From an uncultured Planctomycetales bacterium (GTDB lineage: Bacteria > Omnitrophota > Gorgyraeia > Zapsychrales > Fredricksoniimonadaceae), in contig CAZFNI010000001.1 in NCBI GenBank assembly GCA_964520655.1, positions 3,067 through 67,066 on the forward strand: a stretch of 64,000 nucleotides of DNA, written 5' to 3'. Position numbers and translations under genes: made by a program. The notes below the pieces were generated by a model that had not been told where the DNA came from, made no database searches, and saw only the letters and a program-made list of their open reading frames with translations. Positions within the stretch are counted from its first letter, which is position 1, and each line of letters opens with the position of its first letter. Positions 1 to 64,000 of the stretch are shown piece after piece.

Positions 1-1
1 T

Positions 2-3000
2 GGACCAACGGTGAGTTCCGGGGGTAGTCAGTCAATGATCGATTTCGGGAACAATGCGGCAGCGACTACCGGTACAGCGGATTTCTTTTTGATCAACCCC
101 TCCTCAAATAATTCCGCTGGGATCTTTAAGATCGCGAAAAGCAGCTTTGCTTATTTTGAGATCGATACGAATGGGAAGGTCGGTATAGGAACGGTAAGTC
201 AGGGGAGTTTATTGTCTGTTCTAGGCGGGGCGAGTTTAGGGGTTTACGCGAGAAGCGCTGCGCCGGCTGGAGGTCTCATTGCTTCAGGTAATGTTGGTGT
301 TGGGACAATTGGCCCGGCAAGCAAGATGGCTGTTGTTGGGAATATTGGTGTTGGGACAGGGATCAATTCGAGTTATGTGACAACCGCTGCGCCAAGCGGA
401 GGGATGATCATTGAGGGTAATGTCGGATTAGGGACAACGACGCCTCAGGATAAATTGATCGTCCTTGGCGGCAATGTCGGTATCGGCACATGGACAGCGG
501 ACAATGCGTCGTTGGAAACGACCGGCCTGCGTTTGATCGGCAACGGCGCGGCGGCGGGCAGCGTGCTTGTGTCATCCTCGACAGGTATCGGGACGTGGAT
601 GGCGCCGGGGACGATATCATCGTCAGCCGCATCAGGATGGTCGACAGGGACGGGAACGGTTTATAATACGACAGGCTCAGATAATGTCGGCGTTGGCACG
701 ACAACGCCGCAGGGCGGGTTTGTGGTGACCAACGGCAATGTGGGTATCGGCACCTGGGCGCCGCAGTCGCTGCTTGATGTGTACGGCGCGGGGGATGCAT
801 ATTTTACCACCAATGTCGGGATCGGCAGCGTCAATCCGACACAGGCGCTCGATGTGGTCGGGACGGGTAAATTTTCTGTTGCGGTTAACGCGCCGGCGAT
901 CTCCAATCTAACCTCCAATGGTTTTGTCAAGACCTCCGGCGGAACAGGGACGCTGTCCGTTGATACGAACACCTATCCCAGCTATTCATCCATGACAACC
1001 AATTATTTGCAAAAAGCAACGTCGTCCTCGGCGGTAGGGAATTCTTCCATATTTGATAACGGCAATGTGGGGATCGGGACAACGACGCCGCAGGGTGGTT
1101 TGGTCGTGACCAATGGCAATGTGGGGATCGGGACGTGGGCGACTGTTGGAGGCCGATTTATTGTTAAAGGCCCTGGAAATGTTGGAATTGGGACATCAAT
1201 GCCAGAATCACTATTAACTGTAAATGGGACCTCTGGTATTATTTCTGATTTGACGACCAATGCATCTCAAACATCTTTTTTTAAAGGCAATTATAATGGT
1301 TCTAATTATTTTAATATTTTATTTGGAGGTTCCAACGAAATCCAATTTTCCATAACAGATACTGTGGATAATACAAATGGCAATTATTTCATACAGAAAT
1401 CTGGAGAGACATTTGGTAGGGCTGTTTTTGGCAGATCATTTTTAGCCTTTGGTCCAGGAAATACAACAAGAGATGCTTTTATTGAACGATCATCTTCCAG
1501 TACATTTCGTATATCATCAGATCAGTCCACAGGAGCTGCTAATTTATTAGTTACTGGAAATTTAGGTCTGGGTACTTTAACGCCTTCAAGTAAACTCACT
1601 GTTGCGGGTGGCTTGGGTATTGGGACAGGTTTAAACACGCAGTATGTGACAACTTCAGCTCCAACTGGCGGCATGATCGTTGAGGGTAATGTGGGGTTTG
1701 GGACAACCACGCCGAAGGCGAAATTGGCTGTTGTAGGTGGCAATGTGGGCATTGGTACCTGGACAGCCGATACGGCCTCTTTGGAGACCACCGGCCTGCG
1801 GTTGATCGGCAATGGCGCGGCGGCGGGGAGTGTGCTTGTGTCAACGTCGACCGGTGTTGGAACCTGGATGGCGCCGGGGACAATTTCTTCCTCAGGTGCG
1901 GCGTCTGGTTGGTCAACGGGAACGGGAACCGTCTATAACACGACGGGGTCGGATAATATCGGTATCGGGACCACAACACCGCAAGGCGGGTTGGTGGTGA
2001 CCAACGGGAATGTGGGGATCGGGACTTGGACAGCGAATTCTTTACTGCAGGTTGGTCCACAAATTACAACTACAGCGCTTGCCGGATTTACAGCGATCGC
2101 TAATATTGCGGGTAATGTCGATGCGATCAGTGGCATCGAAATGAGAAATCTGAGCTCAGGTGTCTCAGCAGATTACAGGTTTTTAGTCAGCGATAATGCG
2201 CATGATGCCTATTTAGCTTTTTCAATGCCCTCAACGGCAAATACCGGAACGTTATTTGGCATGACAAGGAGCGGTGTTGCCGGGGTATTTACGAATGCAA
2301 CGACTACGGGAAGGATTCTTGTGTTAGGGACTGTAACCCAAAATTCAACGGTGTTGGGTACGAACAATACCGAAAGGATGCGGATAAGTTCTTTGGGGAA
2401 TGTCGGTATTGGGACAACAACACCGCAGGGCGGATTTGTTGTGACCAATGGTAATGTGGGGATCGGTACTTGGGCACCCGTTTTAAATCTTGATATTACA
2501 GGACAATTTGGTGTAAAACCTTCATCTTCAGGTTTTCCTACATCAATAGCCCAAGGCTTAGGCGGAAGATTTTATGCTGTACATCCAAGCAATGACTGGG
2601 GTTTTGTTGTAGCAAGAGCTTCAAATGATAATGGGAATGGAAATCTTACTTTGTATCACACTAGAAATTCGGACGCCTCTGTAAATACGGCGCTTTCAAA
2701 TGGAGATGGTTTGGGGCGCATTAGTTTTCAAGGGGCTACTGGTTCAAGCACTGTGATCAATGGTGCTGAGATCCAAGCTATTGTCAACGGCACAGTGAGC
2801 GCCGGTGTTTTACCGACCGATTTAATTATTCGTACGGGTAATGCGGATGTTAGCAACAGCAGTACTTATGAAAGGATGCGCATAACTTCTGCGGGTAATA
2901 TCGGCATCGGCACAGCCTCGCCCCAAGCAAAGCTTTCGATTGTTGGTGGGAATGTCGGTATCGGGACGTGGACGGCGGCGACGGCTTCTTTGGAAACAAC

Positions 3001-6000
3001 CGGCCTGCGTTTGATCGGCAACGGCGCGGCGGCGGGCAGTGTTTTAGTTTCTACTTCAACAGGTATTGGAACCTGGATGGCGCCGGGGACAATTTCTTCC
3101 TCTGGTGCGGCGTCCGGTTGGTCGACGGGTACGGGAACGGTTTATAACACGACGGGATCTGATAATGTGGGTATTGGAACAATAACGCCTCAAGGTGGGT
3201 TGGTTGTGACCAATGGCAATGTAGGTATTGGTACATGGACGACAGCTGGAGGGAATTTGATCGTAATGGGAAATATCGGCATAGGAACGAGTATTCTGAC
3301 GGGGTATCAACTTGATATCTTTGACAGGCACAACGCAGGTAATGGTTCGGCGATAGTCATGAACCTTGCTTCTTCTGGCGCTTCTTCAGGTTCTGGATAC
3401 GGGGGTATCGATATCAATAATACTTTAGGTGATAATGCTTTTATGAATCGTTTTGGTGTTCGCGCTTCGGCTTATCAGTATGGGCTTATCGGAAAGTCTT
3501 TAGGTAATAATGGATCAACCATGGGTTCTGCTGCGGGATGGTTCACTATCCCGCCTGCGGCAGTTCTTGGTGAATCGACGGGAACAACGACTGGTTCAGC
3601 CATTGTAGGGGCGTCGGACCAGATCACAACATCGGATTTGATGCAATTATTGCAAGGGGGTTCCTCTTTTACGGGAAATGGTTTAACGATGAGTTTTGGC
3701 AATCAAGGTTCCGGCGGATCTTTTAGTGGGAATTTCCTTAATTTAAAAGTTAACACAGTCAATAAATTTGTGATCAATAGCTCAGGCAATATTGGTATTG
3801 GCACATTGACACCGGTCAATGCTATTGATGTTGTGGGAGGCGTGGGCATTGGGACAGGGATCAATACGGCCTTTTTAACGTCTTCTGCGCCAGCCGGCGG
3901 GATGATTGTTCAGGGTAATGTGGGACTAGGGACGACGACGCCGCAAGATAAATTGATCGTTGTTGGCGGTAATGTTGGCATCGGCACCTGGACGGCTGCG
4001 ACGGCTTCTTTGGAAACGACCGGTCTGCGATTGATCGGCAACGGCGCGACGGCGGGCAGCGTGCTTGTGTCATCCTCGACAGGTATCGGGACCTGGATGG
4101 CGGCATCGACGTTGGCGACATCAGGAGCAGCTTCTGGTTGGTCGACGGGGACGGGGACTGTTTATAACACGACAGGGTCGGACAAGGTCGGTATCGGGAC
4201 GACAACGCCGCAGGGGGGATTTGTCGTCACCAATGGCAATGTGGGCATCGGCACCTGGGCACCGCAGGCATTGCTTGATGTTTACGGCACAAGCGACACC
4301 TATTTTACGACCAATGTCGGTATCGGCAGCGTGAACCCGACACAATCTTTGGATGTTGTGGGGACAGGTAAATTCTCGACAGGGGTGAACGCGCCTAAGC
4401 TGACGAATCTGACCAGTAATGGTTTTGTCAAAACAGGTTCCGGCGACGGGACGCTCTCCGTTGATACGAACACATATCCCAGCTATTCGTCCATGACAAC
4501 CAATTATCTGCAAAAATCAACGTCGTCCTCTGCGGTGGGGGATTCGTCCATTTTTGATAACGGTAATGTCGGGATCGGCACGACGACGCCTCAAGCGAGT
4601 TTTGTTGTGTATGGGGGCGGCAAAGTTGGGATTGGCACATTTGCGCCCTATTCTTTGATCCAAACCCAAATTCAAAGCGCTGGATCGGTAACGACGTTGG
4701 GTGTTAAGAATTTGACTAACGGGACTGGTATTGCTGAATTTGGGGGAACCAGTACCGGGGATGTTTCGGGTATTCGATTTTACAATGCGGATTCAACGGC
4801 ATTTAATTCCATTAGTCTTGGGTTTAGACATGGGCAAACCATTGGTCAGGCAGGTGCTCCTCAAGGATGGTTCAAGGCCTATTTACCAAGCGGAACAACG
4901 AGTACGGAATTTGGCTTTTTGACGTCGGCAGCCGGGTATGAGGCCCTGCGCATCAAGGCTTCGGGTAATGTGGGGATAGGGACCATTGAGCCTGGGTCGC
5001 TGCTGTCGGTCGCAGGAGGGGTGGGGATAGGGACAGGACCTAATACGGCGTATGTTTCAACAGCAGCGCCGGCAGGAGGGATGATCATTCAGGGCAATGT
5101 CGGGATCGGCACGACGACACCTCAAGCAGGTTTTGTTGTGTATGGGGACGGCAATGTGGGCATCGGGACATGGACGGCGGCAACAGCTTCATTGGAAACA
5201 ACCGGATTACGTTTGATCGGCAATAATGCGGCGGCGGGAAGTGTTCTTGTTTCGTCGTCAACGGGTATTGGGACGTGGATGGCGGCGGGGACGTTGGCAA
5301 CATCTGGAGCTGCATCTGGCTGGTCCACGGGTACGGGAACTGTTTACAATACGACAGGAAGTGACAAAATTGGTATCGGCACGACTACTCCTCAGGGTGG
5401 TTTAGTTGTGACGAACGGAAATGTCGGCATTGGCACATGGACTGCAGCGGCGGCTTCTTTGGAAACAACCGGCCTGCGCTTGATCGGCAACAATGCCGCA
5501 GCAGGAAGTGTCTTGGTATCGTCCTCGACAGGTATCGGGACCTGGATGGCGGCGTCCACCCTGGCAACGGGGGCTGCGGCTTCAGGTTGGTCGACGGGGA
5601 CGGGGACGGTTTATAACACGACAGGGTCGGACAAGGTCGGTATCGGGACGACAACACCGCAAGGCGGTCTTGTGATCACCAACGGTAATGTGGGTATCGG
5701 CACCTTTGCCCCGACCCAATTGCTTGATATCAATGGGAATATCGCTGCCAGCGGCACGGGCGATAGCTATTTCCTGGGGAGTGTTGGTATCGGTTCGTCT
5801 TCGCCAGCGACGGCGCTGGATGTGACGGGAACGGTTCGTTCAACTGCGATCTCAGCCGGTTCCGGCGGATTTACCGTTGATAGTAGCGGCAATGTGACGG
5901 CGGTGGCCAGTACCACGACGACGGGCGGGTATACGCAAAGCGGGACCAGCGCCAATACATTTACCGGCACATCGACATTTAGCAATGCCACAAAATCAGC

Positions 6001-6415
6001 GATCTTTACCGGCGGCAATGTCGGTGTCGGCACCACAACGCCGCAGGGGGCATTTGTGGTGACTAACGGCAATGTTGGCATCGGCACCTGGGCGCCTAAC
6101 TCTACCTTCACATTCAGAGGTTCCCAATCGGCTTCATTAGGGACATTGGCTGCGGATACTACTCTTGGAACTTCTCAATATACTGTCCTGGTCGATTCTA
6201 CCTCATCAGCCATCACGATCACGCTGCCGACGGCGGTGGGGATCACGGGCCGGTGCTACCGCATTAAAGATTGGAAGGGGCAGTCGGCGGTCAATAATAT
6301 CAACATCGCGACGACTTCAGCGCAAACGATCGACGGGGCAGCATCGGCGATCATTAATGTGGCGTATCAGGGGGCGGAATTCTGTTCAGATGGAGCGAAT
6401 TGGTCCATATTCTAA
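2..6415 (+). CDS. Giant secreted/surface fibre-like repeat protein (>=2134 aa; reading frame open to window start, so probably 5'-truncated). At least six copies of a ~100-aa module plus a unique ~100-aa C-terminal domain
   Basis: Single 6.4-kb ORF. Translated protein is Gly/Thr/Asn/Val-rich with the reiterated motif GNVGIGTTTPQGGLVVTNGNVGIGTW and the module ..ASLETTGLRLIGNGAAAGSVLVSSSTGIGTWMA..SGWSTGTGTVYNTTGSD.. at nt ~470-760, 1740-2035, 2940-3240, 3965-4265, 5150-5400 and 5400-5700. The motif resembles repeats in proteins annotated as tail-fibre-domain proteins (family resemblance only). No stop codon in frame between nt 2 and the GTG at 11. Confidence 0.8.
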   Translation, partial: GPTVSSGGSQSMIDFGNNAAATTGTADFFLINPSSNNSAGIFKIAKSSFAYFEIDTNGKVGIGTVSQGSLLSVLGGASLGVYARSAAPAGGLIASGNVGVGTIGPASKMAVVGNIGVGTGINSSYVTTAAPSGGMIIEGNVGLGTTTPQDKLIVLGGNVGIGTWTADNASLETTGLRLIGNGAAAGSVLVSSSTGIGTWMAPGTISSSAASGWSTGTGTVYNTTGSDNVGVGTTTPQGGFVVTNGNVGIGTWAPQSLLDVYGAGDAYFTTNVGIGSVNPTQALDVVGTGKFSVAVNAPAISNLTSNGFVKTSGGTGTLSVDTNTYPSYSSMTTNYLQKATSSSAVGNSSIFDNGNVGIGTTTPQGGLVVTNGNVGIGTWATVGGRFIVKGPGNVGIGTSMPESLLTVNGTSGIISDLTTNASQTSFFKGNYNGSNYFNILFGGSNEIQFSITDTVDNTNGNYFIQKSGETFGRAVFGRSFLAFGPGNTTRDAFIERSSSSTFRISSDQSTGAANLLVTGNLGLGTLTPSSKLTVAGGLGIGTGLNTQYVTTSAPTGGMIVEGNVGFGTTTPKAKLAVVGGNVGIGTWTADTASLETTGLRLIGNGAAAGSVLVSTSTGVGTWMAPGTISSSGAASGWSTGTGTVYNTTGSDNIGIGTTTPQGGLVVTNGNVGIGTWTANSLLQVGPQITTTALAGFTAIANIAGNVDAISGIEMRNLSSGVSADYRFLVSDNAHDAYLAFSMPSTANTGTLFGMTRSGVAGVFTNATTTGRILVLGTVTQNSTVLGTNNTERMRISSLGNVGIGTTTPQGGFVVTNGNVGIGTWAPVLNLDITGQFGVKPSSSGFPTSIAQGLGGRFYAVHPSNDWGFVVARASNDNGNGNLTLYHTRNSDASVNTALSNGDGLGRISFQGATGSSTVINGAEIQAIVNGTVSAGVLPTDLIIRTGNADVSNSSTYERMRITSAGNIGIGTASPQAKLSIVGGNVGIGTWTAATASLETTGLRLIGNGAAAGSVLVSTSTGIGTWMAPGTISSSGAASGWSTGTGTVYNTTGSDNVGIGTITPQGGLVVTNGNVGIGTWTTAGGNLIVMGNIGIGTSILTGYQLDIFDRHNAGNGSAIVMNLASSGASSGSGYGGIDINNTLGDNAFMNRFGVRASAYQYGLIGKSLGNNGSTMGSAAGWFTIPPAAVLGESTGTTTGSAIVGASDQITTSDLMQLLQGGSSFTGNGLTMSFGNQGSGGSFSGNFLNLKVNTVNKFVINSSGNIGIGTLTPVNAIDVVGGVGIGTGINTAFLTSSAPAGGMIVQGNVGLGTTTPQDKLIVVGGNVGIGTWTAATASLETTGLRLIGNGATAGSVLVSSSTGIGTWMAASTLATSGAASGWSTGTGTVYNTTGSDKVGIGTTTPQGGFVVTNGNVGIGTWAPQALLDVYGTSDTYFTTNVGIGSVNPTQSLDVVGTGKFSTGVNAPKLTNLTSNGFVKTGSGDGTLSVDTNTYPSYSSMTTNYLQKSTSSSAVGDSSIFDNGNVGIGTTTPQASFVVYGGGKVGIGTFAPYSLIQTQIQSAGSVTTLGVKNLTNGTGIAEFGGTSTGDVSGIRFYNADSTAFNSISLGFRHGQTIGQAGAPQGWFKAYLPSGTTSTEFGFLTSAAGYEALRIKASGNVGIGTIEPGSLLSVAGGVGIGTGPNTAYVSTAAPAGGMIIQGNVGIGTTTPQAGFVVYGDGNVGIGTWTAATASLETTGLRLIGNNAAAGSVLVSSSTGIGTWMAAGTLATSGAASGWSTGTGTVYNTTGSDKIGIGTTTPQGGLVVTNGNVGIGTWTAAAASLETTGLRLIGNNAAAGSVLVSSSTGIGTWMAASTLATGAAASGWSTGTGTVYNTTGSDKVGIGTTTPQGGLVITNGNVGIGTFAPTQLLDINGNIAASGTGDSYFLGSVGIGSSSPATALDVTGTVRSTAISAGSGGFTVDSSGNVTAVASTTTTGGYTQSGTSANTFTGTSTFSNATKSAIFTGGNVGVGTTTPQGAFVVTNGNVGIGTWAPNSTFTFRGSQSASLGTLAADTTLGTSQYTVLVDSTSSAITITLPTAVGITGRCYRIKDWKGQSAVNNINIATTSAQTIDGAASAIINVAYQGAEFCSDGANWSIF

Positions 6416-6430
6416 TTAAAAGGAAATAGT

Positions 6431-8749
6431 ATGATGCGATTATGGGAAAATATTACACGGCAGCTGAGAACTGGCAGGAAGATCCTGGTCTTAGCAGCTG
6501 TTTTCATGGTGCTGATCACAGCGATACCGTGTTTTGCGTATTATTTGCCGCTTAATTCCAGCTCCAGCGGGAATATCGGTGTCGGGACAGCCAGCCCTCA
6601 AACAAGATTTTCCATTGTCGGCGGGAATGTGGGGATAGGCACCTGGACAGCGGCGAATGCGTCTTTGGAAACCACTGGCATTAGGTTGATCGGCAACGGC
6701 GCGGCGGCGGGCAGCGTACTTGTCTCATCCTCAACGGGGATCGGGACCTGGATGGCGGCGTCAACCTTGGCGACGTCGGGCAGTACACCGTCAGGTTGGT
6801 CGACAGGGACGGCGACGGTCTATAACACAACGGGATCGGACAATGTGGGTATAGGGACAACAACGCCTCAGGGCGGGTTGGTTGTGACCAACGGGAATGT
6901 GGGTGTCGGCACATGGACAACCATTGGCGGCAGGTTGATTGTGAGTGGTCCCGGTAATGTTGGGATCAATACAGCCTGGCCTGGCGCTAAATTCGAGGTT
7001 GTTGGCCCGGGGACTACGACCAATATGGCCCGGTTTATCAATAGTCAGGGAAGCATGACGTTTTATCTGGCACCGACTATTCCCGCGTCCGGTGTTTGGA
7101 CGACAAGTGGAGGGGCCTTTTATGAGACACAAATAGGGGTTTCATCCGATACGGATCTTTGGTTAGTACAAAACAATACAGCCAAGATCAAGATGCCTTA
7201 CACTGATTCTGTGCAAATAACGGACAGCACAGGTCTTTATGTCCAGAAAAATGTTGGGATAGGGACAACAACATACCAGGCGGCATTGGCGGTCATGGGT
7301 AATGTCGGCATTGGTACCTGGGCGCCTATTACATCTTTAGATACCAAAGGTTTTCGCTTGGCAACAGGGCCGTCGGCTGGATATGTGCTTGTGTCAGGAT
7401 CAACGGGGATTGGAACCTGGATGGCGGCGTCGACCCTGGCGACGTCGGGCAGTACACCGTCAGGTTGGTCGACGGGAACGGGTACGGTTTATACAACGAC
7501 AGGGTCGGATAATGTGGGTATAGGGACGATCACTGTTCCTGAAAAGTTAACCATTAGCGGGAATATACAATTTACGGCTGGTGCCTCTCGCACGATCAAC
7601 GTCGCCACAAATCCGGGAGGTTCAGGGAATGATCTGACAGTATCGGCAGGAAATCCCAGTGCTGCATCGGATAATTACGGAGGGAACCTGTATTTAAAAG
7701 GGGGTGATAGTGATGGTGGCGGGGCTATGGATGCGGGTAATGTTTATATTTCCGGCGGTTCTGATGCATTATCCAGTTTACAGGGTGATGTGATCTTAGG
7801 GAACAACGGGTCAACAACGTTAGGCAATGTCGGTATCGGCACCTGGGCTCCCACGGCTGCTTTGCAGGTGAATTCGACCAATGCCTCGCCATTTATCGTG
7901 GATGCTAACGGCAATGTCGGTATTGGTACAACACGCACATCTTCGGCCCGTTTTGTGGTGATGGGGCAGAATGTCGGTCTTGGGACATGGCTGCCGGCTA
8001 CTCCCGTACACCTTAAGACAACATATTATCCGACGCTGGCCACATTTGAGAGCGGATGTTCCGGCTGCAATACGAATATTGAAGTCCAGAATATTTATAA
8101 GGGTAATAATGATTCGACCAGTGTGAAATTTAAATTCTATGGCGGCGGAGCTGCGTATATTGGCGGCGTAAGTCCAAGCAGTTTGGCTGCAGAGCTGAGT
8201 TTTTCGGTTATGGACGCCTCCGGTGCAACGGTTACGGCAGCAAGGATCGATAAGAATGGGAATTTGGGTGTCGGCACAACAACGCCGCAGGCGAAGTTGG
8301 TTGTTCTTGACGGCAATGTCGGCATTGGGACATGGACGGCCGGTGGCGGCAAATTGATCGTTATGGGCAGCGGGAATGTTGGGATATCAACGGCATGGCC
8401 TGGGACCGCACTTGATGTCAACGGAACCATTCGTTCTGTTGGAACAGGAAACTCATACTTTGCGGGTAATGTTGGTGTTGGAACATCGGCAGCGCCTAAT
8501 ACTTTAGCGGTACAAGGAACACTTGCCGTTGGCAGCGCAGCATTTGCAGGCGCAACATTACCAGCAAATTCATTGGTGGTCTCGGGTAATATAGGAGTCG
8601 GTTCGACTGCGCCTGGTACCCCATTAGATGTCAACGGCCGGGCGCGGCTTGTTGGGATAGGAACAACTGTCCCTTGTGCTTTGTGTATGAAGGCGGACGG
8701 CACACTTGGTTATTACAACACAACAACTTTTCAAGGTATATGCAATTGA
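6431..8749 (+). CDS. Paralogous fibre-like repeat protein (772 aa) with N-terminal signal/anchor helix (ILVLAAVFMVLITAIPCFA) and two copies of the same module
   Basis: ORF 16 bp downstream of the previous gene, preceded by AAAGGAAA RBS. Contains TAANASLETTGIRLIGNGAAAGSVLVSSSTGIGTWMAAS..SGWSTGT..VYNTTGSDNVGIGTTTPQGGLVVTNGNVGVGTW (nt ~6610-6910) and a degenerate second copy (~7300-7530). Confidence 0.8.
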   Translation: MMRLWENITRQLRTGRKILVLAAVFMVLITAIPCFAYYLPLNSSSSGNIGVGTASPQTRFSIVGGNVGIGTWTAANASLETTGIRLIGNGAAAGSVLVSSSTGIGTWMAASTLATSGSTPSGWSTGTATVYNTTGSDNVGIGTTTPQGGLVVTNGNVGVGTWTTIGGRLIVSGPGNVGINTAWPGAKFEVVGPGTTTNMARFINSQGSMTFYLAPTIPASGVWTTSGGAFYETQIGVSSDTDLWLVQNNTAKIKMPYTDSVQITDSTGLYVQKNVGIGTTTYQAALAVMGNVGIGTWAPITSLDTKGFRLATGPSAGYVLVSGSTGIGTWMAASTLATSGSTPSGWSTGTGTVYTTTGSDNVGIGTITVPEKLTISGNIQFTAGASRTINVATNPGGSGNDLTVSAGNPSAASDNYGGNLYLKGGDSDGGGAMDAGNVYISGGSDALSSLQGDVILGNNGSTTLGNVGIGTWAPTAALQVNSTNASPFIVDANGNVGIGTTRTSSARFVVMGQNVGLGTWLPATPVHLKTTYYPTLATFESGCSGCNTNIEVQNIYKGNNDSTSVKFKFYGGGAAYIGGVSPSSLAAELSFSVMDASGATVTAARIDKNGNLGVGTTTPQAKLVVLDGNVGIGTWTAGGGKLIVMGSGNVGISTAWPGTALDVNGTIRSVGTGNSYFAGNVGVGTSAAPNTLAVQGTLAVGSAAFAGATLPANSLVVSGNIGVGSTAPGTPLDVNGRARLVGIGTTVPCALCMKADGTLGYYNTTTFQGICN

Positions 8750-9714
8750 TTTATTTATTGTTCATTTCTTTGTTAATGACATCAATCTGTTATGCGGAGC
8801 AGATTATTCTAACATCGGGGGCTACATGGACAGTTCCAGCAAACTGGAACAATAGTATGAATACAATTGAATGTATTGGCGCGGGTGGTAACGGAGCGGA
8901 TGGTCTGGTGAATGGTATCGGAGGCGGTGGCGGCGGTGGTGGAGAGTATCGGCGGATCAGGAATTTCTCAACGACAGCTGGTAGTTCCATATCGTATTCA
9001 ATCGCATCCGGGGGATCAGGTAGTGACACGACATTCAATACGAATTCCTTGATCTGTAAAGCAGGAGCTAATGCTTCAGGCGGAACAGGTGGGGCAGGGG
9101 GATTAGGTGGTACAGGGAGCGATCTAAATGCGAATGGCGGAGACGGGGGAACAACGCCTGGACGTTCAGGTGTGGGAGGTGGGGGAGCAGGTGGTTTTTA
9201 TGGTCCAGGAAATACTTCAACACCTGATGTAAGCGCGACGGGTGGGGGCGGAGCTAATTCAGGAACGGGAAGTGTTGGAACAGGAGGAACGACAGGCGCA
9301 GATGGGGGGTATGGATATGGGGGCACAGGGAATGGGATAGGCAGCGGTAAGGCTACCGTTCCAGGAACAGCAGGAACATTTGGCGGAGGTGGAGGCGGTG
9401 GGAAAGGATATCTGGCAACGGCGTTAAATTGTACAAATGGAGGTAATGGCGGGGCTGGGAAAGAATATGGATTGGGTGTAGGTTCAGGTGGCGGCGGAGG
9501 TGGCGGGGGTGGTTCGACAGGCACAGGCAATGGTGGTAATGGTGGTAATGGAGGCAACTACGGAGGTGGCGGCGGTGGCGGTGGCGGTGTTGCCACCGGC
9601 GCAACGAATGGAACAAAAGGAACGGGAGCACAAGGTGTTATCATTATTACATACTCTCCTATTGGCAATAATTTAAATAATGCGAGTATCGCCAATGCTC
9701 AGGTCAGTTTCTGA
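8740..9714 (+). CDS. Secreted glycine-rich domain protein (signal peptide MQLIYLLFISLLMTSICYA; N-terminal 'SGATWTVPANW...IGAGGNGADG...GGGGGGGGEY' motif followed by long poly-Gly/Thr/Asn tracts)
   Basis: In-frame ATG at 8740 gives a canonical signal peptide and overlaps the stop of the preceding gene by 10 bp (the ORF track's 8674 start is upstream read-through). The motif GxWT(V)PA....(I/V)xxxGGGG is characteristic of the bacterial/viral glycine-rich-domain family. Confidence 0.7.
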   Translation: MQLIYLLFISLLMTSICYAEQIILTSGATWTVPANWNNSMNTIECIGAGGNGADGLVNGIGGGGGGGGEYRRIRNFSTTAGSSISYSIASGGSGSDTTFNTNSLICKAGANASGGTGGAGGLGGTGSDLNANGGDGGTTPGRSGVGGGGAGGFYGPGNTSTPDVSATGGGGANSGTGSVGTGGTTGADGGYGYGGTGNGIGSGKATVPGTAGTFGGGGGGGKGYLATALNCTNGGNGGAGKEYGLGVGSGGGGGGGGGSTGTGNGGNGGNGGNYGGGGGGGGGVATGATNGTKGTGAQGVIIITYSPIGNNLNNASIANAQVSF

Positions 9715-9897
9715 GCAATGAAGAAATTTTTCTATTGCAAATATATATTTGATTGTTATACTACTGACTCCATTGAACGGCCACGGATAAAAGATGGCAT
9801 GAGGTAAGTCTCTTCCGTGGTTTAATTAACAGTCGCGCCATTACCTGTTTGTTTCTGCAAACCGCCGGCGCCGGCAAAAGTGAAGGAGATGTGTTGT

Positions 9898-10635
9898 ATG
9901 AATAACGAATTGATCAAGAAGTTGTTGGAAGCTGGCGTGCATTTCGGCCACCAAAGCCGCCGTTGGAACCCCAAAATGAAGCGTTTTATTTTCGGTGAAC
10001 GCGGTGGTATCTACATCATCGACCTCGAGAAGACTGAAGAACGTTTGAACACTGCCCGTGATTTTATCCGCGAGATCGCGGCTAAAGGCGGCAAGATCCT
10101 TTTTGTCGGTACAAAAAAACAAGCCCAGGATGTCATTGAAGAAGAAGCCAAGCGCTGCGAAGGCTACTATGTGCGCAACCGCTGGATGGGCGGCTTGCTG
10201 ACCAATCTGGAAACCGTGAAGAAATCCGTTAAGAAGTTGATCGATATTGAAAAGATGGAAACCAATGGGACCATCGGCAGATTGACCAAAAAGGAAGCTT
10301 CCCTATTAATGAAGGAAAAAGAACGTTTATTACGCGATCTTGGCGGTATCCGGGAAATGACAGTTCCTCCCGCGGCCATGATCGTTGTGGATACGAAAAA
10401 AGAAGAGATCGCTGTTGCTGAGGCTACCCGTTTGGGTATCCCGGTCGTTGGTTTGATCGATACCAATTCTGATCCAGACAAGATCAACTATCCTATCCCT
10501 GGCAACGATGACGCGGTCAAATCGATCAAATTCATCACATCGTTATTGGTTGACAGCATTTTAGACGGCCGTCGTGAGCACATCGCGGGTAAAAAAGCCC
10601 AGGTGACAGCTGCGGCACAGGAAGTGACCGTTTAA
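9898..10635 (+). CDS. rpsB: 30S ribosomal protein S2
   Basis: ELIKKLLEAGVHFGHQSRRWNPKM is the S2 signature. ATG at 9898 preceded by AGGAG RBS. Confidence 0.93.
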   Translation: MNNELIKKLLEAGVHFGHQSRRWNPKMKRFIFGERGGIYIIDLEKTEERLNTARDFIREIAAKGGKILFVGTKKQAQDVIEEEAKRCEGYYVRNRWMGGLLTNLETVKKSVKKLIDIEKMETNGTIGRLTKKEASLLMKEKERLLRDLGGIREMTVPPAAMIVVDTKKEEIAVAEATRLGIPVVGLIDTNSDPDKINYPIPGNDDAVKSIKFITSLLVDSILDGRREHIAGKKAQVTAAAQEVTV

Positions 10636-10665
10636 TTTAGGATATAGATAGAGGAGAATTTAGCA

Positions 10666-11127
10666 ATGATGACCATTTCAGCTTCAGATATCAAACGATT
10701 ACGTGAAGAAACATCCTGCGGGGTGATCGACTGCAAAAAAGCATTGGATCAGGCCAAAGGTGATTTTGCCAAAGCTAAAGAATTATTGCGTCAGCGCGGT
10801 TTGGAAATGGCGGCTAAGAAAAGCGACCGCAGCGCGAAAGAAGGCCGTGTCGAAAGCTATATCCATGCCGGTAACAAGATCGCGGTCATTGTGGAAGTCA
10901 ACTGCGAGACCGATTTCGTCGGCCGAAACGATGATTTCATCAAGTTCACGAAAGAATTAGCGATGCATATCGCGGCGATGAATCCGGAGAACGTGGAAAG
11001 CCTGTTGGCCCAGCCGTTCGTCCGCGATGCCAGCAAGACTATCAAGGACATGTTAAACGATTTAGTCGCAAAGATCGGCGAGAACATCATGGTCGGCCGT
11101 TTCGTGCGCTACAAGGTGGGTGAATAA
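10666..11127 (+). CDS. tsf: Elongation factor Ts, unusually short form (153 aa)
   Basis: N-terminal UBA-like motif [16 protein letters not shown] and core [18 protein letters not shown]. Canonical rpsB-tsf-pyrH-frr order. Confidence 0.88.
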
Positions 11128-11857
11128 CTCCGTGCCAAATAGCAAGAAACCTGTCTATAAGAGGATATTGCTTAAATTAAGCGGCGAAGCACTGCTTGGC
11201 CGTTTGGCTCATGGTATCGACGCTGAAATGTGCGCTTCCTTAGCGTCGCAAGTTAAAGAGATCCATGATGCCGGAGTAGAGGTGGCCATCGTTGTCGGCG
11301 GGGGCAATATCTTCCGTGGGCAGGTGGAAAGCACGCGTTTCGGTCTGGACCGCTCTGTGGCCGATTACATGGGGATGTTGGCTACCGTCATGAATGGTCT
11401 GGCGCTGCAGAACGCCCTCGAGCAGATTGGTCTTCCAACGAGGGTTATGACCGCCATCCAGATGCACGCGATCGCCGAGCCGTATATTTTGCGCCGTGCT
11501 ATTCGGCATTTGGAAAAACGCCGCGTCATTATTTTTGTCGCCGGGACCGGTAATCCGTATTTCACCACTGATACCGCGGCGGCGTTACGTGCCACCGAGA
11601 TCAAATGCGACGTGATCATGAAAGCGACAAAGGTCGACGGTGTGTATACAGCTGATCCCAAGAAAGACAGCAGTGCCAAACGTTTTGAGAGTTTGAAGTT
11701 CATTGATGTCCTCAAGAAGAATTTGAAGGTGATGGATGCGACAGCGATCTCCATGTGTATGGATAATTCGATCCCCATCATCGTGTTCGACCTGCTGCAA
11801 AAAGGGAATATCAAACGCGCCGTATACGGCGAAAAAATAGGTACCATAGTCCGTTAA
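11120..11857 (+). CDS. pyrH: UMP kinase
   Basis: [12 protein letters not shown] ... [13 protein letters not shown] motifs. GTG start at 11120 (alternative GTG at 11132). Confidence 0.9.
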
Positions 11858-11872
11858 CCACGGGGGGTGCAT

Positions 11873-12433
11873 ATGACAGCAAAAGACATATTAAAAGACG
11901 TGGATGTAAAGATGAAAAAGGCGATGGAGACCATGCTGCGCGAGTTCTCGGAAGTCCGCACTGGCCGTGCCCAGCCGTCCTTGATCGACGACATGCACAT
12001 TGATTATTACGGGACATCGACCCCGATCAAGCAGTTGGCTCAGGTGTCGTCCCCGGATCCCCGGCAGATCATGATCCAGCCCTGGGATGCGAACGCTCTT
12101 AAAGATATCGAAGCGGCGATCATGAACTCCAAACTGGGGGTTAATCCCAATAATGACGGGAAGGTGATCCGTTTGGTGTTCCCGCCGCTGTCAACAGAAC
12201 GTCGTGAAGAGTTCATCAAGGTCTGTAAAGATATGGCCGAACGCGGTCGCGTAACGATCCGTTCCCTGCGCCGCGATGCCAATGAAAAGGCAAAGAAGAT
12301 GCAGGGCGAGGGGCATGTGAGCGAAGATGAGAAATTCAAGACTGAAGAAGAAGTCCAAAAAATGACGGACCGTTTCATTAAAGAAATTGACGCAACGCTC
12401 GAGAAAAAGAGCAAAGAGCTGCGCGAAGTTTAG
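11873..12433 (+). CDS. frr: Ribosome recycling factor
   Basis: Protein similarity (MTAKDILKDVDVKMKKAMETMLREFSEVRTGRA...). GGGGGG RBS 6 nt upstream of ATG 11873 (ORF track begins at GTG 11867). Confidence 0.9.
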   Translation: MTAKDILKDVDVKMKKAMETMLREFSEVRTGRAQPSLIDDMHIDYYGTSTPIKQLAQVSSPDPRQIMIQPWDANALKDIEAAIMNSKLGVNPNNDGKVIRLVFPPLSTERREEFIKVCKDMAERGRVTIRSLRRDANEKAKKMQGEGHVSEDEKFKTEEEVQKMTDRFIKEIDATLEKKSKELREV

Positions 12434-12449
12434 ATCTTTTAGATTTGTT

Positions 12450-12522
12450 GACCCACTAGCTCACCCGGTAGAGCACCACCCTTTTAAGGTGGGGGTACCG
12501 CGTTCGAGTCGCGGGTGGGTCA
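12450..12522 (+). tRNA. tRNA-Lys (anticodon TTT)
   Basis: Hand-folded cloverleaf: acceptor GACCCAC/GTGGGTC, anticodon stem CCACC/GGTGG with loop CTTTTAA, T-arm CCGCG-TTCGAGT-CGCGG. CCA not encoded. Confidence 0.8.
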
Positions 12523-12538
12523 CTTTTTTCCCTTGCTT

Positions 12539-12620
12539 GGGCGGGTGGCGGAATTGGTAGACGCGCATGCCTTAGGAGCATGTGGGGCGACTCGTGGAGG
12601 TTCAAGTCCTCTCCCGCCCA
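12539..12620 (+). tRNA. tRNA-Leu (anticodon TAG), long variable arm
   Basis: Acceptor GGGCGGG/CCCGCCC, D-loop AATTGGTAGA, anticodon stem CATGC/GCATG with loop CTTAGGA, long variable arm, T-loop TTCAAGT. Confidence 0.75.
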
Positions 12621-12800
12621 TATTAAAGAATTAATATGGATGTTGGAGGGCTTGAAGTGAGCCCGATTATAAACTCCGACGAATAGGAGGAGTTTATGGG
12701 CGAGTGGCTGACCCGAAGTGAAGTTCTGGCGCAGAAGCGGCGGAACGAACGGAGGGCACCAAGTCCTCTCCCGCCCACTATAAAAAGTGTGCGGGAATAG

Positions 12801-12828
12801 TTGACAAAAGTCGTACTTTACATATGAT
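12801..12828 (+). promoter_or_regulatory. Near-consensus sigma70-type promoter (TTGACA-N16-TATGAT) upstream of tRNA-Gly
   Basis: TTGACA at 12801-12806, TATGAT at 12823-12828; transcription would start ~7-10 nt before tRNA-Gly. Confidence 0.5.
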
Positions 12829-12838
12829 AGTTCTTTAT

Positions 12839-12914
12839 GCGGCGGTAATTCAGTTGGTAGAATGCCACCTTGCCAAGGTGGATGCCATCGGTTCAAACCC
12901 GATCCGCCGCTCCA
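12839..12914 (+). tRNA. tRNA-Gly (anticodon GCC), CCA encoded
   Basis: Acceptor GCGGCGG/CCGCCGC, D-arm TAATTCAGTTGGTAGAA, anticodon stem CCACC/GGTGG with loop TTGCCAA, T-arm GGTTCAAACCC, then TCCA. Confidence 0.85.
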
Positions 12915-12936
12915 AATTTTTCTTCCCGGAGGTTTC

Positions 12937-13407
12937 ATGAAAATTACCGAGTTTTTGTGTAAGGCCGCCGTCGTAAGCGACTTGAAAGCCACGACAAAGC
13001 CGGAAGTCATCGCGGAAATGGTTGGATTGCTCGTCGAAGGCGGTGCGCTGGAAAAGAAACACAAGAACAAGGTGATCGAAGTCCTCATGGCCAGGGAAGC
13101 GTTGGGTTCGACGGCCATCGGCCAGGGGATCGCTATCCCGCATGGCAAGTCTGACAATACGGATAAATTGGTCGCGGCCCTGGCGGTCAGCAAAAGTGGC
13201 GTGGCTTTTGATTCTTTAGACGGAGAACCTGCCAATATTTTCTTTTTGCTGGTCGCTCCCGTTGATTCTGCTGGTCCCCATCTTAAAGCCCTTGCCCGGG
13301 TCTCACGGTTGTTGAAAGATAAGTTCTTCCGCGACAGTTTAAAGAATTCAAAAACAAGCAAAGATATCATTGAATTAGTCTCCCGCGAAGACGCGCGGAT
13401 CGGTTAG
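12937..13407 (+). CDS. ptsN: PTS EIIA-Ntr family nitrogen regulatory protein
   Basis: MKITEFL...DLKATTKPEVIAEMV...TAIGQGIAIPHGK is the EIIA type-2 (fructose/Ntr) fold with the phosphorylatable His in AIPHG. GGAGG RBS before ATG 12937. Confidence 0.8.
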   Translation: MKITEFLCKAAVVSDLKATTKPEVIAEMVGLLVEGGALEKKHKNKVIEVLMAREALGSTAIGQGIAIPHGKSDNTDKLVAALAVSKSGVAFDSLDGEPANIFFLLVAPVDSAGPHLKALARVSRLLKDKFFRDSLKNSKTSKDIIELVSREDARIG

Positions 13408-13424
13408 TTTCACCCTTTGCGATC

Positions 13425-14669
13425 ATGTCAAATAACAATCTTTCCAAATGGCTTTATCCCGGCATGCGGGTTAAACGCTGGATGTTTGCTTCACTATTCG
13501 GCGTCCTGGTCGTTGGTTTTGGTTCCATTTTCACGGTCAGTCCCTATTCGTTCGTAAGCCGGCTGGGCATCATCATCATCCTGTGCGGCATTATCTTCAT
13601 TGTCCTTGGCATGGCCAAGATGACAGTTTCTCTCATTACGTTATTCTTACCCCAGCGCGAGCGGGACATTGTCAATATCTTGTATCAGCGCCGTTATCTG
13701 GAGCGCGGCCCGCGCATCGTGACCATTGGCGGCGGTCACGGGTTGTCACACCTGCTTCTGGGTCTTAAAGAATATACATCCAATCTCACGGCGATCGTGA
13801 CGGTCGCTGACAGCGGCGGTTCCTCGGGCCGTTTGCGGGAAGAATTCAATATCGTAGCCCCTGGCGATATCCGAAACTGTCTGGTCGCTCTGGCTGACGC
13901 GCCCGCGCTCATGGGGGAATTATTCCAGTATCGTTTTAGTGAGGGGGGCGGGCTGAAGGGGCATAATTTCGGCAACCTTTTTCTGACCGCGATGGTCAAG
14001 CTTACTGATGGTGATTTCCAGAAAGCGGTTGAAGAATCAAGCAAGGTCTTGGCCATCCGAGGGAAAGTTATTCCGTCGACGGTCTATAATGTGCAGCTTG
14101 TCGCGGAATATGTGGATGGCTCGATCCTGGAAGGAGAGGCGAGTATTCCGGATAAGAATATTCCGATCAAGAGGGTATTTTTAAAGCCGGAAGATGCTAA
14201 ACCGACGCCGGAAGCGTTGGAGGCGATCGCCGAGGCGGATATCATTGTGATGGGTCCGGGAAGCTTGTATACCAGTATTTTATCGAATTTAAGCATCAAC
14301 GGCATGGTGGATGCGCTTGTTAAGTCCAAAGGGTATAAGATCTATGTCTGCAATGCGATGACCCAGAAAGGCGAGACGACGGATTTTACCGCCGGCGACC
14401 ATGTGCAGGCGATCGTTGACCATTCACATCCGGATGTCATCAATGCATGCATCATCAATAATGCGGTCGTCCCCGAGAAGGCGTTAGTACGTTACCGGGA
14501 TGAGGGGGCTTATCCGGTCGCTCCAGACGTTGACCGTATTAAAGCGATGGGTTATACACTGGTGGCGACCGATCTGTTAAGCGTGGCGAATTATGTCCGT
14601 CATGATTCAAAAAAATTGACCCAGGCGTTGATCAAGCTGATCGAAACGCAGCATGTGATCAAAAGGTAA
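13425..14669 (+). CDS. YvcK/CofD-like (UPF0052, gluconeogenesis factor family) protein with ~90-aa N-terminal extension carrying two predicted TM helices
   Basis: Core IVTIGGGHGLSHLLLGLK...VTVADSGGSSGRLREE...PGDIRNCLVALAD matches the YvcK family. The N-terminus WMFASLFGVLVVGFGSIFTV and IIIILCGIIFIVLGMAKMTVSLITLFL is hydrophobic. Start uncertain (in-frame ATGs at 13613/13622 would give the canonical soluble form). Confidence 0.75.
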   Translation: MSNNNLSKWLYPGMRVKRWMFASLFGVLVVGFGSIFTVSPYSFVSRLGIIIILCGIIFIVLGMAKMTVSLITLFLPQRERDIVNILYQRRYLERGPRIVTIGGGHGLSHLLLGLKEYTSNLTAIVTVADSGGSSGRLREEFNIVAPGDIRNCLVALADAPALMGELFQYRFSEGGGLKGHNFGNLFLTAMVKLTDGDFQKAVEESSKVLAIRGKVIPSTVYNVQLVAEYVDGSILEGEASIPDKNIPIKRVFLKPEDAKPTPEALEAIAEADIIVMGPGSLYTSILSNLSINGMVDALVKSKGYKIYVCNAMTQKGETTDFTAGDHVQAIVDHSHPDVINACIINNAVVPEKALVRYRDEGAYPVAPDVDRIKAMGYTLVATDLLSVANYVRHDSKKLTQALIKLIETQHVIKR

Positions 14670-14670
14670 C

Positions 14671-14949
14671 ATGGCGATCATTGAAAAAAAGATCATTGTG
14701 GCGAATAAGAAAGGTTTGCATGCCAGGCCGGCGGCGATGTTCGTACAGATGGTCACCAAATATGATGTACAGGTGACGGTGGTCAAAGACACGGAGAAGG
14801 TCAATGGTAAGTCCATCATGGGTCTGTTGACGTTGGGGGCGGTCGTCAATACTGTGCTGACGATCACAGTCGAGGGCAATGAAGCAGAAACGGCGATGCG
14901 GGCCTTTGAGGATTTTTTTAGTAAACAGGAAGAAGAGTTCTTAAAATGA
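14671..14949 (+). CDS. ptsH: Phosphocarrier protein HPr (His15 and Ser46 both present)
   Basis: GLHARPAAMFV (His15) and VNGKSIMGLLTLG (Ser46). Confidence 0.85.
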   Translation: MAIIEKKIIVANKKGLHARPAAMFVQMVTKYDVQVTVVKDTEKVNGKSIMGLLTLGAVVNTVLTITVEGNEAETAMRAFEDFFSKQEEEFLK

Positions 14950-16691
14950 GTGAGCTTGTACTAAAAGGTATTCCAGCTGCCAGCGGCATCGCGTACGGTC
15001 CGGCGTTCATCTTGGACAGTCAGGAATTCATTGTTCCTAAAAGGATCATTTCTGACGATGAGATTGAGTCGGAGATCGCTCGTTTTCAGGAAGCACTGGA
15101 CCAGACCCGTCGGGAGATCCTGGATATCAAGAACAGGATCGAAAAGGATCTGGGGGCCGCCCATGCCCAGATCTTTGAGGCACACTTGATGGTTTTGGAT
15201 GACCCCATGCTTTTTGAACAGGTAAGCACGATGGTGCGTAGCGAGAAGCAGGGGTCGGATTATGTCTTTGCCCAGGTCATCAAGTCTTATACACAAGCTT
15301 TGTCGAAAGTGCAGGATGAATATCTGCGCGACAGGGCGACGGATATGAATGATATTGCCAAGCGCGTGCTCAAGCATTTGATGCAGGAGAGCCGCTGGCA
15401 TGATTTTGAGAATTTCCAGGGAGAGCTGGCGGTCATTGCCCATGACCTTTCCCCGTCAGATGCGGTGAGCATGTATAACAAGAAGATCGTCGCCTTCGTA
15501 ACGGATATCGGCGGTAGAACATCACATACGGCGATCATCGCCAAGTCGCTGGGCGTTCCCGCGGTGGTGGGCTTAAAAGACGCGACGTTGCGGATCACCA
15601 ATGGCGATTCTTTGATCATTGACGGGAAAAAGGGGCTTGTGATCGTTAATCCAACGCCGGCCACTAAAGATCTTTATATCAAGGAGCAGGGCAAGATCAC
15701 AGCCAGTTTAGAAAAACTTGATGACCTGCGTGATCTCCCCGCGCAAACGATCGATGGGAAGAAGATCTCGATGATGGCGAATCTGGAGCTGGCGTCCGAA
15801 TTGCCTTCCATGCGTAAATTTGGCGGCCAGGGTATCGGTCTGTACCGTACAGAATTTTTATTCATGAACAGGTTGGATCTTCCGTCAGAAGAGGAACAGT
15901 TCCAAGCCTATAAGAAAGTCATTGAAAGCGTTGCGCCGCTTCCGGTCACGATCCGTACGCTTGATCTGGGGGGTGATAAATTTATTTCCAGTGTGCATAT
16001 CCCCAAAGATATGTCGCCGTTCTTAGGGGTTAGGGCTATCCGTTTCTGTCTGGAGCGTCAGGATATCTTTAAGACCCAGCTGCGTGCCATTCTGCGCGCA
16101 TCCGCCTATGGCCGGGTGCAGATGATGTACCCAATGATATCAGGTGTTGGGGAACTAAGGCAGGCTAATGCTGTTCTCGCTCAGGTCAAGGCCAGCCTGG
16201 AGCGCGAGCATGTCGCCTTTGATCCGTCGATGAAGGTAGGGATCATGATCGAGGTGCCCTCTGCTGTCATGACTGCGGACGTGCTGGCCAAAGAAGCGGA
16301 GTTTTTCTCGATCGGCACAAACGACCTGATCCAGTATTCTTTAGCTGTTGACCGCGTCAATGAAAAGACCGCGATGCTTTACGAGCCGGCCCATCCGGCG
16401 ATATTACGCATGATCAAGCGAACCGTTGATGACGGTCACAATGAGGGGATCAGCGTGGGGTTGTGCGGCGAGATGGCCAGCGACCTGGTTTTGGCGTTTT
16501 TACTGGTAGGACTCGGCGTGGATCATTTAAGCATGTCACCATCAAGCATTCCCGGCGTCAAACGCATGATCCGGGGCTTGCGTTTTTCCGACATCGCTCA
16601 TGTGACCATGGAAAGTTTAAGTTTAAGCACAGGAGCAGAAGTGGAGGAGTATGTCGGTGCGCAGTTGCACCGGCTAAACCCAAATTTATGA
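14946..16691 (+). CDS. ptsI: Phosphoenolpyruvate-protein phosphotransferase (PTS enzyme I)
   Basis: GGRTSHTAIIAKSLGVPAVVG phosphohistidine domain and PEP-utilizing C-terminal domain; 4-bp overlap with HPr. Confidence 0.9.
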   Translation: MSELVLKGIPAASGIAYGPAFILDSQEFIVPKRIISDDEIESEIARFQEALDQTRREILDIKNRIEKDLGAAHAQIFEAHLMVLDDPMLFEQVSTMVRSEKQGSDYVFAQVIKSYTQALSKVQDEYLRDRATDMNDIAKRVLKHLMQESRWHDFENFQGELAVIAHDLSPSDAVSMYNKKIVAFVTDIGGRTSHTAIIAKSLGVPAVVGLKDATLRITNGDSLIIDGKKGLVIVNPTPATKDLYIKEQGKITASLEKLDDLRDLPAQTIDGKKISMMANLELASELPSMRKFGGQGIGLYRTEFLFMNRLDLPSEEEQFQAYKKVIESVAPLPVTIRTLDLGGDKFISSVHIPKDMSPFLGVRAIRFCLERQDIFKTQLRAILRASAYGRVQMMYPMISGVGELRQANAVLAQVKASLEREHVAFDPSMKVGIMIEVPSAVMTADVLAKEAEFFSIGTNDLIQYSLAVDRVNEKTAMLYEPAHPAILRMIKRTVDDGHNEGISVGLCGEMASDLVLAFLLVGLGVDHLSMSPSSIPGVKRMIRGLRFSDIAHVTMESLSLSTGAEVEEYVGAQLHRLNPNL

Positions 16692-17431
16692 AAGCACTCA
16701 TTTTAGCCGCAGGATACGGCACGCGCTTAGCCGCGATCGCCAAAGATACGCCCAAACCTTTGTTAGATGTGGCTGGAAAGCCGCTGATCGACTATACCGT
16801 CGATAAGCTCAAGGCCGTACGGGGTTTAACGGAAATTGTGGTTGTGACCAATAATAAATTCTATGATGTGTTCTGCCGCTGGGCAGGGACGCATCCCGAT
16901 TTTAAGATCCGCGTTGTAAATGACGGGACCAATACTCCTGAAGAACGTCTTGGGTCGGTCGGAGATATCAATTATGTCTGGAGCAAAGAAACAGTATTGG
17001 ATGACTGGCTGATCATTGGTGGGGATAATATTTTCCTGGAAGACCTGAATAATTTCATGGGCACGGCCGCCAAGAAAGCGCCAGCGATGACCATCGGTTT
17101 GTATGATATTAAGGATATCGCGGGAGCGACTAAATTCGGTGTCGCGGCCATCGACGGGGCGGACAGGGTGACCTCCTTCGAAGAGAAGCCTGCTCAACCT
17201 AAATCCAGTCTGATCGTCATGTGTTTATACTATTTCCCCAGGCAAACGCTTGGGTTCATTGAGGAATACCGAGCTGTCTCCAAAGCACTGGACGCGGCAG
17301 GGAGTTATATCCAGTGGTTGTCGGAAAAGAAAAATGTTTATGGTTTTCAATTCAGTGGAAAATGGTATGATATCGGAAGTGTTGAATCTCTCCAAGAGGC
17401 TCAAGAGTTCTTTAAACAAAAAAACTCATAA
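16688..17431 (+). CDS. Sugar-phosphate nucleotidyltransferase (NTP_transferase family)
   Basis: [36 protein letters not shown] signature. ATG 16688 overlaps the ptsI stop (ATGA). The ORF-track 16463 start is read-through inside ptsI. Confidence 0.75.
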
Positions 17432-17463
17432 ACGCCGTTTATCTTCATAGAAAGGTGGTTTTC

Positions 17464-18615
17464 GTGAAAGGACGTTATTTATTTACTTCAGAATCTGTGG
17501 GCGCGGGGCATCCGGACAAGGTCTGCGACAATATCTCGGACGGTGTTCTCGATGCTGTCCTGAAAGATGATCCGAAAGGCCGCGTTGCCTGTGAAACATT
17601 CTGCACGGCGGGTTTAGTTATCGTCGGCGGTGAGATCACCACATCCACCTATGTAGATGTCCATAAACTGGTGCGTGAAGTCCTGTTAGACATCGGTTAC
17701 ACGCATCCCAAATATGGTTTTGACGCCAATACCTGCTCCATTTTAAACGGCATCAACAAACAATCTCCGGATATTTCCCAGGGGGTTGATAAGGGGGGCG
17801 CCGGCGATCAAGGCATCATGTTCGGTTATGCCGTTGATGAAACTAAAGAATTGATGCCGCTGCCGATCATGCTGGCGCATCAGTTGGTCGCGCGGGTCAC
17901 GGAAGTCCGTGAAAAAGGTATCCTGAAATATTTAGGGCCTGATTGCAAATCTCAGGTCACCATCGAATATGATGGCGACACACCGATGCGCGTAGACGCG
18001 GTCGTTCTGGCCTGTCAGCACACGGAAGAGATCCTGGATAAGACCGGCAAACAGATCACCGAGAAATCCCGCCAGGACATGATCAAGACCATCGCTCACC
18101 CCATTGTCGGGAAATTGATGGATAAGAATACGAAGTTCTATGTGAATGAAACAGGCAAGTTCGTTGTCGGTGGTCCCCAGTCAGATACAGGTGTCACGGG
18201 CCGTAAGATCATCGTTGATACCTACGGCGGCGCGGTGCCTCACGGCGGCGGCGCTTTCTCGGGGAAAGATCCGACCAAGGTCGACCGTTCTGCCGCGTAC
18301 ATGGGTCGTTATGTGGCCAAGAATATCGTGGCTGCCGGTCTGGCCAAGAAATGTTTATTGCAATTAGGTTATGCCATTGGTTATCCTCAACCGGTTTCCA
18401 TCATGGTCGACACCTATGGCACAGGCAAGGTCACCGAACAGCGTTTAGTTGAGCTGGTGCGTAAGCATTTCGATCTGTCCCCCAAAGGGATCATCGAGAC
18501 GCTGGACCTGCGCAAACCTATTTACCGTAAAACTGCCGCGTATGGCCACTTTGGTCGTCCTGGGTTCTCTTGGGAAAAGACGGACAAGGCCGCGGTATTA
18601 AAGAAAGAAGCGTAA
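17464..18615 (+). CDS. metK: S-adenosylmethionine synthetase
   Basis: [43 protein letters not shown] motifs. GTG 17464 is 6 nt after an AAAGGTGG RBS (ORF track starts at 17455). Confidence 0.9.
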
Positions 18616-19974
<1,359 letters not shown>

Positions 19975-19984
19975 GGACTAGCGT

Positions 19985-20956
19985 ATGGCCTCTCCCATAA
20001 AGAAGATTGGTATTCTTACATCAGGTGGCGACGGCCCGGGCATGAACGCGGCCATTCGTTCGATCGTGCGGTATTCTTTGCATTATGGTTTAGAGGTGGC
20101 GGGGATCATGCGCGGTTATCAGGGGCTTCTGGAAGAAGATATTATTACACTTAATCACCGCTCTGTGTCCAACATCATTAACAAGGGCGGGACGATCTTA
20201 AAAACGGCGCGTTCAAAGGATTTCACCCCTGTCGAAGGGAAAATGAAAGCCGCGGAGAATGCCCGCAAACACGGCATTGACGCCCTGATCGTTATCGGCG
20301 GGGATGGATCCTACCAGGGGGCCAAAAGATTTTATGAATTAAGCGGTATCCCGACCATCGGTTTGCCCGGGACGATCGATAATGACTTGCACGGCACCGA
20401 CCAGACCATCGGCTGCGCGACCGCGATCAACACGGCGCTGGAATCGATCGACAAGATCCGCGACACCGCTCAGAGCATGGAGCGCGTTTTTGTCATTGAG
20501 GTTATGGGCAATAAGAGTGGTTATATCGCCATGCAGGTCGCTCTTGCGGCCGGGGCGGAAGATGTGATCATCCCTGAAAGGCAATTTGATTACGCTGGCA
20601 TGCATCAGGAGATCTTGGAAGCCAGTAATAAAGGGAAGATCAGTTATATCGTGATCGTTGCTGAAGGTGCCGCCATGGCGTCGGTCGTTGCTGATAATAT
20701 CACCCGGTCAACGGGATTAGAATCCCGCTACGTGGTCTTAGGCCACGTTCAGCGCGGGGGCACTCCCAGCGGTCCGGACCGCATTCTCTCCACACGTTTA
20801 GGCGCAGCCGCCGTCGATCTACTGCTCAATGGCGTCTACGGAAAAGCAGTTGGTATGCTGGAAGATGAGATCAATGTCATCGACCTTAAAGATGCCACCC
20901 GTCGTGTCCATACGGACATGGATGAATTGTACGAGCTGCTAAAGATTTTGACATAA
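19985..20956 (+). CDS. pfkA: ATP-dependent 6-phosphofructokinase
   Basis: KKIGILTSGGDGPGMNAAIRSIV, IGGDGS, GLPGTIDND motifs. Confidence 0.9.
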   Translation: MASPIKKIGILTSGGDGPGMNAAIRSIVRYSLHYGLEVAGIMRGYQGLLEEDIITLNHRSVSNIINKGGTILKTARSKDFTPVEGKMKAAENARKHGIDALIVIGGDGSYQGAKRFYELSGIPTIGLPGTIDNDLHGTDQTIGCATAINTALESIDKIRDTAQSMERVFVIEVMGNKSGYIAMQVALAAGAEDVIIPERQFDYAGMHQEILEASNKGKISYIVIVAEGAAMASVVADNITRSTGLESRYVVLGHVQRGGTPSGPDRILSTRLGAAAVDLLLNGVYGKAVGMLEDEINVIDLKDATRRVHTDMDELYELLKILT

Positions 20957-21091
20957 ATATTCCCCGATACTAAAGTACCGATAAAAACAAATTCCCCCGG
21001 ACGCATGTTTTGATACTTGCTTAGTAAAGAAGAGATCAAAAGGATGTCACAATTGGTGATATCCTTAATATTTTCAACTTAAGGAAAACCA

Positions 21092-22903
21092 ATGCCTCAG
21101 GCATTAAGCCAGTATAAATTAGAGATCTTACGGTCCGTATTCGGGTATTCATCCTTCCGTCCTTTGCAGGAAGAGTGCATCGACGCTGTTTTAAGCAAAC
21201 AAGATGTTCTGCTGCTGATGCCGACAGGGGGAGGGAAGTCTCTTTGCTATCAGGTCCCGGCGTTACTGTTCGACGGATTGACGGTCGTCATATCCCCATT
21301 GATATCGCTGATGAAAGACCAGGTCAGTCAGCTTAAAGCCTTAGGGGTTGAGGCTGAGCTTTTAAACAGTTCTTTAACCTATGAAGAGTACGCGGCCAAC
21401 AAAGCCCGCATCGTTTCAGGAGAGACTAAGCTGTTATTCTGTGCGCCTGAGACGCTGTTTAAGGATGAGATCCTTGACATGCTTTCGTCATTACGGGTCG
21501 ATTGCATCACGATCGATGAAGCGCACTGTATCTCTGAGTGGGGGCATGATTTTCGTCCGGAATACCGACGGATCAAGGATATCCGTCCGCTTTTCCCTGA
21601 TGCGGCGTATTTGGCCGTCACGGCGACAGCAACGCGGCAGGTGCGGCAGGATATCATCACCAACCTCGCTCTTGTTAAGCCTCTCGAACTCGTGGCCAGT
21701 TTTAACCGCGATAATCTGTTTTATGAAGTGATCCCGCGTGACCGCGCAACAGACCAGATCATTGATTTTCTGGAACGTTTTAAGGGGCAAAGCGGCATCA
21801 TTTATTGTTTCTCTCGAAAGCAGGTGGATGATCTAACCAAGGACTTAAAGCGTTTTGGTCATAAGGTGCTACCTTACCATGCCGGATTAAGTGATGAGGT
21901 GCGCCACCGCAATCAGGAAGCCTTTATCCGCGACGATGTACCGATCATGGTCGCCACCATCGCCTTTGGCATGGGGATCAATAAGCCCAACGTGCGTTTT
22001 GTGATCCATCATGATCTGCCTAAGAATATCGAATCTTATTACCAGGAAACCGGCCGCGCCGGCCGTGACGGCCTGCCGTCGCATTGCCTGCTGCTTTTTT
22101 CTGCGGGAGACGGGGCAAAGATCCGTTATTTTATCGACCAGAAGACGGACCCCGTTCAAAAACGGACGGCGATGAACCATTTGAATACGATCATCGCGTA
22201 TGCCCAAACAAATGTATGCCGGCGTATCCCTTTGCTTACTTATTTTGGCGAGAATTATCAGACGCCAAATTGCGGCCAATGCGACAATTGTATCAATGAA
22301 AAAGAGCCGGCAGCGAATATCACGGCGGAAGCGTTAAAGTTCCTGCGCTGCGTCAGCGAAACAGGGGAGCGTTTTGGGGCGCTTCATATCATCAATGTCC
22401 TGCGCGGCAGCCAGGTGGAGAAAGTCTTAAGCAACGGGCATGATACCTGCGCTGTCTTTGGAGCAGGGATGTCTTTAACTGTTGCCCAATGGCAGCATCT
22501 GGCCGCTCAATTCTTAGCCCAAGGCTTGATGGATAAAAGCGAGGAATATTCCGTGTTAAGCTTAAATCAAAAATCCTTTGAGATCTTAAGCGGGAAGCGG
22601 TTCGTTGAAGGTTATCCCCTGGCGGGGAAGCCTATGCCAACCAAGCCGGCCCGTCCGGTCTTTTTTGATGATGACCATGACCCCAGTGCTCAGCTTTTTG
22701 AGAAACTGCGTGTTTTACGCAAACGGTTAGCGGATGAAAAAGGCGTGCCTCCGTATGTTATTTTCTCTGATAAGTCGTTGCTGGATATGTGCAAACGCAA
22801 GCCTAAAACCAAGGTCCAGTTCGCTCAAGTGTACGGTGTGGGGGACCAGAAACTGCAGATGTATTGTGATGCCTTCATTGCGGCAATCGCGGGATCCAGT
22901 TGA
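21092..22903 (+). CDS. recQ: ATP-dependent DNA helicase RecQ
   Basis: FRPLQEECIDAVLSKQDVLLLMPTGGGKSLCYQVPAL, DEAH box (TIDEAHCISEWGHDFR), RQC zinc motif and C-terminal HRDC-like domain. Confidence 0.9.
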   Translation: MPQALSQYKLEILRSVFGYSSFRPLQEECIDAVLSKQDVLLLMPTGGGKSLCYQVPALLFDGLTVVISPLISLMKDQVSQLKALGVEAELLNSSLTYEEYAANKARIVSGETKLLFCAPETLFKDEILDMLSSLRVDCITIDEAHCISEWGHDFRPEYRRIKDIRPLFPDAAYLAVTATATRQVRQDIITNLALVKPLELVASFNRDNLFYEVIPRDRATDQIIDFLERFKGQSGIIYCFSRKQVDDLTKDLKRFGHKVLPYHAGLSDEVRHRNQEAFIRDDVPIMVATIAFGMGINKPNVRFVIHHDLPKNIESYYQETGRAGRDGLPSHCLLLFSAGDGAKIRYFIDQKTDPVQKRTAMNHLNTIIAYAQTNVCRRIPLLTYFGENYQTPNCGQCDNCINEKEPAANITAEALKFLRCVSETGERFGALHIINVLRGSQVEKVLSNGHDTCAVFGAGMSLTVAQWQHLAAQFLAQGLMDKSEEYSVLSLNQKSFEILSGKRFVEGYPLAGKPMPTKPARPVFFDDDHDPSAQLFEKLRVLRKRLADEKGVPPYVIFSDKSLLDMCKRKPKTKVQFAQVYGVGDQKLQMYCDAFIAAIAGSS

Positions 22904-23045
22904 CCATTCGTTATTTATTCTGGACATTTAAGGCAGATTTGGTATATTACTAACTTCATTATTTTAGAAATAACGCATTTGTCGGCCAAGCGGCTGACAC
23001 CGATATATATAAATCCATCACTTACTTCTTTTAAGGAGGTTTCAC

Positions 23046-24365
23046 ATGTCGCCCGTTGCTATCGATATCGACCAATTAGTCAAACAACTCGTATTAAGCG
23101 ATAATATTAAAGAGAAGGAAAAGTTGGCTCAGGCCATCCAGGCAGAAGCTAAATCCAAGGGTATATATCTGGCGTCCATCCATGATGTTTATATGGCCAG
23201 AGGCAAGGGCCAGGGTAAGAATTTCACCGTCCCGGCGATGAATTTGCGTTCTTTGACCTATTACCTGGCCAAAGCGATCTTTCGCGTGGCCAAGCGTCAG
23301 AATGCCGGTGCGTTCATCTTTGAGATCGCCAAGTCTGAAATGGGTTACACGGGTCAGCCACCGGTTGAATATGTTGGTGTGGTTTTGGCGGCAGCTATTA
23401 AAGAAGGTTATTCTGGTCCGGTGTTCATCCAGGGCGATCACTGCCAGATCAAGGTTTCGGAATTCAAGAAGGATAAGAAAAAAGAAGTCGCGGCCTTAAA
23501 AGATATGATCGCCGACTGCGTGGCGGCTGGTTTCTATAATATCGACGTGGATTCATCCACGACGGTTGATTTAAGCAAGGCGACATTGACCGAGCAGCAG
23601 AGAGATAATTTTGAAGTGGGTGCGGACATCTCTGCGTTCATTCGCAAGATCCAGCCGAAGGGTATCCAGGTTTCTATCGGCGGGGAGATCGGCGAGGTTG
23701 GCCACAAGAACAGCACCGTTGAAGAATTGGTCGCGTTCATGGACGGTTACAATGCGTCATTGCCCAAAGGCTTGGTCGGTTTAAGCAAGATCTCAGTGCA
23801 GACCGGAACATCCCACGGCGGGGTTGTCTTGCCGGACGGTACCATGGCCAATGTCAGTGTTGATTTCAATACCTTAAAGGATTTGTCCAACGCGGCAGCG
23901 AAGAAATACGGCATGGGTGGTGCGGTTCAGCACGGCGCATCCACATTGCCGGATAATGCGTTTAATAAATTCCCGGAAGTCGATACGATCGAGATCCATT
24001 TAGCTACCAACTTCCAGAACAAGACATTGGACAGCAAGCTGTTCCCGAAAGATCTGTATGGCAAGATGGTCGAGTGGACCAAGGCTAACTGCTTAAGCGA
24101 ACGCAAGGCCACTGACACGGATGAGCAGTATGTGTATAAAGCTCGCAAACGCGCGCTTGGCCAGTTCAAAAAAGAGATCATGAATCTTCCGGAATCCGTC
24201 AAAGACGGCATTGCCGCTGAGATCGAGAAGAATTTTGAGTTCTTGTTCAAACAGTTGAATGTCAACGACACCAAAGATTTCGTAAAATCTATCGTGAAAC
24301 CTGTGGATGTGACCATCGGTCTGCGCGCCACACAAGCCCACTTAGACGGCGAAGGGGATGATTAA
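23046..24365 (+). CDS. Class II (metal-dependent) fructose/ketose-bisphosphate aldolase family protein, long form (439 aa)
   Basis: TVPAMNLRS and [10 protein letters not shown] resemble the class II FBA VPAFN / HxDHC motifs; located after pfkA. The extra ~80 aa and weak similarity keep confidence moderate. Confidence 0.45.
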
Positions 24366-24366
24366 T

Positions 24367-25359
24367 ATGGCAAAAGTTTATTACGACAAAGATTGCAATA
24401 TCAATGACATCAAGAGTAAAGTGATCGCGGTTGTCGGCTACGGCATTCAAGGCCGGGGTCAGGCATTGAATCTGCGCGACAGCGGCTTGAAGGTCATTGT
24501 GGCCCAGCGTCCCGGCGGTCCGAATTATGATCAGGCCAAAAAAGACGGATTCAGTCCTGTTTCCGTCGAAGAAGCAGCCCAGAAGGCAGATGTGATGATC
24601 ATTTTGACCCAGGATCATCTGCAGGCGGACATTTACAAGAAATCCATTGAGCCTTATTTGACCAAGGGTAAGGCATTGGCATTTTCCCATGGGTTTAACA
24701 TTCATTTTAAATTCATCGTTCCCCCTAAGGACGTGGATGTGTTCATGATCGCGCCTAAAGGCCCAGGGGCTTTGGTTCGCCGTCAGTATGAAGAAGGCAA
24801 AGGTGTGCCGTGCTTGGTCGCTGTGCATCAGAACGCGACGGGGAAAGCCTTAAAGATCGCGTTGGCGTATGCTAAGGGTGTTGGCGGTTCCCGTGCCGGG
24901 ATCATCCGTACCACCTTCAAAGAAGAGACCGAGACGGATCTGTTCGGCGAGCAAGCCGTTCTTTGCGGCGGTGCCAGCGAATTGGTCAAGGCGGGTTTTG
25001 AGACCTTGGTCAAGGCCGGTTATCAGCCTGAGATCGCGTATTTTGAATGCATGCATGAATTAAAATTGATCGTTGATCTGATGTACGAAGACGGCATCCA
25101 GGGCATGCGCAAGCGTGTTTCCGATACGGCCGAGTACGGCGATATGACCCGCGGACCACGTGTTGTCACCTCACGCACCCGCGCGGAAATGCAGAAGATC
25201 TTAAAAGAGATCCAAACCGGCAAGTTCGCCAAGGAATGGATGGCGGAGAACAAGAACGGCCGCAAGAACTTCCTTAAAATGCGCAAGAGCGGCGAGACCC
25301 ACCTTATTGAGAAAGTGGGCGCACGACTTCGCGCGATGATGAGCTGGATGAGAAAGTAA
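24367..25359 (+). CDS. ilvC: Ketol-acid reductoisomerase
   Basis: [22 protein letters not shown] Rossmann motif and KARI C-terminal domain. ATG 24367 immediately follows the stop of the upstream gene. Confidence 0.9.
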
Positions 25360-25399
25360 AAACTATTTAAGCCAAAATAAAATCAATCGTATATAATTT

Positions 25400-25433
25400 A
25401 AGGGCGGCTTCGATAGCCGCCCTTAATATTTTT
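25400..25433 (+). terminator. Rho-independent terminator after ilvC
   Basis: AAGGGCGGCT-tcgat-AGCCGCCCTT hairpin followed by AATATTTTT. Confidence 0.65.
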
Positions 25434-25464
25434 AGTCCCGCCGCCGGCGGGCAGGGAGTACATT

Positions 25465-26997
25465 ATGAGCAACAATAAAGTATATATTTTTGACACCACC
25501 TTGCGCGACGGGGAACAAGCCCCGGGTGCCACCATGAACCCTAAAGAGAAGCTGGAGATCGCTTTTGGGTTGGAGCGCTTGGGGGTGGATATCATTGAAG
25601 CGGGATTCCCGGTCTCCTCCAAAGGGGATTTTGATTCTGTTTATAATGTGGCTAAGAATATCAAGAAGTCCTATGTGTGCGGGTTGGCCAGATCGATCAT
25701 TAAGGACATTGATGCGGCGATCGACGCGGTCAAGCCGGCTAAACATAAACGTATCCATATCTTCCTGGCGACATCCAAGATCCATTTGGAGCATAAATTC
25801 AAGAAAAGTCAGGATGAGATCCTGAATATGGCGGTGGCGGCAGTGCGTTATGCCCGCAAACGCATGGATAATATCGAATTCTCTCCGGAAGATGCGTCGC
25901 GCACGGAGAAAGAATTCTTGTACAGGGTCCTGGAAGCGGTCATTAAGGAAGGGGCCACCACGGTCAATATTCCGGACACGGTGGGATATTCCACACCGGC
26001 GGAATACGGCGCTGTCATCAAGGGGATCGTCAATAATGTCCCTAACATCAATAAAGCGATCATTTCCACCCATTGCCACGATGATCTGGGGCTGGGGGTG
26101 GCTAATTCATTGGCCGCGGTCTTAAACGGTGCCCGTCAGGTCGAGTGCACCATCAACGGTATCGGTGAACGGGCCGGTAATGCTTCCATGGAAGAGATCG
26201 TGATGGCCTTAAAGACGCGCGGGGATTTTTTCGGCGTGACGACCGATATTAACACCAAAGAATTCTACCGGATGTCGCGCATGGTCAGCAAAGCCACAGG
26301 ATTTTTGGTGCCGCCCAATAAAGCGATCGTGGGGGCTAATGCGTTCCGTCACGAGAGCGGCATCCATCAAGACGGCGTTTTAAAGGAACGCCGCACCTAT
26401 GAGATCATGGATCCGGAAGATGTCGGCGTACCCAAACATGAAGGGCTGGTGCTGGGTAAACATTCCGGGCGCCACGCCTTCTCAGACCGTTTAAAGCGTT
26501 TGGGATTCAAATTGACCGATGCCCGCATTGACGCGGCTTTTGAACAGTTCAAAGACCTGGCGGATAAGAAGAAAGAGATCTACGACGAGGATCTGATCGC
26601 GATCGTGGAAGATAATACGACAGAGGCGAAAGAAACGGTCCGTTTGCTGGACTTAGTCTATACCAGCGGCAGCCGTGTGAAGCCCCGCGTGACCATAACG
26701 TTGGATGTCAAAGGCAAAAAGGTCGTCAAAGAATCGACGGGTGACGGGCCGGTGGATGCCTGTTACAAAGCGATCGCTTCCGTGACCAAGTTGAAGGCCA
26801 AATTGCTGGATTACAGCATACAGTCGGTCAGCCAGGGGGATGATGCACAAGGTGAGGTACGGGTTAAGATCAGCGTAGATGGAAAGACGGTGTTGGGCAG
26901 GGGCGCCAGTACGGATATCATTGAAGCCTCCGCCAAGGCCTATATTTATGCGATCAATAAAGCGGTTGTGGCCCAAGAGAGGTTAAAGGCATTATGA
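25465..26997 (+). CDS. leuA: 2-isopropylmalate synthase
   Basis: KVYIFDTTLRDGEQAPG, HCHDDLGLGVANSLAAV, and C-terminal LeuA regulatory domain; 510 aa. Confidence 0.88.
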   Translation: MSNNKVYIFDTTLRDGEQAPGATMNPKEKLEIAFGLERLGVDIIEAGFPVSSKGDFDSVYNVAKNIKKSYVCGLARSIIKDIDAAIDAVKPAKHKRIHIFLATSKIHLEHKFKKSQDEILNMAVAAVRYARKRMDNIEFSPEDASRTEKEFLYRVLEAVIKEGATTVNIPDTVGYSTPAEYGAVIKGIVNNVPNINKAIISTHCHDDLGLGVANSLAAVLNGARQVECTINGIGERAGNASMEEIVMALKTRGDFFGVTTDINTKEFYRMSRMVSKATGFLVPPNKAIVGANAFRHESGIHQDGVLKERRTYEIMDPEDVGVPKHEGLVLGKHSGRHAFSDRLKRLGFKLTDARIDAAFEQFKDLADKKKEIYDEDLIAIVEDNTTEAKETVRLLDLVYTSGSRVKPRVTITLDVKGKKVVKESTGDGPVDACYKAIASVTKLKAKLLDYSIQSVSQGDDAQGEVRVKISVDGKTVLGRGASTDIIEASAKAYIYAINKAVVAQERLKAL

Positions 26998-27878
26998 CCT
27001 ATGAACCACCCAGCATTTACGGCATTATCGGCAATCCGTTGACGCACAGTTTATCCCCGTTAATGCATAATGCTGCCTTCAAAGCCCTTCAGGTCAATGC
27101 GGTCTATAAACTTTTTCCGCTTACTGACGAACAAGAGCTTAAATTGTTCATGGAAGACCTTAAAGAAGAAGGTAATCCAATCTTTGGGTTGAATGTCACC
27201 GTGCCTTTCAAAGAAGCGGTGATGCCTTTTGTGGATACGATCGACCCGTTCGCGAAAAAGGTTGGGGCTGTGAATACATTGCTGATCAGCAAAGAACGCG
27301 CCATCATGGGGTTTAATACCGACGGTCCTGGCTTCTTAAGCCATTTGCAGGAATTGCAGTTCGACCTTAAAGGCAAGCGCGTCGCAGTTTTGGGGGCGGG
27401 GGGAACAACACGGGCGATCTTGACCGTGCTGTGCATGATCCATCCGCGTCCGGAGAATATCAAGCTCTATAACCGCACGCCGCAAAAGGCATTGGACCTG
27501 GTGGAAGATCTTGGTACGCGCATGGATGCCAGCCTCATTGAGGTTGTGAATAATACTGAGGATCTTAATATCGAGATCGCTGATCTGGTCATTAATACGA
27601 CGTCCGTTGGTCTTAAAGGTGAGCAGACCATGCTTGTCGATCCACAGAGTTTTCATCCCAACATGCTGGCTTATGATGTGATCTATAATCCCACGCAGAC
27701 CGCTTTTCTGAAAGCTGCGCTGGCCAAGGGGGCTAAAACCGCCAATGGCCTTGGCATGCTCTATTATCAAGGGGTTTTGGCGTTCGCGCATTGGGCCGGA
27801 GGGGATATCGAAGACAAGTATAAAAAGGTCATGCGTAAAGCACTGGTGGATGGATTGGAGAAACAGATCCATGGTTGA
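26994..27878 (+). CDS. aroE: Shikimate dehydrogenase
   Basis: YGIIGNPLTHSLSPLMHNAAF and GAGGTTRAI NADP motif. Confidence 0.88.
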   Translation: MTYEPPSIYGIIGNPLTHSLSPLMHNAAFKALQVNAVYKLFPLTDEQELKLFMEDLKEEGNPIFGLNVTVPFKEAVMPFVDTIDPFAKKVGAVNTLLISKERAIMGFNTDGPGFLSHLQELQFDLKGKRVAVLGAGGTTRAILTVLCMIHPRPENIKLYNRTPQKALDLVEDLGTRMDASLIEVVNNTEDLNIEIADLVINTTSVGLKGEQTMLVDPQSFHPNMLAYDVIYNPTQTAFLKAALAKGAKTANGLGMLYYQGVLAFAHWAGGDIEDKYKKVMRKALVDGLEKQIHG

Positions 27879-28866
27879 GATATTCATTTTTGTTTTCGGT
27901 TCGATCATCGGCAGTTTCTTAAATGTCTGTATCGTGCGCATGCCGCAGGATAAATCAGTGGTATTCCCGTCGTCCCATTGCGTCCATTGCCAAAAGCCTA
28001 TCGCGTGGCATGACAATATCCCGGTACTGGGTTGGCTTATGTTAGGCGGCCGCTGCCGCGCCTGCAAAGCACCCATCTCTTTGCTGTATCCGGCAGTGGA
28101 ATTATTGACTGCGGCGGTATTTCTGGCTTTTTATAAGTATTACGGCCTTCAGTTCATATTGATCCCGTATTTATTCATGGCTTCCTGTTTTATCGTGTCC
28201 ACCATCGTGGATCTCAAACACCGGATCATACCGGATGAGATCAGCATCAACGGGATGTTCGCAGGGATCATCTTTAGCGCGTTGATCCCGTCGATGCATG
28301 CGCCGGAATTCCATTATGTCCGTTTGTCCGGATTCATTGCGGGTGTGATCGTGCTTTTGTGCCTGGGGCTCATTGCCATCTATCCCATTTTTTGTAAGCA
28401 TTTGATGGAGGGGCAAGAAGCCGACGGTGATAAAGAGATCAAAGTCTTGGTGGCCTGTTCCTTGTTTGTTGTGGCGCTGATCAATTATTTTGCAGGAATT
28501 CTTCCGGTTTCTTTTGTACCCTACGCCCTTAGTTTAAGTTCTGCTTTATCAGGTTATATTATCGGCGGCGGCATCATTTATGTGATGGGTCTGGTTGGAG
28601 ATATCATCTTTAAGAAAGAAAGTATGGGCGGCGGCGATGTGAAGCTCATGGCGCTTGTCGGCGCGTTCTTGGGATGGAAGCTCGCATTGTTAACATTCTT
28701 TTTGGCACCGTTCTTCGGTGCTGTTTTTGGGATCATTGAGAAGATCCGTACTAAAGAAAGCACGATCGCGTATGGGCCGTTCCTAGTTGCCGGGGCGTTG
28801 ATGAGTTTGTTCTGTGGGAATGCCATCATCAGCTGGGTTTTAAGAGGAGGTATATATGGGTATTAG
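27871..28866 (+). CDS. pilD: Type IV prepilin leader peptidase (A24 family) with N-terminal Cys-x-x-Cys...Cys-x-x-Cys zinc-binding motif
   Basis: FIFVFGSIIGSFLNVCIVRMP...CVHCQKPIAWHDNIPVLGWLMLGGRCRACKAPIS. ATG 27871 overlaps the aroE stop (ATGGTTGA). Confidence 0.85.
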   Translation: MVEIFIFVFGSIIGSFLNVCIVRMPQDKSVVFPSSHCVHCQKPIAWHDNIPVLGWLMLGGRCRACKAPISLLYPAVELLTAAVFLAFYKYYGLQFILIPYLFMASCFIVSTIVDLKHRIIPDEISINGMFAGIIFSALIPSMHAPEFHYVRLSGFIAGVIVLLCLGLIAIYPIFCKHLMEGQEADGDKEIKVLVACSLFVVALINYFAGILPVSFVPYALSLSSALSGYIIGGGIIYVMGLVGDIIFKKESMGGGDVKLMALVGAFLGWKLALLTFFLAPFFGAVFGIIEKIRTKESTIAYGPFLVAGALMSLFCGNAIISWVLRGGIYGY

Positions 28867-29224
28867 ATTTGTGCTGCTGTTTACTGTGCTGGGTATTGCG
28901 GTCAGTTCAAATGCTTTCGCTACTCCGCCGGGATCGGTATCATTGACATACGATCTAGATAAGCAGACACTGCATGTGTCCGCAACCCATCCAACGGACA
29001 AGCTGGATAAACATTTTTTGCGCCGCATTGTCATTTACCGCAACGACCTGCAGGTTGATTCTGTTAATCTGCCGTTCCAGAGATCTCCGGCGGGTATTGA
29101 GCAGGATATTGCCGTGCCTGCAGCCGGGGGGGATAAGATCAGTGTTACGGTTGCCTGCAGTAAGGGTGGAGAGGGTAAGGCGGATGTCGTGGTCCCGATC
29201 CCTGTTAAGGAAGAAAAGAAATGA
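28856..29224 (+). CDS. Hypothetical secreted protein (signal peptide), 122 aa
   Basis: ORF coupled between pilD and aroK (overlaps both ends); N-terminal LLFTVLGIAVSSNAFA; no recognisable domain. Confidence 0.5.
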   Translation: MGIRFVLLFTVLGIAVSSNAFATPPGSVSLTYDLDKQTLHVSATHPTDKLDKHFLRRIVIYRNDLQVDSVNLPFQRSPAGIEQDIAVPAAGGDKISVTVACSKGGEGKADVVVPIPVKEEKK

Positions 29225-29733
29225 AGAAGTTAGTAAAGAATATTGTCCTGATCGGGATGATGGGATCAGGAAAATCCCTGATCGCCAGGGAATTAGCCAG
29301 GCAGTTGGACGTCCCGGTGTATTCGACCGATGAGTTGATCGAACGTAAAGCCAAAAACAAGATCCGTCAGATCGTCGCGGATAAGGGCTGGCCGTATTTC
29401 CGTAAGGTAGAGCATGCCGTGGTCAAGCGCGTGGCAGCCAAAAAAGGAGTGGTCATCGACTGCGGCGGCGGGATCGTCGTTAATCCGGATAATTTGAAAT
29501 TATTACGTAAGCATGGTATCATCATTTTCTTGAAAGCATCACCCGCGGTGATCTATAAAAGGATCAAGAATGATCCTAACCGCCCGCTGGTGCATGCCGC
29601 GGACAACCCTATGGCCGTCATCAAGATGCTTTACAAACAACGTCTCCCCCTGTACAGTCAGGCCGACATCACCATCAATGCCTCTCATCCATCCATTGCC
29701 GGCCCGGTTGCGCGAATAATCAAAGCGATCTAG
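29221..29733 (+). CDS. aroK: Shikimate kinase
   Basis: NIVLIGMMGSGKSLIARELA Walker A and shikimate-kinase core. Confidence 0.88.
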   Translation: MKKLVKNIVLIGMMGSGKSLIARELARQLDVPVYSTDELIERKAKNKIRQIVADKGWPYFRKVEHAVVKRVAAKKGVVIDCGGGIVVNPDNLKLLRKHGIIIFLKASPAVIYKRIKNDPNRPLVHAADNPMAVIKMLYKQRLPLYSQADITINASHPSIAGPVARIIKAI

Positions 29734-29736
29734 AAC

Positions 29737-30858
29737 ATGACAGAACAAGAAGCGTTGGTCGTGCTCAATGCCATCCCAGGCATGGGCAGTGTCCGTATTG
29801 CGGCTTTACGGGAATATTACGGGGATGCCCGCACAGCATTGACGCGCTCCTTTGAAGATCTGACGGCCAGCGCGGTCGTACCGCCTAACATCATCGAAAA
29901 TATTGTTCATTTTTCTAAAGACAAGTTTTTGATCGATGAATATAATCTGTTAACATCCAGGAACGTTTCATTGGTTACGATCGTGGATGAGGATTATCCT
30001 CATTTACTTGCAAGTATACCCGGAGCTCCGGTCGTTCTTTATATATTAGGGAATAAAGCCCTGCTGCATAATGCCATGGTTGCCATGGTGGGGTCCCGCA
30101 TGTGTTCCTATTACGGCAGGGCGCAGGCGGTCCGTTTCGCGGAAATGTTCGCTCAAGCAGGGGTTGCGGTCATTTCCGGTTTGGCGCGGGGTATTGATAC
30201 CGCCGCCCATCAGGGTACTTTAAAAGCCGGTGGTACAACGCTGGCTGTTGTTGGGTGCGGATTTGATCACATTTATCCTAAAGAGAATAAAGCCTTGATG
30301 GAAGAGATCATTGCCAAAGGGGCTGTTGTTTCAGAATTGCCCATGCGCACACCGCCGGTGCCGGCTAATTTCCCCCGGCGTAACCGGATCATCACAGGTT
30401 TAAGCCTGGCAACGGTAGTGGTTGAAGCGGGTGAAAAAAGCGGGGCGCTGATCAGTGCCGGATATGCTTTAGAACAGGGGCGCGATGTGTATGCTGTTCC
30501 GGCCAATGTTGATCATGTTTCAGCTGCTGGGAGTAATCAGCTTCTTAAAGACGGCGCCATTATCGCGCTTAAACCCCATGATGTGCTTGAGGGCCTCAAA
30601 GAGCAGATGGGGTTGGTCTATCAATTAGACACCGTTCCACAACCATCGACGGTGATCGTAGAGAATGAGCAGGCAAAAGTATTAGCGTTATTAACGACAG
30701 AACCCATGCATGCGGATGAGTTGGCATCGCGAGCGGGGATGTCAACTGGTCAAATCGCTTCGATTGTGTTACATTTGCAGTTAAAAGAATTGGTCAAAGA
30801 GCTTCCAGGTAAATATTTTATAAAGGAATATCATGGCAAAATCACTCGTGATCGTTGA
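29737..30858 (+). CDS. dprA: DNA processing protein DprA (Smf)
   Basis: VAMVGSRMCSYYGRAQAVRFAEMFAQAGVAVISGLARGIDTAAHQG Rossmann-like DprA core. Confidence 0.88.
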   Translation: MTEQEALVVLNAIPGMGSVRIAALREYYGDARTALTRSFEDLTASAVVPPNIIENIVHFSKDKFLIDEYNLLTSRNVSLVTIVDEDYPHLLASIPGAPVVLYILGNKALLHNAMVAMVGSRMCSYYGRAQAVRFAEMFAQAGVAVISGLARGIDTAAHQGTLKAGGTTLAVVGCGFDHIYPKENKALMEEIIAKGAVVSELPMRTPPVPANFPRRNRIITGLSLATVVVEAGEKSGALISAGYALEQGRDVYAVPANVDHVSAAGSNQLLKDGAIIALKPHDVLEGLKEQMGLVYQLDTVPQPSTVIVENEQAKVLALLTTEPMHADELASRAGMSTGQIASIVLHLQLKELVKELPGKYFIKEYHGKITRDR

Positions 30859-32818
30859 ATCTCCGGCGAAGATCAAAACAATCGGCAAGATCCTGGGCAC
30901 AAAATACAAGGTCACCGCGTCGATGGGGCATTTGATCGACCTGCCTAAATCATCACTGGGTGTGGATATTGATAAAGAATTCGAACCTAAATTCATCGTG
31001 GTCCGGGATAAGTCCAAGACCATGGCCAAACTGAAAAAAGAAGCCAAGGATATGGACACGATCTATATCGCGACCGACCCTGATCGTGAAGGAGAGGCTA
31101 TCGGCTGGAATTTGATCGAACATATTGCCAAAGAGAAGAAAGTCCTGCGTGTCGTGTTCCATGAGATCACCAAGGACGCCGTTAAAAAAGCATTTGAACA
31201 TCCGCGTGAATTTGACCATAAGAAGGTCGATGCCCAGAATGCCCGCCGTGTACTTGACCGCATCGTGGGCTATCAGATCAGTCCCTTATTATGGAAGAAG
31301 GTCGGGTCCCGTCTTTCTGCCGGCCGCGTGCAGTCAGTCGCCCTGCGTTTGATCGTAGAGAGAGAAGAGGCTATCCGCAGCTTTGTTCCTCAGGAATATT
31401 GGCAGATCGCGGTCGATCTTCAGAAAAAAGGCGTCAAAGATATCCTGACGGCTTCTTTGGAGAAGATCGATGGTAAAAAGCCGGAATTAAAAGACGAAGC
31501 GCAGACGAAGAACATTGTCGGAGAGATCAAGCAGCAGCATTTTGAGGTCAGCGCCATCAATAAAAAGGAAGTCCGCCGCAACGCACCAGCGCCTTTTATC
31601 ACCTCCACGCTGCAACAGGAAGCTTTTAGTAAATTAGGGTTCAATGCCTCCCGCACGATGATGATCGCCCAGGAGCTTTATGAAGGTATTGAAGTGGGGG
31701 ATGAAGAACCGGTCGGGCTTATCACCTACATGCGCACGGATTCTTTCAATCTGGCCAATGAAGCCGTTGATAAACTGCGCGTATATATCAAAAAAGAATA
31801 CGGTCCAAAATTCCTGCCGGAGACTCCTAATAAATTCAAGTCCAAGAAAAGTGCCCAAGAAGCTCATGAGGCCATACGTCCGACCGATCTAGGAAAGAGC
31901 CCGGAATCCCTGCGAGATTTCCTGACGGAAGACCAATACCGTTTGTATAATCTTATTTATAAACGTTTTATCAGCTGCCAGATGACCCCGGCGGTCTTTG
32001 AGCAGACCAAGCTTGAGGTCACGGCGGGTCGTTTTCAGTTCGGCGCTAGCGGTTCTATTTTGACCTTTGATGGGTATTTGGCGGTCTATAAAGATAACGA
32101 TGAAGAAGAAGTATTAAAGCTTGATGCGTCCAATTACCAAAAAGGCGATGCGCTCCAATTAAAGGATGTGAAGCCTTCTCAGCATTTTACTAAACCGCCG
32201 GCGCGTTATTCGGAAGCCAGTTTGGTCAAAGCGCTGGAAGAACAGGGGATCGGCCGGCCTTCTACCTATGCGTCGATCATCTCAACGCTTGTTGCCCGTA
32301 ATTATGTGCTGCGCGACCGAGGGTATTTCACCGCGACCGAATTGGGGATCAAGATCTGCAATTTGCTGGTGGAATATTTTAAGAAGGTCATGGACATCGG
32401 ATTTACCGCCAGCATGGAAGAGGAGCTGGACTCGATCGAGGACGGGTCCCATGGGTATGTGAAGGTTTTGTCTGATTTCTGGGGACCTTTCAAGGAAGAG
32501 CTGGATTTTGCCAATGCCAATATTCAAAAGACCCATGACACCACGGGAAAACCATGTCCCAAGTGCGGCTCACCGTTGGCGGTCAAGTGGGGGCGCCGCG
32601 GCCGGTTTATCAGCTGTACCAAATTCCCGGAATGCAAACACGCGGAAAGCTATACGATCGGCGTGAAATGCCCGACGGAAGGGTGCGGCGGGGAATTGGT
32701 TGAACGCCGTTCAGGAAGAGGCGCCACCTTCTACGGCTGCAACCGTTATCCAGAATGCAAATTTATCAGCAATAAATTACCCAAGAATGACGCGGCACCC
32801 GCACCAGCCGGGGCCTGA
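30833..32818 (+). CDS. topA: DNA topoisomerase I (type IA) with two C-terminal C4 zinc ribbons
   Basis: SLVIVESPAKIKTIGKILG Toprim domain; active-site region GLITYMRTDS; CPKCG...C..C and CPTEGCGG...C..C zinc ribbons. Confidence 0.9.
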   Translation: MAKSLVIVESPAKIKTIGKILGTKYKVTASMGHLIDLPKSSLGVDIDKEFEPKFIVVRDKSKTMAKLKKEAKDMDTIYIATDPDREGEAIGWNLIEHIAKEKKVLRVVFHEITKDAVKKAFEHPREFDHKKVDAQNARRVLDRIVGYQISPLLWKKVGSRLSAGRVQSVALRLIVEREEAIRSFVPQEYWQIAVDLQKKGVKDILTASLEKIDGKKPELKDEAQTKNIVGEIKQQHFEVSAINKKEVRRNAPAPFITSTLQQEAFSKLGFNASRTMMIAQELYEGIEVGDEEPVGLITYMRTDSFNLANEAVDKLRVYIKKEYGPKFLPETPNKFKSKKSAQEAHEAIRPTDLGKSPESLRDFLTEDQYRLYNLIYKRFISCQMTPAVFEQTKLEVTAGRFQFGASGSILTFDGYLAVYKDNDEEEVLKLDASNYQKGDALQLKDVKPSQHFTKPPARYSEASLVKALEEQGIGRPSTYASIISTLVARNYVLRDRGYFTATELGIKICNLLVEYFKKVMDIGFTASMEEELDSIEDGSHGYVKVLSDFWGPFKEELDFANANIQKTHDTTGKPCPKCGSPLAVKWGRRGRFISCTKFPECKHAESYTIGVKCPTEGCGGELVERRSGRGATFYGCNRYPECKFISNKLPKNDAAPAPAGA

Positions 32819-32861
32819 TAAAGTTTGTCAGTCTTCATAATGATAAGGGGGCTTTAGGCCG

Positions 32862-33722
32862 ATGTTGTCCCTGATCCAGAAATATCTCGCCTATCTTGAG
32901 GTCGAGAAGAACTATTCCGCGCACACCATCCTCAATTATAAATTGGACCTTCAGGAGTTTGCCAAATTCACCGGTGATCTGTCTGTTGATAAGATCGAAT
33001 ACACGAACCTCCGCCGTTTTCTAGCCAAAATGCGTGAGGAACAGTTAAAGCCCCGCAGTGTGGCACGTAAACTTTCGTCATTGAGGTCTTTCTTCAGGTA
33101 TTTGCAGCGGGAAAAGATCGTGGCCAAAAATCCGGCCGCTTTGCTCGTGACACCGAAACTCGATAAGCCTTTGCCGCATTTTTTAAGTGAGGAAGAGGCG
33201 CTAAAGTTGATCGAAGCACCCAAGTCGGACAAATTAAGTGATGCCCGCGACAAAGCGATCTTTGAGGTGCTCTATTCGACGGGGATGCGGGTCTCGGAAC
33301 TGGTGGGGCTTGATGTGGATGATGTGGATTTTATCAGCAATATTGCCCGGGTCATGGGTAAGGGTAAGAAAGAACGCATCGTGCCCATTGGGGATACGGC
33401 ATTGGAAGTTTTGAAGAAATATCTGGATACGCGGGTTTATCAGTCATCGGCCATGTTCCTCAATAAAAGCGGAGGGCGTTTAACCGACCGCAGTGTGCGC
33501 AATATTATCAATAAATTCATCCTCAAAGAAGCGATGCGCCAACACGTGACCCCGCATATGTTCCGCCATTCCTTTGCCACCCATTTACTTAACAGGGGAG
33601 CGGACTTGCGTTCTGTTCAGGAGCTCTTGGGGCATGTGAATCTCTCCACCACTCAGATCTATACCCACTTGACCACAGAAAAGTTAAAAAGCGTCTACAA
33701 TAAAGCCCACCCAAGGGCGTAA
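32862..33722 (+). CDS. xerC: Tyrosine site-specific recombinase XerC/XerD family (chromosome dimer resolution)
   Basis: Catalytic R..H..R..Y tetrad context (GMRVSELVGL, HMFRHSFATHLL, LGHVNLSTTQIYTH); conserved dprA-topA-xer synteny argues for a housekeeping Xer rather than a phage integrase. Confidence 0.85.
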   Translation: MLSLIQKYLAYLEVEKNYSAHTILNYKLDLQEFAKFTGDLSVDKIEYTNLRRFLAKMREEQLKPRSVARKLSSLRSFFRYLQREKIVAKNPAALLVTPKLDKPLPHFLSEEEALKLIEAPKSDKLSDARDKAIFEVLYSTGMRVSELVGLDVDDVDFISNIARVMGKGKKERIVPIGDTALEVLKKYLDTRVYQSSAMFLNKSGGRLTDRSVRNIINKFILKEAMRQHVTPHMFRHSFATHLLNRGADLRSVQELLGHVNLSTTQIYTHLTTEKLKSVYNKAHPRA

Positions 33723-33843
33723 TTTGTTCTGATTTTTTCAAGAAAGCGTTTTCTTGATTTAATGCTCACCGCCTTGACACCATATTCTCCATATGGCATA
33801 CTTACTTTTGGTAACAGCAACCCATTAATAATAAAGAAGAAAC

Positions 33844-36800
33844 ATGAGTAAAACTTTACAAAAAGCACTGCGCATATTCATCAGCTTGACCTTTATCTTA
33901 AGCTCGGTATCCTTTTCCAAGGTCCAGGCCGGTGAGATCGTTGTTCCCCTGATGCCCAAACCCGGCACGATCGTCAATTTAAGCCCGATGTATAATCCGG
34001 CCTTTTTAAATGGGTTAGTCATCCATCCGGACAATGCTTTGGAGTTTGATTTCTTGATCCGCAAGGGCGACGGCAATTTGGACATGCCACAAAAGAATCA
34101 GGAGTATACGAAGCTGGTCAAATATTTCTTAGCATCGTTGACCATTCCCGATGAAGACCAGTGGGTTAACTTGTCTCCTTATGAAAACGACCGCATCATC
34201 AAGGACAATTTTGGCAAGACGGAAATGGGGCGTGACCTGTTAAGTCAGGATTATCTTCTTAAACAGATCGCTTCGTCATTAATGTATCCCGAGAGTGGTT
34301 TGGGAAAGAATTTCTGGGACAAGGTTTATGAAAAGGCCTATCAGGAATTCGGCAACACCAATATTCCGGTCAACACTTTCAATAAGGTGTGGATCGTCCC
34401 GGATGAAGCTTCCATTTATGAAAGCGGCAATACCGCCTATGTGGTCAAAAGCCATTTGAAGGTCATGCTGGAAGAAGATTATTTGTCCTTGGAAAAGCAC
34501 TCTGCTGTCAGTGAAAAACCTAATAAAACACACGCTTTATCGTCTAAAGTCATCAAAGAGATCATCTTGCCGCAGATCGAGCGCGAGGTCAATGAAGGCA
34601 AGAATTTTGCCCAATTGCGTCAGATCTTTTCCGGGATGGTGTTGGCCACCTGGTATAAAAAAGCGCTGCGTGAATCTTTGTTGGGAAAGATTTATGCGGA
34701 CAGGGCCAAGGTCGCTGGGGTGAATCAGGACCCAGCCAACAATGAGAAAATTTACCAGCAGTATCTCGCCGCTTTTAAGAAGGGTGTTTACAACTATATT
34801 AAAGAAGACGTGGATCGTTACACCAATCAGATCATCCCCAGAAAGTATTTCTCCGGCGGGTTTGTCAATCAGCTGGATAGGGCCATGGTTGTGACCAAGG
34901 TGAATGAAGGGGCCTTGGCTCAGGCGGTTAAGGTTCAAGGGCCGTCGGATATGGACAGGGCGACGGTTTCTTTAAAAGGTGACCAGGAGCGGATGGACGC
35001 AGCGATGAGAACTTCTTCGGACTTGCCAGGGGTCAATCCGGTGGTTTTAAACAAGCAGCCCGCGATGCCGCCCATGGGATCTTTGAGTTTACGTGAATTA
35101 AGCGCTTATGATCAGATCAGGCTAAATAACAAAGGGATCTTGGATAAGTCCATTACTATTTCTGGTGTTGACGGACAGATGCTTCGCTACACGCTCATGG
35201 GGCAGCGCGCAGAAGTTTATTTCAGGCCTGTAGTCAGTTTTTCTTACCGGCAGCATGAGAACGATCCTGCAAAGAAGGTTTTCTATGCGATCGGTTATGA
35301 ACCGGTTAGCTTGGGGGATCGTAATAATTTTAACCTCCGGGTCTTTTACAGGTCGGAAGATGAGACGTTATGGAGATCGTATACTCCTTCGAATATAAAC
35401 TCTGTCGATGATCTTAGTGTGGGAGAGGTCGTGACTGGCCCACTGCAGCGTGATCTGGGCAGGCTTGAGGATGAGGGGATCGAGAACGGGAATGACCATA
35501 CTGGTTTCCGTCTGGCTGTTAATGATATTTTGGTTAAAAGGCAGAATGATGACAAGCCGATCAATGGTTTTTCAAAACCGGAATTTGTCCCTACCCGTTT
35601 GGAAGATCAGCCGGAGATAAGCAAAGACAATATTGTCGACGCGTATAACAGGGCAGGGGTGCCCTTTCTAGTGCTTTCATCAAGGAATAAACAGTATCGA
35701 TGGACGTTCGCGCAGAGATCAGGATATGTTGATGTGGTGCAAGTGGAAGATCTGAGGGCTGGCATCACGGGGCCCCTGGGTTTGCAGGGGAGGAACATTC
35801 CGTGGACTTTGCCGCCTGTGTCCGAGCAATCGTGGTCGTCGCTAACCCAGCCGAACGCGCTCCCGTTCTTAAAAGATGTCATGGCATTGTTCAATCGAAA
35901 TAATTCTTTTGAGATCAGTAAAGCAGGGGTGACCCCTGTCTCATTTGCCGATATCCTCAAAGCCCCTGTGATGATAGAGCTGCCGTCAGGCGATGTGCTG
36001 CGGTTATCAATGGGTCTGGACGGCCGGCTGATTGTTTCTGATGGGCAAAGTTCTCATGCGGTACGCAGCGGCGAGACCGTTACGTATGGGGCTCGGGCAG
36101 ATCTACATCACGGGTTAACGGTGTTGGAGCGTTTGGGTCCTAGATCGGGTGTTTCACAAGCACACTTTACCTTGACAGTGGGGCAGGATGATCAGGGTCG
36201 AGGGATGAAGGGTTATGTTTGGATCAAAGACGGGGCTTATGCGAAAGACGGTGTGACCACCGAGGAGATCCGTAACTTTGTTGCGGCAGCCAATAAAAAC
36301 CCGGAAGGGGTCACGAATTTCTTTAGATGGATGGCGAATTTAGGTTATTTAGGTGTGGTCGAAGGGAATGTTAGACTTTATAAGCTGTTCAAGGCGCCGG
36401 TGGAAGACCCTGCTTTTGCAAAGACCAGAGTGGCGATGCAAGAAGCTTTGGGGGACGAATTAACAAATGCGCTTCTTGCGACATACTTTCAACGGCCTTC
36501 GACCAATGGGTCGGTGATCAGCATGTACAGCGATGCGGCAATGGCGAGCAGACGCACAGCGATCGCATCTCTGGCCGCATCGATGCTGTTAACCCGTGAT
36601 GCCAGCGGGCAAGCGATCAATCGGTCGAGTTTTCTGGATATTCAAGATTTTATGTTTAATTTTCACGCTCTTACAGATAAAAAACGATTAAGTGATGCCG
36701 ATCGTGAAACATTAACAGCAGGCATGTCTTTTCTGGCCCAGCAGCCTCAGTTTCCTCTGGATGCGACAAAAGCCAAAGTATTTGCAGAACGGTTAAATGC

Positions 36801-38274
36801 TTTTTCTGCGTATAAGTCTGCTTTGGAAAAGCATGGTTCAAAGGAACAGGTCCAACAGTACAATGTTCTTCTAGGCACGATGTTCCTTGGGTTTTACAAG
36901 CCAGGATTTAGTGAGGAAGTAAGCGGCGATGATAAACAGATCGCTGTTGCTTTAGATGACCGCAAGGTTTTTGTGGAATATGCCAAACTCTATATTGATC
37001 CAGCGATGGCGGGGATGACTGTTGCGGATCTGTCTGATAAAGGAAAACAAATATATGCGGCGATCGGTCAAGTCTCGCAAGAGTCTGGTCCATCTTTTGA
37101 GGTTGCGCTGGAAACCGTAAATTCGCAAGTCAGAGCCGCGATCGCGTTGTATGAGCAAGTGCAAGGCATGTCAACAGGGAATTTATTGCCTGCAGTCGAG
37201 AGGGCTTTTCTAACCCGCTATCTTGTTGGGGAATTAGTGATGCCGCGCATTAAGCGGGGGGCGGCGTTGTCGTTGGATAATGTGAAGAATATTGGATTGG
37301 TGCCCAATGAAGTCACAGCGGAGATCATTAAACAAAGTGACTCGGCCATGGCGGCGGGTAGAGATGCGGCGAAGGCAACTTTTGTAAAAGGTGTTATAAA
37401 GGGCGTTGGTATGCGGGGTGGATTTGTTACGGATCAATTGCCTGATTTTAATCCTGATATTAGTATTTTACCTGCGGTTACAATATCAGGCATAAGATCG
37501 ACAGCTTCCGGATTAGCCATGAATTCAGGTGTACCAGTGCCGAAAGCAACTCCGGAACAATTAGCTGAATTAAGAAAAGGGCTTGACGCAGGGGATGGTC
37601 TATTTATAAAAAGTGCCGCTATCCCAGAAGAAAAAATAGTTGGTAAAAAGATCATCGCTGTAGCGGAGAATGGGCAAAGAACATCTGGAGTTGGTGTGAG
37701 AATAACCAATGGGTTGGTCGGAATAGAGGTTCCTGTCATAGTCTCGATGCCTCAGGTTGAATTCAGAAATAAATTACAAACAGCCTTATCTGGATCAAAG
37801 TTTGATCCAATGATGGTCTTTAATCGATTAAGAGCCCAAGAGGTGATATCTGTTGATGCCAATGAGGTCAAGGTAAAAGAAGGAAATACAACGGTGATAT
37901 TAACAGATGCGGGATTTGAACCGCAATTAACATCACTTTTAAGACCGTTCTTAAAAGAGTTTAATAAAACTGAAGTAAAGGGTGTAAAACCGGCAGCCTT
38001 ACTTGATAGTGATGGTAATGGGATTTGGCGCGCAAATCAAGCTATGTCTGCTGATAAAAAAGGTGGTATCGACTTAAACGCGGCGAATTTGAATTTCCAG
38101 ATCAAGCGCGACGGTCGCGGCGTGCCGCTGCCTTTGCCTCAGCAGGATATGAAAATGCTTCAGGGCATTGAAGGCTTTATCCCCACCATCCTTGAGATCA
38201 AACCTGTCACCACGCTGCCCATGTTCAGTTCTCTCAAAGAAAGCGAAACACAGGTGCTGGCCAGCGCCTCATAA
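33844..38274 (+). CDS. Giant hypothetical secreted protein (1476 aa), signal peptide, no internal repeats, no recognisable catalytic motif
   Basis: Uninterrupted 4.4-kb ORF with N-terminal MSKTLQKALRIFISLTFILSSVSFSKVQA signal; upstream TTGACA-N17-CATACT promoter-like element (33774-33802). Confidence 0.7.
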   Translation: MSKTLQKALRIFISLTFILSSVSFSKVQAGEIVVPLMPKPGTIVNLSPMYNPAFLNGLVIHPDNALEFDFLIRKGDGNLDMPQKNQEYTKLVKYFLASLTIPDEDQWVNLSPYENDRIIKDNFGKTEMGRDLLSQDYLLKQIASSLMYPESGLGKNFWDKVYEKAYQEFGNTNIPVNTFNKVWIVPDEASIYESGNTAYVVKSHLKVMLEEDYLSLEKHSAVSEKPNKTHALSSKVIKEIILPQIEREVNEGKNFAQLRQIFSGMVLATWYKKALRESLLGKIYADRAKVAGVNQDPANNEKIYQQYLAAFKKGVYNYIKEDVDRYTNQIIPRKYFSGGFVNQLDRAMVVTKVNEGALAQAVKVQGPSDMDRATVSLKGDQERMDAAMRTSSDLPGVNPVVLNKQPAMPPMGSLSLRELSAYDQIRLNNKGILDKSITISGVDGQMLRYTLMGQRAEVYFRPVVSFSYRQHENDPAKKVFYAIGYEPVSLGDRNNFNLRVFYRSEDETLWRSYTPSNINSVDDLSVGEVVTGPLQRDLGRLEDEGIENGNDHTGFRLAVNDILVKRQNDDKPINGFSKPEFVPTRLEDQPEISKDNIVDAYNRAGVPFLVLSSRNKQYRWTFAQRSGYVDVVQVEDLRAGITGPLGLQGRNIPWTLPPVSEQSWSSLTQPNALPFLKDVMALFNRNNSFEISKAGVTPVSFADILKAPVMIELPSGDVLRLSMGLDGRLIVSDGQSSHAVRSGETVTYGARADLHHGLTVLERLGPRSGVSQAHFTLTVGQDDQGRGMKGYVWIKDGAYAKDGVTTEEIRNFVAAANKNPEGVTNFFRWMANLGYLGVVEGNVRLYKLFKAPVEDPAFAKTRVAMQEALGDELTNALLATYFQRPSTNGSVISMYSDAAMASRRTAIASLAASMLLTRDASGQAINRSSFLDIQDFMFNFHALTDKKRLSDADRETLTAGMSFLAQQPQFPLDATKAKVFAERLNAFSAYKSALEKHGSKEQVQQYNVLLGTMFLGFYKPGFSEEVSGDDKQIAVALDDRKVFVEYAKLYIDPAMAGMTVADLSDKGKQIYAAIGQVSQESGPSFEVALETVNSQVRAAIALYEQVQGMSTGNLLPAVERAFLTRYLVGELVMPRIKRGAALSLDNVKNIGLVPNEVTAEIIKQSDSAMAAGRDAAKATFVKGVIKGVGMRGGFVTDQLPDFNPDISILPAVTISGIRSTASGLAMNSGVPVPKATPEQLAELRKGLDAGDGLFIKSAAIPEEKIVGKKIIAVAENGQRTSGVGVRITNGLVGIEVPVIVSMPQVEFRNKLQTALSGSKFDPMMVFNRLRAQEVISVDANEVKVKEGNTTVILTDAGFEPQLTSLLRPFLKEFNKTEVKGVKPAALLDSDGNGIWRANQAMSADKKGGIDLNAANLNFQIKRDGRGVPLPLPQQDMKMLQGIEGFIPTILEIKPVTTLPMFSSLKESETQVLASAS

Positions 38275-38334
38275 CCCCTAAAAACCTCCTTGTTTTTTAT
38301 GGCTTGTTGGTTGGTTTAATAGTACAATACCCCC

Positions 38335-39591
38335 GTGTTTATCCTCTATGAACTAGTGTTTTTTCTCTATTGCATCACCTACGCGCCTTTCTTGAAATTC
38401 ACCGGGCGCTGGCATCCTGGTTTCCGCCAGCGATTAGGGCAATTCACCCCGGATGAAGTGGCGAAGCTGGGGCATTCCCGGTCTATCTGGATCCACGCGG
38501 TGAGCGTCGGGGAGGTTGCCGCGGTGTCACGTTTTATCGAGCAAATGCGCGACCGATGGCCGGGTATCGGCATCATCTGTTCCGTCACGACCGTGACCGG
38601 TTATGAATATGCGCAGAAACGTTTTGGAACGACCGTCACGGTGATCTTTTCCCCAGTTGATTTTAGCCTTATCACCTCCAAGATCGTCAAGCTCATCAAG
38701 CCTAAAATGTACATTTCGGTCGAGACCGAGATATGGCCTAATTTATTTAAGTCCCTGCATAAACAGAAGATCCCCATTGCGGTCATCAATGGGCGCATTT
38801 CCGATAGGTCATTTGGTCAATATAAAATGGTGCGCGGCATGTTAAGGAAGGTGTTAAGTTACGTGAATATCTTTGCCATGCAAAGTGAAGTGGACGCGGC
38901 CCGTATCAAAGAATTGGGAGCGCCTGCGGATCGGGTGTGGTGTGTGGGCAATATTAAATTCGACGACCTGCCTAAGGCCGAAGATGCGCAGATGCACGTT
39001 GCTGGTTTCGCGCCCAAGGGGCCGTTGTGGATCGCGGGCAGCACTCATCCTGGAGAAGAAAAGATCATTCTGGATGTGTTTAAGCAGTTAAAGAAGACCT
39101 ACCCTCAATGGGAACTGGTCATTGCGCCGCGCCATGTCCAAAGGGTTAAGGAGATATCAGATCTAGTCAAGGCCAGCGGGTTTAATTACGCGTTATTTTC
39201 CCAGTCCCGCATGAGCCGTTATGATCCCAATGCTGTGACCATCGTGGATACGATCGGGCATTTAAGGAGTTTGTACGCTTACGCCTCGCTGGTATTCGTG
39301 GGGAAAAGTTTGTGCGTTGGCGGAGGGCATAATATCATTGAGCCGGCATTCTTTGCCAAGCCCGTCATTGTCGGGGAACGCATGGAAAATTTTCGGGATG
39401 TACTGGCGTATTTTAAAAAAGATCAGGCTGTGGTGGTCGTCAGAGACCGTAAAGAATTAGCGGCGAAGGTTGATGAAATGATGGGAGATCCTAATAAAAG
39501 GGTCGAACTTGGCCGCCGGGCTAAGGCCACGATCGATCATAATCAGGGGGCCGGCTACAAGATCATGCAGCTGATCGCTTTATGTCTCTAA
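38335..39591 (+). CDS. waaA: 3-deoxy-D-manno-octulosonic acid (Kdo) transferase
   Basis: IWIHAVSVGEVAAVSRFIEQMRDRWP and GT30 C-terminal domain; GTG start. Confidence 0.85.
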   Translation: MFILYELVFFLYCITYAPFLKFTGRWHPGFRQRLGQFTPDEVAKLGHSRSIWIHAVSVGEVAAVSRFIEQMRDRWPGIGIICSVTTVTGYEYAQKRFGTTVTVIFSPVDFSLITSKIVKLIKPKMYISVETEIWPNLFKSLHKQKIPIAVINGRISDRSFGQYKMVRGMLRKVLSYVNIFAMQSEVDAARIKELGAPADRVWCVGNIKFDDLPKAEDAQMHVAGFAPKGPLWIAGSTHPGEEKIILDVFKQLKKTYPQWELVIAPRHVQRVKEISDLVKASGFNYALFSQSRMSRYDPNAVTIVDTIGHLRSLYAYASLVFVGKSLCVGGGHNIIEPAFFAKPVIVGERMENFRDVLAYFKKDQAVVVVRDRKELAAKVDEMMGDPNKRVELGRRAKATIDHNQGAGYKIMQLIALCL

Positions 39592-40640
39592 AGGTTTATT
39601 GTTATAAATTAATGACCGATCGTACCTGCGGGGTCTTAGACAGTCTGGTCAAATGTGTGATGTGGTTATTAAGTCTGCTGTATGGCGGGCTGGCGCTGGC
39701 CAGGCGGAGGCTTTATGCGTCAGGAGTGCTGCGCGCGTACCGAGCTTTAAAACCCGTGATCAGTGTTGGAAATATTACTCTTGGAGGTGCTGGCAAGACA
39801 CCGCTGGTGATCGCCATTGTGGAGGCCTTGCAGCAGCGGCAATTAAGACCGGCCGTATTGATCCGCGGGTACATGCCCCAGGGCGAGCTCTACAGCGATG
39901 AGGCATTGATGTTAAAACAGCGGCTGCCTGGCGTTCCGATCTTGACTGGGGCCGACCGCAGCCGCAGCATTGAAGATTGTTTGAAGCATCACGCGGTGGA
40001 TGTGTTTGTTTGTGATGATGCTTTCGGACATTTGCAGATGGCCAGGGATTTGAATATCGTCGCGGTCAACGCGGCAGACCCTTTTGGCAACGGCCATGTT
40101 GTTCCACGGGGTATCTTGCGCGAACCACTTGGGGCATTGGCTGACGCGGATGTATTCGTCGTGACAAAATCCGACCATCCTGACGGAAAGCTCGATCTGT
40201 TGACCCGAAAACTGAATGCGTTCGCGCCTCGATCGCTGGTGGCCACATCGATCCATAAACCGATCGATTGCGTGGATGTTTTTAGCGGATCACATATTGA
40301 TCTGTCGCATTTTAAAGGGATCTCTGTTGTCGGATTTTGCGGGATAGGAGATACCGGTGCGTTCCGGCATAGTTTGCAGCAAGCCGGATTTCAGGCGGTC
40401 AATGTCTTTGGGTTCATGGATCACCATAGTTATAGTGCCCAAGATATGGTCCAGATGCGCAAATGGGCACAGGAGCATAATGTCGTCAACATCATCACCA
40501 CTCATAAAGACGCGGTCAAGCTGGCGGCGTTTAAGGATATTTGGGATGGTTTTAAAGTTTATTATTTAGCGATAGGTCTGGAAATCACGAATGGCAAGAA
40601 TGTCTTCCTTGAAAGAATCATGTCTGTTGTGCGTCATTAA
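39582..40640 (+). CDS. lpxK: Tetraacyldisaccharide 4'-kinase
   Basis: ISVGNITLGGAGKTPLVIAIVEAL P-loop typical of LpxK. Confidence 0.85.
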   Translation: MSLKVYCYKLMTDRTCGVLDSLVKCVMWLLSLLYGGLALARRRLYASGVLRAYRALKPVISVGNITLGGAGKTPLVIAIVEALQQRQLRPAVLIRGYMPQGELYSDEALMLKQRLPGVPILTGADRSRSIEDCLKHHAVDVFVCDDAFGHLQMARDLNIVAVNAADPFGNGHVVPRGILREPLGALADADVFVVTKSDHPDGKLDLLTRKLNAFAPRSLVATSIHKPIDCVDVFSGSHIDLSHFKGISVVGFCGIGDTGAFRHSLQQAGFQAVNVFGFMDHHSYSAQDMVQMRKWAQEHNVVNIITTHKDAVKLAAFKDIWDGFKVYYLAIGLEITNGKNVFLERIMSVVRH

Positions 40641-42576
40641 GTTCACGGCGGCTGTATTCCGTTTGCTTCCTTACCGCATGGCACTCGCGATAGCCCATGT
40701 GTTTGGGAATCTTTGTTTTTATGTGCTGCCGAAAAAAAGACGCATCATTACCCGTAATTTGAAAATAGTTTTTGCCGCATTGAAGACCCCTCAAGAAATC
40801 AGGGCATTAACACGCGCTGTATTTATTTCCGTTACAAAATCTTTTGTTGATGTCATGTGTCTGCCCAAGATCAAGAAGGAGGGTTGGAAGAATTTTGTCC
40901 GTTTTGAGGGGGAGGAACATATTCAAGATGCGCTTGCCAAGCAGAAAGGGCTTATTCTTGTCGGGATCCATTCTGGCAGTTGGGAATTGGCCAGTTTGGT
41001 CGGGAGTACGCTGGGATATGCTTACAATGTTGTGGCCAATGAACAGCCGAAAGTGCCCCGGATCAACGATCTGTTGACTCAGTATCGGGCGGCAGCGGGC
41101 GCAAAGATCATCGCCCCTGGAACCGGAGTAACGCGCGACATCATTCGGGCTTTGCAGAATAATGAACTTGTTTCCCTGGTCCTCGATCAGGGGGGGAAAG
41201 AAGGTGTGATCACTGATCTTCTGGGCAGAACGGCATCCATGTCCACAGGAGCGCTGCGTTTAGCTCTCAAATTGAAGGCCCCAATATGTCCGGTGTGGAT
41301 CGAACGCCAGGCCGATGGTCTCAATAAACTGCGAGTGCTCAAAGCGTTGGATCTGAGAGATCTGGATGATTCTGCGGCGGGCCTGAAAGAGGCGCTGACA
41401 CGGGCGGTGAAGATCTTTGATGAATTGTTGAGGGCGCATCCGCAGGAGTATTTGTGGTCCTATAAAGTGTTTAAATATTCAAACCAGGCCGGTGTTCTGA
41501 TCATTGACGACGGAAAGACCGGACATTTGCGTCAGTCCGAGGCGGCGGCCGCTAAACTTTCTTCAGTGCTCAGGAAAAGAGGTTTTGCCGTAAGTCAGAA
41601 GTCGGTACGCATCGAATTCCAAAGCCGCTTTAAAGCTAGAATGTTCGCGCTGTATGTTTGGGTATTGTCTTTAAGCGGGCTTGATGCGGATGAAAGTGAT
41701 TTGTCATTTTTTTTGACCCCTGAGGCGAGTGAACGATTATTCAAAGAGCGGGCGGACTGGGTTATTTCCAGCGGTTCAGCGGCGGGGGGGATCAATTTCT
41801 TCCTTAAACGTTGTTTGGATATTCGCTCTGTCTGCATCCTAAAAGCAGGACTTGTTCCCTGGAGGCATTTTGACCTTGCCATCGCTCCTGAACATGACCA
41901 TAAAAACGACGTCAAGGGGGATCGGACCATTTATACCAAAGCGGCATTGAATGTGATCACGCCGGCGTATTTGAGAACACAGGAAGAACTGCTGCTGTCG
42001 CAATATTCCCATTTAAAGGGCAATGTCCGTTTTAAGATCGGTGTGCTATTGGGCGGTAATACGAAAGGGGTAGAGTTTGATGAAGTCCAGATACGCTTAC
42101 TTGTCAATAAGCTCAAAGAAGCCGCGGTTCACTATAATGCGGATATCCTGATCACCACCTCCAGGCGGACGCCGCCCGAGGTCGAGGGGGTTGTTCTTAA
42201 AGAATTGAAGAATTTTGAACGCACCGCGTTATGCGTCATCGCTAATTCCAATAATGCTCCATATGTCATGGGCGGGATCTTAAGTTTAAGCGACCTGGTG
42301 ATCGTCTCTGGTGAAAGTATTTCCATGGTCTCGGAGGCTTTGTCCTCAGGCAAGCGCACCATCGTGTTCAAACCCGTGGGGACGTATGACCAGAAAGAAG
42401 CTGCTGATAAATTTGACCGTTTTGTGATGGGCTTAAGCGACCAGGGATTTGTGTTGGCCTGTTCGATCAAAGAGGTTGCCAACGGGATCACGAAAATGAT
42501 GAGCAATAAGATCGTCCTAAAAACATTGCCGGATAATGCCTTGGTCGAAAAAGCGTTTGAGAATATGCTGTCATGA
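40591..42576 (+). CDS. Fusion: lipid A late acyltransferase (LpxL/HtrB family) N-terminal domain + ELM1/DUF1022-like C-terminal domain (661 aa)
   Basis: N-terminus LLPYRMALAIAHVFGNLCFYVLPKKRRIITRNL and HSGSWE (HxxxxE/D acyltransferase motif). C-terminal half starts VLIIDDGKTGHLRQSEAAAAKL, matching the bacterial ELM1-family N-terminal signature (xLSDGKAGHxNQSxG). Start could be 40591 or ATG 40678. Confidence 0.7.
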   Translation: MARMSSLKESCLLCVIKFTAAVFRLLPYRMALAIAHVFGNLCFYVLPKKRRIITRNLKIVFAALKTPQEIRALTRAVFISVTKSFVDVMCLPKIKKEGWKNFVRFEGEEHIQDALAKQKGLILVGIHSGSWELASLVGSTLGYAYNVVANEQPKVPRINDLLTQYRAAAGAKIIAPGTGVTRDIIRALQNNELVSLVLDQGGKEGVITDLLGRTASMSTGALRLALKLKAPICPVWIERQADGLNKLRVLKALDLRDLDDSAAGLKEALTRAVKIFDELLRAHPQEYLWSYKVFKYSNQAGVLIIDDGKTGHLRQSEAAAAKLSSVLRKRGFAVSQKSVRIEFQSRFKARMFALYVWVLSLSGLDADESDLSFFLTPEASERLFKERADWVISSGSAAGGINFFLKRCLDIRSVCILKAGLVPWRHFDLAIAPEHDHKNDVKGDRTIYTKAALNVITPAYLRTQEELLLSQYSHLKGNVRFKIGVLLGGNTKGVEFDEVQIRLLVNKLKEAAVHYNADILITTSRRTPPEVEGVVLKELKNFERTALCVIANSNNAPYVMGGILSLSDLVIVSGESISMVSEALSSGKRTIVFKPVGTYDQKEAADKFDRFVMGLSDQGFVLACSIKEVANGITKMMSNKIVLKTLPDNALVEKAFENMLS

Positions 42577-44660
42577 ACATACTGCAGATCCTCCCAGAAC
42601 TCAATGTAGGCGGGGTAGAGACCGGAACGGTTGATTTCGCCAAATACTTAATGGCAAACGGCCATAAGCCCGTCGTTGTTTCCAATGGAGGCGTTCTAGT
42701 TGAGGAATTAAACAAGATCGGCTGTACCCATTATGCGCTGCCCGTCCATAAGAAAAATATTTTTACGTTCCTGTCTTGTGTTAAGCAGCTTGTTCTGATC
42801 ATTCAGAAAGAAGATATCCAGATCGTCCACGCACGTTCCCGGGTTCCCGCCTGGGTCGCTTTTTTTGCCTGCCGTAAGACCAATGCGGCCTTAGTCACCA
42901 CTTGTCACGGGTATTATTCATCGCATTTTTTTAGCAGTCCGATGGGGTGGGGGAAGAGGGTCATCGCGATCTCCGAGGTGATCGGACGGCACATGGTCCA
43001 TGATTTCGGCGTTCCAGCAGACATTGTGAGGATCATCCCTCGCAGCGTTGACCTCTCCCGTTTTCAGATCAAGCGTGCGGATAAACCAGCCAATGCGCCT
43101 AAGGTCATTTCGATGATCGGCCGTCTCACGCCGCTTAAAGGTCATCCGTATTTTTTAAAAGCCATGTCGCTGGTTGTCCGTCATATGCCTAATGTCCGTA
43201 TCCAGATCATCGGGGATGCTCCTGTAAAAAAGAAAGCCTATAAAGATGAACTGGTGATGCTCACTAAGAGGCTGGGATTGTCCGCGCATGTGGAATTTCT
43301 AGGCAATCGCCGGGATATACCGCAATTACTGGCGCAAAGCGATTGTCTTGTGCTGTCGACGATCACCCAGGAGGCGTTTGGGAGGGTCATCCTTGAGGCG
43401 CAGGCCGCTGGTGTGCCTGTTGTGGCGACCAAGGTCGGAGGGGTTGTTGAGATCATTGACGATGGTCAGACAGGGCTGTTGGTGATGCCTAAAGACCCTG
43501 AAGGCATGGCCAAGGCTGTGGTCCGAATCCTCGGGGATCCGCAAATGGCGGCGCATCTAGTCGAGGGATCGCAAAAACGCATTGATGAACGATATACGAT
43601 CAAGCATATGGCTGATGCAACGCTGAATGTTTATCAGGAAGTCCTGGATGCCCGCAATATATTAGTCATTAAGCTGACAGCGCTGGGAGATGTGGTGCTG
43701 ATCACTGCCGCCCTAAAAGCGTTGCGCGAAAAGTTCCCAAATGCCCGTATCCACTGCCTGACATCGCCGGAAGGATCAAGTGTCCTACAACGCTGCCCGT
43801 ATATTAATAATGTGATCATTTTTGATCTTAAGCACAAGAATCTGAAATCGGAATGGGAGCTGGGTCGTGATCTTCGGCGTTACCGTTTTGATGAAGTGAT
43901 CGATCTGCAGAATAACCGTTTAAGCCACAGGCTGTGTTTTTTGAGTTTTGCCAAAATGACGCTGGGTTTTGATAACGGCAAGTTTTCACTGCTGTTGTCT
44001 AACCGTATCAAGAATGATGAGCCTTTGCTGCCACCTGTTGAGCATCAGTTCAAACTGCTTAGGCACATGGGCATTCCCTATGATAAACATGCACGGCTGG
44101 AATTATGGCCGTCGCCAAAAGATGAGGAATATGCGCAAAGTCTGTTGGATGGAGAGTGGCTGGGGAATGTGAAAGACATGGTGGGTATCAATGTGGCGGC
44201 CTCTGACCGCTGGCCCAGCAAAAATTGGCCGATCGATCATTTGGTGAAACTGTGCGACTTGCTAGCCTCTCGGAATATCCGTGTGTTCTTGACGGGGCAA
44301 GCTAAAGATAAAGCAGCAGCACGGGCGATCGTTGCTAAAGCGCGATCAAAACCTTCGGATATGACGGGGAAGACCAATATTATGCAGTTGGCCGCGCTGG
44401 TGGGGAGGGCCAAGGTGTATCTGAGTGCTGATTCGGCGCCGCTGCATGTGGCAGCGGCGATGAACGTGCCTGTGGTGGCTCTATTTGGGCCCACGGATCC
44501 CAAACGGCATATGCCGCCGATCGGCCGCGGGGTCGTGATGCGCCAACCTATGAAATGTTCTCCGTGCTACAGCGGGACGTGCAAGATCAGCACACACGCG
44601 TGCATGAAGCAGATCACGGCGGAAGATGTGCTGGCGAAGATCAAGGAATTAATGCGATGA
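42573..44660 (+). CDS. Fusion: GT4 (GT-B, RfaG-like) glycosyltransferase + GT9 (ADP-heptose:LPS heptosyltransferase-like) domain (695 aa)
   Basis: N-terminus MNILQILPELNVGGVETGTVDFAKYL and EAFGRVILEAQAAGVPVVATKVGG (GT4 E-x7-E region). C-terminal half ILVIKLTALGDVVLITAALKALREKFPNARIHCL (GT9 N-terminal signature). Confidence 0.75.
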   Translation: MNILQILPELNVGGVETGTVDFAKYLMANGHKPVVVSNGGVLVEELNKIGCTHYALPVHKKNIFTFLSCVKQLVLIIQKEDIQIVHARSRVPAWVAFFACRKTNAALVTTCHGYYSSHFFSSPMGWGKRVIAISEVIGRHMVHDFGVPADIVRIIPRSVDLSRFQIKRADKPANAPKVISMIGRLTPLKGHPYFLKAMSLVVRHMPNVRIQIIGDAPVKKKAYKDELVMLTKRLGLSAHVEFLGNRRDIPQLLAQSDCLVLSTITQEAFGRVILEAQAAGVPVVATKVGGVVEIIDDGQTGLLVMPKDPEGMAKAVVRILGDPQMAAHLVEGSQKRIDERYTIKHMADATLNVYQEVLDARNILVIKLTALGDVVLITAALKALREKFPNARIHCLTSPEGSSVLQRCPYINNVIIFDLKHKNLKSEWELGRDLRRYRFDEVIDLQNNRLSHRLCFLSFAKMTLGFDNGKFSLLLSNRIKNDEPLLPPVEHQFKLLRHMGIPYDKHARLELWPSPKDEEYAQSLLDGEWLGNVKDMVGINVAASDRWPSKNWPIDHLVKLCDLLASRNIRVFLTGQAKDKAAARAIVAKARSKPSDMTGKTNIMQLAALVGRAKVYLSADSAPLHVAAAMNVPVVALFGPTDPKRHMPPIGRGVVMRQPMKCSPCYSGTCKISTHACMKQITAEDVLAKIKELMR

Positions 44661-45754
44661 ACGTGGTGTTATTGACCAACCATTTTAATGCAGGCGGGAT
44701 CACGACCTATGTCCTGACGCTGGCGCGAGGCCTTAAAGCGGCTGGTGATAAAGTCTGGGTAGTTTCTTCCGGCGGGGATTGTGAAGGGATGCTTAAAGAA
44801 TGCGGCGTCGTCCATGTGACCATGGATCTAAAGACCAGTTCTGAGGGGAACCCAAAGTTATGGTTTGTCCTTCCCCAAATACTTCAGTTCGTTAAAGACA
44901 ATGATATTCAACTGATGCATGCGCAGACCAGGGTCACGGCGGTGTTAGCGGCAATTATATCAAGGCTCAAGGGTGTCCCGTACATGACCACATGTCACGG
45001 GTTCTTTAGGCCGAAACTTTTTCGTTTGATGTTCCCTTGCTGGGGGAAAAAGGTCATCGCTATCAGTGGTCCGTTTAAGGAACATTTGGAGCTCGGGTTC
45101 AATGTCCCTAATTATCGTATTGCCTTGATACCCAACGGCATCGACAGCGCGCGGTTCGCGACGCTTGATGATAAACAGCGCGGTATTATCCGGGAAGAAA
45201 AGCATATCACCGGTAATCCTGTCATCGGGATCATTGCGCGTTTATCGTCCGTTAAGGGGATCGATGTGCTGATCGCGGCCATGCCGGTGATATTAAAACA
45301 ATTCCCGAATGCCTGCCTCTGGATCGTTGGCCAAGGGGATCAGGAGACTTATCTTAAGGAATGTGTGATCAAACGTGATCTGAGCAGTAATGTGAAGTTC
45401 TTGCCGGCGGTCAATCAAACCGCAGCGCTTCTTCCGCTTTTGGATGTGTTTGTCATGCCGTCGCTATCGGAGGGCTTGGGCTTGTCAGTGATGGAGGCGC
45501 AGGCAAGCGGCGTGGTGGTCGTGGCGTCGCGCGTTGGCGGCTTGGTCGATCTGATCGAAGATGGTGTGACGGGATCACTGGTCCCTCCAAGCGACCATCA
45601 GGCATTGGCGGACAAGATCATAACGGTTATCAAGAATCCGAAGCAGGCCAAGGCTATGGCTGAAGCCGCGCGCAAAAGGATCAATTCATTATTCAGTGCT
45701 GACCGCATGGTCATGGAGACGCGCCTCTGTTATGAAGAATGTTCTAGTCGTTAA
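44657..45754 (+). CDS. GT4 family glycosyltransferase
   Basis: MNVVLLTNHFNAGGITTYVLTLARGL ... EGLGLSVMEAQASGVVVVASRVGG; ATG 44657 overlaps upstream stop (ATGA). Confidence 0.8.
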   Translation: MNVVLLTNHFNAGGITTYVLTLARGLKAAGDKVWVVSSGGDCEGMLKECGVVHVTMDLKTSSEGNPKLWFVLPQILQFVKDNDIQLMHAQTRVTAVLAAIISRLKGVPYMTTCHGFFRPKLFRLMFPCWGKKVIAISGPFKEHLELGFNVPNYRIALIPNGIDSARFATLDDKQRGIIREEKHITGNPVIGIIARLSSVKGIDVLIAAMPVILKQFPNACLWIVGQGDQETYLKECVIKRDLSSNVKFLPAVNQTAALLPLLDVFVMPSLSEGLGLSVMEAQASGVVVVASRVGGLVDLIEDGVTGSLVPPSDHQALADKIITVIKNPKQAKAMAEAARKRINSLFSADRMVMETRLCYEECSSR

Positions 45755-46703
45755 TGTCAACTGGCTGGGGGATGCGGTTTTTTCATTACCGGTCTTTGCC
45801 GGCATCCGTAGCGCTCATCCTGGCGCGCGCATCACCTGTTTGTGCGTCAGTCGCGTGGCTGAAGTTTTGCGCTATTGCAGCGATATTGACGAGATCATTG
45901 TGCTGGATGAGAAGGGGGTTCATTTTTGGCCCTGGCAGAAAGCGGCATTGATAGGATATTTAAGAACCAAAAGATTCGATACGGCATTTGTCTTGCACGC
46001 CTCGCTGTCAAGAGCCTTGATCGTCTGGCTTGCGGGGATCAAAAGTCGGATCGGGTTTAGTAAGTGGCCGTGGTTGATGTCGTGTCACGTCGACAATTCA
46101 TCCGAAGGGGCTCATCGGATGGATCACTATCTAAAGGTGGTAGAAGCAGCAGGCATTGTGGCTCGGTCGCGCAGTTATAGGTTAAATGCGCCCAAGGCTG
46201 AGCCGCCTGTGCCGGGGGAATATGTTGTATTAAATGTCGGGGGGAATTGGGACTTAAAACAATGGCCGCCGGCATGCTGGGCGGAGTTAGCGCGGCATTT
46301 AAGCGCGCTGCGGGTGAAGCTTGTATTTACCGGGTCCGACAAAGACAAAGATGTTGTTTCTTCGATCGTAGAAAAGAGCGGCGCTGCGGCGTTGAATTTA
46401 TGCGGCCAAACAACGTTGGGACAATCACTGTCCATATATGCGCACTCGCAGGCCGTGATCTCTGCGGATTCAGGTCCTTTGCATTTGGCCAACAGCGTTG
46501 GAGCGAATGTGATCGCATTGTTCGGTCCGACAAGGCAAGAGATAACTGGGCCAAGGGGGTATGGTCAGAAATGTATTTTATTCCATGAATGTGGTTGCAA
46601 TAAAGCGCCGTGTTACCATTTGGGATGCGCGGATAATGTGTGCATGAAAGGCATAAGCGTTAATGAAGTGCTGCAAGCTTACCAAAGACTCGCCGGTCAC
46701 TGA
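45732..46703 (+). CDS. GT9 family heptosyltransferase-like glycosyltransferase
   Basis: MKNVLVVNVNWLGDAVFSLPVFAGIRSAHPGARITCL; C-terminal GPTRQEITGP...C..C. Confidence 0.75.
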   Translation: MKNVLVVNVNWLGDAVFSLPVFAGIRSAHPGARITCLCVSRVAEVLRYCSDIDEIIVLDEKGVHFWPWQKAALIGYLRTKRFDTAFVLHASLSRALIVWLAGIKSRIGFSKWPWLMSCHVDNSSEGAHRMDHYLKVVEAAGIVARSRSYRLNAPKAEPPVPGEYVVLNVGGNWDLKQWPPACWAELARHLSALRVKLVFTGSDKDKDVVSSIVEKSGAAALNLCGQTTLGQSLSIYAHSQAVISADSGPLHLANSVGANVIALFGPTRQEITGPRGYGQKCILFHECGCNKAPCYHLGCADNVCMKGISVNEVLQAYQRLAGH

Positions 46704-47556
46704 GATCTTAGTGATATCGCTATCGAATATCGGGGATGTTGTCTTAACAGCTCCGGTGATCGATGTGCTACTGGATAGTTTCCCTCAAGCTCGGATCACC
46801 GTGGTCGTTGGGCCAAAAGCGGGGTCGTTGTTTTCTGGTCAGCCGAGGATCAGAACGATTGTTTTTGAGAAGCATCAGACATTTCGCTATAACGCGGCAT
46901 GGTATCGGGACCTAAATGCCAATAAGTTTGATGTGATCGTTGATCTGAGGCAGACACTTTTGCCGGTCTTGCTGTCGCATCATTGGAGGACGCCGCTATT
47001 GCCTTCAAGAGCCAATGGGCATATGCTGCAAAAGCATTTGGGACGGTTAAGCGCTGTTTTCCCAGGGGCGAAGCTAGATGCGCCCCGTTGTGCCATTGTT
47101 GTGAGTTCCTTAACACTTCCTTTTGAGGATTTTATTGTTATCGCCCCGGGTGCTGCGGATCAGGCTAAACGCTGGCCGATCGCGCGGTATCAGCAATTGC
47201 TGAATGCGCTGGTGCAGCAAGGCCGAAAGATCATCTTGGTCGGTGATGGGAGCGATGAGCGCCTGATCAAGGAACATCTGGTGTTCGCGCCTAAGGATGT
47301 TGTTTCTTTAGCCGGTCAGACGGATTTAAGGACGCTTGGCTTCGTACTTTTAAGGGCGGGATTTCTGATCGCCCATGACAGCGGCATCATGCATTTAGCA
47401 AATTATTTGGGAGTGCCGCAGGTTATTTTATGGGGACCTACAGATAAAGCCAAATACGGTCCCTGGGGGGCAGCAAACATTGTTGTGCATAAAGGCCGTG
47501 ATATGACACAAATCAGTGTGGAGGATGTGCTGGATGCTGTTAAACAAGTGCGCTAA
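46663..47556 (+). CDS. GT9 family heptosyltransferase-like glycosyltransferase (second)
   Basis: ILVISLSNIGDVVLTAPVIDVLLDSFPQARITVVV; start codon uncertain (ORF track 46663). Confidence 0.7.
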   Translation: MKCCKLTKDSPVTEILVISLSNIGDVVLTAPVIDVLLDSFPQARITVVVGPKAGSLFSGQPRIRTIVFEKHQTFRYNAAWYRDLNANKFDVIVDLRQTLLPVLLSHHWRTPLLPSRANGHMLQKHLGRLSAVFPGAKLDAPRCAIVVSSLTLPFEDFIVIAPGAADQAKRWPIARYQQLLNALVQQGRKIILVGDGSDERLIKEHLVFAPKDVVSLAGQTDLRTLGFVLLRAGFLIAHDSGIMHLANYLGVPQVILWGPTDKAKYGPWGAANIVVHKGRDMTQISVEDVLDAVKQVR

Positions 47557-48598
47557 GATCTTGATCATCCGGACGGACCGTATCGGCGATGTTGTGTTGA
47601 CAACCCCGGTTTTTAAAGCCCTGCGTCATGCGTATCCCCAGGCACAGATAGCGGTCATGGTGTCACCGGCGACAAAGGAGCTTGTCGATGGCAATCCCTA
47701 TATCAATGAAGTAATGATCGATGACCGCCTGGGGCGTCATAAAGGTATTATGGGGGCTCTATATTTAGCCAGGGATATCCGCAGCCGAGGTTTTGATGCC
47801 GTTCTGATATTCCACACCAAGCGCCGTTATAATTTGGCTTGTTATCTCGCGGGTATCCCGGTAAGAGTGGGGTACAAGAATGACAAGTGGGGCTGGCTGC
47901 TGACCAACCCACTGAAAGACAAGCGTCACACAGGGCAAAAACATGAGGTACGTTATTGTCTGGATGTGGCGCATGCTGTTGGTGTCGAGCATGCAGTTCC
48001 AGAGATCTTTATTCCCAGTCCCAAAGCGGCTGAATCGTGGGCCATGGAATTTTTTAATCGAGAGCATTTAACGGCGGGAAATGTGATCGCGATACACCCT
48101 GGGGCATCTGACCCGACGAAGATCTGGCCGGAAGGATCTTTTATTGAATTGATCAAGACGTTGAGGCAGCGTTATGCGTTTGATGTGCTGCTTATTGGAG
48201 GAAAAGAAACAGCAGCGATCACCTCCAGGATCAAGAATGCTTCTGGCGCCGGGGTGCATGATATAGCCGGGCAATGCAGTGTCGGACAAATGGCCTCTAT
48301 GCTCAGGCGCTGCCGATTGCTTATCTCCAATGATTCTGGGCCTGTCCATGTGGCCAGCGGTGTAGGGATCGATGTGATCAGTTTATTCCTGCGGGACCAG
48401 CCGGGGATCAACCCTGAGCGCTGGGCCCCGTTCGGCCCCAAGGGTTATATCCTGGCCAATAAGCCTCTTGAAAGCGTGAAAGTAGACGCGCGTTCCCGTA
48501 TGCAGTCAGGTAAGCTTGATTCCATCACTCCTGCGGATGTCATGGGGGTCGTCGAGCGTATTTTGTCCGGAGAGCATCAATCCGTATTTTATTGGTGA
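47516..48598 (+). CDS. GT9 family heptosyltransferase-like glycosyltransferase (third)
   Basis: ILIIRTDRIGDVVLTTPVFKALRHAYPQAQIAVMV and DSGPVHVASGVGIDVISLF. Confidence 0.75.
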   Translation: MWRMCWMLLNKCAKILIIRTDRIGDVVLTTPVFKALRHAYPQAQIAVMVSPATKELVDGNPYINEVMIDDRLGRHKGIMGALYLARDIRSRGFDAVLIFHTKRRYNLACYLAGIPVRVGYKNDKWGWLLTNPLKDKRHTGQKHEVRYCLDVAHAVGVEHAVPEIFIPSPKAAESWAMEFFNREHLTAGNVIAIHPGASDPTKIWPEGSFIELIKTLRQRYAFDVLLIGGKETAAITSRIKNASGAGVHDIAGQCSVGQMASMLRRCRLLISNDSGPVHVASGVGIDVISLFLRDQPGINPERWAPFGPKGYILANKPLESVKVDARSRMQSGKLDSITPADVMGVVERILSGEHQSVFYW

Positions 48599-48653
48599 TT
48601 TTAACGAAAACTTTGTTATACTTAATGGCGTTGTTCAATGAGGAAAGGAAGTT

Positions 48654-49337
48654 ATGAATATTGCGGATCAGGAATTATGGCGCACATTAGGGCTGTTGAT
48701 GCACGCGCATCCATGGCACGGGGTCAGTATCGGGGAAGATGCCCCGAAGCTCGTCAATACCTATATTGAGACTGTTCCGTCGGATACGGTCAAATACGAG
48801 ATCGATAAATTTAGCGGTTTCTTAAAAGTCAACCGACCTCAGAAGTATTCCAGCATTTGTCCGACACTCTATGGTTTTATCCCGCAAACCTATTGTTCGG
48901 AGAGCGTTGCCCAGTTGTCCAAGGAGAGGACGGGGCGTGCTTCTGTTACGGGGGACGGGGATCCTTTGGACATTTGCGTGTTAACAGAGAAGGTCATTAG
49001 TCATGGGAATATTCTGGTTCGAGCCATGCCGATCGGCGGTTTTCGCATGATCGATCAGGGGCAGGCGGATGATAAGATCATTGCGGTCATGCAGGGGGAC
49101 GGGTTATACAGCCAGTGGCAGAATATTGAAGATTGCCCTCGGGCGTTCATCGACCGTTTAAAACATTATTTTTTAACATATAAAGATTTGCCTGGATCAC
49201 AAGAGCGTATCTGCGAGATCACTCATGTGTACGGGCGCGAGGAAGCGTTGGAAGTCATTAAACGGTCTAGGGCTGATTACCAAAAACGTTTTGCCAAGAT
49301 CGAGGAGATAATGGCCGCCTCAACGCTGTCCGATTAA
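48654..49337 (+). CDS. ppa: Inorganic pyrophosphatase (family I), long form
   Basis: HPWHGV and DGDPLDICVL motifs; AAGGAAG RBS. Confidence 0.8.
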   Translation: MNIADQELWRTLGLLMHAHPWHGVSIGEDAPKLVNTYIETVPSDTVKYEIDKFSGFLKVNRPQKYSSICPTLYGFIPQTYCSESVAQLSKERTGRASVTGDGDPLDICVLTEKVISHGNILVRAMPIGGFRMIDQGQADDKIIAVMQGDGLYSQWQNIEDCPRAFIDRLKHYFLTYKDLPGSQERICEITHVYGREEALEVIKRSRADYQKRFAKIEEIMAASTLSD

Positions 49338-49357
49338 TTTGAAAGAACGATTGTTCA

Positions 49358-50245
49358 TTGTTTACCGTCCATACTGATCCTATTGAAGTGTTTTCCCTTC
49401 AAGGCTGGCGCCTGAAAAGCGGGCCCTTAAGCCTTGTCATTACGCCTACGCTTGGCGGACGTATCTTGTCTGTCCGTTTCGAAGGCAAAGAACTCCTGTA
49501 TATCCCCAAAGATGTTGCCGGTATGGTCATTGATCCGGCATCCATCGAAGACATTGCTGCTAAAAAGAAAGAATTGGGTTTCCGTGTGTTGGGCGGAGAT
49601 AAGACATGGGTTTCTCCCCAGTCCTCATGGACAGAAGGGATCCCTCCGCTGGAATTGGATGCGGGACCTTATGCGCTGTCCTGGATGGAACAGACTGCGG
49701 TCATGACATCTCCTGTATGCCGGGAGACTGGCCTGCAGATCGTCCGCAAGGTCAAGCTCGATGGGGCCGGCATCGTCCATTTGGAGGAAGAGTTCCATAA
49801 TACGACTGACCAGTCCATCTTAAAAGGTATTTGGAATGTGACACAGATCCCAAGACCCTGTGAGTTTTTCATCCCAGCCCGCAAAGGTTCGATCCGTTCC
49901 TATCATCATGAGGATAAAACATTGCCGGATGTCAAAGCAATCGTGAAAGAAGAGCATGGTTGGGCGGAAATATTCTGCCATCATCCCGTCTTGTTCAAAT
50001 ACGGCGGCATGCCGACAGAAGGGAAAGTGCTCATTAAAATGCCTTTGGGCGGTCCCAAAGAGGTTGTGTGGCTGAAAAATTTTGCGTTCGACGCTCAGGC
50101 GTCCTACGCGCACCAAAGCGCTGTCGAGGTCTTTAACGCGCAGAGCGCGGATTACGCAGAGATCGAGCTCCATGCGCCTTTAGTTGAGATCAAGCCGGGT
50201 GCTTCGGTGGCCTTTGCCCAGCAGTGGCATTTTAAGAAACTTTAG
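49358..50245 (+). CDS. Hypothetical protein (295 aa); start codon uncertain (TTG 49358 / GTG 49388)
   Basis: Long ORF with coding-like composition; no motif recognised. Confidence 0.45.
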   Translation: MFTVHTDPIEVFSLQGWRLKSGPLSLVITPTLGGRILSVRFEGKELLYIPKDVAGMVIDPASIEDIAAKKKELGFRVLGGDKTWVSPQSSWTEGIPPLELDAGPYALSWMEQTAVMTSPVCRETGLQIVRKVKLDGAGIVHLEEEFHNTTDQSILKGIWNVTQIPRPCEFFIPARKGSIRSYHHEDKTLPDVKAIVKEEHGWAEIFCHHPVLFKYGGMPTEGKVLIKMPLGGPKEVVWLKNFAFDAQASYAHQSAVEVFNAQSADYAEIELHAPLVEIKPGASVAFAQQWHFKKL

Positions 50246-50311
50246 TCTTGCTCAAGGCTTGGTGGCCAAGTACAATAAATAAAATCCCAACATTGAAGAG
50301 AGGGGCATTGT

Positions 50312-50686
50312 ATGTCCAAACAAGAGAAGAAAAAGATCTTAGTTGTCGATGACGATCCAGCCATTGTGAAATTAGTTAAAAGTATCCTGGAGGCGGAAGG
50401 TTTTGATGTGGATACGGCCAGCGACGGCATTGACGCTCTTGTGAAGGTCAAGGAAGTAAAACCGAGTTTGATCGTACTGGATATCATGATGCCGGAACTT
50501 AACGGGTATGACGTTTGCCATAAGATCAAATTCGATTCTCCTTATAAAGAGATCCCTATTCTATTGCTGACCTCCCGCGACCAGGAGATCGATTCCCGTA
50601 TCGGCCAGATGATGGGCATCCGGTATTTGCAGAAGCCGTTGAAGAGAGAAACATTCCTTGCTGAAATCAAGAACATCCTCAAGTAA
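50312..50686 (+). CDS. Single-domain response regulator receiver (CheY-like)
   Basis: KKILVVDDDPAIVKLV...LIVLDIMMPELNGYDV...QKP: acidic pocket, phospho-acceptor Asp and conserved Lys all present; GAGGGG RBS. Confidence 0.85.
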   Translation: MSKQEKKKILVVDDDPAIVKLVKSILEAEGFDVDTASDGIDALVKVKEVKPSLIVLDIMMPELNGYDVCHKIKFDSPYKEIPILLLTSRDQEIDSRIGQMMGIRYLQKPLKRETFLAEIKNILK

Positions 50687-50688
50687 GC

Positions 50689-51432
50689 ATGAAGCAAATA
50701 GCGTTCTTCTTTTTGAGTTTTAGCCTTTTGCTGGGCGGTGTAAGCTATGCTGTCCCTGCCTCAGAATTTGCCAAAAATAATCCCGACATCCAGAAATATG
50801 AATATGTCCGCAGTTTTATTGCGGCTTTAGTGTACATTAAGGCGGTGCATGAACGCTGGCACCGCTCAAGCCCTGTTAAAGATCTTAAAGGGGCCAAAGA
50901 CGTTACCGTCATGCGGGGTTTTCTGTCTTATCTGATCAAGGATAATGCGGACTTAAGAGTGGCGAAGAATTATATTGCGCCGTACCTAAACTCGCCTAAT
51001 GCGTTGATCAAGAAATCTGCCGATTCCTTCATTGTGGGCTGCAATACGGTCATTGGGATCAATGATAAAGAGAAGCAGATCTGGGATCAATGGAACGCCA
51101 TCAAAAGCACTGGTCTGGGGACGCGCAAGAATGAAACGGCGTTTCTGGATGCACAGGTAGAGCTCGCTCTTAAACGCAAAGAGGCGTTTAAGAATATCAT
51201 TGCCGCCAGCGTCATGTTGACCAAGATCCTGCGCAGCGCGTCCAATGTTGATGAGAAGGGTAAGCAGTTAGCCATCACTGCCGTGCAGCGCAAACGATTG
51301 TTGAAAAGTCTCGATGAGGTTGGCAAAACGAATTTAGACTGGGGATTAAAGCCAGGTCAAACATTTCAGCAAGCTTCCGTCGCCGTGTTAAGAGAGATAC
51401 TTGAGGACCCGATCTATAAATCCCTGCCATGA
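50689..51432 (+). CDS. Hypothetical secreted protein (signal peptide), 247 aa
   Basis: MKQIAFFFLSFSLLLGGVSYA signal; tightly coupled between receiver gene and addA-like gene. Confidence 0.5.
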   Translation: MKQIAFFFLSFSLLLGGVSYAVPASEFAKNNPDIQKYEYVRSFIAALVYIKAVHERWHRSSPVKDLKGAKDVTVMRGFLSYLIKDNADLRVAKNYIAPYLNSPNALIKKSADSFIVGCNTVIGINDKEKQIWDQWNAIKSTGLGTRKNETAFLDAQVELALKRKEAFKNIIAASVMLTKILRSASNVDEKGKQLAITAVQRKRLLKSLDEVGKTNLDWGLKPGQTFQQASVAVLREILEDPIYKSLP

Positions 51433-54400
51433 GCGGTTTTAAAGAATACTCTCAGGTCTGCGTGGTTAACGCTTCCGCCGGAAGCGGAAAAACTTACGCG
51501 CTGGCCAAACGCTATGTGCAGATCCTGCTTGTCACCTCCCTGAAGTCTCCGCAAAGTTTGAAACATATCCTGGCGATCACTTTTACGAATAAAGCCGCAG
51601 CACAGATGAAAGAGCGCATCATCACGCTTGTGAAAAGAATAGCCTTGGGAAAACTGTCCGGTAAAGAGGTTAGTGAGATACTGGATCCTTTGGGAATGGA
51701 TGCCCCCCAGGCCAAGCAGGTGGCTGGGGCGGTCATGGAAGACATCATTCGCTACTACCATTATTTTAACGTCCAGACGATCGATAGTTTTATGAATACA
51801 CTGCTTGCCGGGTGCGCGTTTAAGATAGGTCTATCGGCCAAGTTCAAGATCGAGCGGGATTCCATGGAGTATTTGCTGTTAAGTCTTGATTCTTTGATCG
51901 ATAAATCCCATTTAGATCCGCAGGTCAAGAATTTGTTTGAACGTTTCATCAGTCAGTATTTATTCCTGGAGAATCGCGGGAATTGGTTCCCTAAGGATGA
52001 TCTGCTGTTGGTCATCAAGAGCCTCTTCAAACAGAATAATACTTTTCAGAAAGCCTTGCTGCCGTTTGCCGCTAGCGATAAAGATGTGCATGTTTTAAAG
52101 AAACAGATGATCGGTGTAGTTGGGGAGGTCCTGCCACTGCTGCCCCCAGAGACGGACAAACGCTTTATCAATGCTTTAAAAGAATTCCATGTGGCGCACA
52201 CGCAAGGATTTGATATCGACGCGTTAAGCCGCTATTTTGCCCGAGAGGAGATCCCTGTAAAGGACGATGCCGCGATCCCGTCCCAATGTGTGTCAAAGTG
52301 GCAGAAGGTGCGTTCGCTGTTAAATCAGATCGTATTATGCGAGTCCTATGCTGTTTTTAACCCATACATTGATCTTTACGACGGGGTGATGCGCTGCTTA
52401 TCATTGATCCAAAAGCAGGAGGATATTATTTTCCTCGAAGAGTTGAATAAAAAAGCCGGGGAATTGTTCACGGATGATCTTGTCAGCATCAGCGAGGTCT
52501 ATTACCGTTTGGCCACGCGCTTTGATCATTATTTGATCGATGAATTCCAGGATACGGCCCAGGCTCAGTGGCAGAATATCAAACCTTTGGTGGAAGAATC
52601 CCTCTCTCACGGCGGAAGCCTGTTTTACGTCGGAGATAAGAAACAAGCGATCTATGGCTTCCGCGGCGGCAAGAGTCTGTTGTTCGACCAGCTTCCCAGT
52701 GAGCTTAAAGCCTATGCGGTCAAACAGGAAAACCTGGAGATGAATTACCGCAGCCGCCGTTTTGTGGTGGAGTTCAACAATGAGGTCTTTGCTGGGGAAA
52801 ATCTGATGCGCATGGTCAACGACCTGCAGACCCAGGACCGTTTGGTGGAGAAGGATATTGTCTTTACTGACGAGGACAGACGCGCGATCAGTGATGTCTT
52901 TGCGTTCTCGCGCCAGCAGCCTAAGGATGGATCTCCGTTTGGCCGTGTGCGGGTGGAAATGATTTGCGGCAAGCTAAAGGAGGAACGAACGGAGCTTACA
53001 AAAAGAAAGGTGATCGAGGCGATCGAGGACTGCCGCAAGCGGCATGGCTTAAAACATATTGCCGTCCTGGCACGCAATAATAGTGAGGTCGAGGAGATCA
53101 CCGGCTGGTTAATGGAAAACCGCATCCCGGCAAGGTCGGAGCGGACCAGCGACATCAAAAACCATTGGTTGATCAGGGACATGATGGCATTATTGCGTTT
53201 TTTAAGCGATACGTCCGACAATGCTGCTTTCGCGGATTTTATCACTTCTCCGCTCTTTCTAAAAGCGGCCGGAGAGTCAAAAGAAGCGATGGAAGCGTTC
53301 TTGTTTGAGAACAGGCCGACTAAGTCATCACCTGGTGATTTTGCGTATCATCAGATCTTCAAGCAGCGTTTTGACCGATCGTGGGAGGGATATTTCGCGC
53401 CGTATCTATTGGCGGCGGGGATATACCCATTGTATGAAATGGCTTTAAGCATTTGTCGTCAATTGAACGTCCTTCAGGCTTTTCCAGAGGAACAGGGCTT
53501 TGTGATGCATTGGCTGGAGCTTATCAAGTTAAGGGAAGAGAAAGGCTGCGACCTTGACACATTCCTGGGATATTTCGATGCTCTTGAGGATCAGGAGCGT
53601 TTTGTACCCATGCCGTCATTGGACGCTGTCTCTGTCTTGACCATTCATAAGGCCAAAGGGCTGGAATATGCCTGCGTCATTATCCCGTTCTTGGAAATGT
53701 CGATCAAGGTTGGGGCGGGGGAGAAGAGTGGTGGACAATCTTTTTTGTGGGATGAGACCCCGGAGGGTTTAAGGATGTTCCGCTTAAAAGATCCATATAC
53801 GCGTTTTTGTCCATTGCTCAAAGACCGTTATGCCTATGAATTCAAGCAAAGCTTTATGGCTGAGCTAAATACCATGTATGTGGCGCTAACCCGTGCGGTT
53901 GAAGAAATGGTTGTTTTTATCCCGGAGCGAACGGGCAACAGTGCCAATGCCGCTGCGTTACTGATCCCCGAAAAGCTATACACATATGGCCAGGTACAGC
54001 CGGAGCCTGCTGTTGAGCCAGTTATGGAAGAACAGCGATTGCTGCCCCCCGCTGACATTAAGCCGTGGATCGGGGGCTGGTCGGAAGAATTAACTGCTGC
54101 GTCTACTCAAACGCTTAGAAAACGCCGTCAAGGCGAGATCGTTCACTATTGTTTAGGGCAGATCAAGAACATGCGCGCAGGGGACTTTGTCCGCTTGATC
54201 CAGGATGCTGTTGACTCAGCAGCGGGGTATTATAAGATTTCCCAGGAAAAAGCGTTGTATGAGCAGCTTTTATACAAAACGTTGAGTTTACCGCAATGGA
54301 AAAGATATTTTGAACTGCCACAAGAGGCCAAGGTCTTTTGTGAAATGGAGATCGTTAACGCGCAGGGACAAACGCGGCGCATCGACCGGGTGATCGTGAT

Positions 54401-54545
54401 CGGGGATCAAGTTTCGGCTGTAGACTTTAAACCTCAGGGTGACTTAAGCGGGTATAAGCGGCAAATGGAAGACTATCAGCAATTGTTAACCCAACTGTAT
54501 CCTCAATCGAGAGTATCCGTGACCATTTTAACGTATGAGCTCTAA
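51429..54545 (+). CDS. UvrD-family helicase with C-terminal PD-(D/E)XK nuclease domain (AddA/RexA-like)
   Basis: Walker A VNASAGSGKTYALAKRYV, helicase motifs (DEFQDT, VGDKKQAIYGFRGG) and C-terminal RIDRV...VDFKPQG nuclease motif. Confidence 0.8.
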   Translation: MSGFKEYSQVCVVNASAGSGKTYALAKRYVQILLVTSLKSPQSLKHILAITFTNKAAAQMKERIITLVKRIALGKLSGKEVSEILDPLGMDAPQAKQVAGAVMEDIIRYYHYFNVQTIDSFMNTLLAGCAFKIGLSAKFKIERDSMEYLLLSLDSLIDKSHLDPQVKNLFERFISQYLFLENRGNWFPKDDLLLVIKSLFKQNNTFQKALLPFAASDKDVHVLKKQMIGVVGEVLPLLPPETDKRFINALKEFHVAHTQGFDIDALSRYFAREEIPVKDDAAIPSQCVSKWQKVRSLLNQIVLCESYAVFNPYIDLYDGVMRCLSLIQKQEDIIFLEELNKKAGELFTDDLVSISEVYYRLATRFDHYLIDEFQDTAQAQWQNIKPLVEESLSHGGSLFYVGDKKQAIYGFRGGKSLLFDQLPSELKAYAVKQENLEMNYRSRRFVVEFNNEVFAGENLMRMVNDLQTQDRLVEKDIVFTDEDRRAISDVFAFSRQQPKDGSPFGRVRVEMICGKLKEERTELTKRKVIEAIEDCRKRHGLKHIAVLARNNSEVEEITGWLMENRIPARSERTSDIKNHWLIRDMMALLRFLSDTSDNAAFADFITSPLFLKAAGESKEAMEAFLFENRPTKSSPGDFAYHQIFKQRFDRSWEGYFAPYLLAAGIYPLYEMALSICRQLNVLQAFPEEQGFVMHWLELIKLREEKGCDLDTFLGYFDALEDQERFVPMPSLDAVSVLTIHKAKGLEYACVIIPFLEMSIKVGAGEKSGGQSFLWDETPEGLRMFRLKDPYTRFCPLLKDRYAYEFKQSFMAELNTMYVALTRAVEEMVVFIPERTGNSANAAALLIPEKLYTYGQVQPEPAVEPVMEEQRLLPPADIKPWIGGWSEELTAASTQTLRKRRQGEIVHYCLGQIKNMRAGDFVRLIQDAVDSAAGYYKISQEKALYEQLLYKTLSLPQWKRYFELPQEAKVFCEMEIVNAQGQTRRIDRVIVIGDQVSAVDFKPQGDLSGYKRQMEDYQQLLTQLYPQSRVSVTILTYEL

Positions 54546-57261
54546 GATCATCACCATCCCATTTACCGAGAATTTCATAGCTGCTTTAGCTGGGCTGATC
54601 GATGCGGATCATATCCAGAAAGGACGCGATCTGCGCCGTCTGCAGATCGTTTTCGGCGGGCACCGCCCGTCATTGTTCTTAAAGAAGGAATTATCCACGA
54701 TGATCAAAGGTCCTTTTGTTCCGCCCGTGATCATGACCATTGATGATTTTATCGCTGCCATCAATCCCGGCCGCCGCATGTTATCTGATCTGGACCATTG
54801 TTTGCTGATCCATCATCTCGTCAAAACGCATGTGCCGCAGATCCTTAAAGGGCGGGAAGGGTTTGTGCAGTTCTTGCCATGGGCCAGAGAGATCATTTAT
54901 TTCATTGAACAATTAGACTTGGAAGACACGCCACACGACGCGCTGTTGGCCTTAAAAGCCAAAGCAGCCATTGGCTATGATGTGCCGGATGATATTAACC
55001 AGTTGTTAAAGAGTTTATTTGATCTGCGCCGGGTCTATCATGAGTATTTGGATGCGCATGCGTTGACCAGCCGCGGCTATAGATATCTGCAGGCAAGCCG
55101 TAATATTTCACAGAGGGCATTTGAGGATGTTGATGAGGTGTTGTTCTGCAATTTCTTCTATCTGCACCGCACCGAGAGCGCTGTTATTGGGGACCTGTAT
55201 GCCCGTCACAAGGCTTCACTGATGATCCAGGGAGATCAGCGTCGATGGCCGGCTTTAAAACGTATCGCCCGAGATTTCGGTCAGGAGATCAAAGAGGGGG
55301 CGGTTGTCAGGGAGCCGGGGTTTGATCTGAAATTATACGCGGCTTTTGACACGCATGCTCAGGCGGGGATCGTCAGCGGGATCCTTAACGATATTACGGA
55401 TAAGTCCAATACGGTCATCGTGCTGCCGCAAGCGGAGGCGATGCTGCCGGTTCTTTCGACGATCACGGAGCTGTCAGGAGAGTTCAATGTTTCTTTAGGG
55501 TATCCGCTTAAGCGCAGCGCCATGTATATGCTACTGGATCTGATCATCTTGGCCAGACAGAATATCAAAGAGGGTGGGTACTATTCCCGTGATTATTTAA
55601 AAGTTTTAAGGCATCCGCTGGTCAAAGGGTTGTCCATGGGGCTTTCTCAAGGTGTGACGGGTCTATATGTCCAGCAATTAGAACAGTGTTTGTCTGGAGG
55701 GGTCCAAAGCCCTCTTAACGGCCTTATTTTTATCAGTATCAATGATATTCTAGCGGATGAAGAATTTTTTGATTCATTAGAAAGAGCTTTGTTGTTGAAG
55801 GGGTTGGACGTCAATAAGGCTGCGCTTAAAGAGCTGTCGTCGGTGTTGCATCAGAGATTGTTCGCCTGCTGGGAAACGATGACGTCTTTTTCGGGATTGT
55901 CACGGGTGTTGGAAGACTTTAGTGATTTCATTCATGGTCATAGCGCGCTTTCGGAATATGTATTAAATGAGCATGTGGCCCGCCGATTCATGGATATTGC
56001 TCAGGAATGGGCTGCGGTTGAATTTGATCAAGAGGAGTTGGGGACGCTTGATCTGCTTCGGATCATGCAGGAGCGTTTGGCGCGGGAAGTGGTGGCGTTC
56101 AAAGGTTCTCCACTCAAAGGCTTGCAGGTGCTGGGGTTGATCGAAACGCGGTCATTGAGCTTTGATCATGTTATTGTTCTGGACGTCAATGAAGGGGCCT
56201 TGCCCAATTTGAATATTTATGAGCCGTTGATCCCTCGTGAAGTGATGATCGGGCTTAATATCGACCGATTGGAATTGGAAGAGGAGATACAGCGCTATCA
56301 GTTCATGCGGCTCATCTCTTCAGCCAAGAACGTACACTTGATCTATCAGGAACGACCGGAAAAACAGCGCAGCCGTTTTGTTGAGGAATTGATCTGGCGC
56401 CGGGAATCATCGTCAGGCGAGGTGGGGATCGTTCCAGTAGAGCGGGTATCCTTTGCCTCCAAGCTTAGCCAGCAAACGCGCCAGGCCGCAAAAACGAGCG
56501 CCATGGTCGATCATTTAAAAGGGTTTGTTTTTTCCGCGACCAGCATCAATTTGTATAAACAGAACCCTTATGCATTCTATCAGAATTATGTATTGGGGAT
56601 CAGGCCCAAGGATGATCTCTTGGAAGACCCTCAGCATAAGCATGTCGGGACATTTATCCACGGGATATTAGAAGATGCCTTCAAGCCGTTCTTGGGACGG
56701 ACGCCAGTGTTGGATGAAAGTTTTGACCGGATCGTTCTGGGCATGCTGCAGGAGAGATTTGACGCGCACTTTGGCCGGGGGCAGCGCAGTGACGCATTCT
56801 TGCTCAAGGTCGTTCTGGAGAATCGTTTGTCCAGATTTCTTCAGATCGAGCGTAAGCGCATGGCTCTAGATGTGGATAAGATCCTCTACATTGAGCGAAA
56901 ATTCACCGATACGCTCAATTTACCGTGCGGCCCCGTCCATGTGTCGCTACGCATGGACAGGGTGGAGCAGCTGAACGACGGCACTATCTTGGTCATTGAT
57001 TATAAGACGGGCCAAGTGGACAGCGGATCTGTACAGATGCCCCTGTATCTTCAATATTTGCGCAAACTTTATCCCGGTCTTCCCGTCAATGCCGCGTATT
57101 ATAAATTAAAAGATTTGGCGTTGGATTGTTATATCTCCCCGAGGGATCCTCGCCCCATAGAGGAGGTGCTTAAAGACTTTTTATCCGATCTCAATGTCGT
57201 GATGGAGGAAATATTTAATCAGGAAATCCCTTTTATTGATACAGAGGATGGGATAAAATAA
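54535..57261 (+). CDS. AddB-like PD-(D/E)XK nuclease partner protein (no N-terminal Walker A, no 4-Cys Fe-S cluster evident)
   Basis: C-terminal GTILVIDYKTGQ RecB-type nuclease motif; overlaps the addA-like stop by 11 bp. Confidence 0.7.
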   Translation: MSSKIITIPFTENFIAALAGLIDADHIQKGRDLRRLQIVFGGHRPSLFLKKELSTMIKGPFVPPVIMTIDDFIAAINPGRRMLSDLDHCLLIHHLVKTHVPQILKGREGFVQFLPWAREIIYFIEQLDLEDTPHDALLALKAKAAIGYDVPDDINQLLKSLFDLRRVYHEYLDAHALTSRGYRYLQASRNISQRAFEDVDEVLFCNFFYLHRTESAVIGDLYARHKASLMIQGDQRRWPALKRIARDFGQEIKEGAVVREPGFDLKLYAAFDTHAQAGIVSGILNDITDKSNTVIVLPQAEAMLPVLSTITELSGEFNVSLGYPLKRSAMYMLLDLIILARQNIKEGGYYSRDYLKVLRHPLVKGLSMGLSQGVTGLYVQQLEQCLSGGVQSPLNGLIFISINDILADEEFFDSLERALLLKGLDVNKAALKELSSVLHQRLFACWETMTSFSGLSRVLEDFSDFIHGHSALSEYVLNEHVARRFMDIAQEWAAVEFDQEELGTLDLLRIMQERLAREVVAFKGSPLKGLQVLGLIETRSLSFDHVIVLDVNEGALPNLNIYEPLIPREVMIGLNIDRLELEEEIQRYQFMRLISSAKNVHLIYQERPEKQRSRFVEELIWRRESSSGEVGIVPVERVSFASKLSQQTRQAAKTSAMVDHLKGFVFSATSINLYKQNPYAFYQNYVLGIRPKDDLLEDPQHKHVGTFIHGILEDAFKPFLGRTPVLDESFDRIVLGMLQERFDAHFGRGQRSDAFLLKVVLENRLSRFLQIERKRMALDVDKILYIERKFTDTLNLPCGPVHVSLRMDRVEQLNDGTILVIDYKTGQVDSGSVQMPLYLQYLRKLYPGLPVNAAYYKLKDLALDCYISPRDPRPIEEVLKDFLSDLNVVMEEIFNQEIPFIDTEDGIK

Positions 57262-57265
57262 ATTT

Positions 57266-57631
57266 ATGCCTAAGACTATTTTAGTGGTGGATGACGAACC
57301 GGTCATTGTGGAGATCGCCAAGCGCAAGCTTTCAGAACTTGGATACAATATCAGGACCGCTGGTGACGGGGTTGAAGCGTTGGCCCAAATGAAGGAGCAA
57401 AAACCAGATTTGATCTTGTTGGACATCCAAATGCCCAATATGAACGGCTACACCTTTATGATGGAAAAAAGCAAATTACCCGATTATGCCCGAGTGCCAG
57501 TGGTTGTGTTGACCGCTTATTCCGAAATGGAACCGTTGTTCAAGCGTCATGGCGCCGCGGCCTATATCCTCAAACCGTTAAAACTGCAGGACGTGATCCA
57601 GCTTGTCAAAAAGACGATCGGTGAGCCTTAA
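57266..57631 (+). CDS. Single-domain response regulator receiver (CheY-like), second copy
   Basis: KTILVVDDEPVIVEIAK...LILLDIQMPNMNGY...LKP. Confidence 0.85.
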   Translation: MPKTILVVDDEPVIVEIAKRKLSELGYNIRTAGDGVEALAQMKEQKPDLILLDIQMPNMNGYTFMMEKSKLPDYARVPVVVLTAYSEMEPLFKRHGAAAYILKPLKLQDVIQLVKKTIGEP

Positions 57632-57684
57632 ATCGGCGTTAAACCTCATTGACGCTCGTCGTCTTTTATGTTATTTTATCCGCC

Positions 57685-58374
57685 ATGGTTAAAGAGAATT
57701 TTTTGAAAGTCCGAAGCGATGTCCGCGCGGCGTGTCGTGTTGCCGGCCGACGGGAAGACGATGTTGTCCTTGTGGCGGTCACCAAAACAGCCCCATTAGA
57801 AGATATCAGTGCTGTCATCGAGGCGGGCGCTATGCATATCGCCGAGAACAGGGTGCAGGAAGCGGAACTGAAGTTCCCATCGTTGTTGGCCAAATATCCC
57901 CAGGTGACGACGCATATCATCGGTCACTTACAGACTAACAAAGCCAAGGATGCCATTAAGGTCGTTAAGCTGATCCAGTCAGTAGATAGTTTGAAATTAG
58001 CGCAGGAGATCCAAAAACAGGCTCTTAAGATCAACAGGGTTGTAGATGTCCTGGTGCAGTTCAATACTGCCCGCGAAGAGCAGAAATTTGGGGCAGCTCC
58101 GGAGGACGCGCTGACGTTGATTGAAAGTGTCAGCCAACTGACACATGTGCACATCAAAGGATTGATGACCATGGCACCTTACACGGATGATCAGGGTGTC
58201 ATTCGCAAGACTTTTTCCGATCTCAGGAGCATTAAGGATAATATCAAAAGCCGTTTCAGCGGACACGAGCGCGTGGATGTGGGGATCATGTCCATGGGCA
58301 TGAGCGGGGACTATAAGATCGCGATCGAAGAAGGATCGACGATGGTCCGCGTCGGCAGTGCTATTTTTAAATAA
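57685..58374 (+). CDS. yggS: YggS-family pyridoxal phosphate homeostasis protein (PLPBP)
   Basis: VVLVAVTKTAPLEDISAVIEAGAMHIAENRVQE ... HIIGHLQTNKAK; ATG 57685 preferred over the TTG at 57649. Confidence 0.8.
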   Translation: MVKENFLKVRSDVRAACRVAGRREDDVVLVAVTKTAPLEDISAVIEAGAMHIAENRVQEAELKFPSLLAKYPQVTTHIIGHLQTNKAKDAIKVVKLIQSVDSLKLAQEIQKQALKINRVVDVLVQFNTAREEQKFGAAPEDALTLIESVSQLTHVHIKGLMTMAPYTDDQGVIRKTFSDLRSIKDNIKSRFSGHERVDVGIMSMGMSGDYKIAIEEGSTMVRVGSAIFK

Positions 58375-58386
58375 CGGGGTCACAGG

Positions 58387-59154
58387 ATGCAGACAATTGC
58401 GATCGTAGGCGGCGGCAACATGGGGGAAGCGATCATTAAGGGCCTTAAGCGCCAGGTGATGGTCTGTGAAGCTGACTCGGCCAAAGCCAAAGCGCTTGTG
58501 AAGAAATATAAAGTCCAGATCGTGGATATGCCAAAGGCATCCAGCGCAGATGTGATCATCCTCGCGGTCAAGCCCCAGGACATGCCCAATGCGTTGGCGC
58601 AGATCGACGCGAACGGTCAGCTGTTCATTTCGATCGCAGCCGGTTTAACGACGCGTTTTTTTGAAAAACATTTAGGCGGCAAGGCGCGGGTGATCCGTTC
58701 CATGCCCAATATGCCGGCATTGATCGGTCAGGGTATCACCGGTATTGCCGCGGGCAAGTATGCCAAAGCGCAAGATTTAAGGATCGCTCAAGAAATTCTA
58801 AATAGCGTCGGTAAGACCGTCATCGTCAAAGAATCGATGCTAGATGCCGTGACGGCCGTATCCGGCAGCGGCCCAGCCTACGTTTTTCTATTCGTGGAAC
58901 AATGGATGGCGGCAGCTAAAAAGCTTGGCTTCAATGACACACAGGCCAAGGAGCTGGTTTATCAAACGTTGATCGGTAGTGCGCATTTGTTAGAGCAGAG
59001 TGAATTTAACGCCGCTACGCTTCGGGAAAAGGTGACTTCTAAGGGAGGCACAACACAAGCGGCTTTGGAAGTCTTCGCCAAGGGCAAATTTGATCAGCTG
59101 GTCAAGAAAGCATTATTAGCGGCAAAGAATAGAGCTAAAGAGTTAGCGAAGTAA
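58387..59154 (+). CDS. proC: Pyrroline-5-carboxylate reductase
   Basis: IAIVGGGNMGEAIIKGL Rossmann motif and P5CR C-terminal domain (GSGPAYVFLFVE). Confidence 0.85.
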   Translation: MQTIAIVGGGNMGEAIIKGLKRQVMVCEADSAKAKALVKKYKVQIVDMPKASSADVIILAVKPQDMPNALAQIDANGQLFISIAAGLTTRFFEKHLGGKARVIRSMPNMPALIGQGITGIAAGKYAKAQDLRIAQEILNSVGKTVIVKESMLDAVTAVSGSGPAYVFLFVEQWMAAAKKLGFNDTQAKELVYQTLIGSAHLLEQSEFNAATLREKVTSKGGTTQAALEVFAKGKFDQLVKKALLAAKNRAKELAK

Positions 59155-59171
59155 TTTGTATTATGTTAGCC

Positions 59172-59340
59172 GGTTAAGGGGCAGGGCAAGTTCAGGAGGG
59201 ACGAAACATCCCCCGTCAGATGCCACCTTAACCAAAACAATAACGATTAACCACCAGTATGCGCCAAGCGAGCTGGTGCATCTGTTGCGGGGGCTGGGGG
59301 GTGTTGAGTCCCGATGGAAGCTTGACCTGCCCCTTAACCT
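59172..59340. ncRNA. Candidate structured RNA (~170 nt) closed by a perfect 14-bp terminal helix; identity unknown (6S-like architecture or mtnP leader)
   Basis: GGTTAAGGGGCAGG (59173-59186) is the exact reverse complement of CCTGCCCCTTAACC (59326-59339). Nested helices CAGATGC(C)ACC/GGTGCATCTG (59217-59227 / 59274-59283) and GAGGGAC/GTCCC. Only short ORFs overlap it on both strands. Confidence 0.35.
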
Positions 59341-59367
59341 CATGGACTAAAAATCAGGGAGTACAAT

Positions 59368-60225
59368 ATGGCAACAGTCGGCGTGATCGGCGGCAGCGGT
59401 TTGTATCAGATCGACGGCATTGAACATGTCAAAGAGGTTGCGGTCAAAACACCGTTTGGCGACCCATCGGATGTATTCTTTACCGGGACGCTGGAAGAGA
59501 CACCCGTTGTGTTCCTGCCTCGCCATGGCCGCGGGCATCGCATCTCCCCATCGGAGATCAATTACCGCGCTAATATCTGGGCGATGAAGAAATTGGGCGT
59601 AGAGGCGATCTTGTCCGTCTCTGCCTGCGGATCTTTACGCAAAAAATATAAGCCCATGGATTTTGTCATCCCGGACCAATTTTTGGACAGAACTCGCAAA
59701 GGCCGTATCGATACATTCTTTACAGACGGGATCGTTGCTCACGTGGCTTTTGCCGATCCGATCTCCCCGGAGATCGCGGATATCCTGGAAAGTGCTGCCA
59801 AAACACTTAAAGTGAAAGCGCATCGCGGCGGGACTTATGTGAATATGGAAGGGCCGCAATTCTCAACAAAAGCCGAGTCTAATCTATACCGCAGCTGGGG
59901 GATGGACATTATCGGGATGACGAATTTGACCGAGGCGAAATTGGCGCGGGAAGCAGAGATTTCCTATGCGACGCTGGCGGCGGTAACCGATTATGACTGC
60001 TGGCATCCTTCGCACGACAGCGTGACGGTGGAAATGATCATTGAATATTTGAACAAGAATGTGGCCAATGCCAAGAATATCCTTAAAAGCGCTATTCCGG
60101 CTGTTGGCAAGATCAAGAAGTTTAGTGCAGCCGGCGCCTTGAAATTCGCGATCATCACCCATAAGGATGTGATCCCGGCGAAGGCGAAAAAAGATCTGGA
60201 CATCATCATCGGAAAGTATTTGTAA
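59368..60225 (+). CDS. mtnP: S-methyl-5'-thioadenosine phosphorylase
   Basis: MATVGVIGGSGLY...FLPRHGRGHRISPSEINYRANIWAMKKLGVEAILSVSACGSL. Confidence 0.85.
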   Translation: MATVGVIGGSGLYQIDGIEHVKEVAVKTPFGDPSDVFFTGTLEETPVVFLPRHGRGHRISPSEINYRANIWAMKKLGVEAILSVSACGSLRKKYKPMDFVIPDQFLDRTRKGRIDTFFTDGIVAHVAFADPISPEIADILESAAKTLKVKAHRGGTYVNMEGPQFSTKAESNLYRSWGMDIIGMTNLTEAKLAREAEISYATLAAVTDYDCWHPSHDSVTVEMIIEYLNKNVANAKNILKSAIPAVGKIKKFSAAGALKFAIITHKDVIPAKAKKDLDIIIGKYL

Positions 60226-62972
60226 TGGATTATCAAAAGACATTGAATTTGCCCCAAACCGAATTCTCCATGAAAGCCGGGTTGGTGCAGAAAGAACCAA
60301 AGACCTTGGAGCGTTGGAACAATGACCAGATCTATCAACGCATCCGTCAGAAAGCCAAGGGCCGCAAGACCTTTATTCTTCACGACGGGCCTCCGTATGC
60401 CAACGGCCATATCCATATCGGCCACGCGTTAAATAAGATCCTAAAAGACATCATTATCAAATACAAGACCATGAAAGGTTTTGACGCGTTGTATGTTCCA
60501 GGTTGGGATTGCCATGGTCTGCCTATCGAGCATCAATTGCTTAAAGATCTTAAAGCGGATAAAGGTGATTTCAATACGGTTGATTTCCGCAAAAAAGCCC
60601 ATGACTATGCCATGAAATATGTTGGTTTACAGCGCGAAGAGTTCAAGCGTCTGGGCATATTCGGTGAGTGGGAGAATCCCTATTTGACGCTGGCGCCCGA
60701 GTATGAGCATTGGATCTTAAGATCATTGGCCGCATTGACCAAAAAGGGATATGTGTACCGCAGTTTAAAACCGGTGAACTGGTGTTTTAGCTGCGAGACA
60801 GCGCTGGCTGAGGCGGAAGTGGAATATGAAGACCATACCTCGCCGACAGTCTATGTGCGTTTTGCGTTAAAAGATACACCTAAGACCTCGTTGTTGATCT
60901 GGACAACCACTCCCTGGACGCTGTTGGCCAACGTCGCGGCGGCCGTGCATCCGGATTATACGTATGTGTACGCGGATATCGGCGGGGAAGTGCTGGTCTT
61001 GGAAAAGACATTAGCCGCCAGGATCTTAAAAGAATATACCGTTGTCAAAGAAGTCAAAGGTGTCGAGCTTAAAAAGTTGTCGTATGCACATCCTTTTGGC
61101 AAGCGCGCTTCCTGTCCGATCGTGACCGCGGATTACGTCACCAGGGAAGACGGGACCGGTATCGTGCATACGGCACCCGGGCACGGCCAGGAAGACTATC
61201 AGACTGGTTTGGCCAATGACCTTCCGATCTTGATGCCGGTCAATCATAAGGGGGTATTTACCGACGAAGGGGCTCCTTTTACCGGTCAGCATGTGTTTAA
61301 AGCGAATGAAGCGATCATTGCCAATTTGAAAGAACGCGGGTTGTTGTACTTAAATCAGCCGATCCAGCATACGTATCCGCATTGTTGGCGCTGCAAGAAT
61401 CCGATCATTTTCCGCGCGACCGAGCAGTGGTTCTTGAATGTGGACCATGATAATTTACGAGAGAATTTAAAGAACGCTATCGTCGACCAGGTTGAATGGG
61501 TCCCGGCGGCAGGTCGCGAGCGTATCCTGGGGATGGTCAACACCCGTCCTGACTGGTGTTTGTCCCGCCAGCGTCATTGGGGTGTGCCGATACCCGCGGT
61601 ATCATGTGCCGGGTGCAAGGGAGAACAGAAATTGTTCCCGGAAGTGATCGATCATTTGGCCGAAAAAGTCAAAACGCAGGGCAGCGGGATATGGTTTGAA
61701 AAGCCGCTGGCGGAATTATTGCCGGCAGGGTTTAAGTGTCCTCAATGCGGCGGCCGCGATTTCACCAAGTCCCAAGATATTCTGGATGTTTGGTTTGATT
61801 CCGGCGTCAGTCATCAGGCGGTCTTTCACGCGATGATCAACAAACCATTGCCGGCGGACCTGTATCTGGAGGGTTCCGACCAGCATCGCGGCTGGTTCCA
61901 GTCGTCATTGATCCCTTCAATGGCCATTGATGGCAGAGCTCCGTACCGCCAGGTTTTGACCCATGGTTTTGTTGTCGACGGCCAAGGCCGCAAAATGTCC
62001 AAATCGTTGGGCAATGTCATCAAGCCTCAGGAAATGATCGACCAGAACGGCGCCGAGATCATCCGTTTATGGGTAGCGGCCAGTTCTTTCAATGATGATG
62101 TGCGTATTTCCAAAGAGATCGTGGACCGTTTGGTCGATGCGTACCGCAAGATCCGTAATACCGTGCGCTATTTATTAGGGAATTTAAGCGGATTTGATCC
62201 GGATAAGGACATCCTTCCGTATGACCGTATCCTTGAATTAGACCGCTGGGCATTGCATCAATTAGCGCAGACGATCACACAGGTGGAGGAGGCTTATGAA
62301 GCCTATGATTTCCCTAAAGTGTTCAAAACGATCCATGCGTTCTGTAATGAAACGCTCTCCAGCATTTATCTTGACATCTTAAAAGACCGGCTGTATACTT
62401 GCCCCGCTTCTTCGGTCGAACGCAAGAGTGCGCAAACGGTTCTTTATTATATTCTCGACGCTGTAACCCGTTTATTAGCACCGGTTATGGTGTTTACTGC
62501 GGAAGAAATGTACGAGCTAAGCCCAAAGCCTCAGGCTATTGACGGCATCAAAAGCGTACATTTGCTTAGCTGGCCTTCTGTGGAGGAGCACTGGATAAAT
62601 ACACGCGTGGAGGAAGATTTCAGGCTCTTGCTGGACCTTAGGGTCGCCGTGTTAAAAGCGCTGGATGAAAAACGTAAATCCGGCGAGATCGGAAGTGGTC
62701 TGCAAGCCAGCGTAACGATCAAAACAACGGATGCGAAACGCATCGCGTATTTAAACGCCAAACGCGCTTTGTTGGAATCATTTTTTATCGTTTCTTTTGT
62801 TAGTGTGAAGGAAGAGGGAACGCCAGAGTGGACGATCGAGGTCCAGAAGGCTTCAGGGGAAAAATGCGGTCGCTGCTGGAACCATAAGACGGATGTCGGG
62901 TTGCATGCCGTGCATCCAACATTGTGTGGCCGTTGTATAGAGCAGGTTAACATCATCAACTTAAGGGAGTAG
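60225..62972 (+). CDS. ileS: Isoleucine--tRNA ligase
   Basis: HIGH (PYANGHIHIGHA) and KMSKS motifs; C-terminal Cys-x2-Cys...Cys-x2-Cys zinc motif; 1-nt overlap TAATG with mtnP. Confidence 0.93.
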   Translation: MDYQKTLNLPQTEFSMKAGLVQKEPKTLERWNNDQIYQRIRQKAKGRKTFILHDGPPYANGHIHIGHALNKILKDIIIKYKTMKGFDALYVPGWDCHGLPIEHQLLKDLKADKGDFNTVDFRKKAHDYAMKYVGLQREEFKRLGIFGEWENPYLTLAPEYEHWILRSLAALTKKGYVYRSLKPVNWCFSCETALAEAEVEYEDHTSPTVYVRFALKDTPKTSLLIWTTTPWTLLANVAAAVHPDYTYVYADIGGEVLVLEKTLAARILKEYTVVKEVKGVELKKLSYAHPFGKRASCPIVTADYVTREDGTGIVHTAPGHGQEDYQTGLANDLPILMPVNHKGVFTDEGAPFTGQHVFKANEAIIANLKERGLLYLNQPIQHTYPHCWRCKNPIIFRATEQWFLNVDHDNLRENLKNAIVDQVEWVPAAGRERILGMVNTRPDWCLSRQRHWGVPIPAVSCAGCKGEQKLFPEVIDHLAEKVKTQGSGIWFEKPLAELLPAGFKCPQCGGRDFTKSQDILDVWFDSGVSHQAVFHAMINKPLPADLYLEGSDQHRGWFQSSLIPSMAIDGRAPYRQVLTHGFVVDGQGRKMSKSLGNVIKPQEMIDQNGAEIIRLWVAASSFNDDVRISKEIVDRLVDAYRKIRNTVRYLLGNLSGFDPDKDILPYDRILELDRWALHQLAQTITQVEEAYEAYDFPKVFKTIHAFCNETLSSIYLDILKDRLYTCPASSVERKSAQTVLYYILDAVTRLLAPVMVFTAEEMYELSPKPQAIDGIKSVHLLSWPSVEEHWINTRVEEDFRLLLDLRVAVLKALDEKRKSGEIGSGLQASVTIKTTDAKRIAYLNAKRALLESFFIVSFVSVKEEGTPEWTIEVQKASGEKCGRCWNHKTDVGLHAVHPTLCGRCIEQVNIINLRE

Positions 62973-62975
62973 AGA

Positions 62976-63425
62976 ATGCCCGCAAAGAAGACTCTCAAGA
63001 AAGCTGTCAAGAAGACGATCGCTAAGTCAGCGGCCAGATCCGCTGTGACTTCCAAGTCAAACCCTAAGTTTGATGCGTATAAAAAGCTGTTGTTAAATAT
63101 CAAAGATAAGATCGCTGGAGATCTACGTAATCTCTCTGACGAGAATAACGGCAGCGGCAATGACCGCGGCGGTGACGTTTCAGGTCATGCTCTGCATATG
63201 GCGGATGTCGCAACCGACATGTACGACCGTGAATTTACGCTTGGGTTAGCGGCTAATGAGCGGGAATTGCTGTTCCAGGTCGATGAAGCGCTGCTGCGTG
63301 TCGCCGAAGGGACCTACGGGGTGTGCAATGTTTGCAAGAAACCGATCCCGGCAACGCGGTTAAAAGCGATCCCTCATGCCAAACTTTGCCTGAAGTGCCA
63401 GGAAAAGTCTGAGTCAAGACGATAA
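62976..63425 (+). CDS. DksA/TraR-family C4-type zinc-finger protein
   Basis: C-terminal CNVCKKPIPATRLKAIPHAKLCLKC motif; ileS-dksA-like-lspA arrangement. Confidence 0.7.
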   Translation: MPAKKTLKKAVKKTIAKSAARSAVTSKSNPKFDAYKKLLLNIKDKIAGDLRNLSDENNGSGNDRGGDVSGHALHMADVATDMYDREFTLGLAANERELLFQVDEALLRVAEGTYGVCNVCKKPIPATRLKAIPHAKLCLKCQEKSESRR

Positions 63426-63434
63426 GCCAATCCT

Positions 63435-63917
63435 ATGACGATCGATCAAAAACGTTCGCGGCTGGACTTGATCATTTTCGCCGTGACGACTTTGTGTATT
63501 ATCGGTTTCGATCGCCTTTCTAAGGTTTTTTTCAGCGGTATTCTGGATGTCAACGAGTCGCTGGTCGTATTTCGTAATATCCTGCATTTTACGCTTGTCC
63601 ATAATACCGGCATCGCATTTGGTCTTTTTAAGGACAGCGGTTCCGTCTTTGTGGTGATACCGCTCATCCTCACAGGTCTGTTGATCTATAATATTTACTA
63701 TTACCGCAACAGCGCCCATTTGACCCGGACATATATTGTGGCGTTCTCGCTGATCTTAGGTGGCGCGATCGGCAATTTGATCGACAGGATCATGCTGGGG
63801 TATGTGATCGATTTTATTGATTTTCGCGTCTGGCCGGTCTTTAATCTCGCGGACAGCGCCATTACGGTAGGCGCAGCGGTAATATTCTTTAAATGCATCC
63901 CATCCTCTTCCAAATAG
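63435..63917 (+). CDS. lspA: Lipoprotein signal peptidase (signal peptidase II)
   Basis: FTLVHNTGIAFGLF and FNLADSAITVGAAVIFF motifs. Confidence 0.85.
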   Translation: MTIDQKRSRLDLIIFAVTTLCIIGFDRLSKVFFSGILDVNESLVVFRNILHFTLVHNTGIAFGLFKDSGSVFVVIPLILTGLLIYNIYYYRNSAHLTRTYIVAFSLILGGAIGNLIDRIMLGYVIDFIDFRVWPVFNLADSAITVGAAVIFFKCIPSSSK

Positions 63918-64000
63918 GTGATTTTCCCATCCATACGTACGGATTGATGCTGGCCGTCGCGTTCTTGGTGTGCACATTTTTATTGAGCAAAGATTTTACA
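63893..64000 (+). CDS. lgt: Prolipoprotein diacylglyceryl transferase, 5' portion only (runs off window)
   Basis: MHPILFQIGDFPIHTYGLMLAVAFLVCTFLLSKDF matches the Lgt N-terminus (..IGP..IHWYGLMY..); overlaps the lspA end by 25 bp. Confidence 0.7.
   Translation, partial: MHPILFQIGDFPIHTYGLMLAVAFLVCTFLLSKDFT

Follow-up and report, generated by a model that had tools for sequence, protein, structure and literature searches.

The window, a 64,000-nucleotide stretch of contig CAZFNI010000001.1, opens within a row of genes that encode fibre-like proteins. This row comprises gene 0, gene 1, gene 2 and ORF3 (Table 1), and the spacing between its genes is operon-like. Gene 1 (ORF at 11..6415, +) runs off the edge of the window, where its frame can be read from nt 2; it had been suspected of being larger than the window revealed, and on contig JAYRRC010000019.1, which is 99.9% identical (loci L001/L027), its full length is 2292 aa, with its start and N-terminal signal peptide MKNIILRSITLILLSICALTSVAVSAYA lying beyond the window edge, 464 nt upstream. 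At 46-187 the two assemblies differ by a cluster of substitutions, a sign that gene 1 is affected by some recombination or by the mixing of strains during assembly. Gene 0, also upstream of the window, encodes a third fibre paralogue of at least 1956 aa; the preliminary description was correct in regarding the genes as tandem paralogues, but there are at least three of them and not just a pair. The start of ORF3 overlaps the stop of gene 2 by 10 nt, and hence the two are probably co-expressed; the N-terminal 100 aa of ORF3 match PF21722 Gly_rich_2 with an E-value of 5e-5, just under the cut-off. The row is flanked by rpsB-tsf-pyrH-frr, beyond which lie 50 kb of housekeeping and LPS genes. Judged by its housekeeping genes, the organism is a member of the Omnitrophota: all named relatives of its IleS are from Omnitrophica/Omnitrophota, and the loci in species genomes that bear the repeat module described below come from Omnitrophota MAGs in 11 of 13 cases, the remaining two being labelled Planctomycetales and Bacteroidetes.

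Table 1. Features of the fibre row, in nucleotide positions of the window.
Feature	Position	Strand	Basis
Gene 1, giant fibre protein (residues 156-2292 within window)	2..6415	+	ORF list, translation, PHROG tail-fibre matches
Substitution cluster, 11 changes (5 amino-acid changes) relative to 99.9%-identical assembly	46..187	+	
Segmental duplication (~800 nt), arm 1	284..1089	+	pairwise alignment
Junction module copy 1 (96 aa)	470..757	+	repeat finder, copy comparison
Junction module copy 2	1739..2026	+	repeat finder, copy comparison
Junction module copy 3	2948..3235	+	repeat finder, copy comparison
Segmental duplication (~800 nt), arm 2	3782..4590	+	pairwise alignment
Junction module copy 4	3968..4255	+	repeat finder, copy comparison
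Junction module copy 5, unit 1 of sole tandem pair	5150..5437	+	repeat finder, TRF
Junction module copy 6, unit 2 of sole tandem pair	5417..5704	+	repeat finder, TRF
Gene 1 C-terminal tip, ~95-aa beta-sandwich, T4 gp9/gp10-like (CBA120 TSP4 XD-like)	6128..6412	+	AF2, Foldseek, profile
Ribosome-binding site AAGGAAA, in 15-nt gene 1/gene 2 spacer	6421..6427	+	
Gene 2, 772-aa paralogous fibre protein, N-terminal hydrophobic signal/anchor KILVLAAVFMVLITAIPCFA	6431..8749	+	
Junction module copy in gene 2	6623..6910	+	repeat finder, copy comparison
Diverged junction module in gene 2, form TSLDTKGFRLATGPSAGYVLVSGSTG	7298..7579	+	copy comparison
Gene 2 Cys-containing C-terminal mini-domain VGIGTTVPCALCMKADGTLGYYNTTTFQGICN, second tip class	8642..8746	+	homologue conservation
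ORF3, 324-aa secreted glycine-rich protein	8740..9714	+	

Signal peptides were predicted in the products of both gene 1 and gene 2, and every complete paralogue, like most homologues, begins with a Sec-type signal peptide and then a short, conserved N-terminal peptide. Neither gene has a match in Pfam, and the window encodes no system for outer-membrane export or anchoring. With the PHROG profiles, phrog_9942 and phrog_18345, both 'tail fiber protein', match gene 1 (E-values of 6e-24 and 4e-17, respectively) and phrog_9942 matches gene 2 (E-value of 8e-13). Among the homologues listed, 14 carry Peptidase_S74 (PF13884), and the YadA head repeat (PF05658) occurs in a few distant ones. Gene 1 contains 38 motifs of the form G-x-[VIL]-G-[IVLF]-[GNS]-[TS], together with 24 motifs that resemble capping loops (six in gene 2); the G-N-V-G-I-G-T motif, earlier described as recurring every 12-14 residues, is most often spaced by 18 (17-20). 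The PHROG matches, the signal peptides, a weak shaft match to the Bdellovibrio protein Bd2133 and the gp9/gp10-like tip bear out the earlier expectation of a repetitive fibre and not an enzyme, and the proteins belong to the phage-tail-fibre-like, beta-helical fibre class, presumably as trimers.

An AF2 model of the gene 1 tip has a pLDDT of 82.6 overall and >90 across most of residues 31-125. A Foldseek search of the PDB returned 9f4b, 7rfv/7rej, 1qex and 5iv5 (prob 1.0); the XD domains of CBA120 TSP4, T4 gp9 and gp10, and the KP1 baseplate were matched at prob 1.0 and TMq 0.5-0.62. Among 230 viral structures matched were Gp9/Gp10 proteins as well as proteins of the tail fibre and minor tail classes; a profile of the tip detected T4 gp10 with an E-value of 0.007. 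This domain terminates 30 of 232 homologues, with 36 copies overall. The Cys mini-domain of gene 2 is likewise conserved at the C-terminus of homologues (P0176, P0064, P0111 and P0013).

The ~300-nt module reported earlier to be common to the two genes was recovered by a repeat finder, with copies of ~290 nt numbering six in gene 1 (starts at 469, 1738, 2947, 3967, 5149 and 5416) and two in gene 2 (6569/6623, and a degenerate copy at 7298 in which 7371-7527 is 83% identical to 6702-6858). The diverged form TSLDTKGFRLATGPSAGYVLVSGSTG is the type present in other genomes. Across its 96 aa the module reads GNVGIGTW..ASLETTGLRLIGNGAAAGSVLVSSSTGIGTWM..S/T/A/G linker..GWSTGTGTVYNTTGSDNVGIGTTTPQGG.VVTNGNVGIGT, and the segments between modules share a mutual identity of just 24-45%. 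The sole true tandem array spans 5095-5663 (TRF; period 267, 2.1 copies, 75% matches). With a module profile, residues 1-56 align to residues 208-265 of the Bd2133 chain, a stretch made up of the final part of the second beta-helix region and the stalk (PMC10769870); an AF2 monomer model of one module segment is uninformative, with a pLDDT of 56.6. From this arrangement we read the module as a conserved junction, possibly a hinge, joining concatenated fibre segments: its first half would match the cap that closes a beta-helix segment in Bd2133, along with the stalk linker of that protein, and its second part would provide a Ser/Thr/Ala/Gly linker and then the start of the next shaft segment. 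Gene 1 therefore looks like approximately seven fibre segments fused head to tail.

Copies of the module are 84-96% identical as protein and 74-83% identical as DNA, or 61-89% when whole copies are compared. Pairs of copies differ by dS 0.7-2.8 and dN 0.03-0.11 (dN/dS ~0.03-0.13), and even the adjacent tandem copies 5 and 6 have a saturated dS of 2.6; codon identity at conserved residues is 49%, close to the 31-33% expected by chance. No two copies share an exact DNA match longer than 47 nt, and just 10 matches reach 28 nt or more. These values do not agree with the former description of the copies as near-identical DNA, although its 53-nt example sequence does occur three times at ≤1 mismatch (vs. 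none in 100 shuffles) and the ~800-bp segmental duplication that it noted in gene 1 is real, with 80% identity over 818 nt; over 269 codons, identity between the arms is 79% for DNA and 83% for protein (dS 0.72, dN 0.12). Module copies resemble each other more closely within one genome than they resemble those of other genomes, and the repeats of a sister genome are 80-87% identical. Given near-saturated synonymous divergence coupled with conserved protein, the repeats appear to be old internal duplications (the youngest at dS ~0.7) whose likeness is kept by strong purifying selection at the protein level.

An alternative, advanced in the preliminary description, is that the repeats serve as a live RecA substrate, with unequal crossing-over or gene conversion changing the length or antigenicity of the fibre over short times. 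In its favour, direct repeats of 290-800 nt do lie inside one gene and between neighbouring genes on the same strand, past duplications are evident, the few exact matches of 28-47 nt are long enough for minimal RecA pairing, and the likeness of copies within a genome requires lineage-specific expansion or past homogenisation. However, the near-saturated synonymous sites and the extent of DNA divergence, in the sister genome also, speak against recent exchange, and the predicted copy-number differences between related genomes were not observed: two independent, 99.89%-identical assemblies are collinear across all repeats, with no indel over 12.6 kb and no change in the copy number or length of modules. 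The 11-SNP cluster between these strains resembles a recombination tract, but the part of the gene in which it sits is not repeated, and no paralogous donor copy was found. A rapidly recombining contingency locus is not supported; on recent time scales the proposal is already largely refuted, and we consider it improbable.

The locus is probably best explained as an operon-like chromosomal row in an Omnitrophota bacterium encoding secreted, phage-tail-fibre-like proteins that likely function in cell adhesion, with old repeats kept by selection. Each protein combines a Sec signal peptide with a shaft in which 'GNVGIGTxxPxxxL' capping-loop turns recur at a typical spacing of 18 residues and are broken up by variable beta-rich segments of 100-150 aa. 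The C-terminal tip differs among paralogues: gene 1 ends in a beta-sandwich like those of T4 gp9/gp10 and gene 2 in a small knob that contains Cys, whereas gene 0 has no tip. Displayed at the surface, such fibres may adhere to other cells, either hosts or prey, with specificity provided by the tips. Phage gp10-like domains are docking modules more often than receptor binders, and hence the assignment of specificity to the tip may be wrong for gene 1. Members of the Omnitrophota have been proposed to be predators or parasites (PMC10066038).

That these genes encode prophage tail fibres or tailocin structural proteins, and not cell-surface proteins, appears unlikely. Such an origin would be consistent with the tail-fibre PHROG matches and the gp9/gp10-like tip, with the occurrence of the GNVG[IL]GT[WI] motif in viral contigs of IMG/VR (at least 600 stretches), and with virally encoded proteins of 1600-3300 aa that have the same PHROGs and the same tip; the neighbouring ORF3 is Gly_rich_2-like, which we take to be a type found in phage tail regions, and the sequence examined ends at gene 0 on the upstream side. 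Virion proteins, however, would need neither Sec-type signal peptides nor the conserved N-terminal peptide, the 55 kb downstream of the row contain no gene for a capsid, portal, terminase, sheath or baseplate, the row adjoins rpsB in both assemblies compared, and related genomes contain several such arrays with Laminin_G_3 proteins in between. There is an equally slight chance that the fibres form a structural coat, such as an envelope layer resembling an S-layer or sheath, or an extracellular matrix, in place of specific adhesins. Very large, secreted, repetitive proteins with multiple paralogues would suit a coat, lattice contacts could explain why the junction module is so extremely conserved, and a related Omnitrophota organism was named for its proposed extracellular coat (PMC10066038). 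Against this, the homology is to fibres with distal tips, S-layer families gave no Pfam or NCBIfam match, and the tips differ among adjacent paralogues as would binding modules.

The proteins resemble several known systems. Of the phage fibres and tailspikes compared (T5 L-shaped fibre, K1F endosialidase S74 class, T4 gp9/gp10 and CBA120 TSP4 XD domains), they share the profile matches (PHROG 9942/18345), glycine-rich motif, giant size and tip fold, but they bear signal peptides and are encoded beside ribosomal and translation genes, away from phage morphogenesis genes. The gp10/XD domains of T4 and CBA120 lie near the N-terminus and dock other fibres, whereas that of gene 1 forms the extreme C-terminus. 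YadA-class trimeric autotransporter adhesins are also long, repetitive, beta-rich and presumably trimeric surface fibres, but gene 1 and gene 2 lack a C-terminal YadA-type membrane anchor or other autotransporter domain. Surface proteins of variable repeat number, such as the alpha C protein of group B Streptococcus and the Vlp-type lipoproteins of mycoplasmas, which underlie the earlier model, similarly have internal repeats of a few hundred nt; these rely on identical or nearly identical DNA repeats, unlike the present copies with their near-random synonymous sites. The giant proteins of the Omnitrophota (Archaeovorins, dockerin-type) are likewise very long, poorly annotated and proposed to act in cell-cell interaction (10.1101/2023.11.21.568195; 10.64898/2026.06.07.730766), but they are 10-70 times longer and contain HEAT, TPR, dockerin or TSP3 domains and enzymes; 'fibre' or 'fiber' is absent from both reports, and 'tail' appears just for a phage head-tail connector. 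[quoted passage not shown]

The characterised example of cellular fibres is provided by the mosaic adhesive trimer (MAT) fibres of Bdellovibrio bacteriovorus, e.g., Bd2133, Bd1334 and Bd3182 (PMC10769870), and what is new here is a fibre without the MAT N-terminal domain. MAT fibres are the sole solved structures detected by sequence from the shaft and module, the best match being 8OND (Bd2133; E-values of 0.003 for a single-sequence search and 3.7e-4 for the module profile) and the weaker ones 8OML, 8OL4 and 8OJN; these links are weak (E-values of 1e-2 to 1e-4) and largely involve a short glycine-rich motif. The Omnitrophota proteins differ in that no conserved ~130-aa domain follows the signal peptide, fibre motifs beginning ~20 residues (gene 1) or within ~10 residues (gene 2) of the predicted cleavage site. 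Gene 1 is, in addition, more than twice as long, the 95-aa junction module linking its ~seven segments is highly conserved and was not described for MAT fibres (PMC10769870), its gp9/gp10-like tip falls outside the six solved MAT tips, and its phylum is the Omnitrophota. Common to both are cellular, signal-peptide-bearing proteins of ~1000 aa or more from a bacterium that is a predator or a putative one, a shaft carrying the VGI[GN]TxxPxxxL capping-loop motif, and many paralogues with swapped C-terminal tips, some members ending in Peptidase_S74.

The start of the window is reasonably likely to hold an operon-like row of secreted fibres that resemble both phage tail fibres and the mosaic adhesive trimer (MAT) fibres of Bdellovibrio, carry mosaic tips, serve cell attachment in a member of the Omnitrophota and are built from ancient, selectively maintained repeats. 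Searches of the proteins encoded by genes 1 and 2 against Pfam and NCBIfam gave no match, nor did Pfam searches of ten sub-segments (nine from the two proteins, together with the N-terminus of gene 1 taken from L001, contig JAYRRC010000019.1 of the sister assembly GCA_041910255.1). Their relationships were recognized through PHROGs annotated as 'tail fiber protein', which matched gene 1 (phrog_9942, E 6e-24; phrog_18345, E 4e-17) and gene 2 (E 8e-13), and through the MAT fibre Bd2133 (PDB 8OND), the best match among PDB sequences for the whole proteins and for a profile of the repeated module (E 0.003 with gene 1; 3.7e-4 with the module profile). The shaft of gene 1 (query 702-830) aligns to residues 37-167 of the 8OND chain, and the top match to the C-terminal 244 aa of that protein, a non-significant one, was 8OML. 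A capping-loop-like motif, VG[IVLF][GNS][TS]xxPxxx[LFIVM], is present 24 times in gene 1 and six times in gene 2. The G-N-V-G-I-G-T motif had been described as recurring every 12-14 residues; its commonest spacing was found to be 18.

Signal peptides were assigned by inspection to gene 1 (MKNIILRSITLILLSICALTSVAVSAYA, with cleavage before AKD; read from L001) and gene 2 (MMRLWENITRQLRTGRKILVLAAVFMVLITAIPCFA, with cleavage before YY), and the homologues likewise begin with signal peptides by inspection. A lipoprotein signal was considered for gene 2 and rejected, its AIPC being unlike a lipobox on our own inspection. In gene 1, the first GNIGIGT motif is found at residue 49, about 20 residues after the predicted cleavage site; in gene 2 it is found at residue 47, with fewer than 10 residues in between. 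The peptides that immediately follow the signal peptides of family members are of about four types, AKDFNIKN(N/D)TQ.., SY(L/I/M)P(F/L)NT.., AADIQAVLD.. and NFNDT.. (e.g., in P0121, P0001 and their homologues, and in gene 2 at 6431-6580), and these short, strongly conserved sequences could be sorting, anchoring or docking signals.

The full length of gene 1, as read from L001, is 2292 aa, with its start 464 nt 5' of the window, in agreement with the earlier expectation that the gene is larger than the window shows. L001 is collinear with positions 1-12627 and 99.89% identical to them, and gene 2 is recorded there in a 771-aa form. A third paralogue, gene 0, lies 5' of gene 1 and encodes at least 1956 aa (the contig ends inside it), including at least four module copies of a variant type and a C-terminus without a tip. 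Hence, the adjacency of genes 1 and 2 as tandem paralogues stood, but not their description as a pair. The fibre genes are tightly packed and the row is operon-like (see table); no promoter- or terminator-like sites were found in the row above chance expectation. ORF3, the start of which overlaps the stop of gene 2 and which is therefore probably made together with the fibre proteins, encodes a secreted, glycine-rich protein beginning MQLIYLLFISLLMTSICYA, about half of which consists of glycine runs as judged by eye. Its N-terminal part of ~70 aa is beta-rich, and the first 100 residues match Pfam Gly_rich_2 (PF21722) with 23.7 bits against a cut-off of 24.3. At the place taken here by ORF3, the closest other genome (L002, CAZNDZ010000002.1, positions 1-23642) has ~250-aa Laminin_G_3 (PF13385) proteins, which alternate with six or more fibre genes encoding 709 to 3322 aa; this arrangement suggests that the fibres may have small, lectin-like proteins as partners. 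The label of L002, 'uncultured Planctomycetales', may be wrong, given that its fibres group with those of the Omnitrophota.

Features of the fibre row and its downstream region (window nucleotides)
Feature	Position	Strand	Remarks
Gene 1	readable from 2, stop 6415	+	ORF open at window start
Ribosome-binding site AAGGAAA	between 6415 (gene 1 stop) and 6431 (gene 2 ATG)		genes 15 nt apart
Gene 2	6431-8749	+	772-aa ORF
ORF3	8740-9714		324 aa; ATG at 8740 overlaps gene 2 stop by 10 nt
Module copies, gene 1	starts 469, 1738, 2947, 3967, 5149, 5416		full-length residues 312-406, 735-830, 1138-1233, 1478-1573, 1872-1967, 1961-2056
Module copy, gene 2	start 6569/6623		
Diverged module copy, gene 2	7298		
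Duplication of ~800 nt	284-1089 and 3782-4590		80% identical over 818 nt
True tandem array	5095-5663		period 267, 2.1 copies, 75% matches
Substitution cluster	46-187		142 nt, non-repeated part of gene 1
Short tsf	10666-11127		153 aa
tRNA-Leu(TAG) and insert	12538-12759		tRNA 12538-12621, then ~138-nt insert
ORF with signal peptide	33844-38274		1476 aa
Fused LPS-core proteins	40591-44660		two proteins; three more GT9 genes follow

The module coordinates and repeat structure of the preliminary description were recovered by a repeat finder, far beyond chance, with copies 61-89% identical as DNA to the reference copy. Between the modules of gene 1 lie segments of 200-300 aa with a mutual identity of only 24-45%. 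Positions 1-56 of the module profile align to residues 208-265 of the Bd2133 chain, which cover the last part of the second beta-helix region together with the short stalk that precedes the tip (PMC10769870), and the second part of the module is a Ser/Thr/Ala/Gly stretch followed by GWSTGTGTVYNTTGSDNVGIGT, which restarts the shaft. Given this alignment, the linker and the restart, the module is read as a junction (end cap, linker, restart) between fibre segments, and gene 1 would thus consist of about seven segments fused head to tail. Modelled as a monomer with AF2, a 190-aa module segment gave a pLDDT of only 56.6 and a single beta-hairpin without a globular fold; such a poor monomer model would be expected for an obligate oligomer, yet is not positive evidence for one. 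Among 1.84 billion representative proteins, the module core without its GNVGIGT flanks recovered 985 at E<=1e-3, of which 220 also reached E<=1e-10; it is a discrete, unannotated domain family. Module copies within the genome share the variant ASLETTGLRLIGNGAAAGSVLV, unlike those of other genomes and the diverged copy of gene 2. Two further homologues, P0122 (3197 aa) and P0128 (1551 aa), carry the genome-specific module variant ASLETTG[LI]RLIGNGAAAGSVLV of genes 0-2, P0122 with a module score as high as that of gene 1's own copies, and are probably additional paralogues, encoded either by this same genome or by a sister one.

The last ~95 residues of gene 1 constitute a domain that ends 30 of the 232 collected homologues and was found in 36 copies in all. 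Two Ferruginibacter (Bacteroidota) homologues annotated as 'beta strand repeat-containing protein' (P0185 and P0198) have three to four tandem copies of this domain at the N-terminus and another copy at the C-terminus, and hence it is not confined to fibre ends. An AF2 model of the gene 1 tip, based on a 21-sequence alignment, had a mean pLDDT of 82.6, with values >90 over most of the fold. Foldseek matched the model to PDB structures with a probability of 1.0 (TMq 0.5-0.62), including the baseplate of Klebsiella phage KP1, the N-terminal XD domains of CBA120 TSP4, T4 gp9, T4 gp10 and an Acinetobacter phage depolymerase. The sequence profile of the tip matched T4 gp10 among PDB sequences (residues 54-143, E 0.007), followed by the MAT structures 8OL4 and 8OJN, and a search of the viral structure library BFVD returned 230 proteins at E<=1e-3, including tail fibre, minor tail and Gp9/Gp10 proteins. 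The tip is accordingly modelled as a gp9/gp10-like beta-sandwich that folds independently. The C-terminus of gene 2 is a Cys-containing mini-domain, which is also conserved in this position in four other members of the family; different ends on adjacent paralogues constitute a 'mosaic' pattern, as in MAT fibres. Viral contigs encode relatives of the module (35-41% identity) and of the tip (31-36%); at a fifth locus, only the shaft motif matched. They also encode giant tail-fibre-like proteins of 1600-3300 aa that match the same PHROGs, and these building blocks are thus found in phages as well. The earlier view of the proteins as fibres or adhesins is upheld by the PHROG and Bd2133 shaft matches, the signal peptides and this tip.

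In T4 gp10 and CBA120 TSP4, the gp10/XD fold docks the N-termini of other trimeric fibres. An improbable extension is that the fibres do not act singly but join up on the cell surface as super-fibres, either branched or end-to-end. One paralogue would use its gp10-like tip to capture the N-terminal peptide of another, such as that of gene 2 encoded 15 nt downstream, and the 95-aa junction modules would act as hinges. If so, the bacterium would be using secreted parts to make a branched receptor-binding complex like that of a phage.

That the repeats form a recombinationally variable locus had been proposed on the grounds that many stretches of the copies are near-identical as DNA. The segmental duplication in gene 1 on which this view partly drew is real, and the 53-nt stretch offered as an example is present at three sites with no more than one mismatch, compared to none in 100 shuffles. 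Near-identity did not hold for the copies as a whole: over 12.3 kb, exact matches between copies are at most 47 nt long, only ten matches are of 28 nt or more, and Tandem Repeats Finder detected a single true tandem array. Pairwise Nei-Gojobori estimates on seven good module copies gave a dS of 0.7-2.8, a dN of 0.03-0.11 and a pS of 0.44-0.73, at amino acid identities of 84-96% and nucleotide identities of 74-83%. Even the adjacent tandem pair has a dS of 2.6, and the youngest event, the 800-nt duplication, a dS of 0.72. At residues conserved between two copies, codon identity is 34-63% (mean 49%), where codon usage alone predicts 31-33%. Comparison of related genomes for copy-number differences, the check that had been suggested, revealed none: between the window and GCA_041910255.1, 13 substitutions and one single-base gap were found over 12.6 kb, the fibre genes being free of indels and the repeats unchanged. 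This comparison comprises one informative pair of assemblies; the sister-genome assemblies L002-L004 are 100% identical and hence offer no independent test of length, and no closer strains came to light when gene 2 peptides were used to scan species genomes and metagenomes. High dS, near-chance codon identity, the age of the youngest event and the unchanged assemblies together indicate that the repeats are not a live substrate for recombination. They bear the signature of old duplicates under purifying selection, as opposed to concerted evolution or recent expansion, and a 2026 preprint reached the same general conclusion for long Omnitrophota genes (10.64898/2026.06.07.730766). A contingency surface locus, which would be marked by identical or near-identical DNA repeats of at least 50-100 nt and by repeat-number polymorphism, is not supported by these same data.

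Two observations do favour some recombination. The module variant shared within the genome implies either lineage-specific expansion or old homogenisation, and 11 of the 13 differences between the assemblies are clustered at 46-187, where six are synonymous and five are conservative amino acid changes. No paralogous donor for this cluster was detected in the window, L001 or the 232 homologues, and it represents either an imported recombination tract or strain mixing near an assembly or window edge. For the repeats themselves, the reading as old duplicates is retained. As a caution, ~90% identity between protein repeats can overlie DNA that is nearly randomised at synonymous sites, and dS should therefore be checked before repeat proteins are called recombination hot spots.

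The phage-like homologies raise the question of a prophage or virion origin. The fibre row is followed by rpsB, a short tsf, pyrH and frr and then by 50 kb of housekeeping and LPS-core genes, including kdtA, lpxK, a lipid A acyltransferase, heptosyltransferases, topA, recQ, an AddAB-like pair and ileS; no phage morphogenesis genes were found in the 55 kb downstream. This cellular setting downstream and the signal peptides argue against a virion role, and a prophage origin was considered unlikely on the sequence available, which on the upstream side extends as far as gene 0, in which the contig ends. A trimeric autotransporter adhesin was rejected: its C-terminal YadA-type beta-barrel anchor was not found, with no Pfam or NCBIfam match in either protein and, at E<=1, none in the last 244 aa of gene 1. 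The organism itself is an LPS-bearing member of the Omnitrophota. All named relatives of its IleS are from Candidatus Omnitrophica/Omnitrophota (60-70% identity), and 11 of 13 module-bearing loci in species genomes are in Omnitrophota MAGs.

Several other features of the downstream region were recorded. The product of tsf, elongation factor Ts, matches only positions 1-145 of the 293-position model, and its equal length in the sister assembly shows that this is no sequencing artefact. The insert behind tRNA-Leu(TAG) has at its end a directly repeated copy of the 3' end of the tRNA (CAAGTCCTCTCCCGCCCA) and is missing from the sister assembly, making it a strain polymorphism; it resembles a scar left by integration targeted to the tRNA. 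The 1476-aa ORF, with an N-terminal signal peptide and located directly 5' of the kdtA-lpxK LPS cluster, had no Pfam match as a whole or in three sub-segments, and was considered as a relative of the fibres but found to be unrelated, with zero fibre motifs. The two fused LPS-core proteins combine a lipid A acyltransferase with an Elm1-like domain (661 aa) and a GT4 glycosyltransferase with a GT9 heptosyltransferase (695 aa).

The Omnitrophota are uncultured nanobacteria, most of which have been proposed to live by predation or parasitism, and little is understood of the means by which they would recognise and hold their partner cells (PMC10066038). The literature searched, including papers on this phylum, contained no description of fibres of this kind in Omnitrophota. 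If correctly interpreted, the row indicates that these bacteria carry, besides the pili and 'giant' proteins that have been the focus of work so far, secreted fibre arrays with swapped tips, and a design shared with the prey-recognition fibres of Bdellovibrio would provide concrete candidate proteins for determining host range in a second lineage of predators. The family is without a Pfam or NCBIfam model, and the junction module, which marks ~1000 protein clusters in public data, could define a new domain.

The MAT family is defined by a signal peptide, a conserved N-terminal domain of ~130 aa, a meandering homotrimeric beta-helix shaft with the capping-loop motif V-G-G/N-pi-x-x-P-x-x-x-L, and a C-terminus formed by an S74 chaperone/protease or a swapped adhesive tip (PMC10769870). 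Genes 1 and 2 share with it the signal peptides (by inspection), a shaft that has the capping-loop motif and aligns to Bd2133, and alternative C-terminal tips, both without S74, whereas other members of their family carry Peptidase_S74 (PF13884). Unlike MAT fibres, they are devoid of the ~130-aa N-terminal domain, as judged from motif positions: with fibre motifs beginning at residues 49 and 47, such a domain cannot fit. They differ further in being multi-segmented through a conserved junction module, in the gp9/gp10-like tip of gene 1 and in belonging to another phylum. With phage tail fibres, they share the matches to phrog_9942 and phrog_18345 and those of the tip fold in the PDB and BFVD. 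The Omnitrophota proteins would thus appear, from their sequences, to be distant relatives of the MAT fibres that work in a similar manner, and they are not classed as members of that family.

Follow-up and report, generated by a model that had tools for sequence, protein, structure and literature searches.

An Omnitrophota protein with constant ends and a hypervariable middle appears to represent a large family of exported proteins

The 1476-aa open reading frame (ORF) described here is located in a window of 64,000 nucleotides (the whole stretch of DNA that was analyzed). We propose, with moderate confidence, that it belongs to a modular protein family that is restricted to Omnitrophota, exported by the Sec pathway, and built from constant ends and an exchangeable passenger with a role toward prey, hosts, or phages. 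Sequence comparisons indicate that this family is very large, undescribed, and confined to Candidatus Omnitrophota. Constant ends combined with a middle of ~1000 residues that is swapped or rewritten even between near-identical genomes are what would be expected of an exported protein with a variable passenger, but not of a factor for LPS synthesis.

General features of the ORF

The following features, all on the + strand, were assigned:

33774–33802, +: promoter-like TTGACA-N17-(TGG)CATACT in the 121-nt spacer between xerC and the ORF (10/12 match, TG upstream)
33844–38274, +: single, uninterrupted ORF of 1476 aa with ATG start, between xerC (upstream) and waaA (downstream)
33844–33930, +: Sec-type signal peptide, aa 1–29, predicted cleavage between VQA and GE, judged by rule
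33931–34869, +: constant N module, aa 30–342, predicted mixed alpha/beta, many invariant aromatics, ending at the invariant RKYFSGG; no known family
34870–35007, +: linker with DRAM (aa 345–348) and DAAM (aa 385–388), predicted disordered; homology to relative L082 stops exactly at M388
35008–38034, +: hypervariable middle (passenger), aa 389–1397, no relative; predicted to change from beta-rich through helical to alpha/beta; free of repeats and cysteine
36532–36543, +: internal D-A-A-M, aa 897–900
36997–37008, +: internal D-P-A-M, aa 1052–1055
37339–37350, +: internal D-S-A-M, aa 1166–1169
38035–38046, +: junction motif N-Q-A-M, aa 1398–1401, where DNA identity to relative L090 changes from ~45% to ~95%
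38047–38274, +: constant C module, aa 1402–1476 (GGIDLNAANLNFQIKRDGRGVPLPLPQQDM...GFIPTILEIKPV...ASAS), plus stop codon; 50–72% identical in members

The first-pass annotation had described a single uninterrupted 4.4-kb ORF with a clear signal peptide and with neither internal repeats nor a recognisable enzymatic motif, and these points were confirmed. In a second assembly the ORF was also intact, its product being identical to the window copy or different in one residue. The N-terminus (MSKTLQKALR-IFISLTFILSSVSF-SKVQA/GE) showed a positive n-region, a hydrophobic core with the most hydrophobic 19-mer of the protein, and a V-Q-A (−3/−1) site, as judged by eye and hydropathy, and a hydrophobic N-terminal signal segment was present in 129 of the 133 complete family members. 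Hydropathy analysis detected neither a second transmembrane segment nor a hydrophobic C-terminal segment, self-BLASTP detected no internal repeats, and searches of Pfam, NCBIfam, PHROGs, PADLOC, and PDB sequences retrieved no known family or enzymatic motif. None of the 1476 residues is a cysteine (background 1.15%, P = 4e-8), and the family-wide cysteine content is 0.085%. The Sec-type signal, the lack of cysteine, and the lack of a second transmembrane segment suggest that the protein is located outside the cytoplasm. To this extent the earlier idea of an envelope, surface, or secreted-effector function stands, although its reasoning from orphan status and the waaA/lpxK position does not. 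The designation as an orphan without family resemblance was wrong for ~30% of the protein (aa 1–~390 and ~1388–1476), which matches thousands of proteins, but right for aa ~389–1397. Nor does a length of 1476 aa make the protein a giant in this phylum, where many proteins exceed 10,000 aa (bioRxiv 10.64898/2026.06.07.730766).

A large family with constant ends

Family members share only aa 1–~390 (N) and ~1388–1476 (C) of the query. After clustering at 50%, the family still comprised at least 8,007 representatives, of which 6,279 matched with E ≤ 1e-30 (at least 3,968 matches in one protein search), and all identifiable genome matches were Omnitrophota MAGs. Neither Pfam, NCBIfam, PHROGs, PADLOC, and PDB nor the searchable literature contained it, and of 2.9 million viral contigs only 3 encoded the N module. 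The 80 best loci by themselves included at least eight copies from CAZNDZ01 and at least 13 from JBGAJA01, and two to three copies lay within 10 kb at 13 of these loci. The other members were scattered over many loci with inconsistent neighbors. No conserved partner gene encoding secretion, anchoring, or assembly machinery was found near family genes in 80 loci, an observation that speaks against a carrier function. Paralogous N modules within one genome were only 64–73% identical at the DNA level, with exact tracts of ≤43 nt, which lends no support to frequent exchange of cassettes among paralogs by homologous recombination.

The constant ends of the query matched thousands of proteins at 55–87% identity. 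Throughout the phylum, the N modules of paralogs were 55–90% identical over ~310 aa and had dozens of positions with an invariant aromatic residue or glycine. The query was 76–87% identical to its closest members and contained all invariant columns, including the ...IPRKYFSGG end, W107-V-N-L-S-P, F123-G-x-T, and N180-K-x-W-I-x-P. The structure model of the N module (AF2 pLDDT 68.9, pTM 0.62) was alpha/beta with long helices, and searches of Pfam, NCBIfam, PDB, and Foldseek yielded no relative of it. In 169 of 191 members, the C module, conserved over ~60–70 aa in the family, was situated ~66 aa before the C-terminus. Query aa 1407–1476 (AF2 pLDDT of the module 72–81) conformed to GGID[LFM]N..N...IKRDG.GVPLP..QD...I.GF.P.I..I.P, with 12 invariant columns in common, and the C module alone had no Pfam or NCBIfam match. 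The Sec-type signal segment and the [DN]-x-A-M junction motifs are further family traits of the query. Proteins of the family range from 0.5 to 2.5 kaa, the minimal members (~485–600 aa) consisting of N module, linker, and C module with a middle of down to 13 aa.

Alternatively, the proteins could be polymer or coat subunits following a flagellin-like logic, in which the N and C modules pack, paralogs co-polymerise into a filament, sheath, or lattice, and the middle is an outward insert that may be absent, huge, or enzymatic. The conservation of the terminal modules, with their invariant aromatics and glycines, exceeds what is typical for simple sorting signals and is consistent with such a role, as are the minimal members, the several paralogs per genome, and the near-absence of cysteine, which also characterizes flagellins and S-layer proteins. 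This explanation is possible but unlikely, as flagellin, pilin, and SLH domains showed no homology to the protein, export would be Sec-dependent, unlike that of flagellin, and assembly genes were absent nearby.

The hypervariable middle and the [DN]-x-A-M motif

Among 5.8e9 proteins, aa ~389–1397 of the query matched only themselves. The query middle resembled neither the middles of other members nor any sequence in Omnitrophota loci totalling 1.3 Mb, and it had no Pfam match at E ≤ 10. Its composition is ordinary for globular proteins and not of low complexity, with dense predicted secondary structure (AF2 pLDDT 47.9). Foldseek retrieved a weak YopH-like match from this pLDDT-48 model (E ~0.02, TM ~0.14), and a YopH-like protein tyrosine phosphatase was rejected because the catalytic C-x5-R P-loop is impossible in a protein with no cysteine. 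No fold match was obtained in BFVD. Across the family, middles ranged from 13 to 2,099 aa, and 103 of 173 matched no other member. They are composed of units the size of domains, with [DN]-x-A-M between the units. REC, DnaJ, cNMP, M3 peptidase, LysM, HATPase_c, 2-hydroxyacid dehydrogenase, and phosphatase domains were sometimes embedded in the middles of other members. Many passengers are of a usually cytoplasmic type (REC, cNMP-binding, DnaJ, HATPase_c, 2-hydroxyacid dehydrogenase), which would be unexpected for surface display.

The query carries six [DN]-x-A-M motifs (aa 345, 385, 897, 1052, 1166, and 1398). The frequency of D.AM in the family was 2.2 per 1000 aa versus 0.11 expected, and 1.98 per 1000 aa versus 0.147 in non-family ORFs from the same loci; the tetrapeptide [DN]-x-A-M was enriched 13–20-fold. 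It was located in predicted linkers and flanked REC, M3, and DnaJ domains but never lay inside one, except that one motif (1055) coincides with the last residue of the DnaJ match. This distribution suggests that [DN]-x-A-M marks inter-domain junctions.

A motif in such positions could also belong to a polymorphic effector polyprotein, whose N module would mediate trafficking to prey and whose cleavage at candidate [DN]-x-A-M sites would free effector domains acting in or on the prey. The bracketing of domains by the motif in predicted linkers and the cytoplasmic-type passengers of other members (REC, cNMP, DnaJ, phosphatases, M3 peptidase) are compatible with this scenario. Furthermore, homology breakpoints at the motif (see below) recall VENN and DPxGL, the demarcation motifs of polymorphic toxins (CdiA and Rhs, respectively). 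It also accords with the predatory lifestyle of cultured relatives (PMC12583861) and with the proteolytic processing proposed for giant proteins of Omnitrophota (bioRxiv 10.1101/2023.11.21.568195). We nevertheless consider an effector polyprotein quite unlikely: no small immunity-like gene was consistently found downstream of family genes, PAAR, Rhs, LXG, CdiA, or toxin domains were absent, and a conserved C module behind the variable part is unusual for polymorphic toxins. Moreover, no protease is known to cut D-x-A-M.

Turnover of the middle at the xerC–waaA locus

The flanking proteins of the query and its positional orthologs L082 and L084 were 85–87% (XerC), 86–89% (TopA), and 75–83% (WaaA) identical. 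The N modules were 76% and the C modules 64–72% identical, and the middles were unrelated. Between L082 and L084, the flanks were 83–87% and the middles 13–38% identical. The near-conspecific L090 shared 94.7% DNA identity with the window from the ATG of the junction motif onward and 12–17 of 30 nt before it. This breakpoint is the sharpest one. L090 is a single 2.7-kb contig for which a chimeric assembly is conceivable, but its upstream peptide aligns positionally with that of the window (16/40 identical just before the motif), which speaks against a chimera. Judged from these alignments, the constant modules at this locus change at the pace of housekeeping genes, and the middle is replaced or rewritten with breakpoints on the motif.

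If only the N and C modules were functional, the ~1000-aa insert might be a weakly constrained spacer or a decaying sequence that drifts or pseudogenises. The missing homologs among 5.8e9 proteins, the low AF2 confidence, and the wildly different lengths of the middles would agree with this. Disruption of the ORF in related genomes, which the first-pass annotation had raised, was indeed seen in the closest relative, L085, as an in-frame TAA inside the middle, whereas the ORF is intact in the window and the second assembly. Decay of the middle is very improbable, given ~1,009 sense codons in a row (aa 389–1397) in DNA of ~48% GC, the absence of cysteine throughout the insert, its globular composition, its many predicted secondary-structure elements, the agreement of two independent assemblies to within one residue, and the intact Pfam domains in the middles of other members.

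Promoter-like element and genomic context

The first-pass annotation had assigned the ORF its own promoter-like element, and this element was the best sigma-70-type match within 33500–38500. Its −35 and TGnCATACT (TATGGCATACT) elements were kept upstream of L082 and L084, where the spacer and flanks vary, and it may serve as a promoter of the ORF; promoter-like matches were no more numerous in the region than in shuffles (10 versus 6.9 ± 2.6). The reported 8-bp palindrome in the promoter spacer (CCATATGG) exists, but at 33789–33796 and not at 33788–33795, and it was not kept as a palindrome in relatives. The neighbors had been identified correctly (xerC upstream; waaA, lpxK, and heptosyltransferase genes downstream). 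The block dprA-topA-xerC-waaA-lpxK-lpxL/ELM1-GT4/GT9 is kept across Omnitrophota. Of 14 more distant metagenome loci that contained xerC as well as waaA, 12 had the two genes directly side by side with no gene in between. The gene is thus a lineage-specific insertion, which is the source of its adjacency to LPS genes, and its co-occurrence with the LPS/lipid A cluster is not conserved across genomes. These comparisons indicate that the protein is not an LPS core synthesis component and that its gene was inserted beside the locus in one sublineage.

The position next to waaA/lpxK, taken earlier as a hint of outer-membrane biogenesis, thereby loses its value, and an envelope-biogenesis or LPS factor functionally coupled to waaA/lpxK is hardly credible and already largely refuted: although the ORF lies immediately upstream of waaA on the same strand, an arrangement that recurs in the closest relatives (L082, L084, L085, L092, and L097), it is missing from the 12 junctions above, has its own conserved promoter-like element, is separated from waaA by a mazE-PIN pair in L082, has its remaining family copies in these genomes at unrelated loci, and contains a middle that is unconserved even where LPS genes are conserved.

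A putative carrier for variable passengers

In our favored reading, the protein is probably an exported carrier or display scaffold used in interactions with prey, hosts, or phages. The constant N and C modules would perform a job common to all paralogs, namely to be recognized at the envelope by a common partner that exports, anchors, or assembles them. The middle would be an exchangeable passenger exposed outside, where prey or host surfaces, or phages, would drive its diversification, and [DN]-x-A-M may serve for processing or docking. The N-module model is moderately confident and has no structural relative, so the anchoring or export role is assigned by logic and not by homology.

Comparison with known systems

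Like T9SS (CTD), autotransporter, and LPXTG/PEP-CTERM cargo, family proteins have a variable passenger in addition to a signal peptide and end in a conserved C module of ~60–80 aa that occurs in many otherwise unrelated proteins. However, the family C module lacks hydrophobic or TM-like character and could not form a beta-barrel at its short length, the N module is an additional part that is large and highly conserved, and no sortase or translocon gene is linked to the family. T9SS, PEP-CTERM, LPXTG, and GlyGly-CTERM cargo was rejected, with no NCBIfam or Pfam match for the whole protein or the isolated C module and no hydrophobic C-terminal anchor. The type V secretion translocator is a 12–16-stranded beta-barrel of about 250–300 aa at one terminus; autotransporters and inverse autotransporters were rejected, as no Pfam barrel was found, the N module is predicted to be alpha/beta, and the C module has ~70 aa. 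RTX or LapA-like T1SS adhesins were dismissed on the lack of repeats and of an RTX Pfam match and on the Sec-type signal, and a phage or viral structural protein on the lack of PHROGs and BFVD fold matches and the rarity of the N module on viral contigs.

In polymorphic toxins (CdiA/VENN, Rhs/DPxGL), as in the family, a short motif marks the end of homology and the start of a variable module. The family motif, in contrast, is found at several points along a protein, separating all of its domains, and the variable part is internal instead of C-terminal. Polymorphic toxins (Rhs, CdiA, LXG, PAAR-linked) were rejected, as such domains were absent, the downstream gene is waaA, and no small downstream ORF recurred in 80 loci.

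The giant proteins of Omnitrophota (“Archaeovorins” and Dockerin-type) have ≥10,000 aa and are often repeat-rich, TM-rich, and near T2SS-like loci, and the preprints describing them do not mention the N and C modules or the [DN]-x-A-M punctuation (West-Roberts et al. 2023; Nielsen & Lui 2026). They share with the family the phylum, a predicted signal peptide or membrane association along with regulatory and enzymatic Pfam domains (PF00072, PF02518, methyltransferases), and mostly unique sequences; the family differs by its size of 0.5–2.5 kaa, its specific N and C modules, and its motif punctuation.

The Sap S-layer cassettes of Campylobacter fetus are cysteine-free paralogs with a conserved terminal anchoring segment and a divergent rest, which provide surface variation. 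Multiple paralogs, a conserved terminal segment joined to a divergent remainder, and scarce cysteine are common to both, but the family has no SLH or Sap homology, conserves both ends instead of one, and has a promoter-like element per copy (shown for the xerC–waaA locus) instead of a single promoter that moves. The family showed no sign of switching by inversion.

Flagellins have conserved N- and C-terminal D0/D1 and hypervariable central D2/D3 domains, and giant and enzymatic forms are known. They use the flagellar type III pathway instead of a Sec signal peptide and have a coiled coil where the family has a 310-aa N module modelled as alpha/beta; the query matched neither Flagellin_N nor Flagellin_C of Pfam and, given its Sec-type signal, was not considered a flagellin. 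Like the family, flagellins combine constant termini with a central insert that is near-absent to >1000 aa long and may be an enzyme, occur as several paralogs per genome, are poor in cysteine, and vary between sharp boundaries.

The 1476-aa protein and its genomic surroundings

The gene under study and the other conspicuous features of the window are listed below.

1–6415 (+): ORF of at least 2126 aa, with the frame open to the window edge
33774–33802: promoter-like element, TTGACA-N17-CATACT
33789–33796: palindrome CCATATGG
33844–38274 (+): single ORF of 1476 codons with an ATG start
40591–42576 (+): LpxL-like lipid A acyltransferase fused to an ELM1/DUF1022-like domain
42573–44660 (+): GT4 glycosyltransferase fused to a GT9 heptosyltransferase
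51429–57261 (+): UvrD-type helicase (1038 aa) beside a PD-(D/E)XK nuclease-domain protein (908 aa), an AddAB/RecBCD-like pair

The 1476-codon ORF was found exactly as the first-pass annotation had described it. Its N-terminus displays n-, h- and c-regions (MSKTLQKALR, IFISLTFILSSVSF and SKVQA, the last followed by GE) and was called a Sec signal peptide by rule, in agreement with that annotation. The most hydrophobic 19-mer of the protein lies within this N-terminus, and hydropathy analysis revealed no second membrane-spanning candidate. Self-comparison confirmed that internal repeats are absent, and the proposed lack of an enzymatic motif was borne out by zero matches to Pfam (sub-windows at E ≤ 10 included), NCBIfam, PHROGs, PADLOC and PDB sequences. 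The promoter-like element is the top consensus match within 5 kb; two positional orthologs retain its −35 and TATGGCATACT elements upstream, despite a different spacer and different flanks. The palindrome noted earlier is present, albeit shifted by one base from the position first assigned to it, and is not conserved.

Upstream of the gene lie dprA, topA and xerC, and downstream waaA, lpxK, the lpxL/ELM1-like fusion and the GT4/GT9 fusion. Both fusions are kept in many related Omnitrophota loci. No paralogs of the protein were found inside the window. The protein is identical to P0312, encoded on a 204-kb NCBI contig, and one residue (D1423N) apart from P0001 of MAG GCA_041910255.1. It contains no cysteine among its 1476 residues, vs 1.15% in the 42 other ORFs of the window (P = 4e-8).

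A large Omnitrophota family with two constant modules

The protein had been regarded as an orphan, a claim that was overturned by a homology search returning at least 3,968 significant protein matches. Each match covered 21–32% of the query at 53–76% identity, and the lengths of the matched proteins were very varied. According to BLASTP, the common parts are residues 1 to ~350/390 and ~1388–1476. We refer to these parts, more narrowly delimited, as the N module (~aa 30–342) and the C module (~aa 1402–1476), and to the proteins carrying both, of which the query is one, as the family. An exhaustive HMMER search with residues 1–400 against 1.84 billion cluster representatives yielded 8,007 matches (6,279 at E ≤ 1e-30). 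In the alignment the N module is very strongly conserved, aromatic residues, glycines and prolines being invariant at dozens of positions, and ends in ...IPRKYFSGG; the consensus of the C module is GGID[LFM]N.AN..L.IKRDG.GVPLPL.QQDM.QL..I.GF.P.IIEI.PA..LP. An N-terminal hydrophobic segment was present in 129 of 133 complete members. The family also avoids cysteine, which amounts to 0.085% of its residues and is missing altogether from 78 of 191 members.

Omnitrophota are abundant, uncultivated and ultra-small bacteria that are thought to be predators or episymbionts. The family is restricted to this phylum: reference genomes contain at least 577 family loci, and every informatively labelled one belongs to a Candidatus Omnitrophota MAG, some of these family-bearing MAGs being auto-labelled “uncultured Planctomycetales”. 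Several MAGs titled “uncultured Planctomycetales bacterium” (CAZNDZ01, CAZACW01, CAZKUL01 and others) carry many family copies, and CAZNDZ01 also has an Omnitrophota-type dprA-topA-xerC-waaA block; the label of such family-rich MAGs is probably wrong or too coarse. The family is multicopy: the best 80 loci alone hold at least 8 copies from CAZNDZ01 and at least 13 from JBGAJA01. In 13 of these 80 loci (L065, L068 and 11 others), two to three copies form tandem arrays within 10 kb. Viral contigs practically lack the family (3 of 2.9 million).

No part of the query received a direct family assignment from Pfam (also with sub-windows at E ≤ 10), NCBIfam, PHROGs, PADLOC, a phmmer search of the PDB or a PDB profile search; the sole profile matches were of low-complexity or coiled-coil type, arose via variable columns and were discarded. 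The family is thus recognised by neither Pfam, NCBIfam nor the PDB, and its members are named “hypothetical” or after an embedded cargo domain in the source databases. Neither the family nor its motifs turned up in full-text searches of the literature.

The variable middle and its punctuation motif

When compared with 5.8 billion proteins, residues 401–1390 matched only themselves, and they resembled neither the other family members nor anything in 1.3 Mb of related loci. One weak match was seen between query aa 1052–1173 and residues 391–542 at L082, a locus of a related genome (28% identity over 156 aa, E 1e-4, 24% gaps), and it was set aside for its weakness. Among 173 members with both modules, the middle ranged from 13 to 2,099 aa (median 720), so that some members essentially consist of the N module, a linker and the C module, and 103 of these 173 middles were unlike all others. 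The recognisable Pfam domains in the middles are diverse and comprise REC, cNMP-binding, DnaJ, HATPase_c, LMW phosphatase, methyltransferase, LysM, M3 peptidase, HEAT, metallophosphatase and 2-hydroxyacid dehydrogenase domains.

The middle is punctuated by the tetrapeptide [DN]-x-A-M. D-x-A-M occurs 2.2 times per 1000 residues in the family vs 0.11 expected from composition, and a comparison with non-family ORFs of the same loci gave values of 1.98 and 0.147, respectively. N-x-A-M is enriched too, whereas control tetrapeptides are not. Of the motifs, 147 follow the N module within ~80 residues, 74 shortly precede the C module and 230 lie inside the middle; their median spacing is 153 aa. None fell inside a recognised domain, and several domains are bordered by motifs:

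Domains and adjacent motifs in three family proteins
P0016: REC domain, 526–632; motifs at 515 and 639
P0105: M3 peptidase, 611–1046; motif after it at 1052
P0027: DnaJ domain, 1006–1055; ends at a motif

The query carries six motifs (aa 345, 385, 897, 1052, 1166 and 1398), and shares the family architecture of signal, N module, punctuated variable middle and C module. A DNA-level signal (fused start codon or RBS) was considered for D-x-A-M and rejected, as nucleotides beyond the codons are not conserved. The Gly/Thr/Ser-rich ORF at window positions 1–6415, with recurring GNVGIGT-like units, resembles a repeat protein of the fibre or adhesin type; it contains two cysteines, has no Pfam match and no [DN]-x-A-M, and is unrelated to the family.

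Turnover at the xerC–waaA junction

None of the 80 best family loci has waaA beside the family gene. The neighbours are inconsistent throughout, and those recurring belong only to generic abundant families, namely response regulators (16 of 80 loci), followed by ABC ATPases, histidine kinases and GT2. The response-regulator and histidine-kinase genes, noted as the commonest neighbours (16 and 11 of the 80 loci), are sometimes directly upstream. By WaaA-anchored look-ups, the closest relatives of the window (WaaA 75–83% identical) were found to have a family member in the slot between xerC and waaA:

Occupation of the xerC–waaA slot in the closest relatives
L082 and L092: xerC-[1061 aa]-mazE-PIN-waaA
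L084: xerC-[1052 aa]-waaA
L085: [435 aa][490 aa]-waaA, the two parts separated by an in-frame TAA

Relative to the window, identity is 85–87% for XerC, 86–89% for TopA, 75–83% for WaaA and 65–70% for LpxK, and the N and C modules are 76% and 64–72% identical, respectively, whereas the middles are unrelated. The BLASTP match between the query and L082 stops precisely at the M of D-A-A-M. Likewise, L082 and L084 share 83–87% identity in the flanks, 68–92% in the N module and 57% in the C module vs 13–38% in the middle. The middle has thus undergone extreme turnover at one orthologous locus, with boundaries that fall on the motif. At L090, a contig from another sample whose WaaA is 99% identical to that of the window, the DNA is 94.7% identical over a stretch that begins at the ATG of [DN]-x-A-M and takes in the C module, spacer, waaA and lpxK, whereas in the 267 nt before this ATG only 12–17 of 30 nt are identical, on a contig that is short and possibly a chimeric assembly. 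Even so, the peptide upstream aligns positionally with that of the window (LRPxLK...VKP...W), and the long-contig comparisons independently give the same pattern. An exact-pattern metagenome scan found no further alleles of the locus.

In 12 of 14 more distant metagenome loci that keep the order dprA-topA-xerC-waaA-lpxK, xerC abuts waaA at a distance of 10–160 nt, and only L092 and L097 have a family gene there. We conclude that the junction is conserved and that the family gene was inserted into it in a lineage-specific manner. The L097 gene (1167–4895), from a more distant relative, encodes a 1242-aa member with six motifs, a REC-like segment, no cysteine and a variant C module (GGIDLDRNKMQMNIKRDGPTIKID...GFDGLEFKIQSMVPVTNLPLILGL), which implies at least two C-module subtypes. 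In one relative only, a mazE-like antitoxin/PIN-domain toxin pair lies between the family gene and waaA (L082 9306–9949, CAZNDZ010000001.1), suggesting that the junction is a recurrent insertion spot.

Disruption of the ORF in relatives, raised beforehand as a point against the annotation, was seen in part: the middle in the closest relative, L085, is split by an in-frame TAA (1306–1308, JANNCL010000047.1), whereas the query ORF is intact, its product being identical to P0312 and one residue apart from P0001. The same frame at L085 continues to a normal C module; the gene could be split or a pseudogene, or the TAA could be a sequencing error. A test for recent gene conversion among the N modules of paralogs gave no support for it: within one genome their DNA is 64–73% identical, and no exact tract exceeds 43 nt. 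Ongoing conversion is thus not evident.

Predicted structure

The AF2 model of the N module, based on a 100-sequence alignment, is a mixed alpha/beta fold (pLDDT 68.9, pTM 0.62). Foldseek retrieved nothing significant for it from the PDB (best E 0.12, TM ~0.1, including insignificant NheA/MakE/SmhB hits) and no match from BFVD. Nothing in the libraries searched is related to the constant modules by sequence or predicted fold. The model of the middle and C module is poor overall (pLDDT 47.9), as expected for a middle that has no homologs:

Segments of the AF2 model of the middle and C module
aa ~343–445: disordered linker
best at ~703–752: beta-rich segments
~806–1187: long helical region
~1284–1374: alpha/beta region
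C module: better defined, pLDDT 72–81

A YopH/PTP1B-type phosphatase match of this model in the PDB (E ~0.02) was rejected because the query has no cysteine.

Possible function of the family

On balance, we slightly favor a reading in which the constant modules have the same task in every paralog and the middle is a passenger. A partner shared by the paralogs, for export, anchoring or assembly, would recognise the modules, and the middle would be exchangeable, externally exposed and under diversifying pressure. Such a passenger agrees with the predatory or episymbiotic way of life that has been reported for Omnitrophota (PMC12583861 and PMC10066038).

The chief difficulty for extracellular readings is that cytoplasmic-type domains are frequent in other members, an oddity also reported for giant signal-peptide- or TM-bearing proteins of Omnitrophota. 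We regard a flagellin-like co-assembling subunit as unlikely. A processed effector polyprotein appears somewhat less likely still. That the middle is a weakly constrained spacer is improbable. The LPS-linked role proposed from adjacency is very improbable, as the gene is an insertion beside, and not a member of, the LPS cluster. Function deduced from adjacency can mislead; here the position is an insertion scar and not an operon relationship.

A more far-reaching form of the exchangeable-passenger reading, which we put forward only tentatively, is that both modules and [DN]-x-A-M constitute a distinct and dedicated, phylum-wide plug-and-play system for export and display that had not been recognised before. 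The constant two-part scaffold would dock to a dedicated envelope machine or self-assemble, and processing, recombination or both would take place at the tetrapeptide. In this way domains of any kind, captured cytoplasmic enzymes and regulators among them, would be exchanged and then displayed to prey or delivered into it. If true, it would represent a novel type of variable-surface or effector system in bacteria, and the host range of these nanobacterial predators would depend on it to a large extent.

With at least 8,000 sequence clusters, many copies per genome, predicted export, low cysteine content and insert turnover even in near-identical genomes, the family is a prime candidate for the variable component through which the cells meet prey, hosts or phages. 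With both constant modules and the junction motif defined, HMMs can be built to annotate thousands of proteins, peptides can be sought in existing metaproteomes, and the breakpoints give exact sites for population-genomic tests of cassette exchange. The query gene, unremarkable alone as an “LPS-linked giant”, leads to a very large family that lacks annotation and has a clear, testable architecture. In its organisation this family is similar to variable exported proteins of known kinds, namely flagellins, S-layer cassettes and sorting-domain cargo, and can also be likened to polymorphic toxins with their demarcation motifs.
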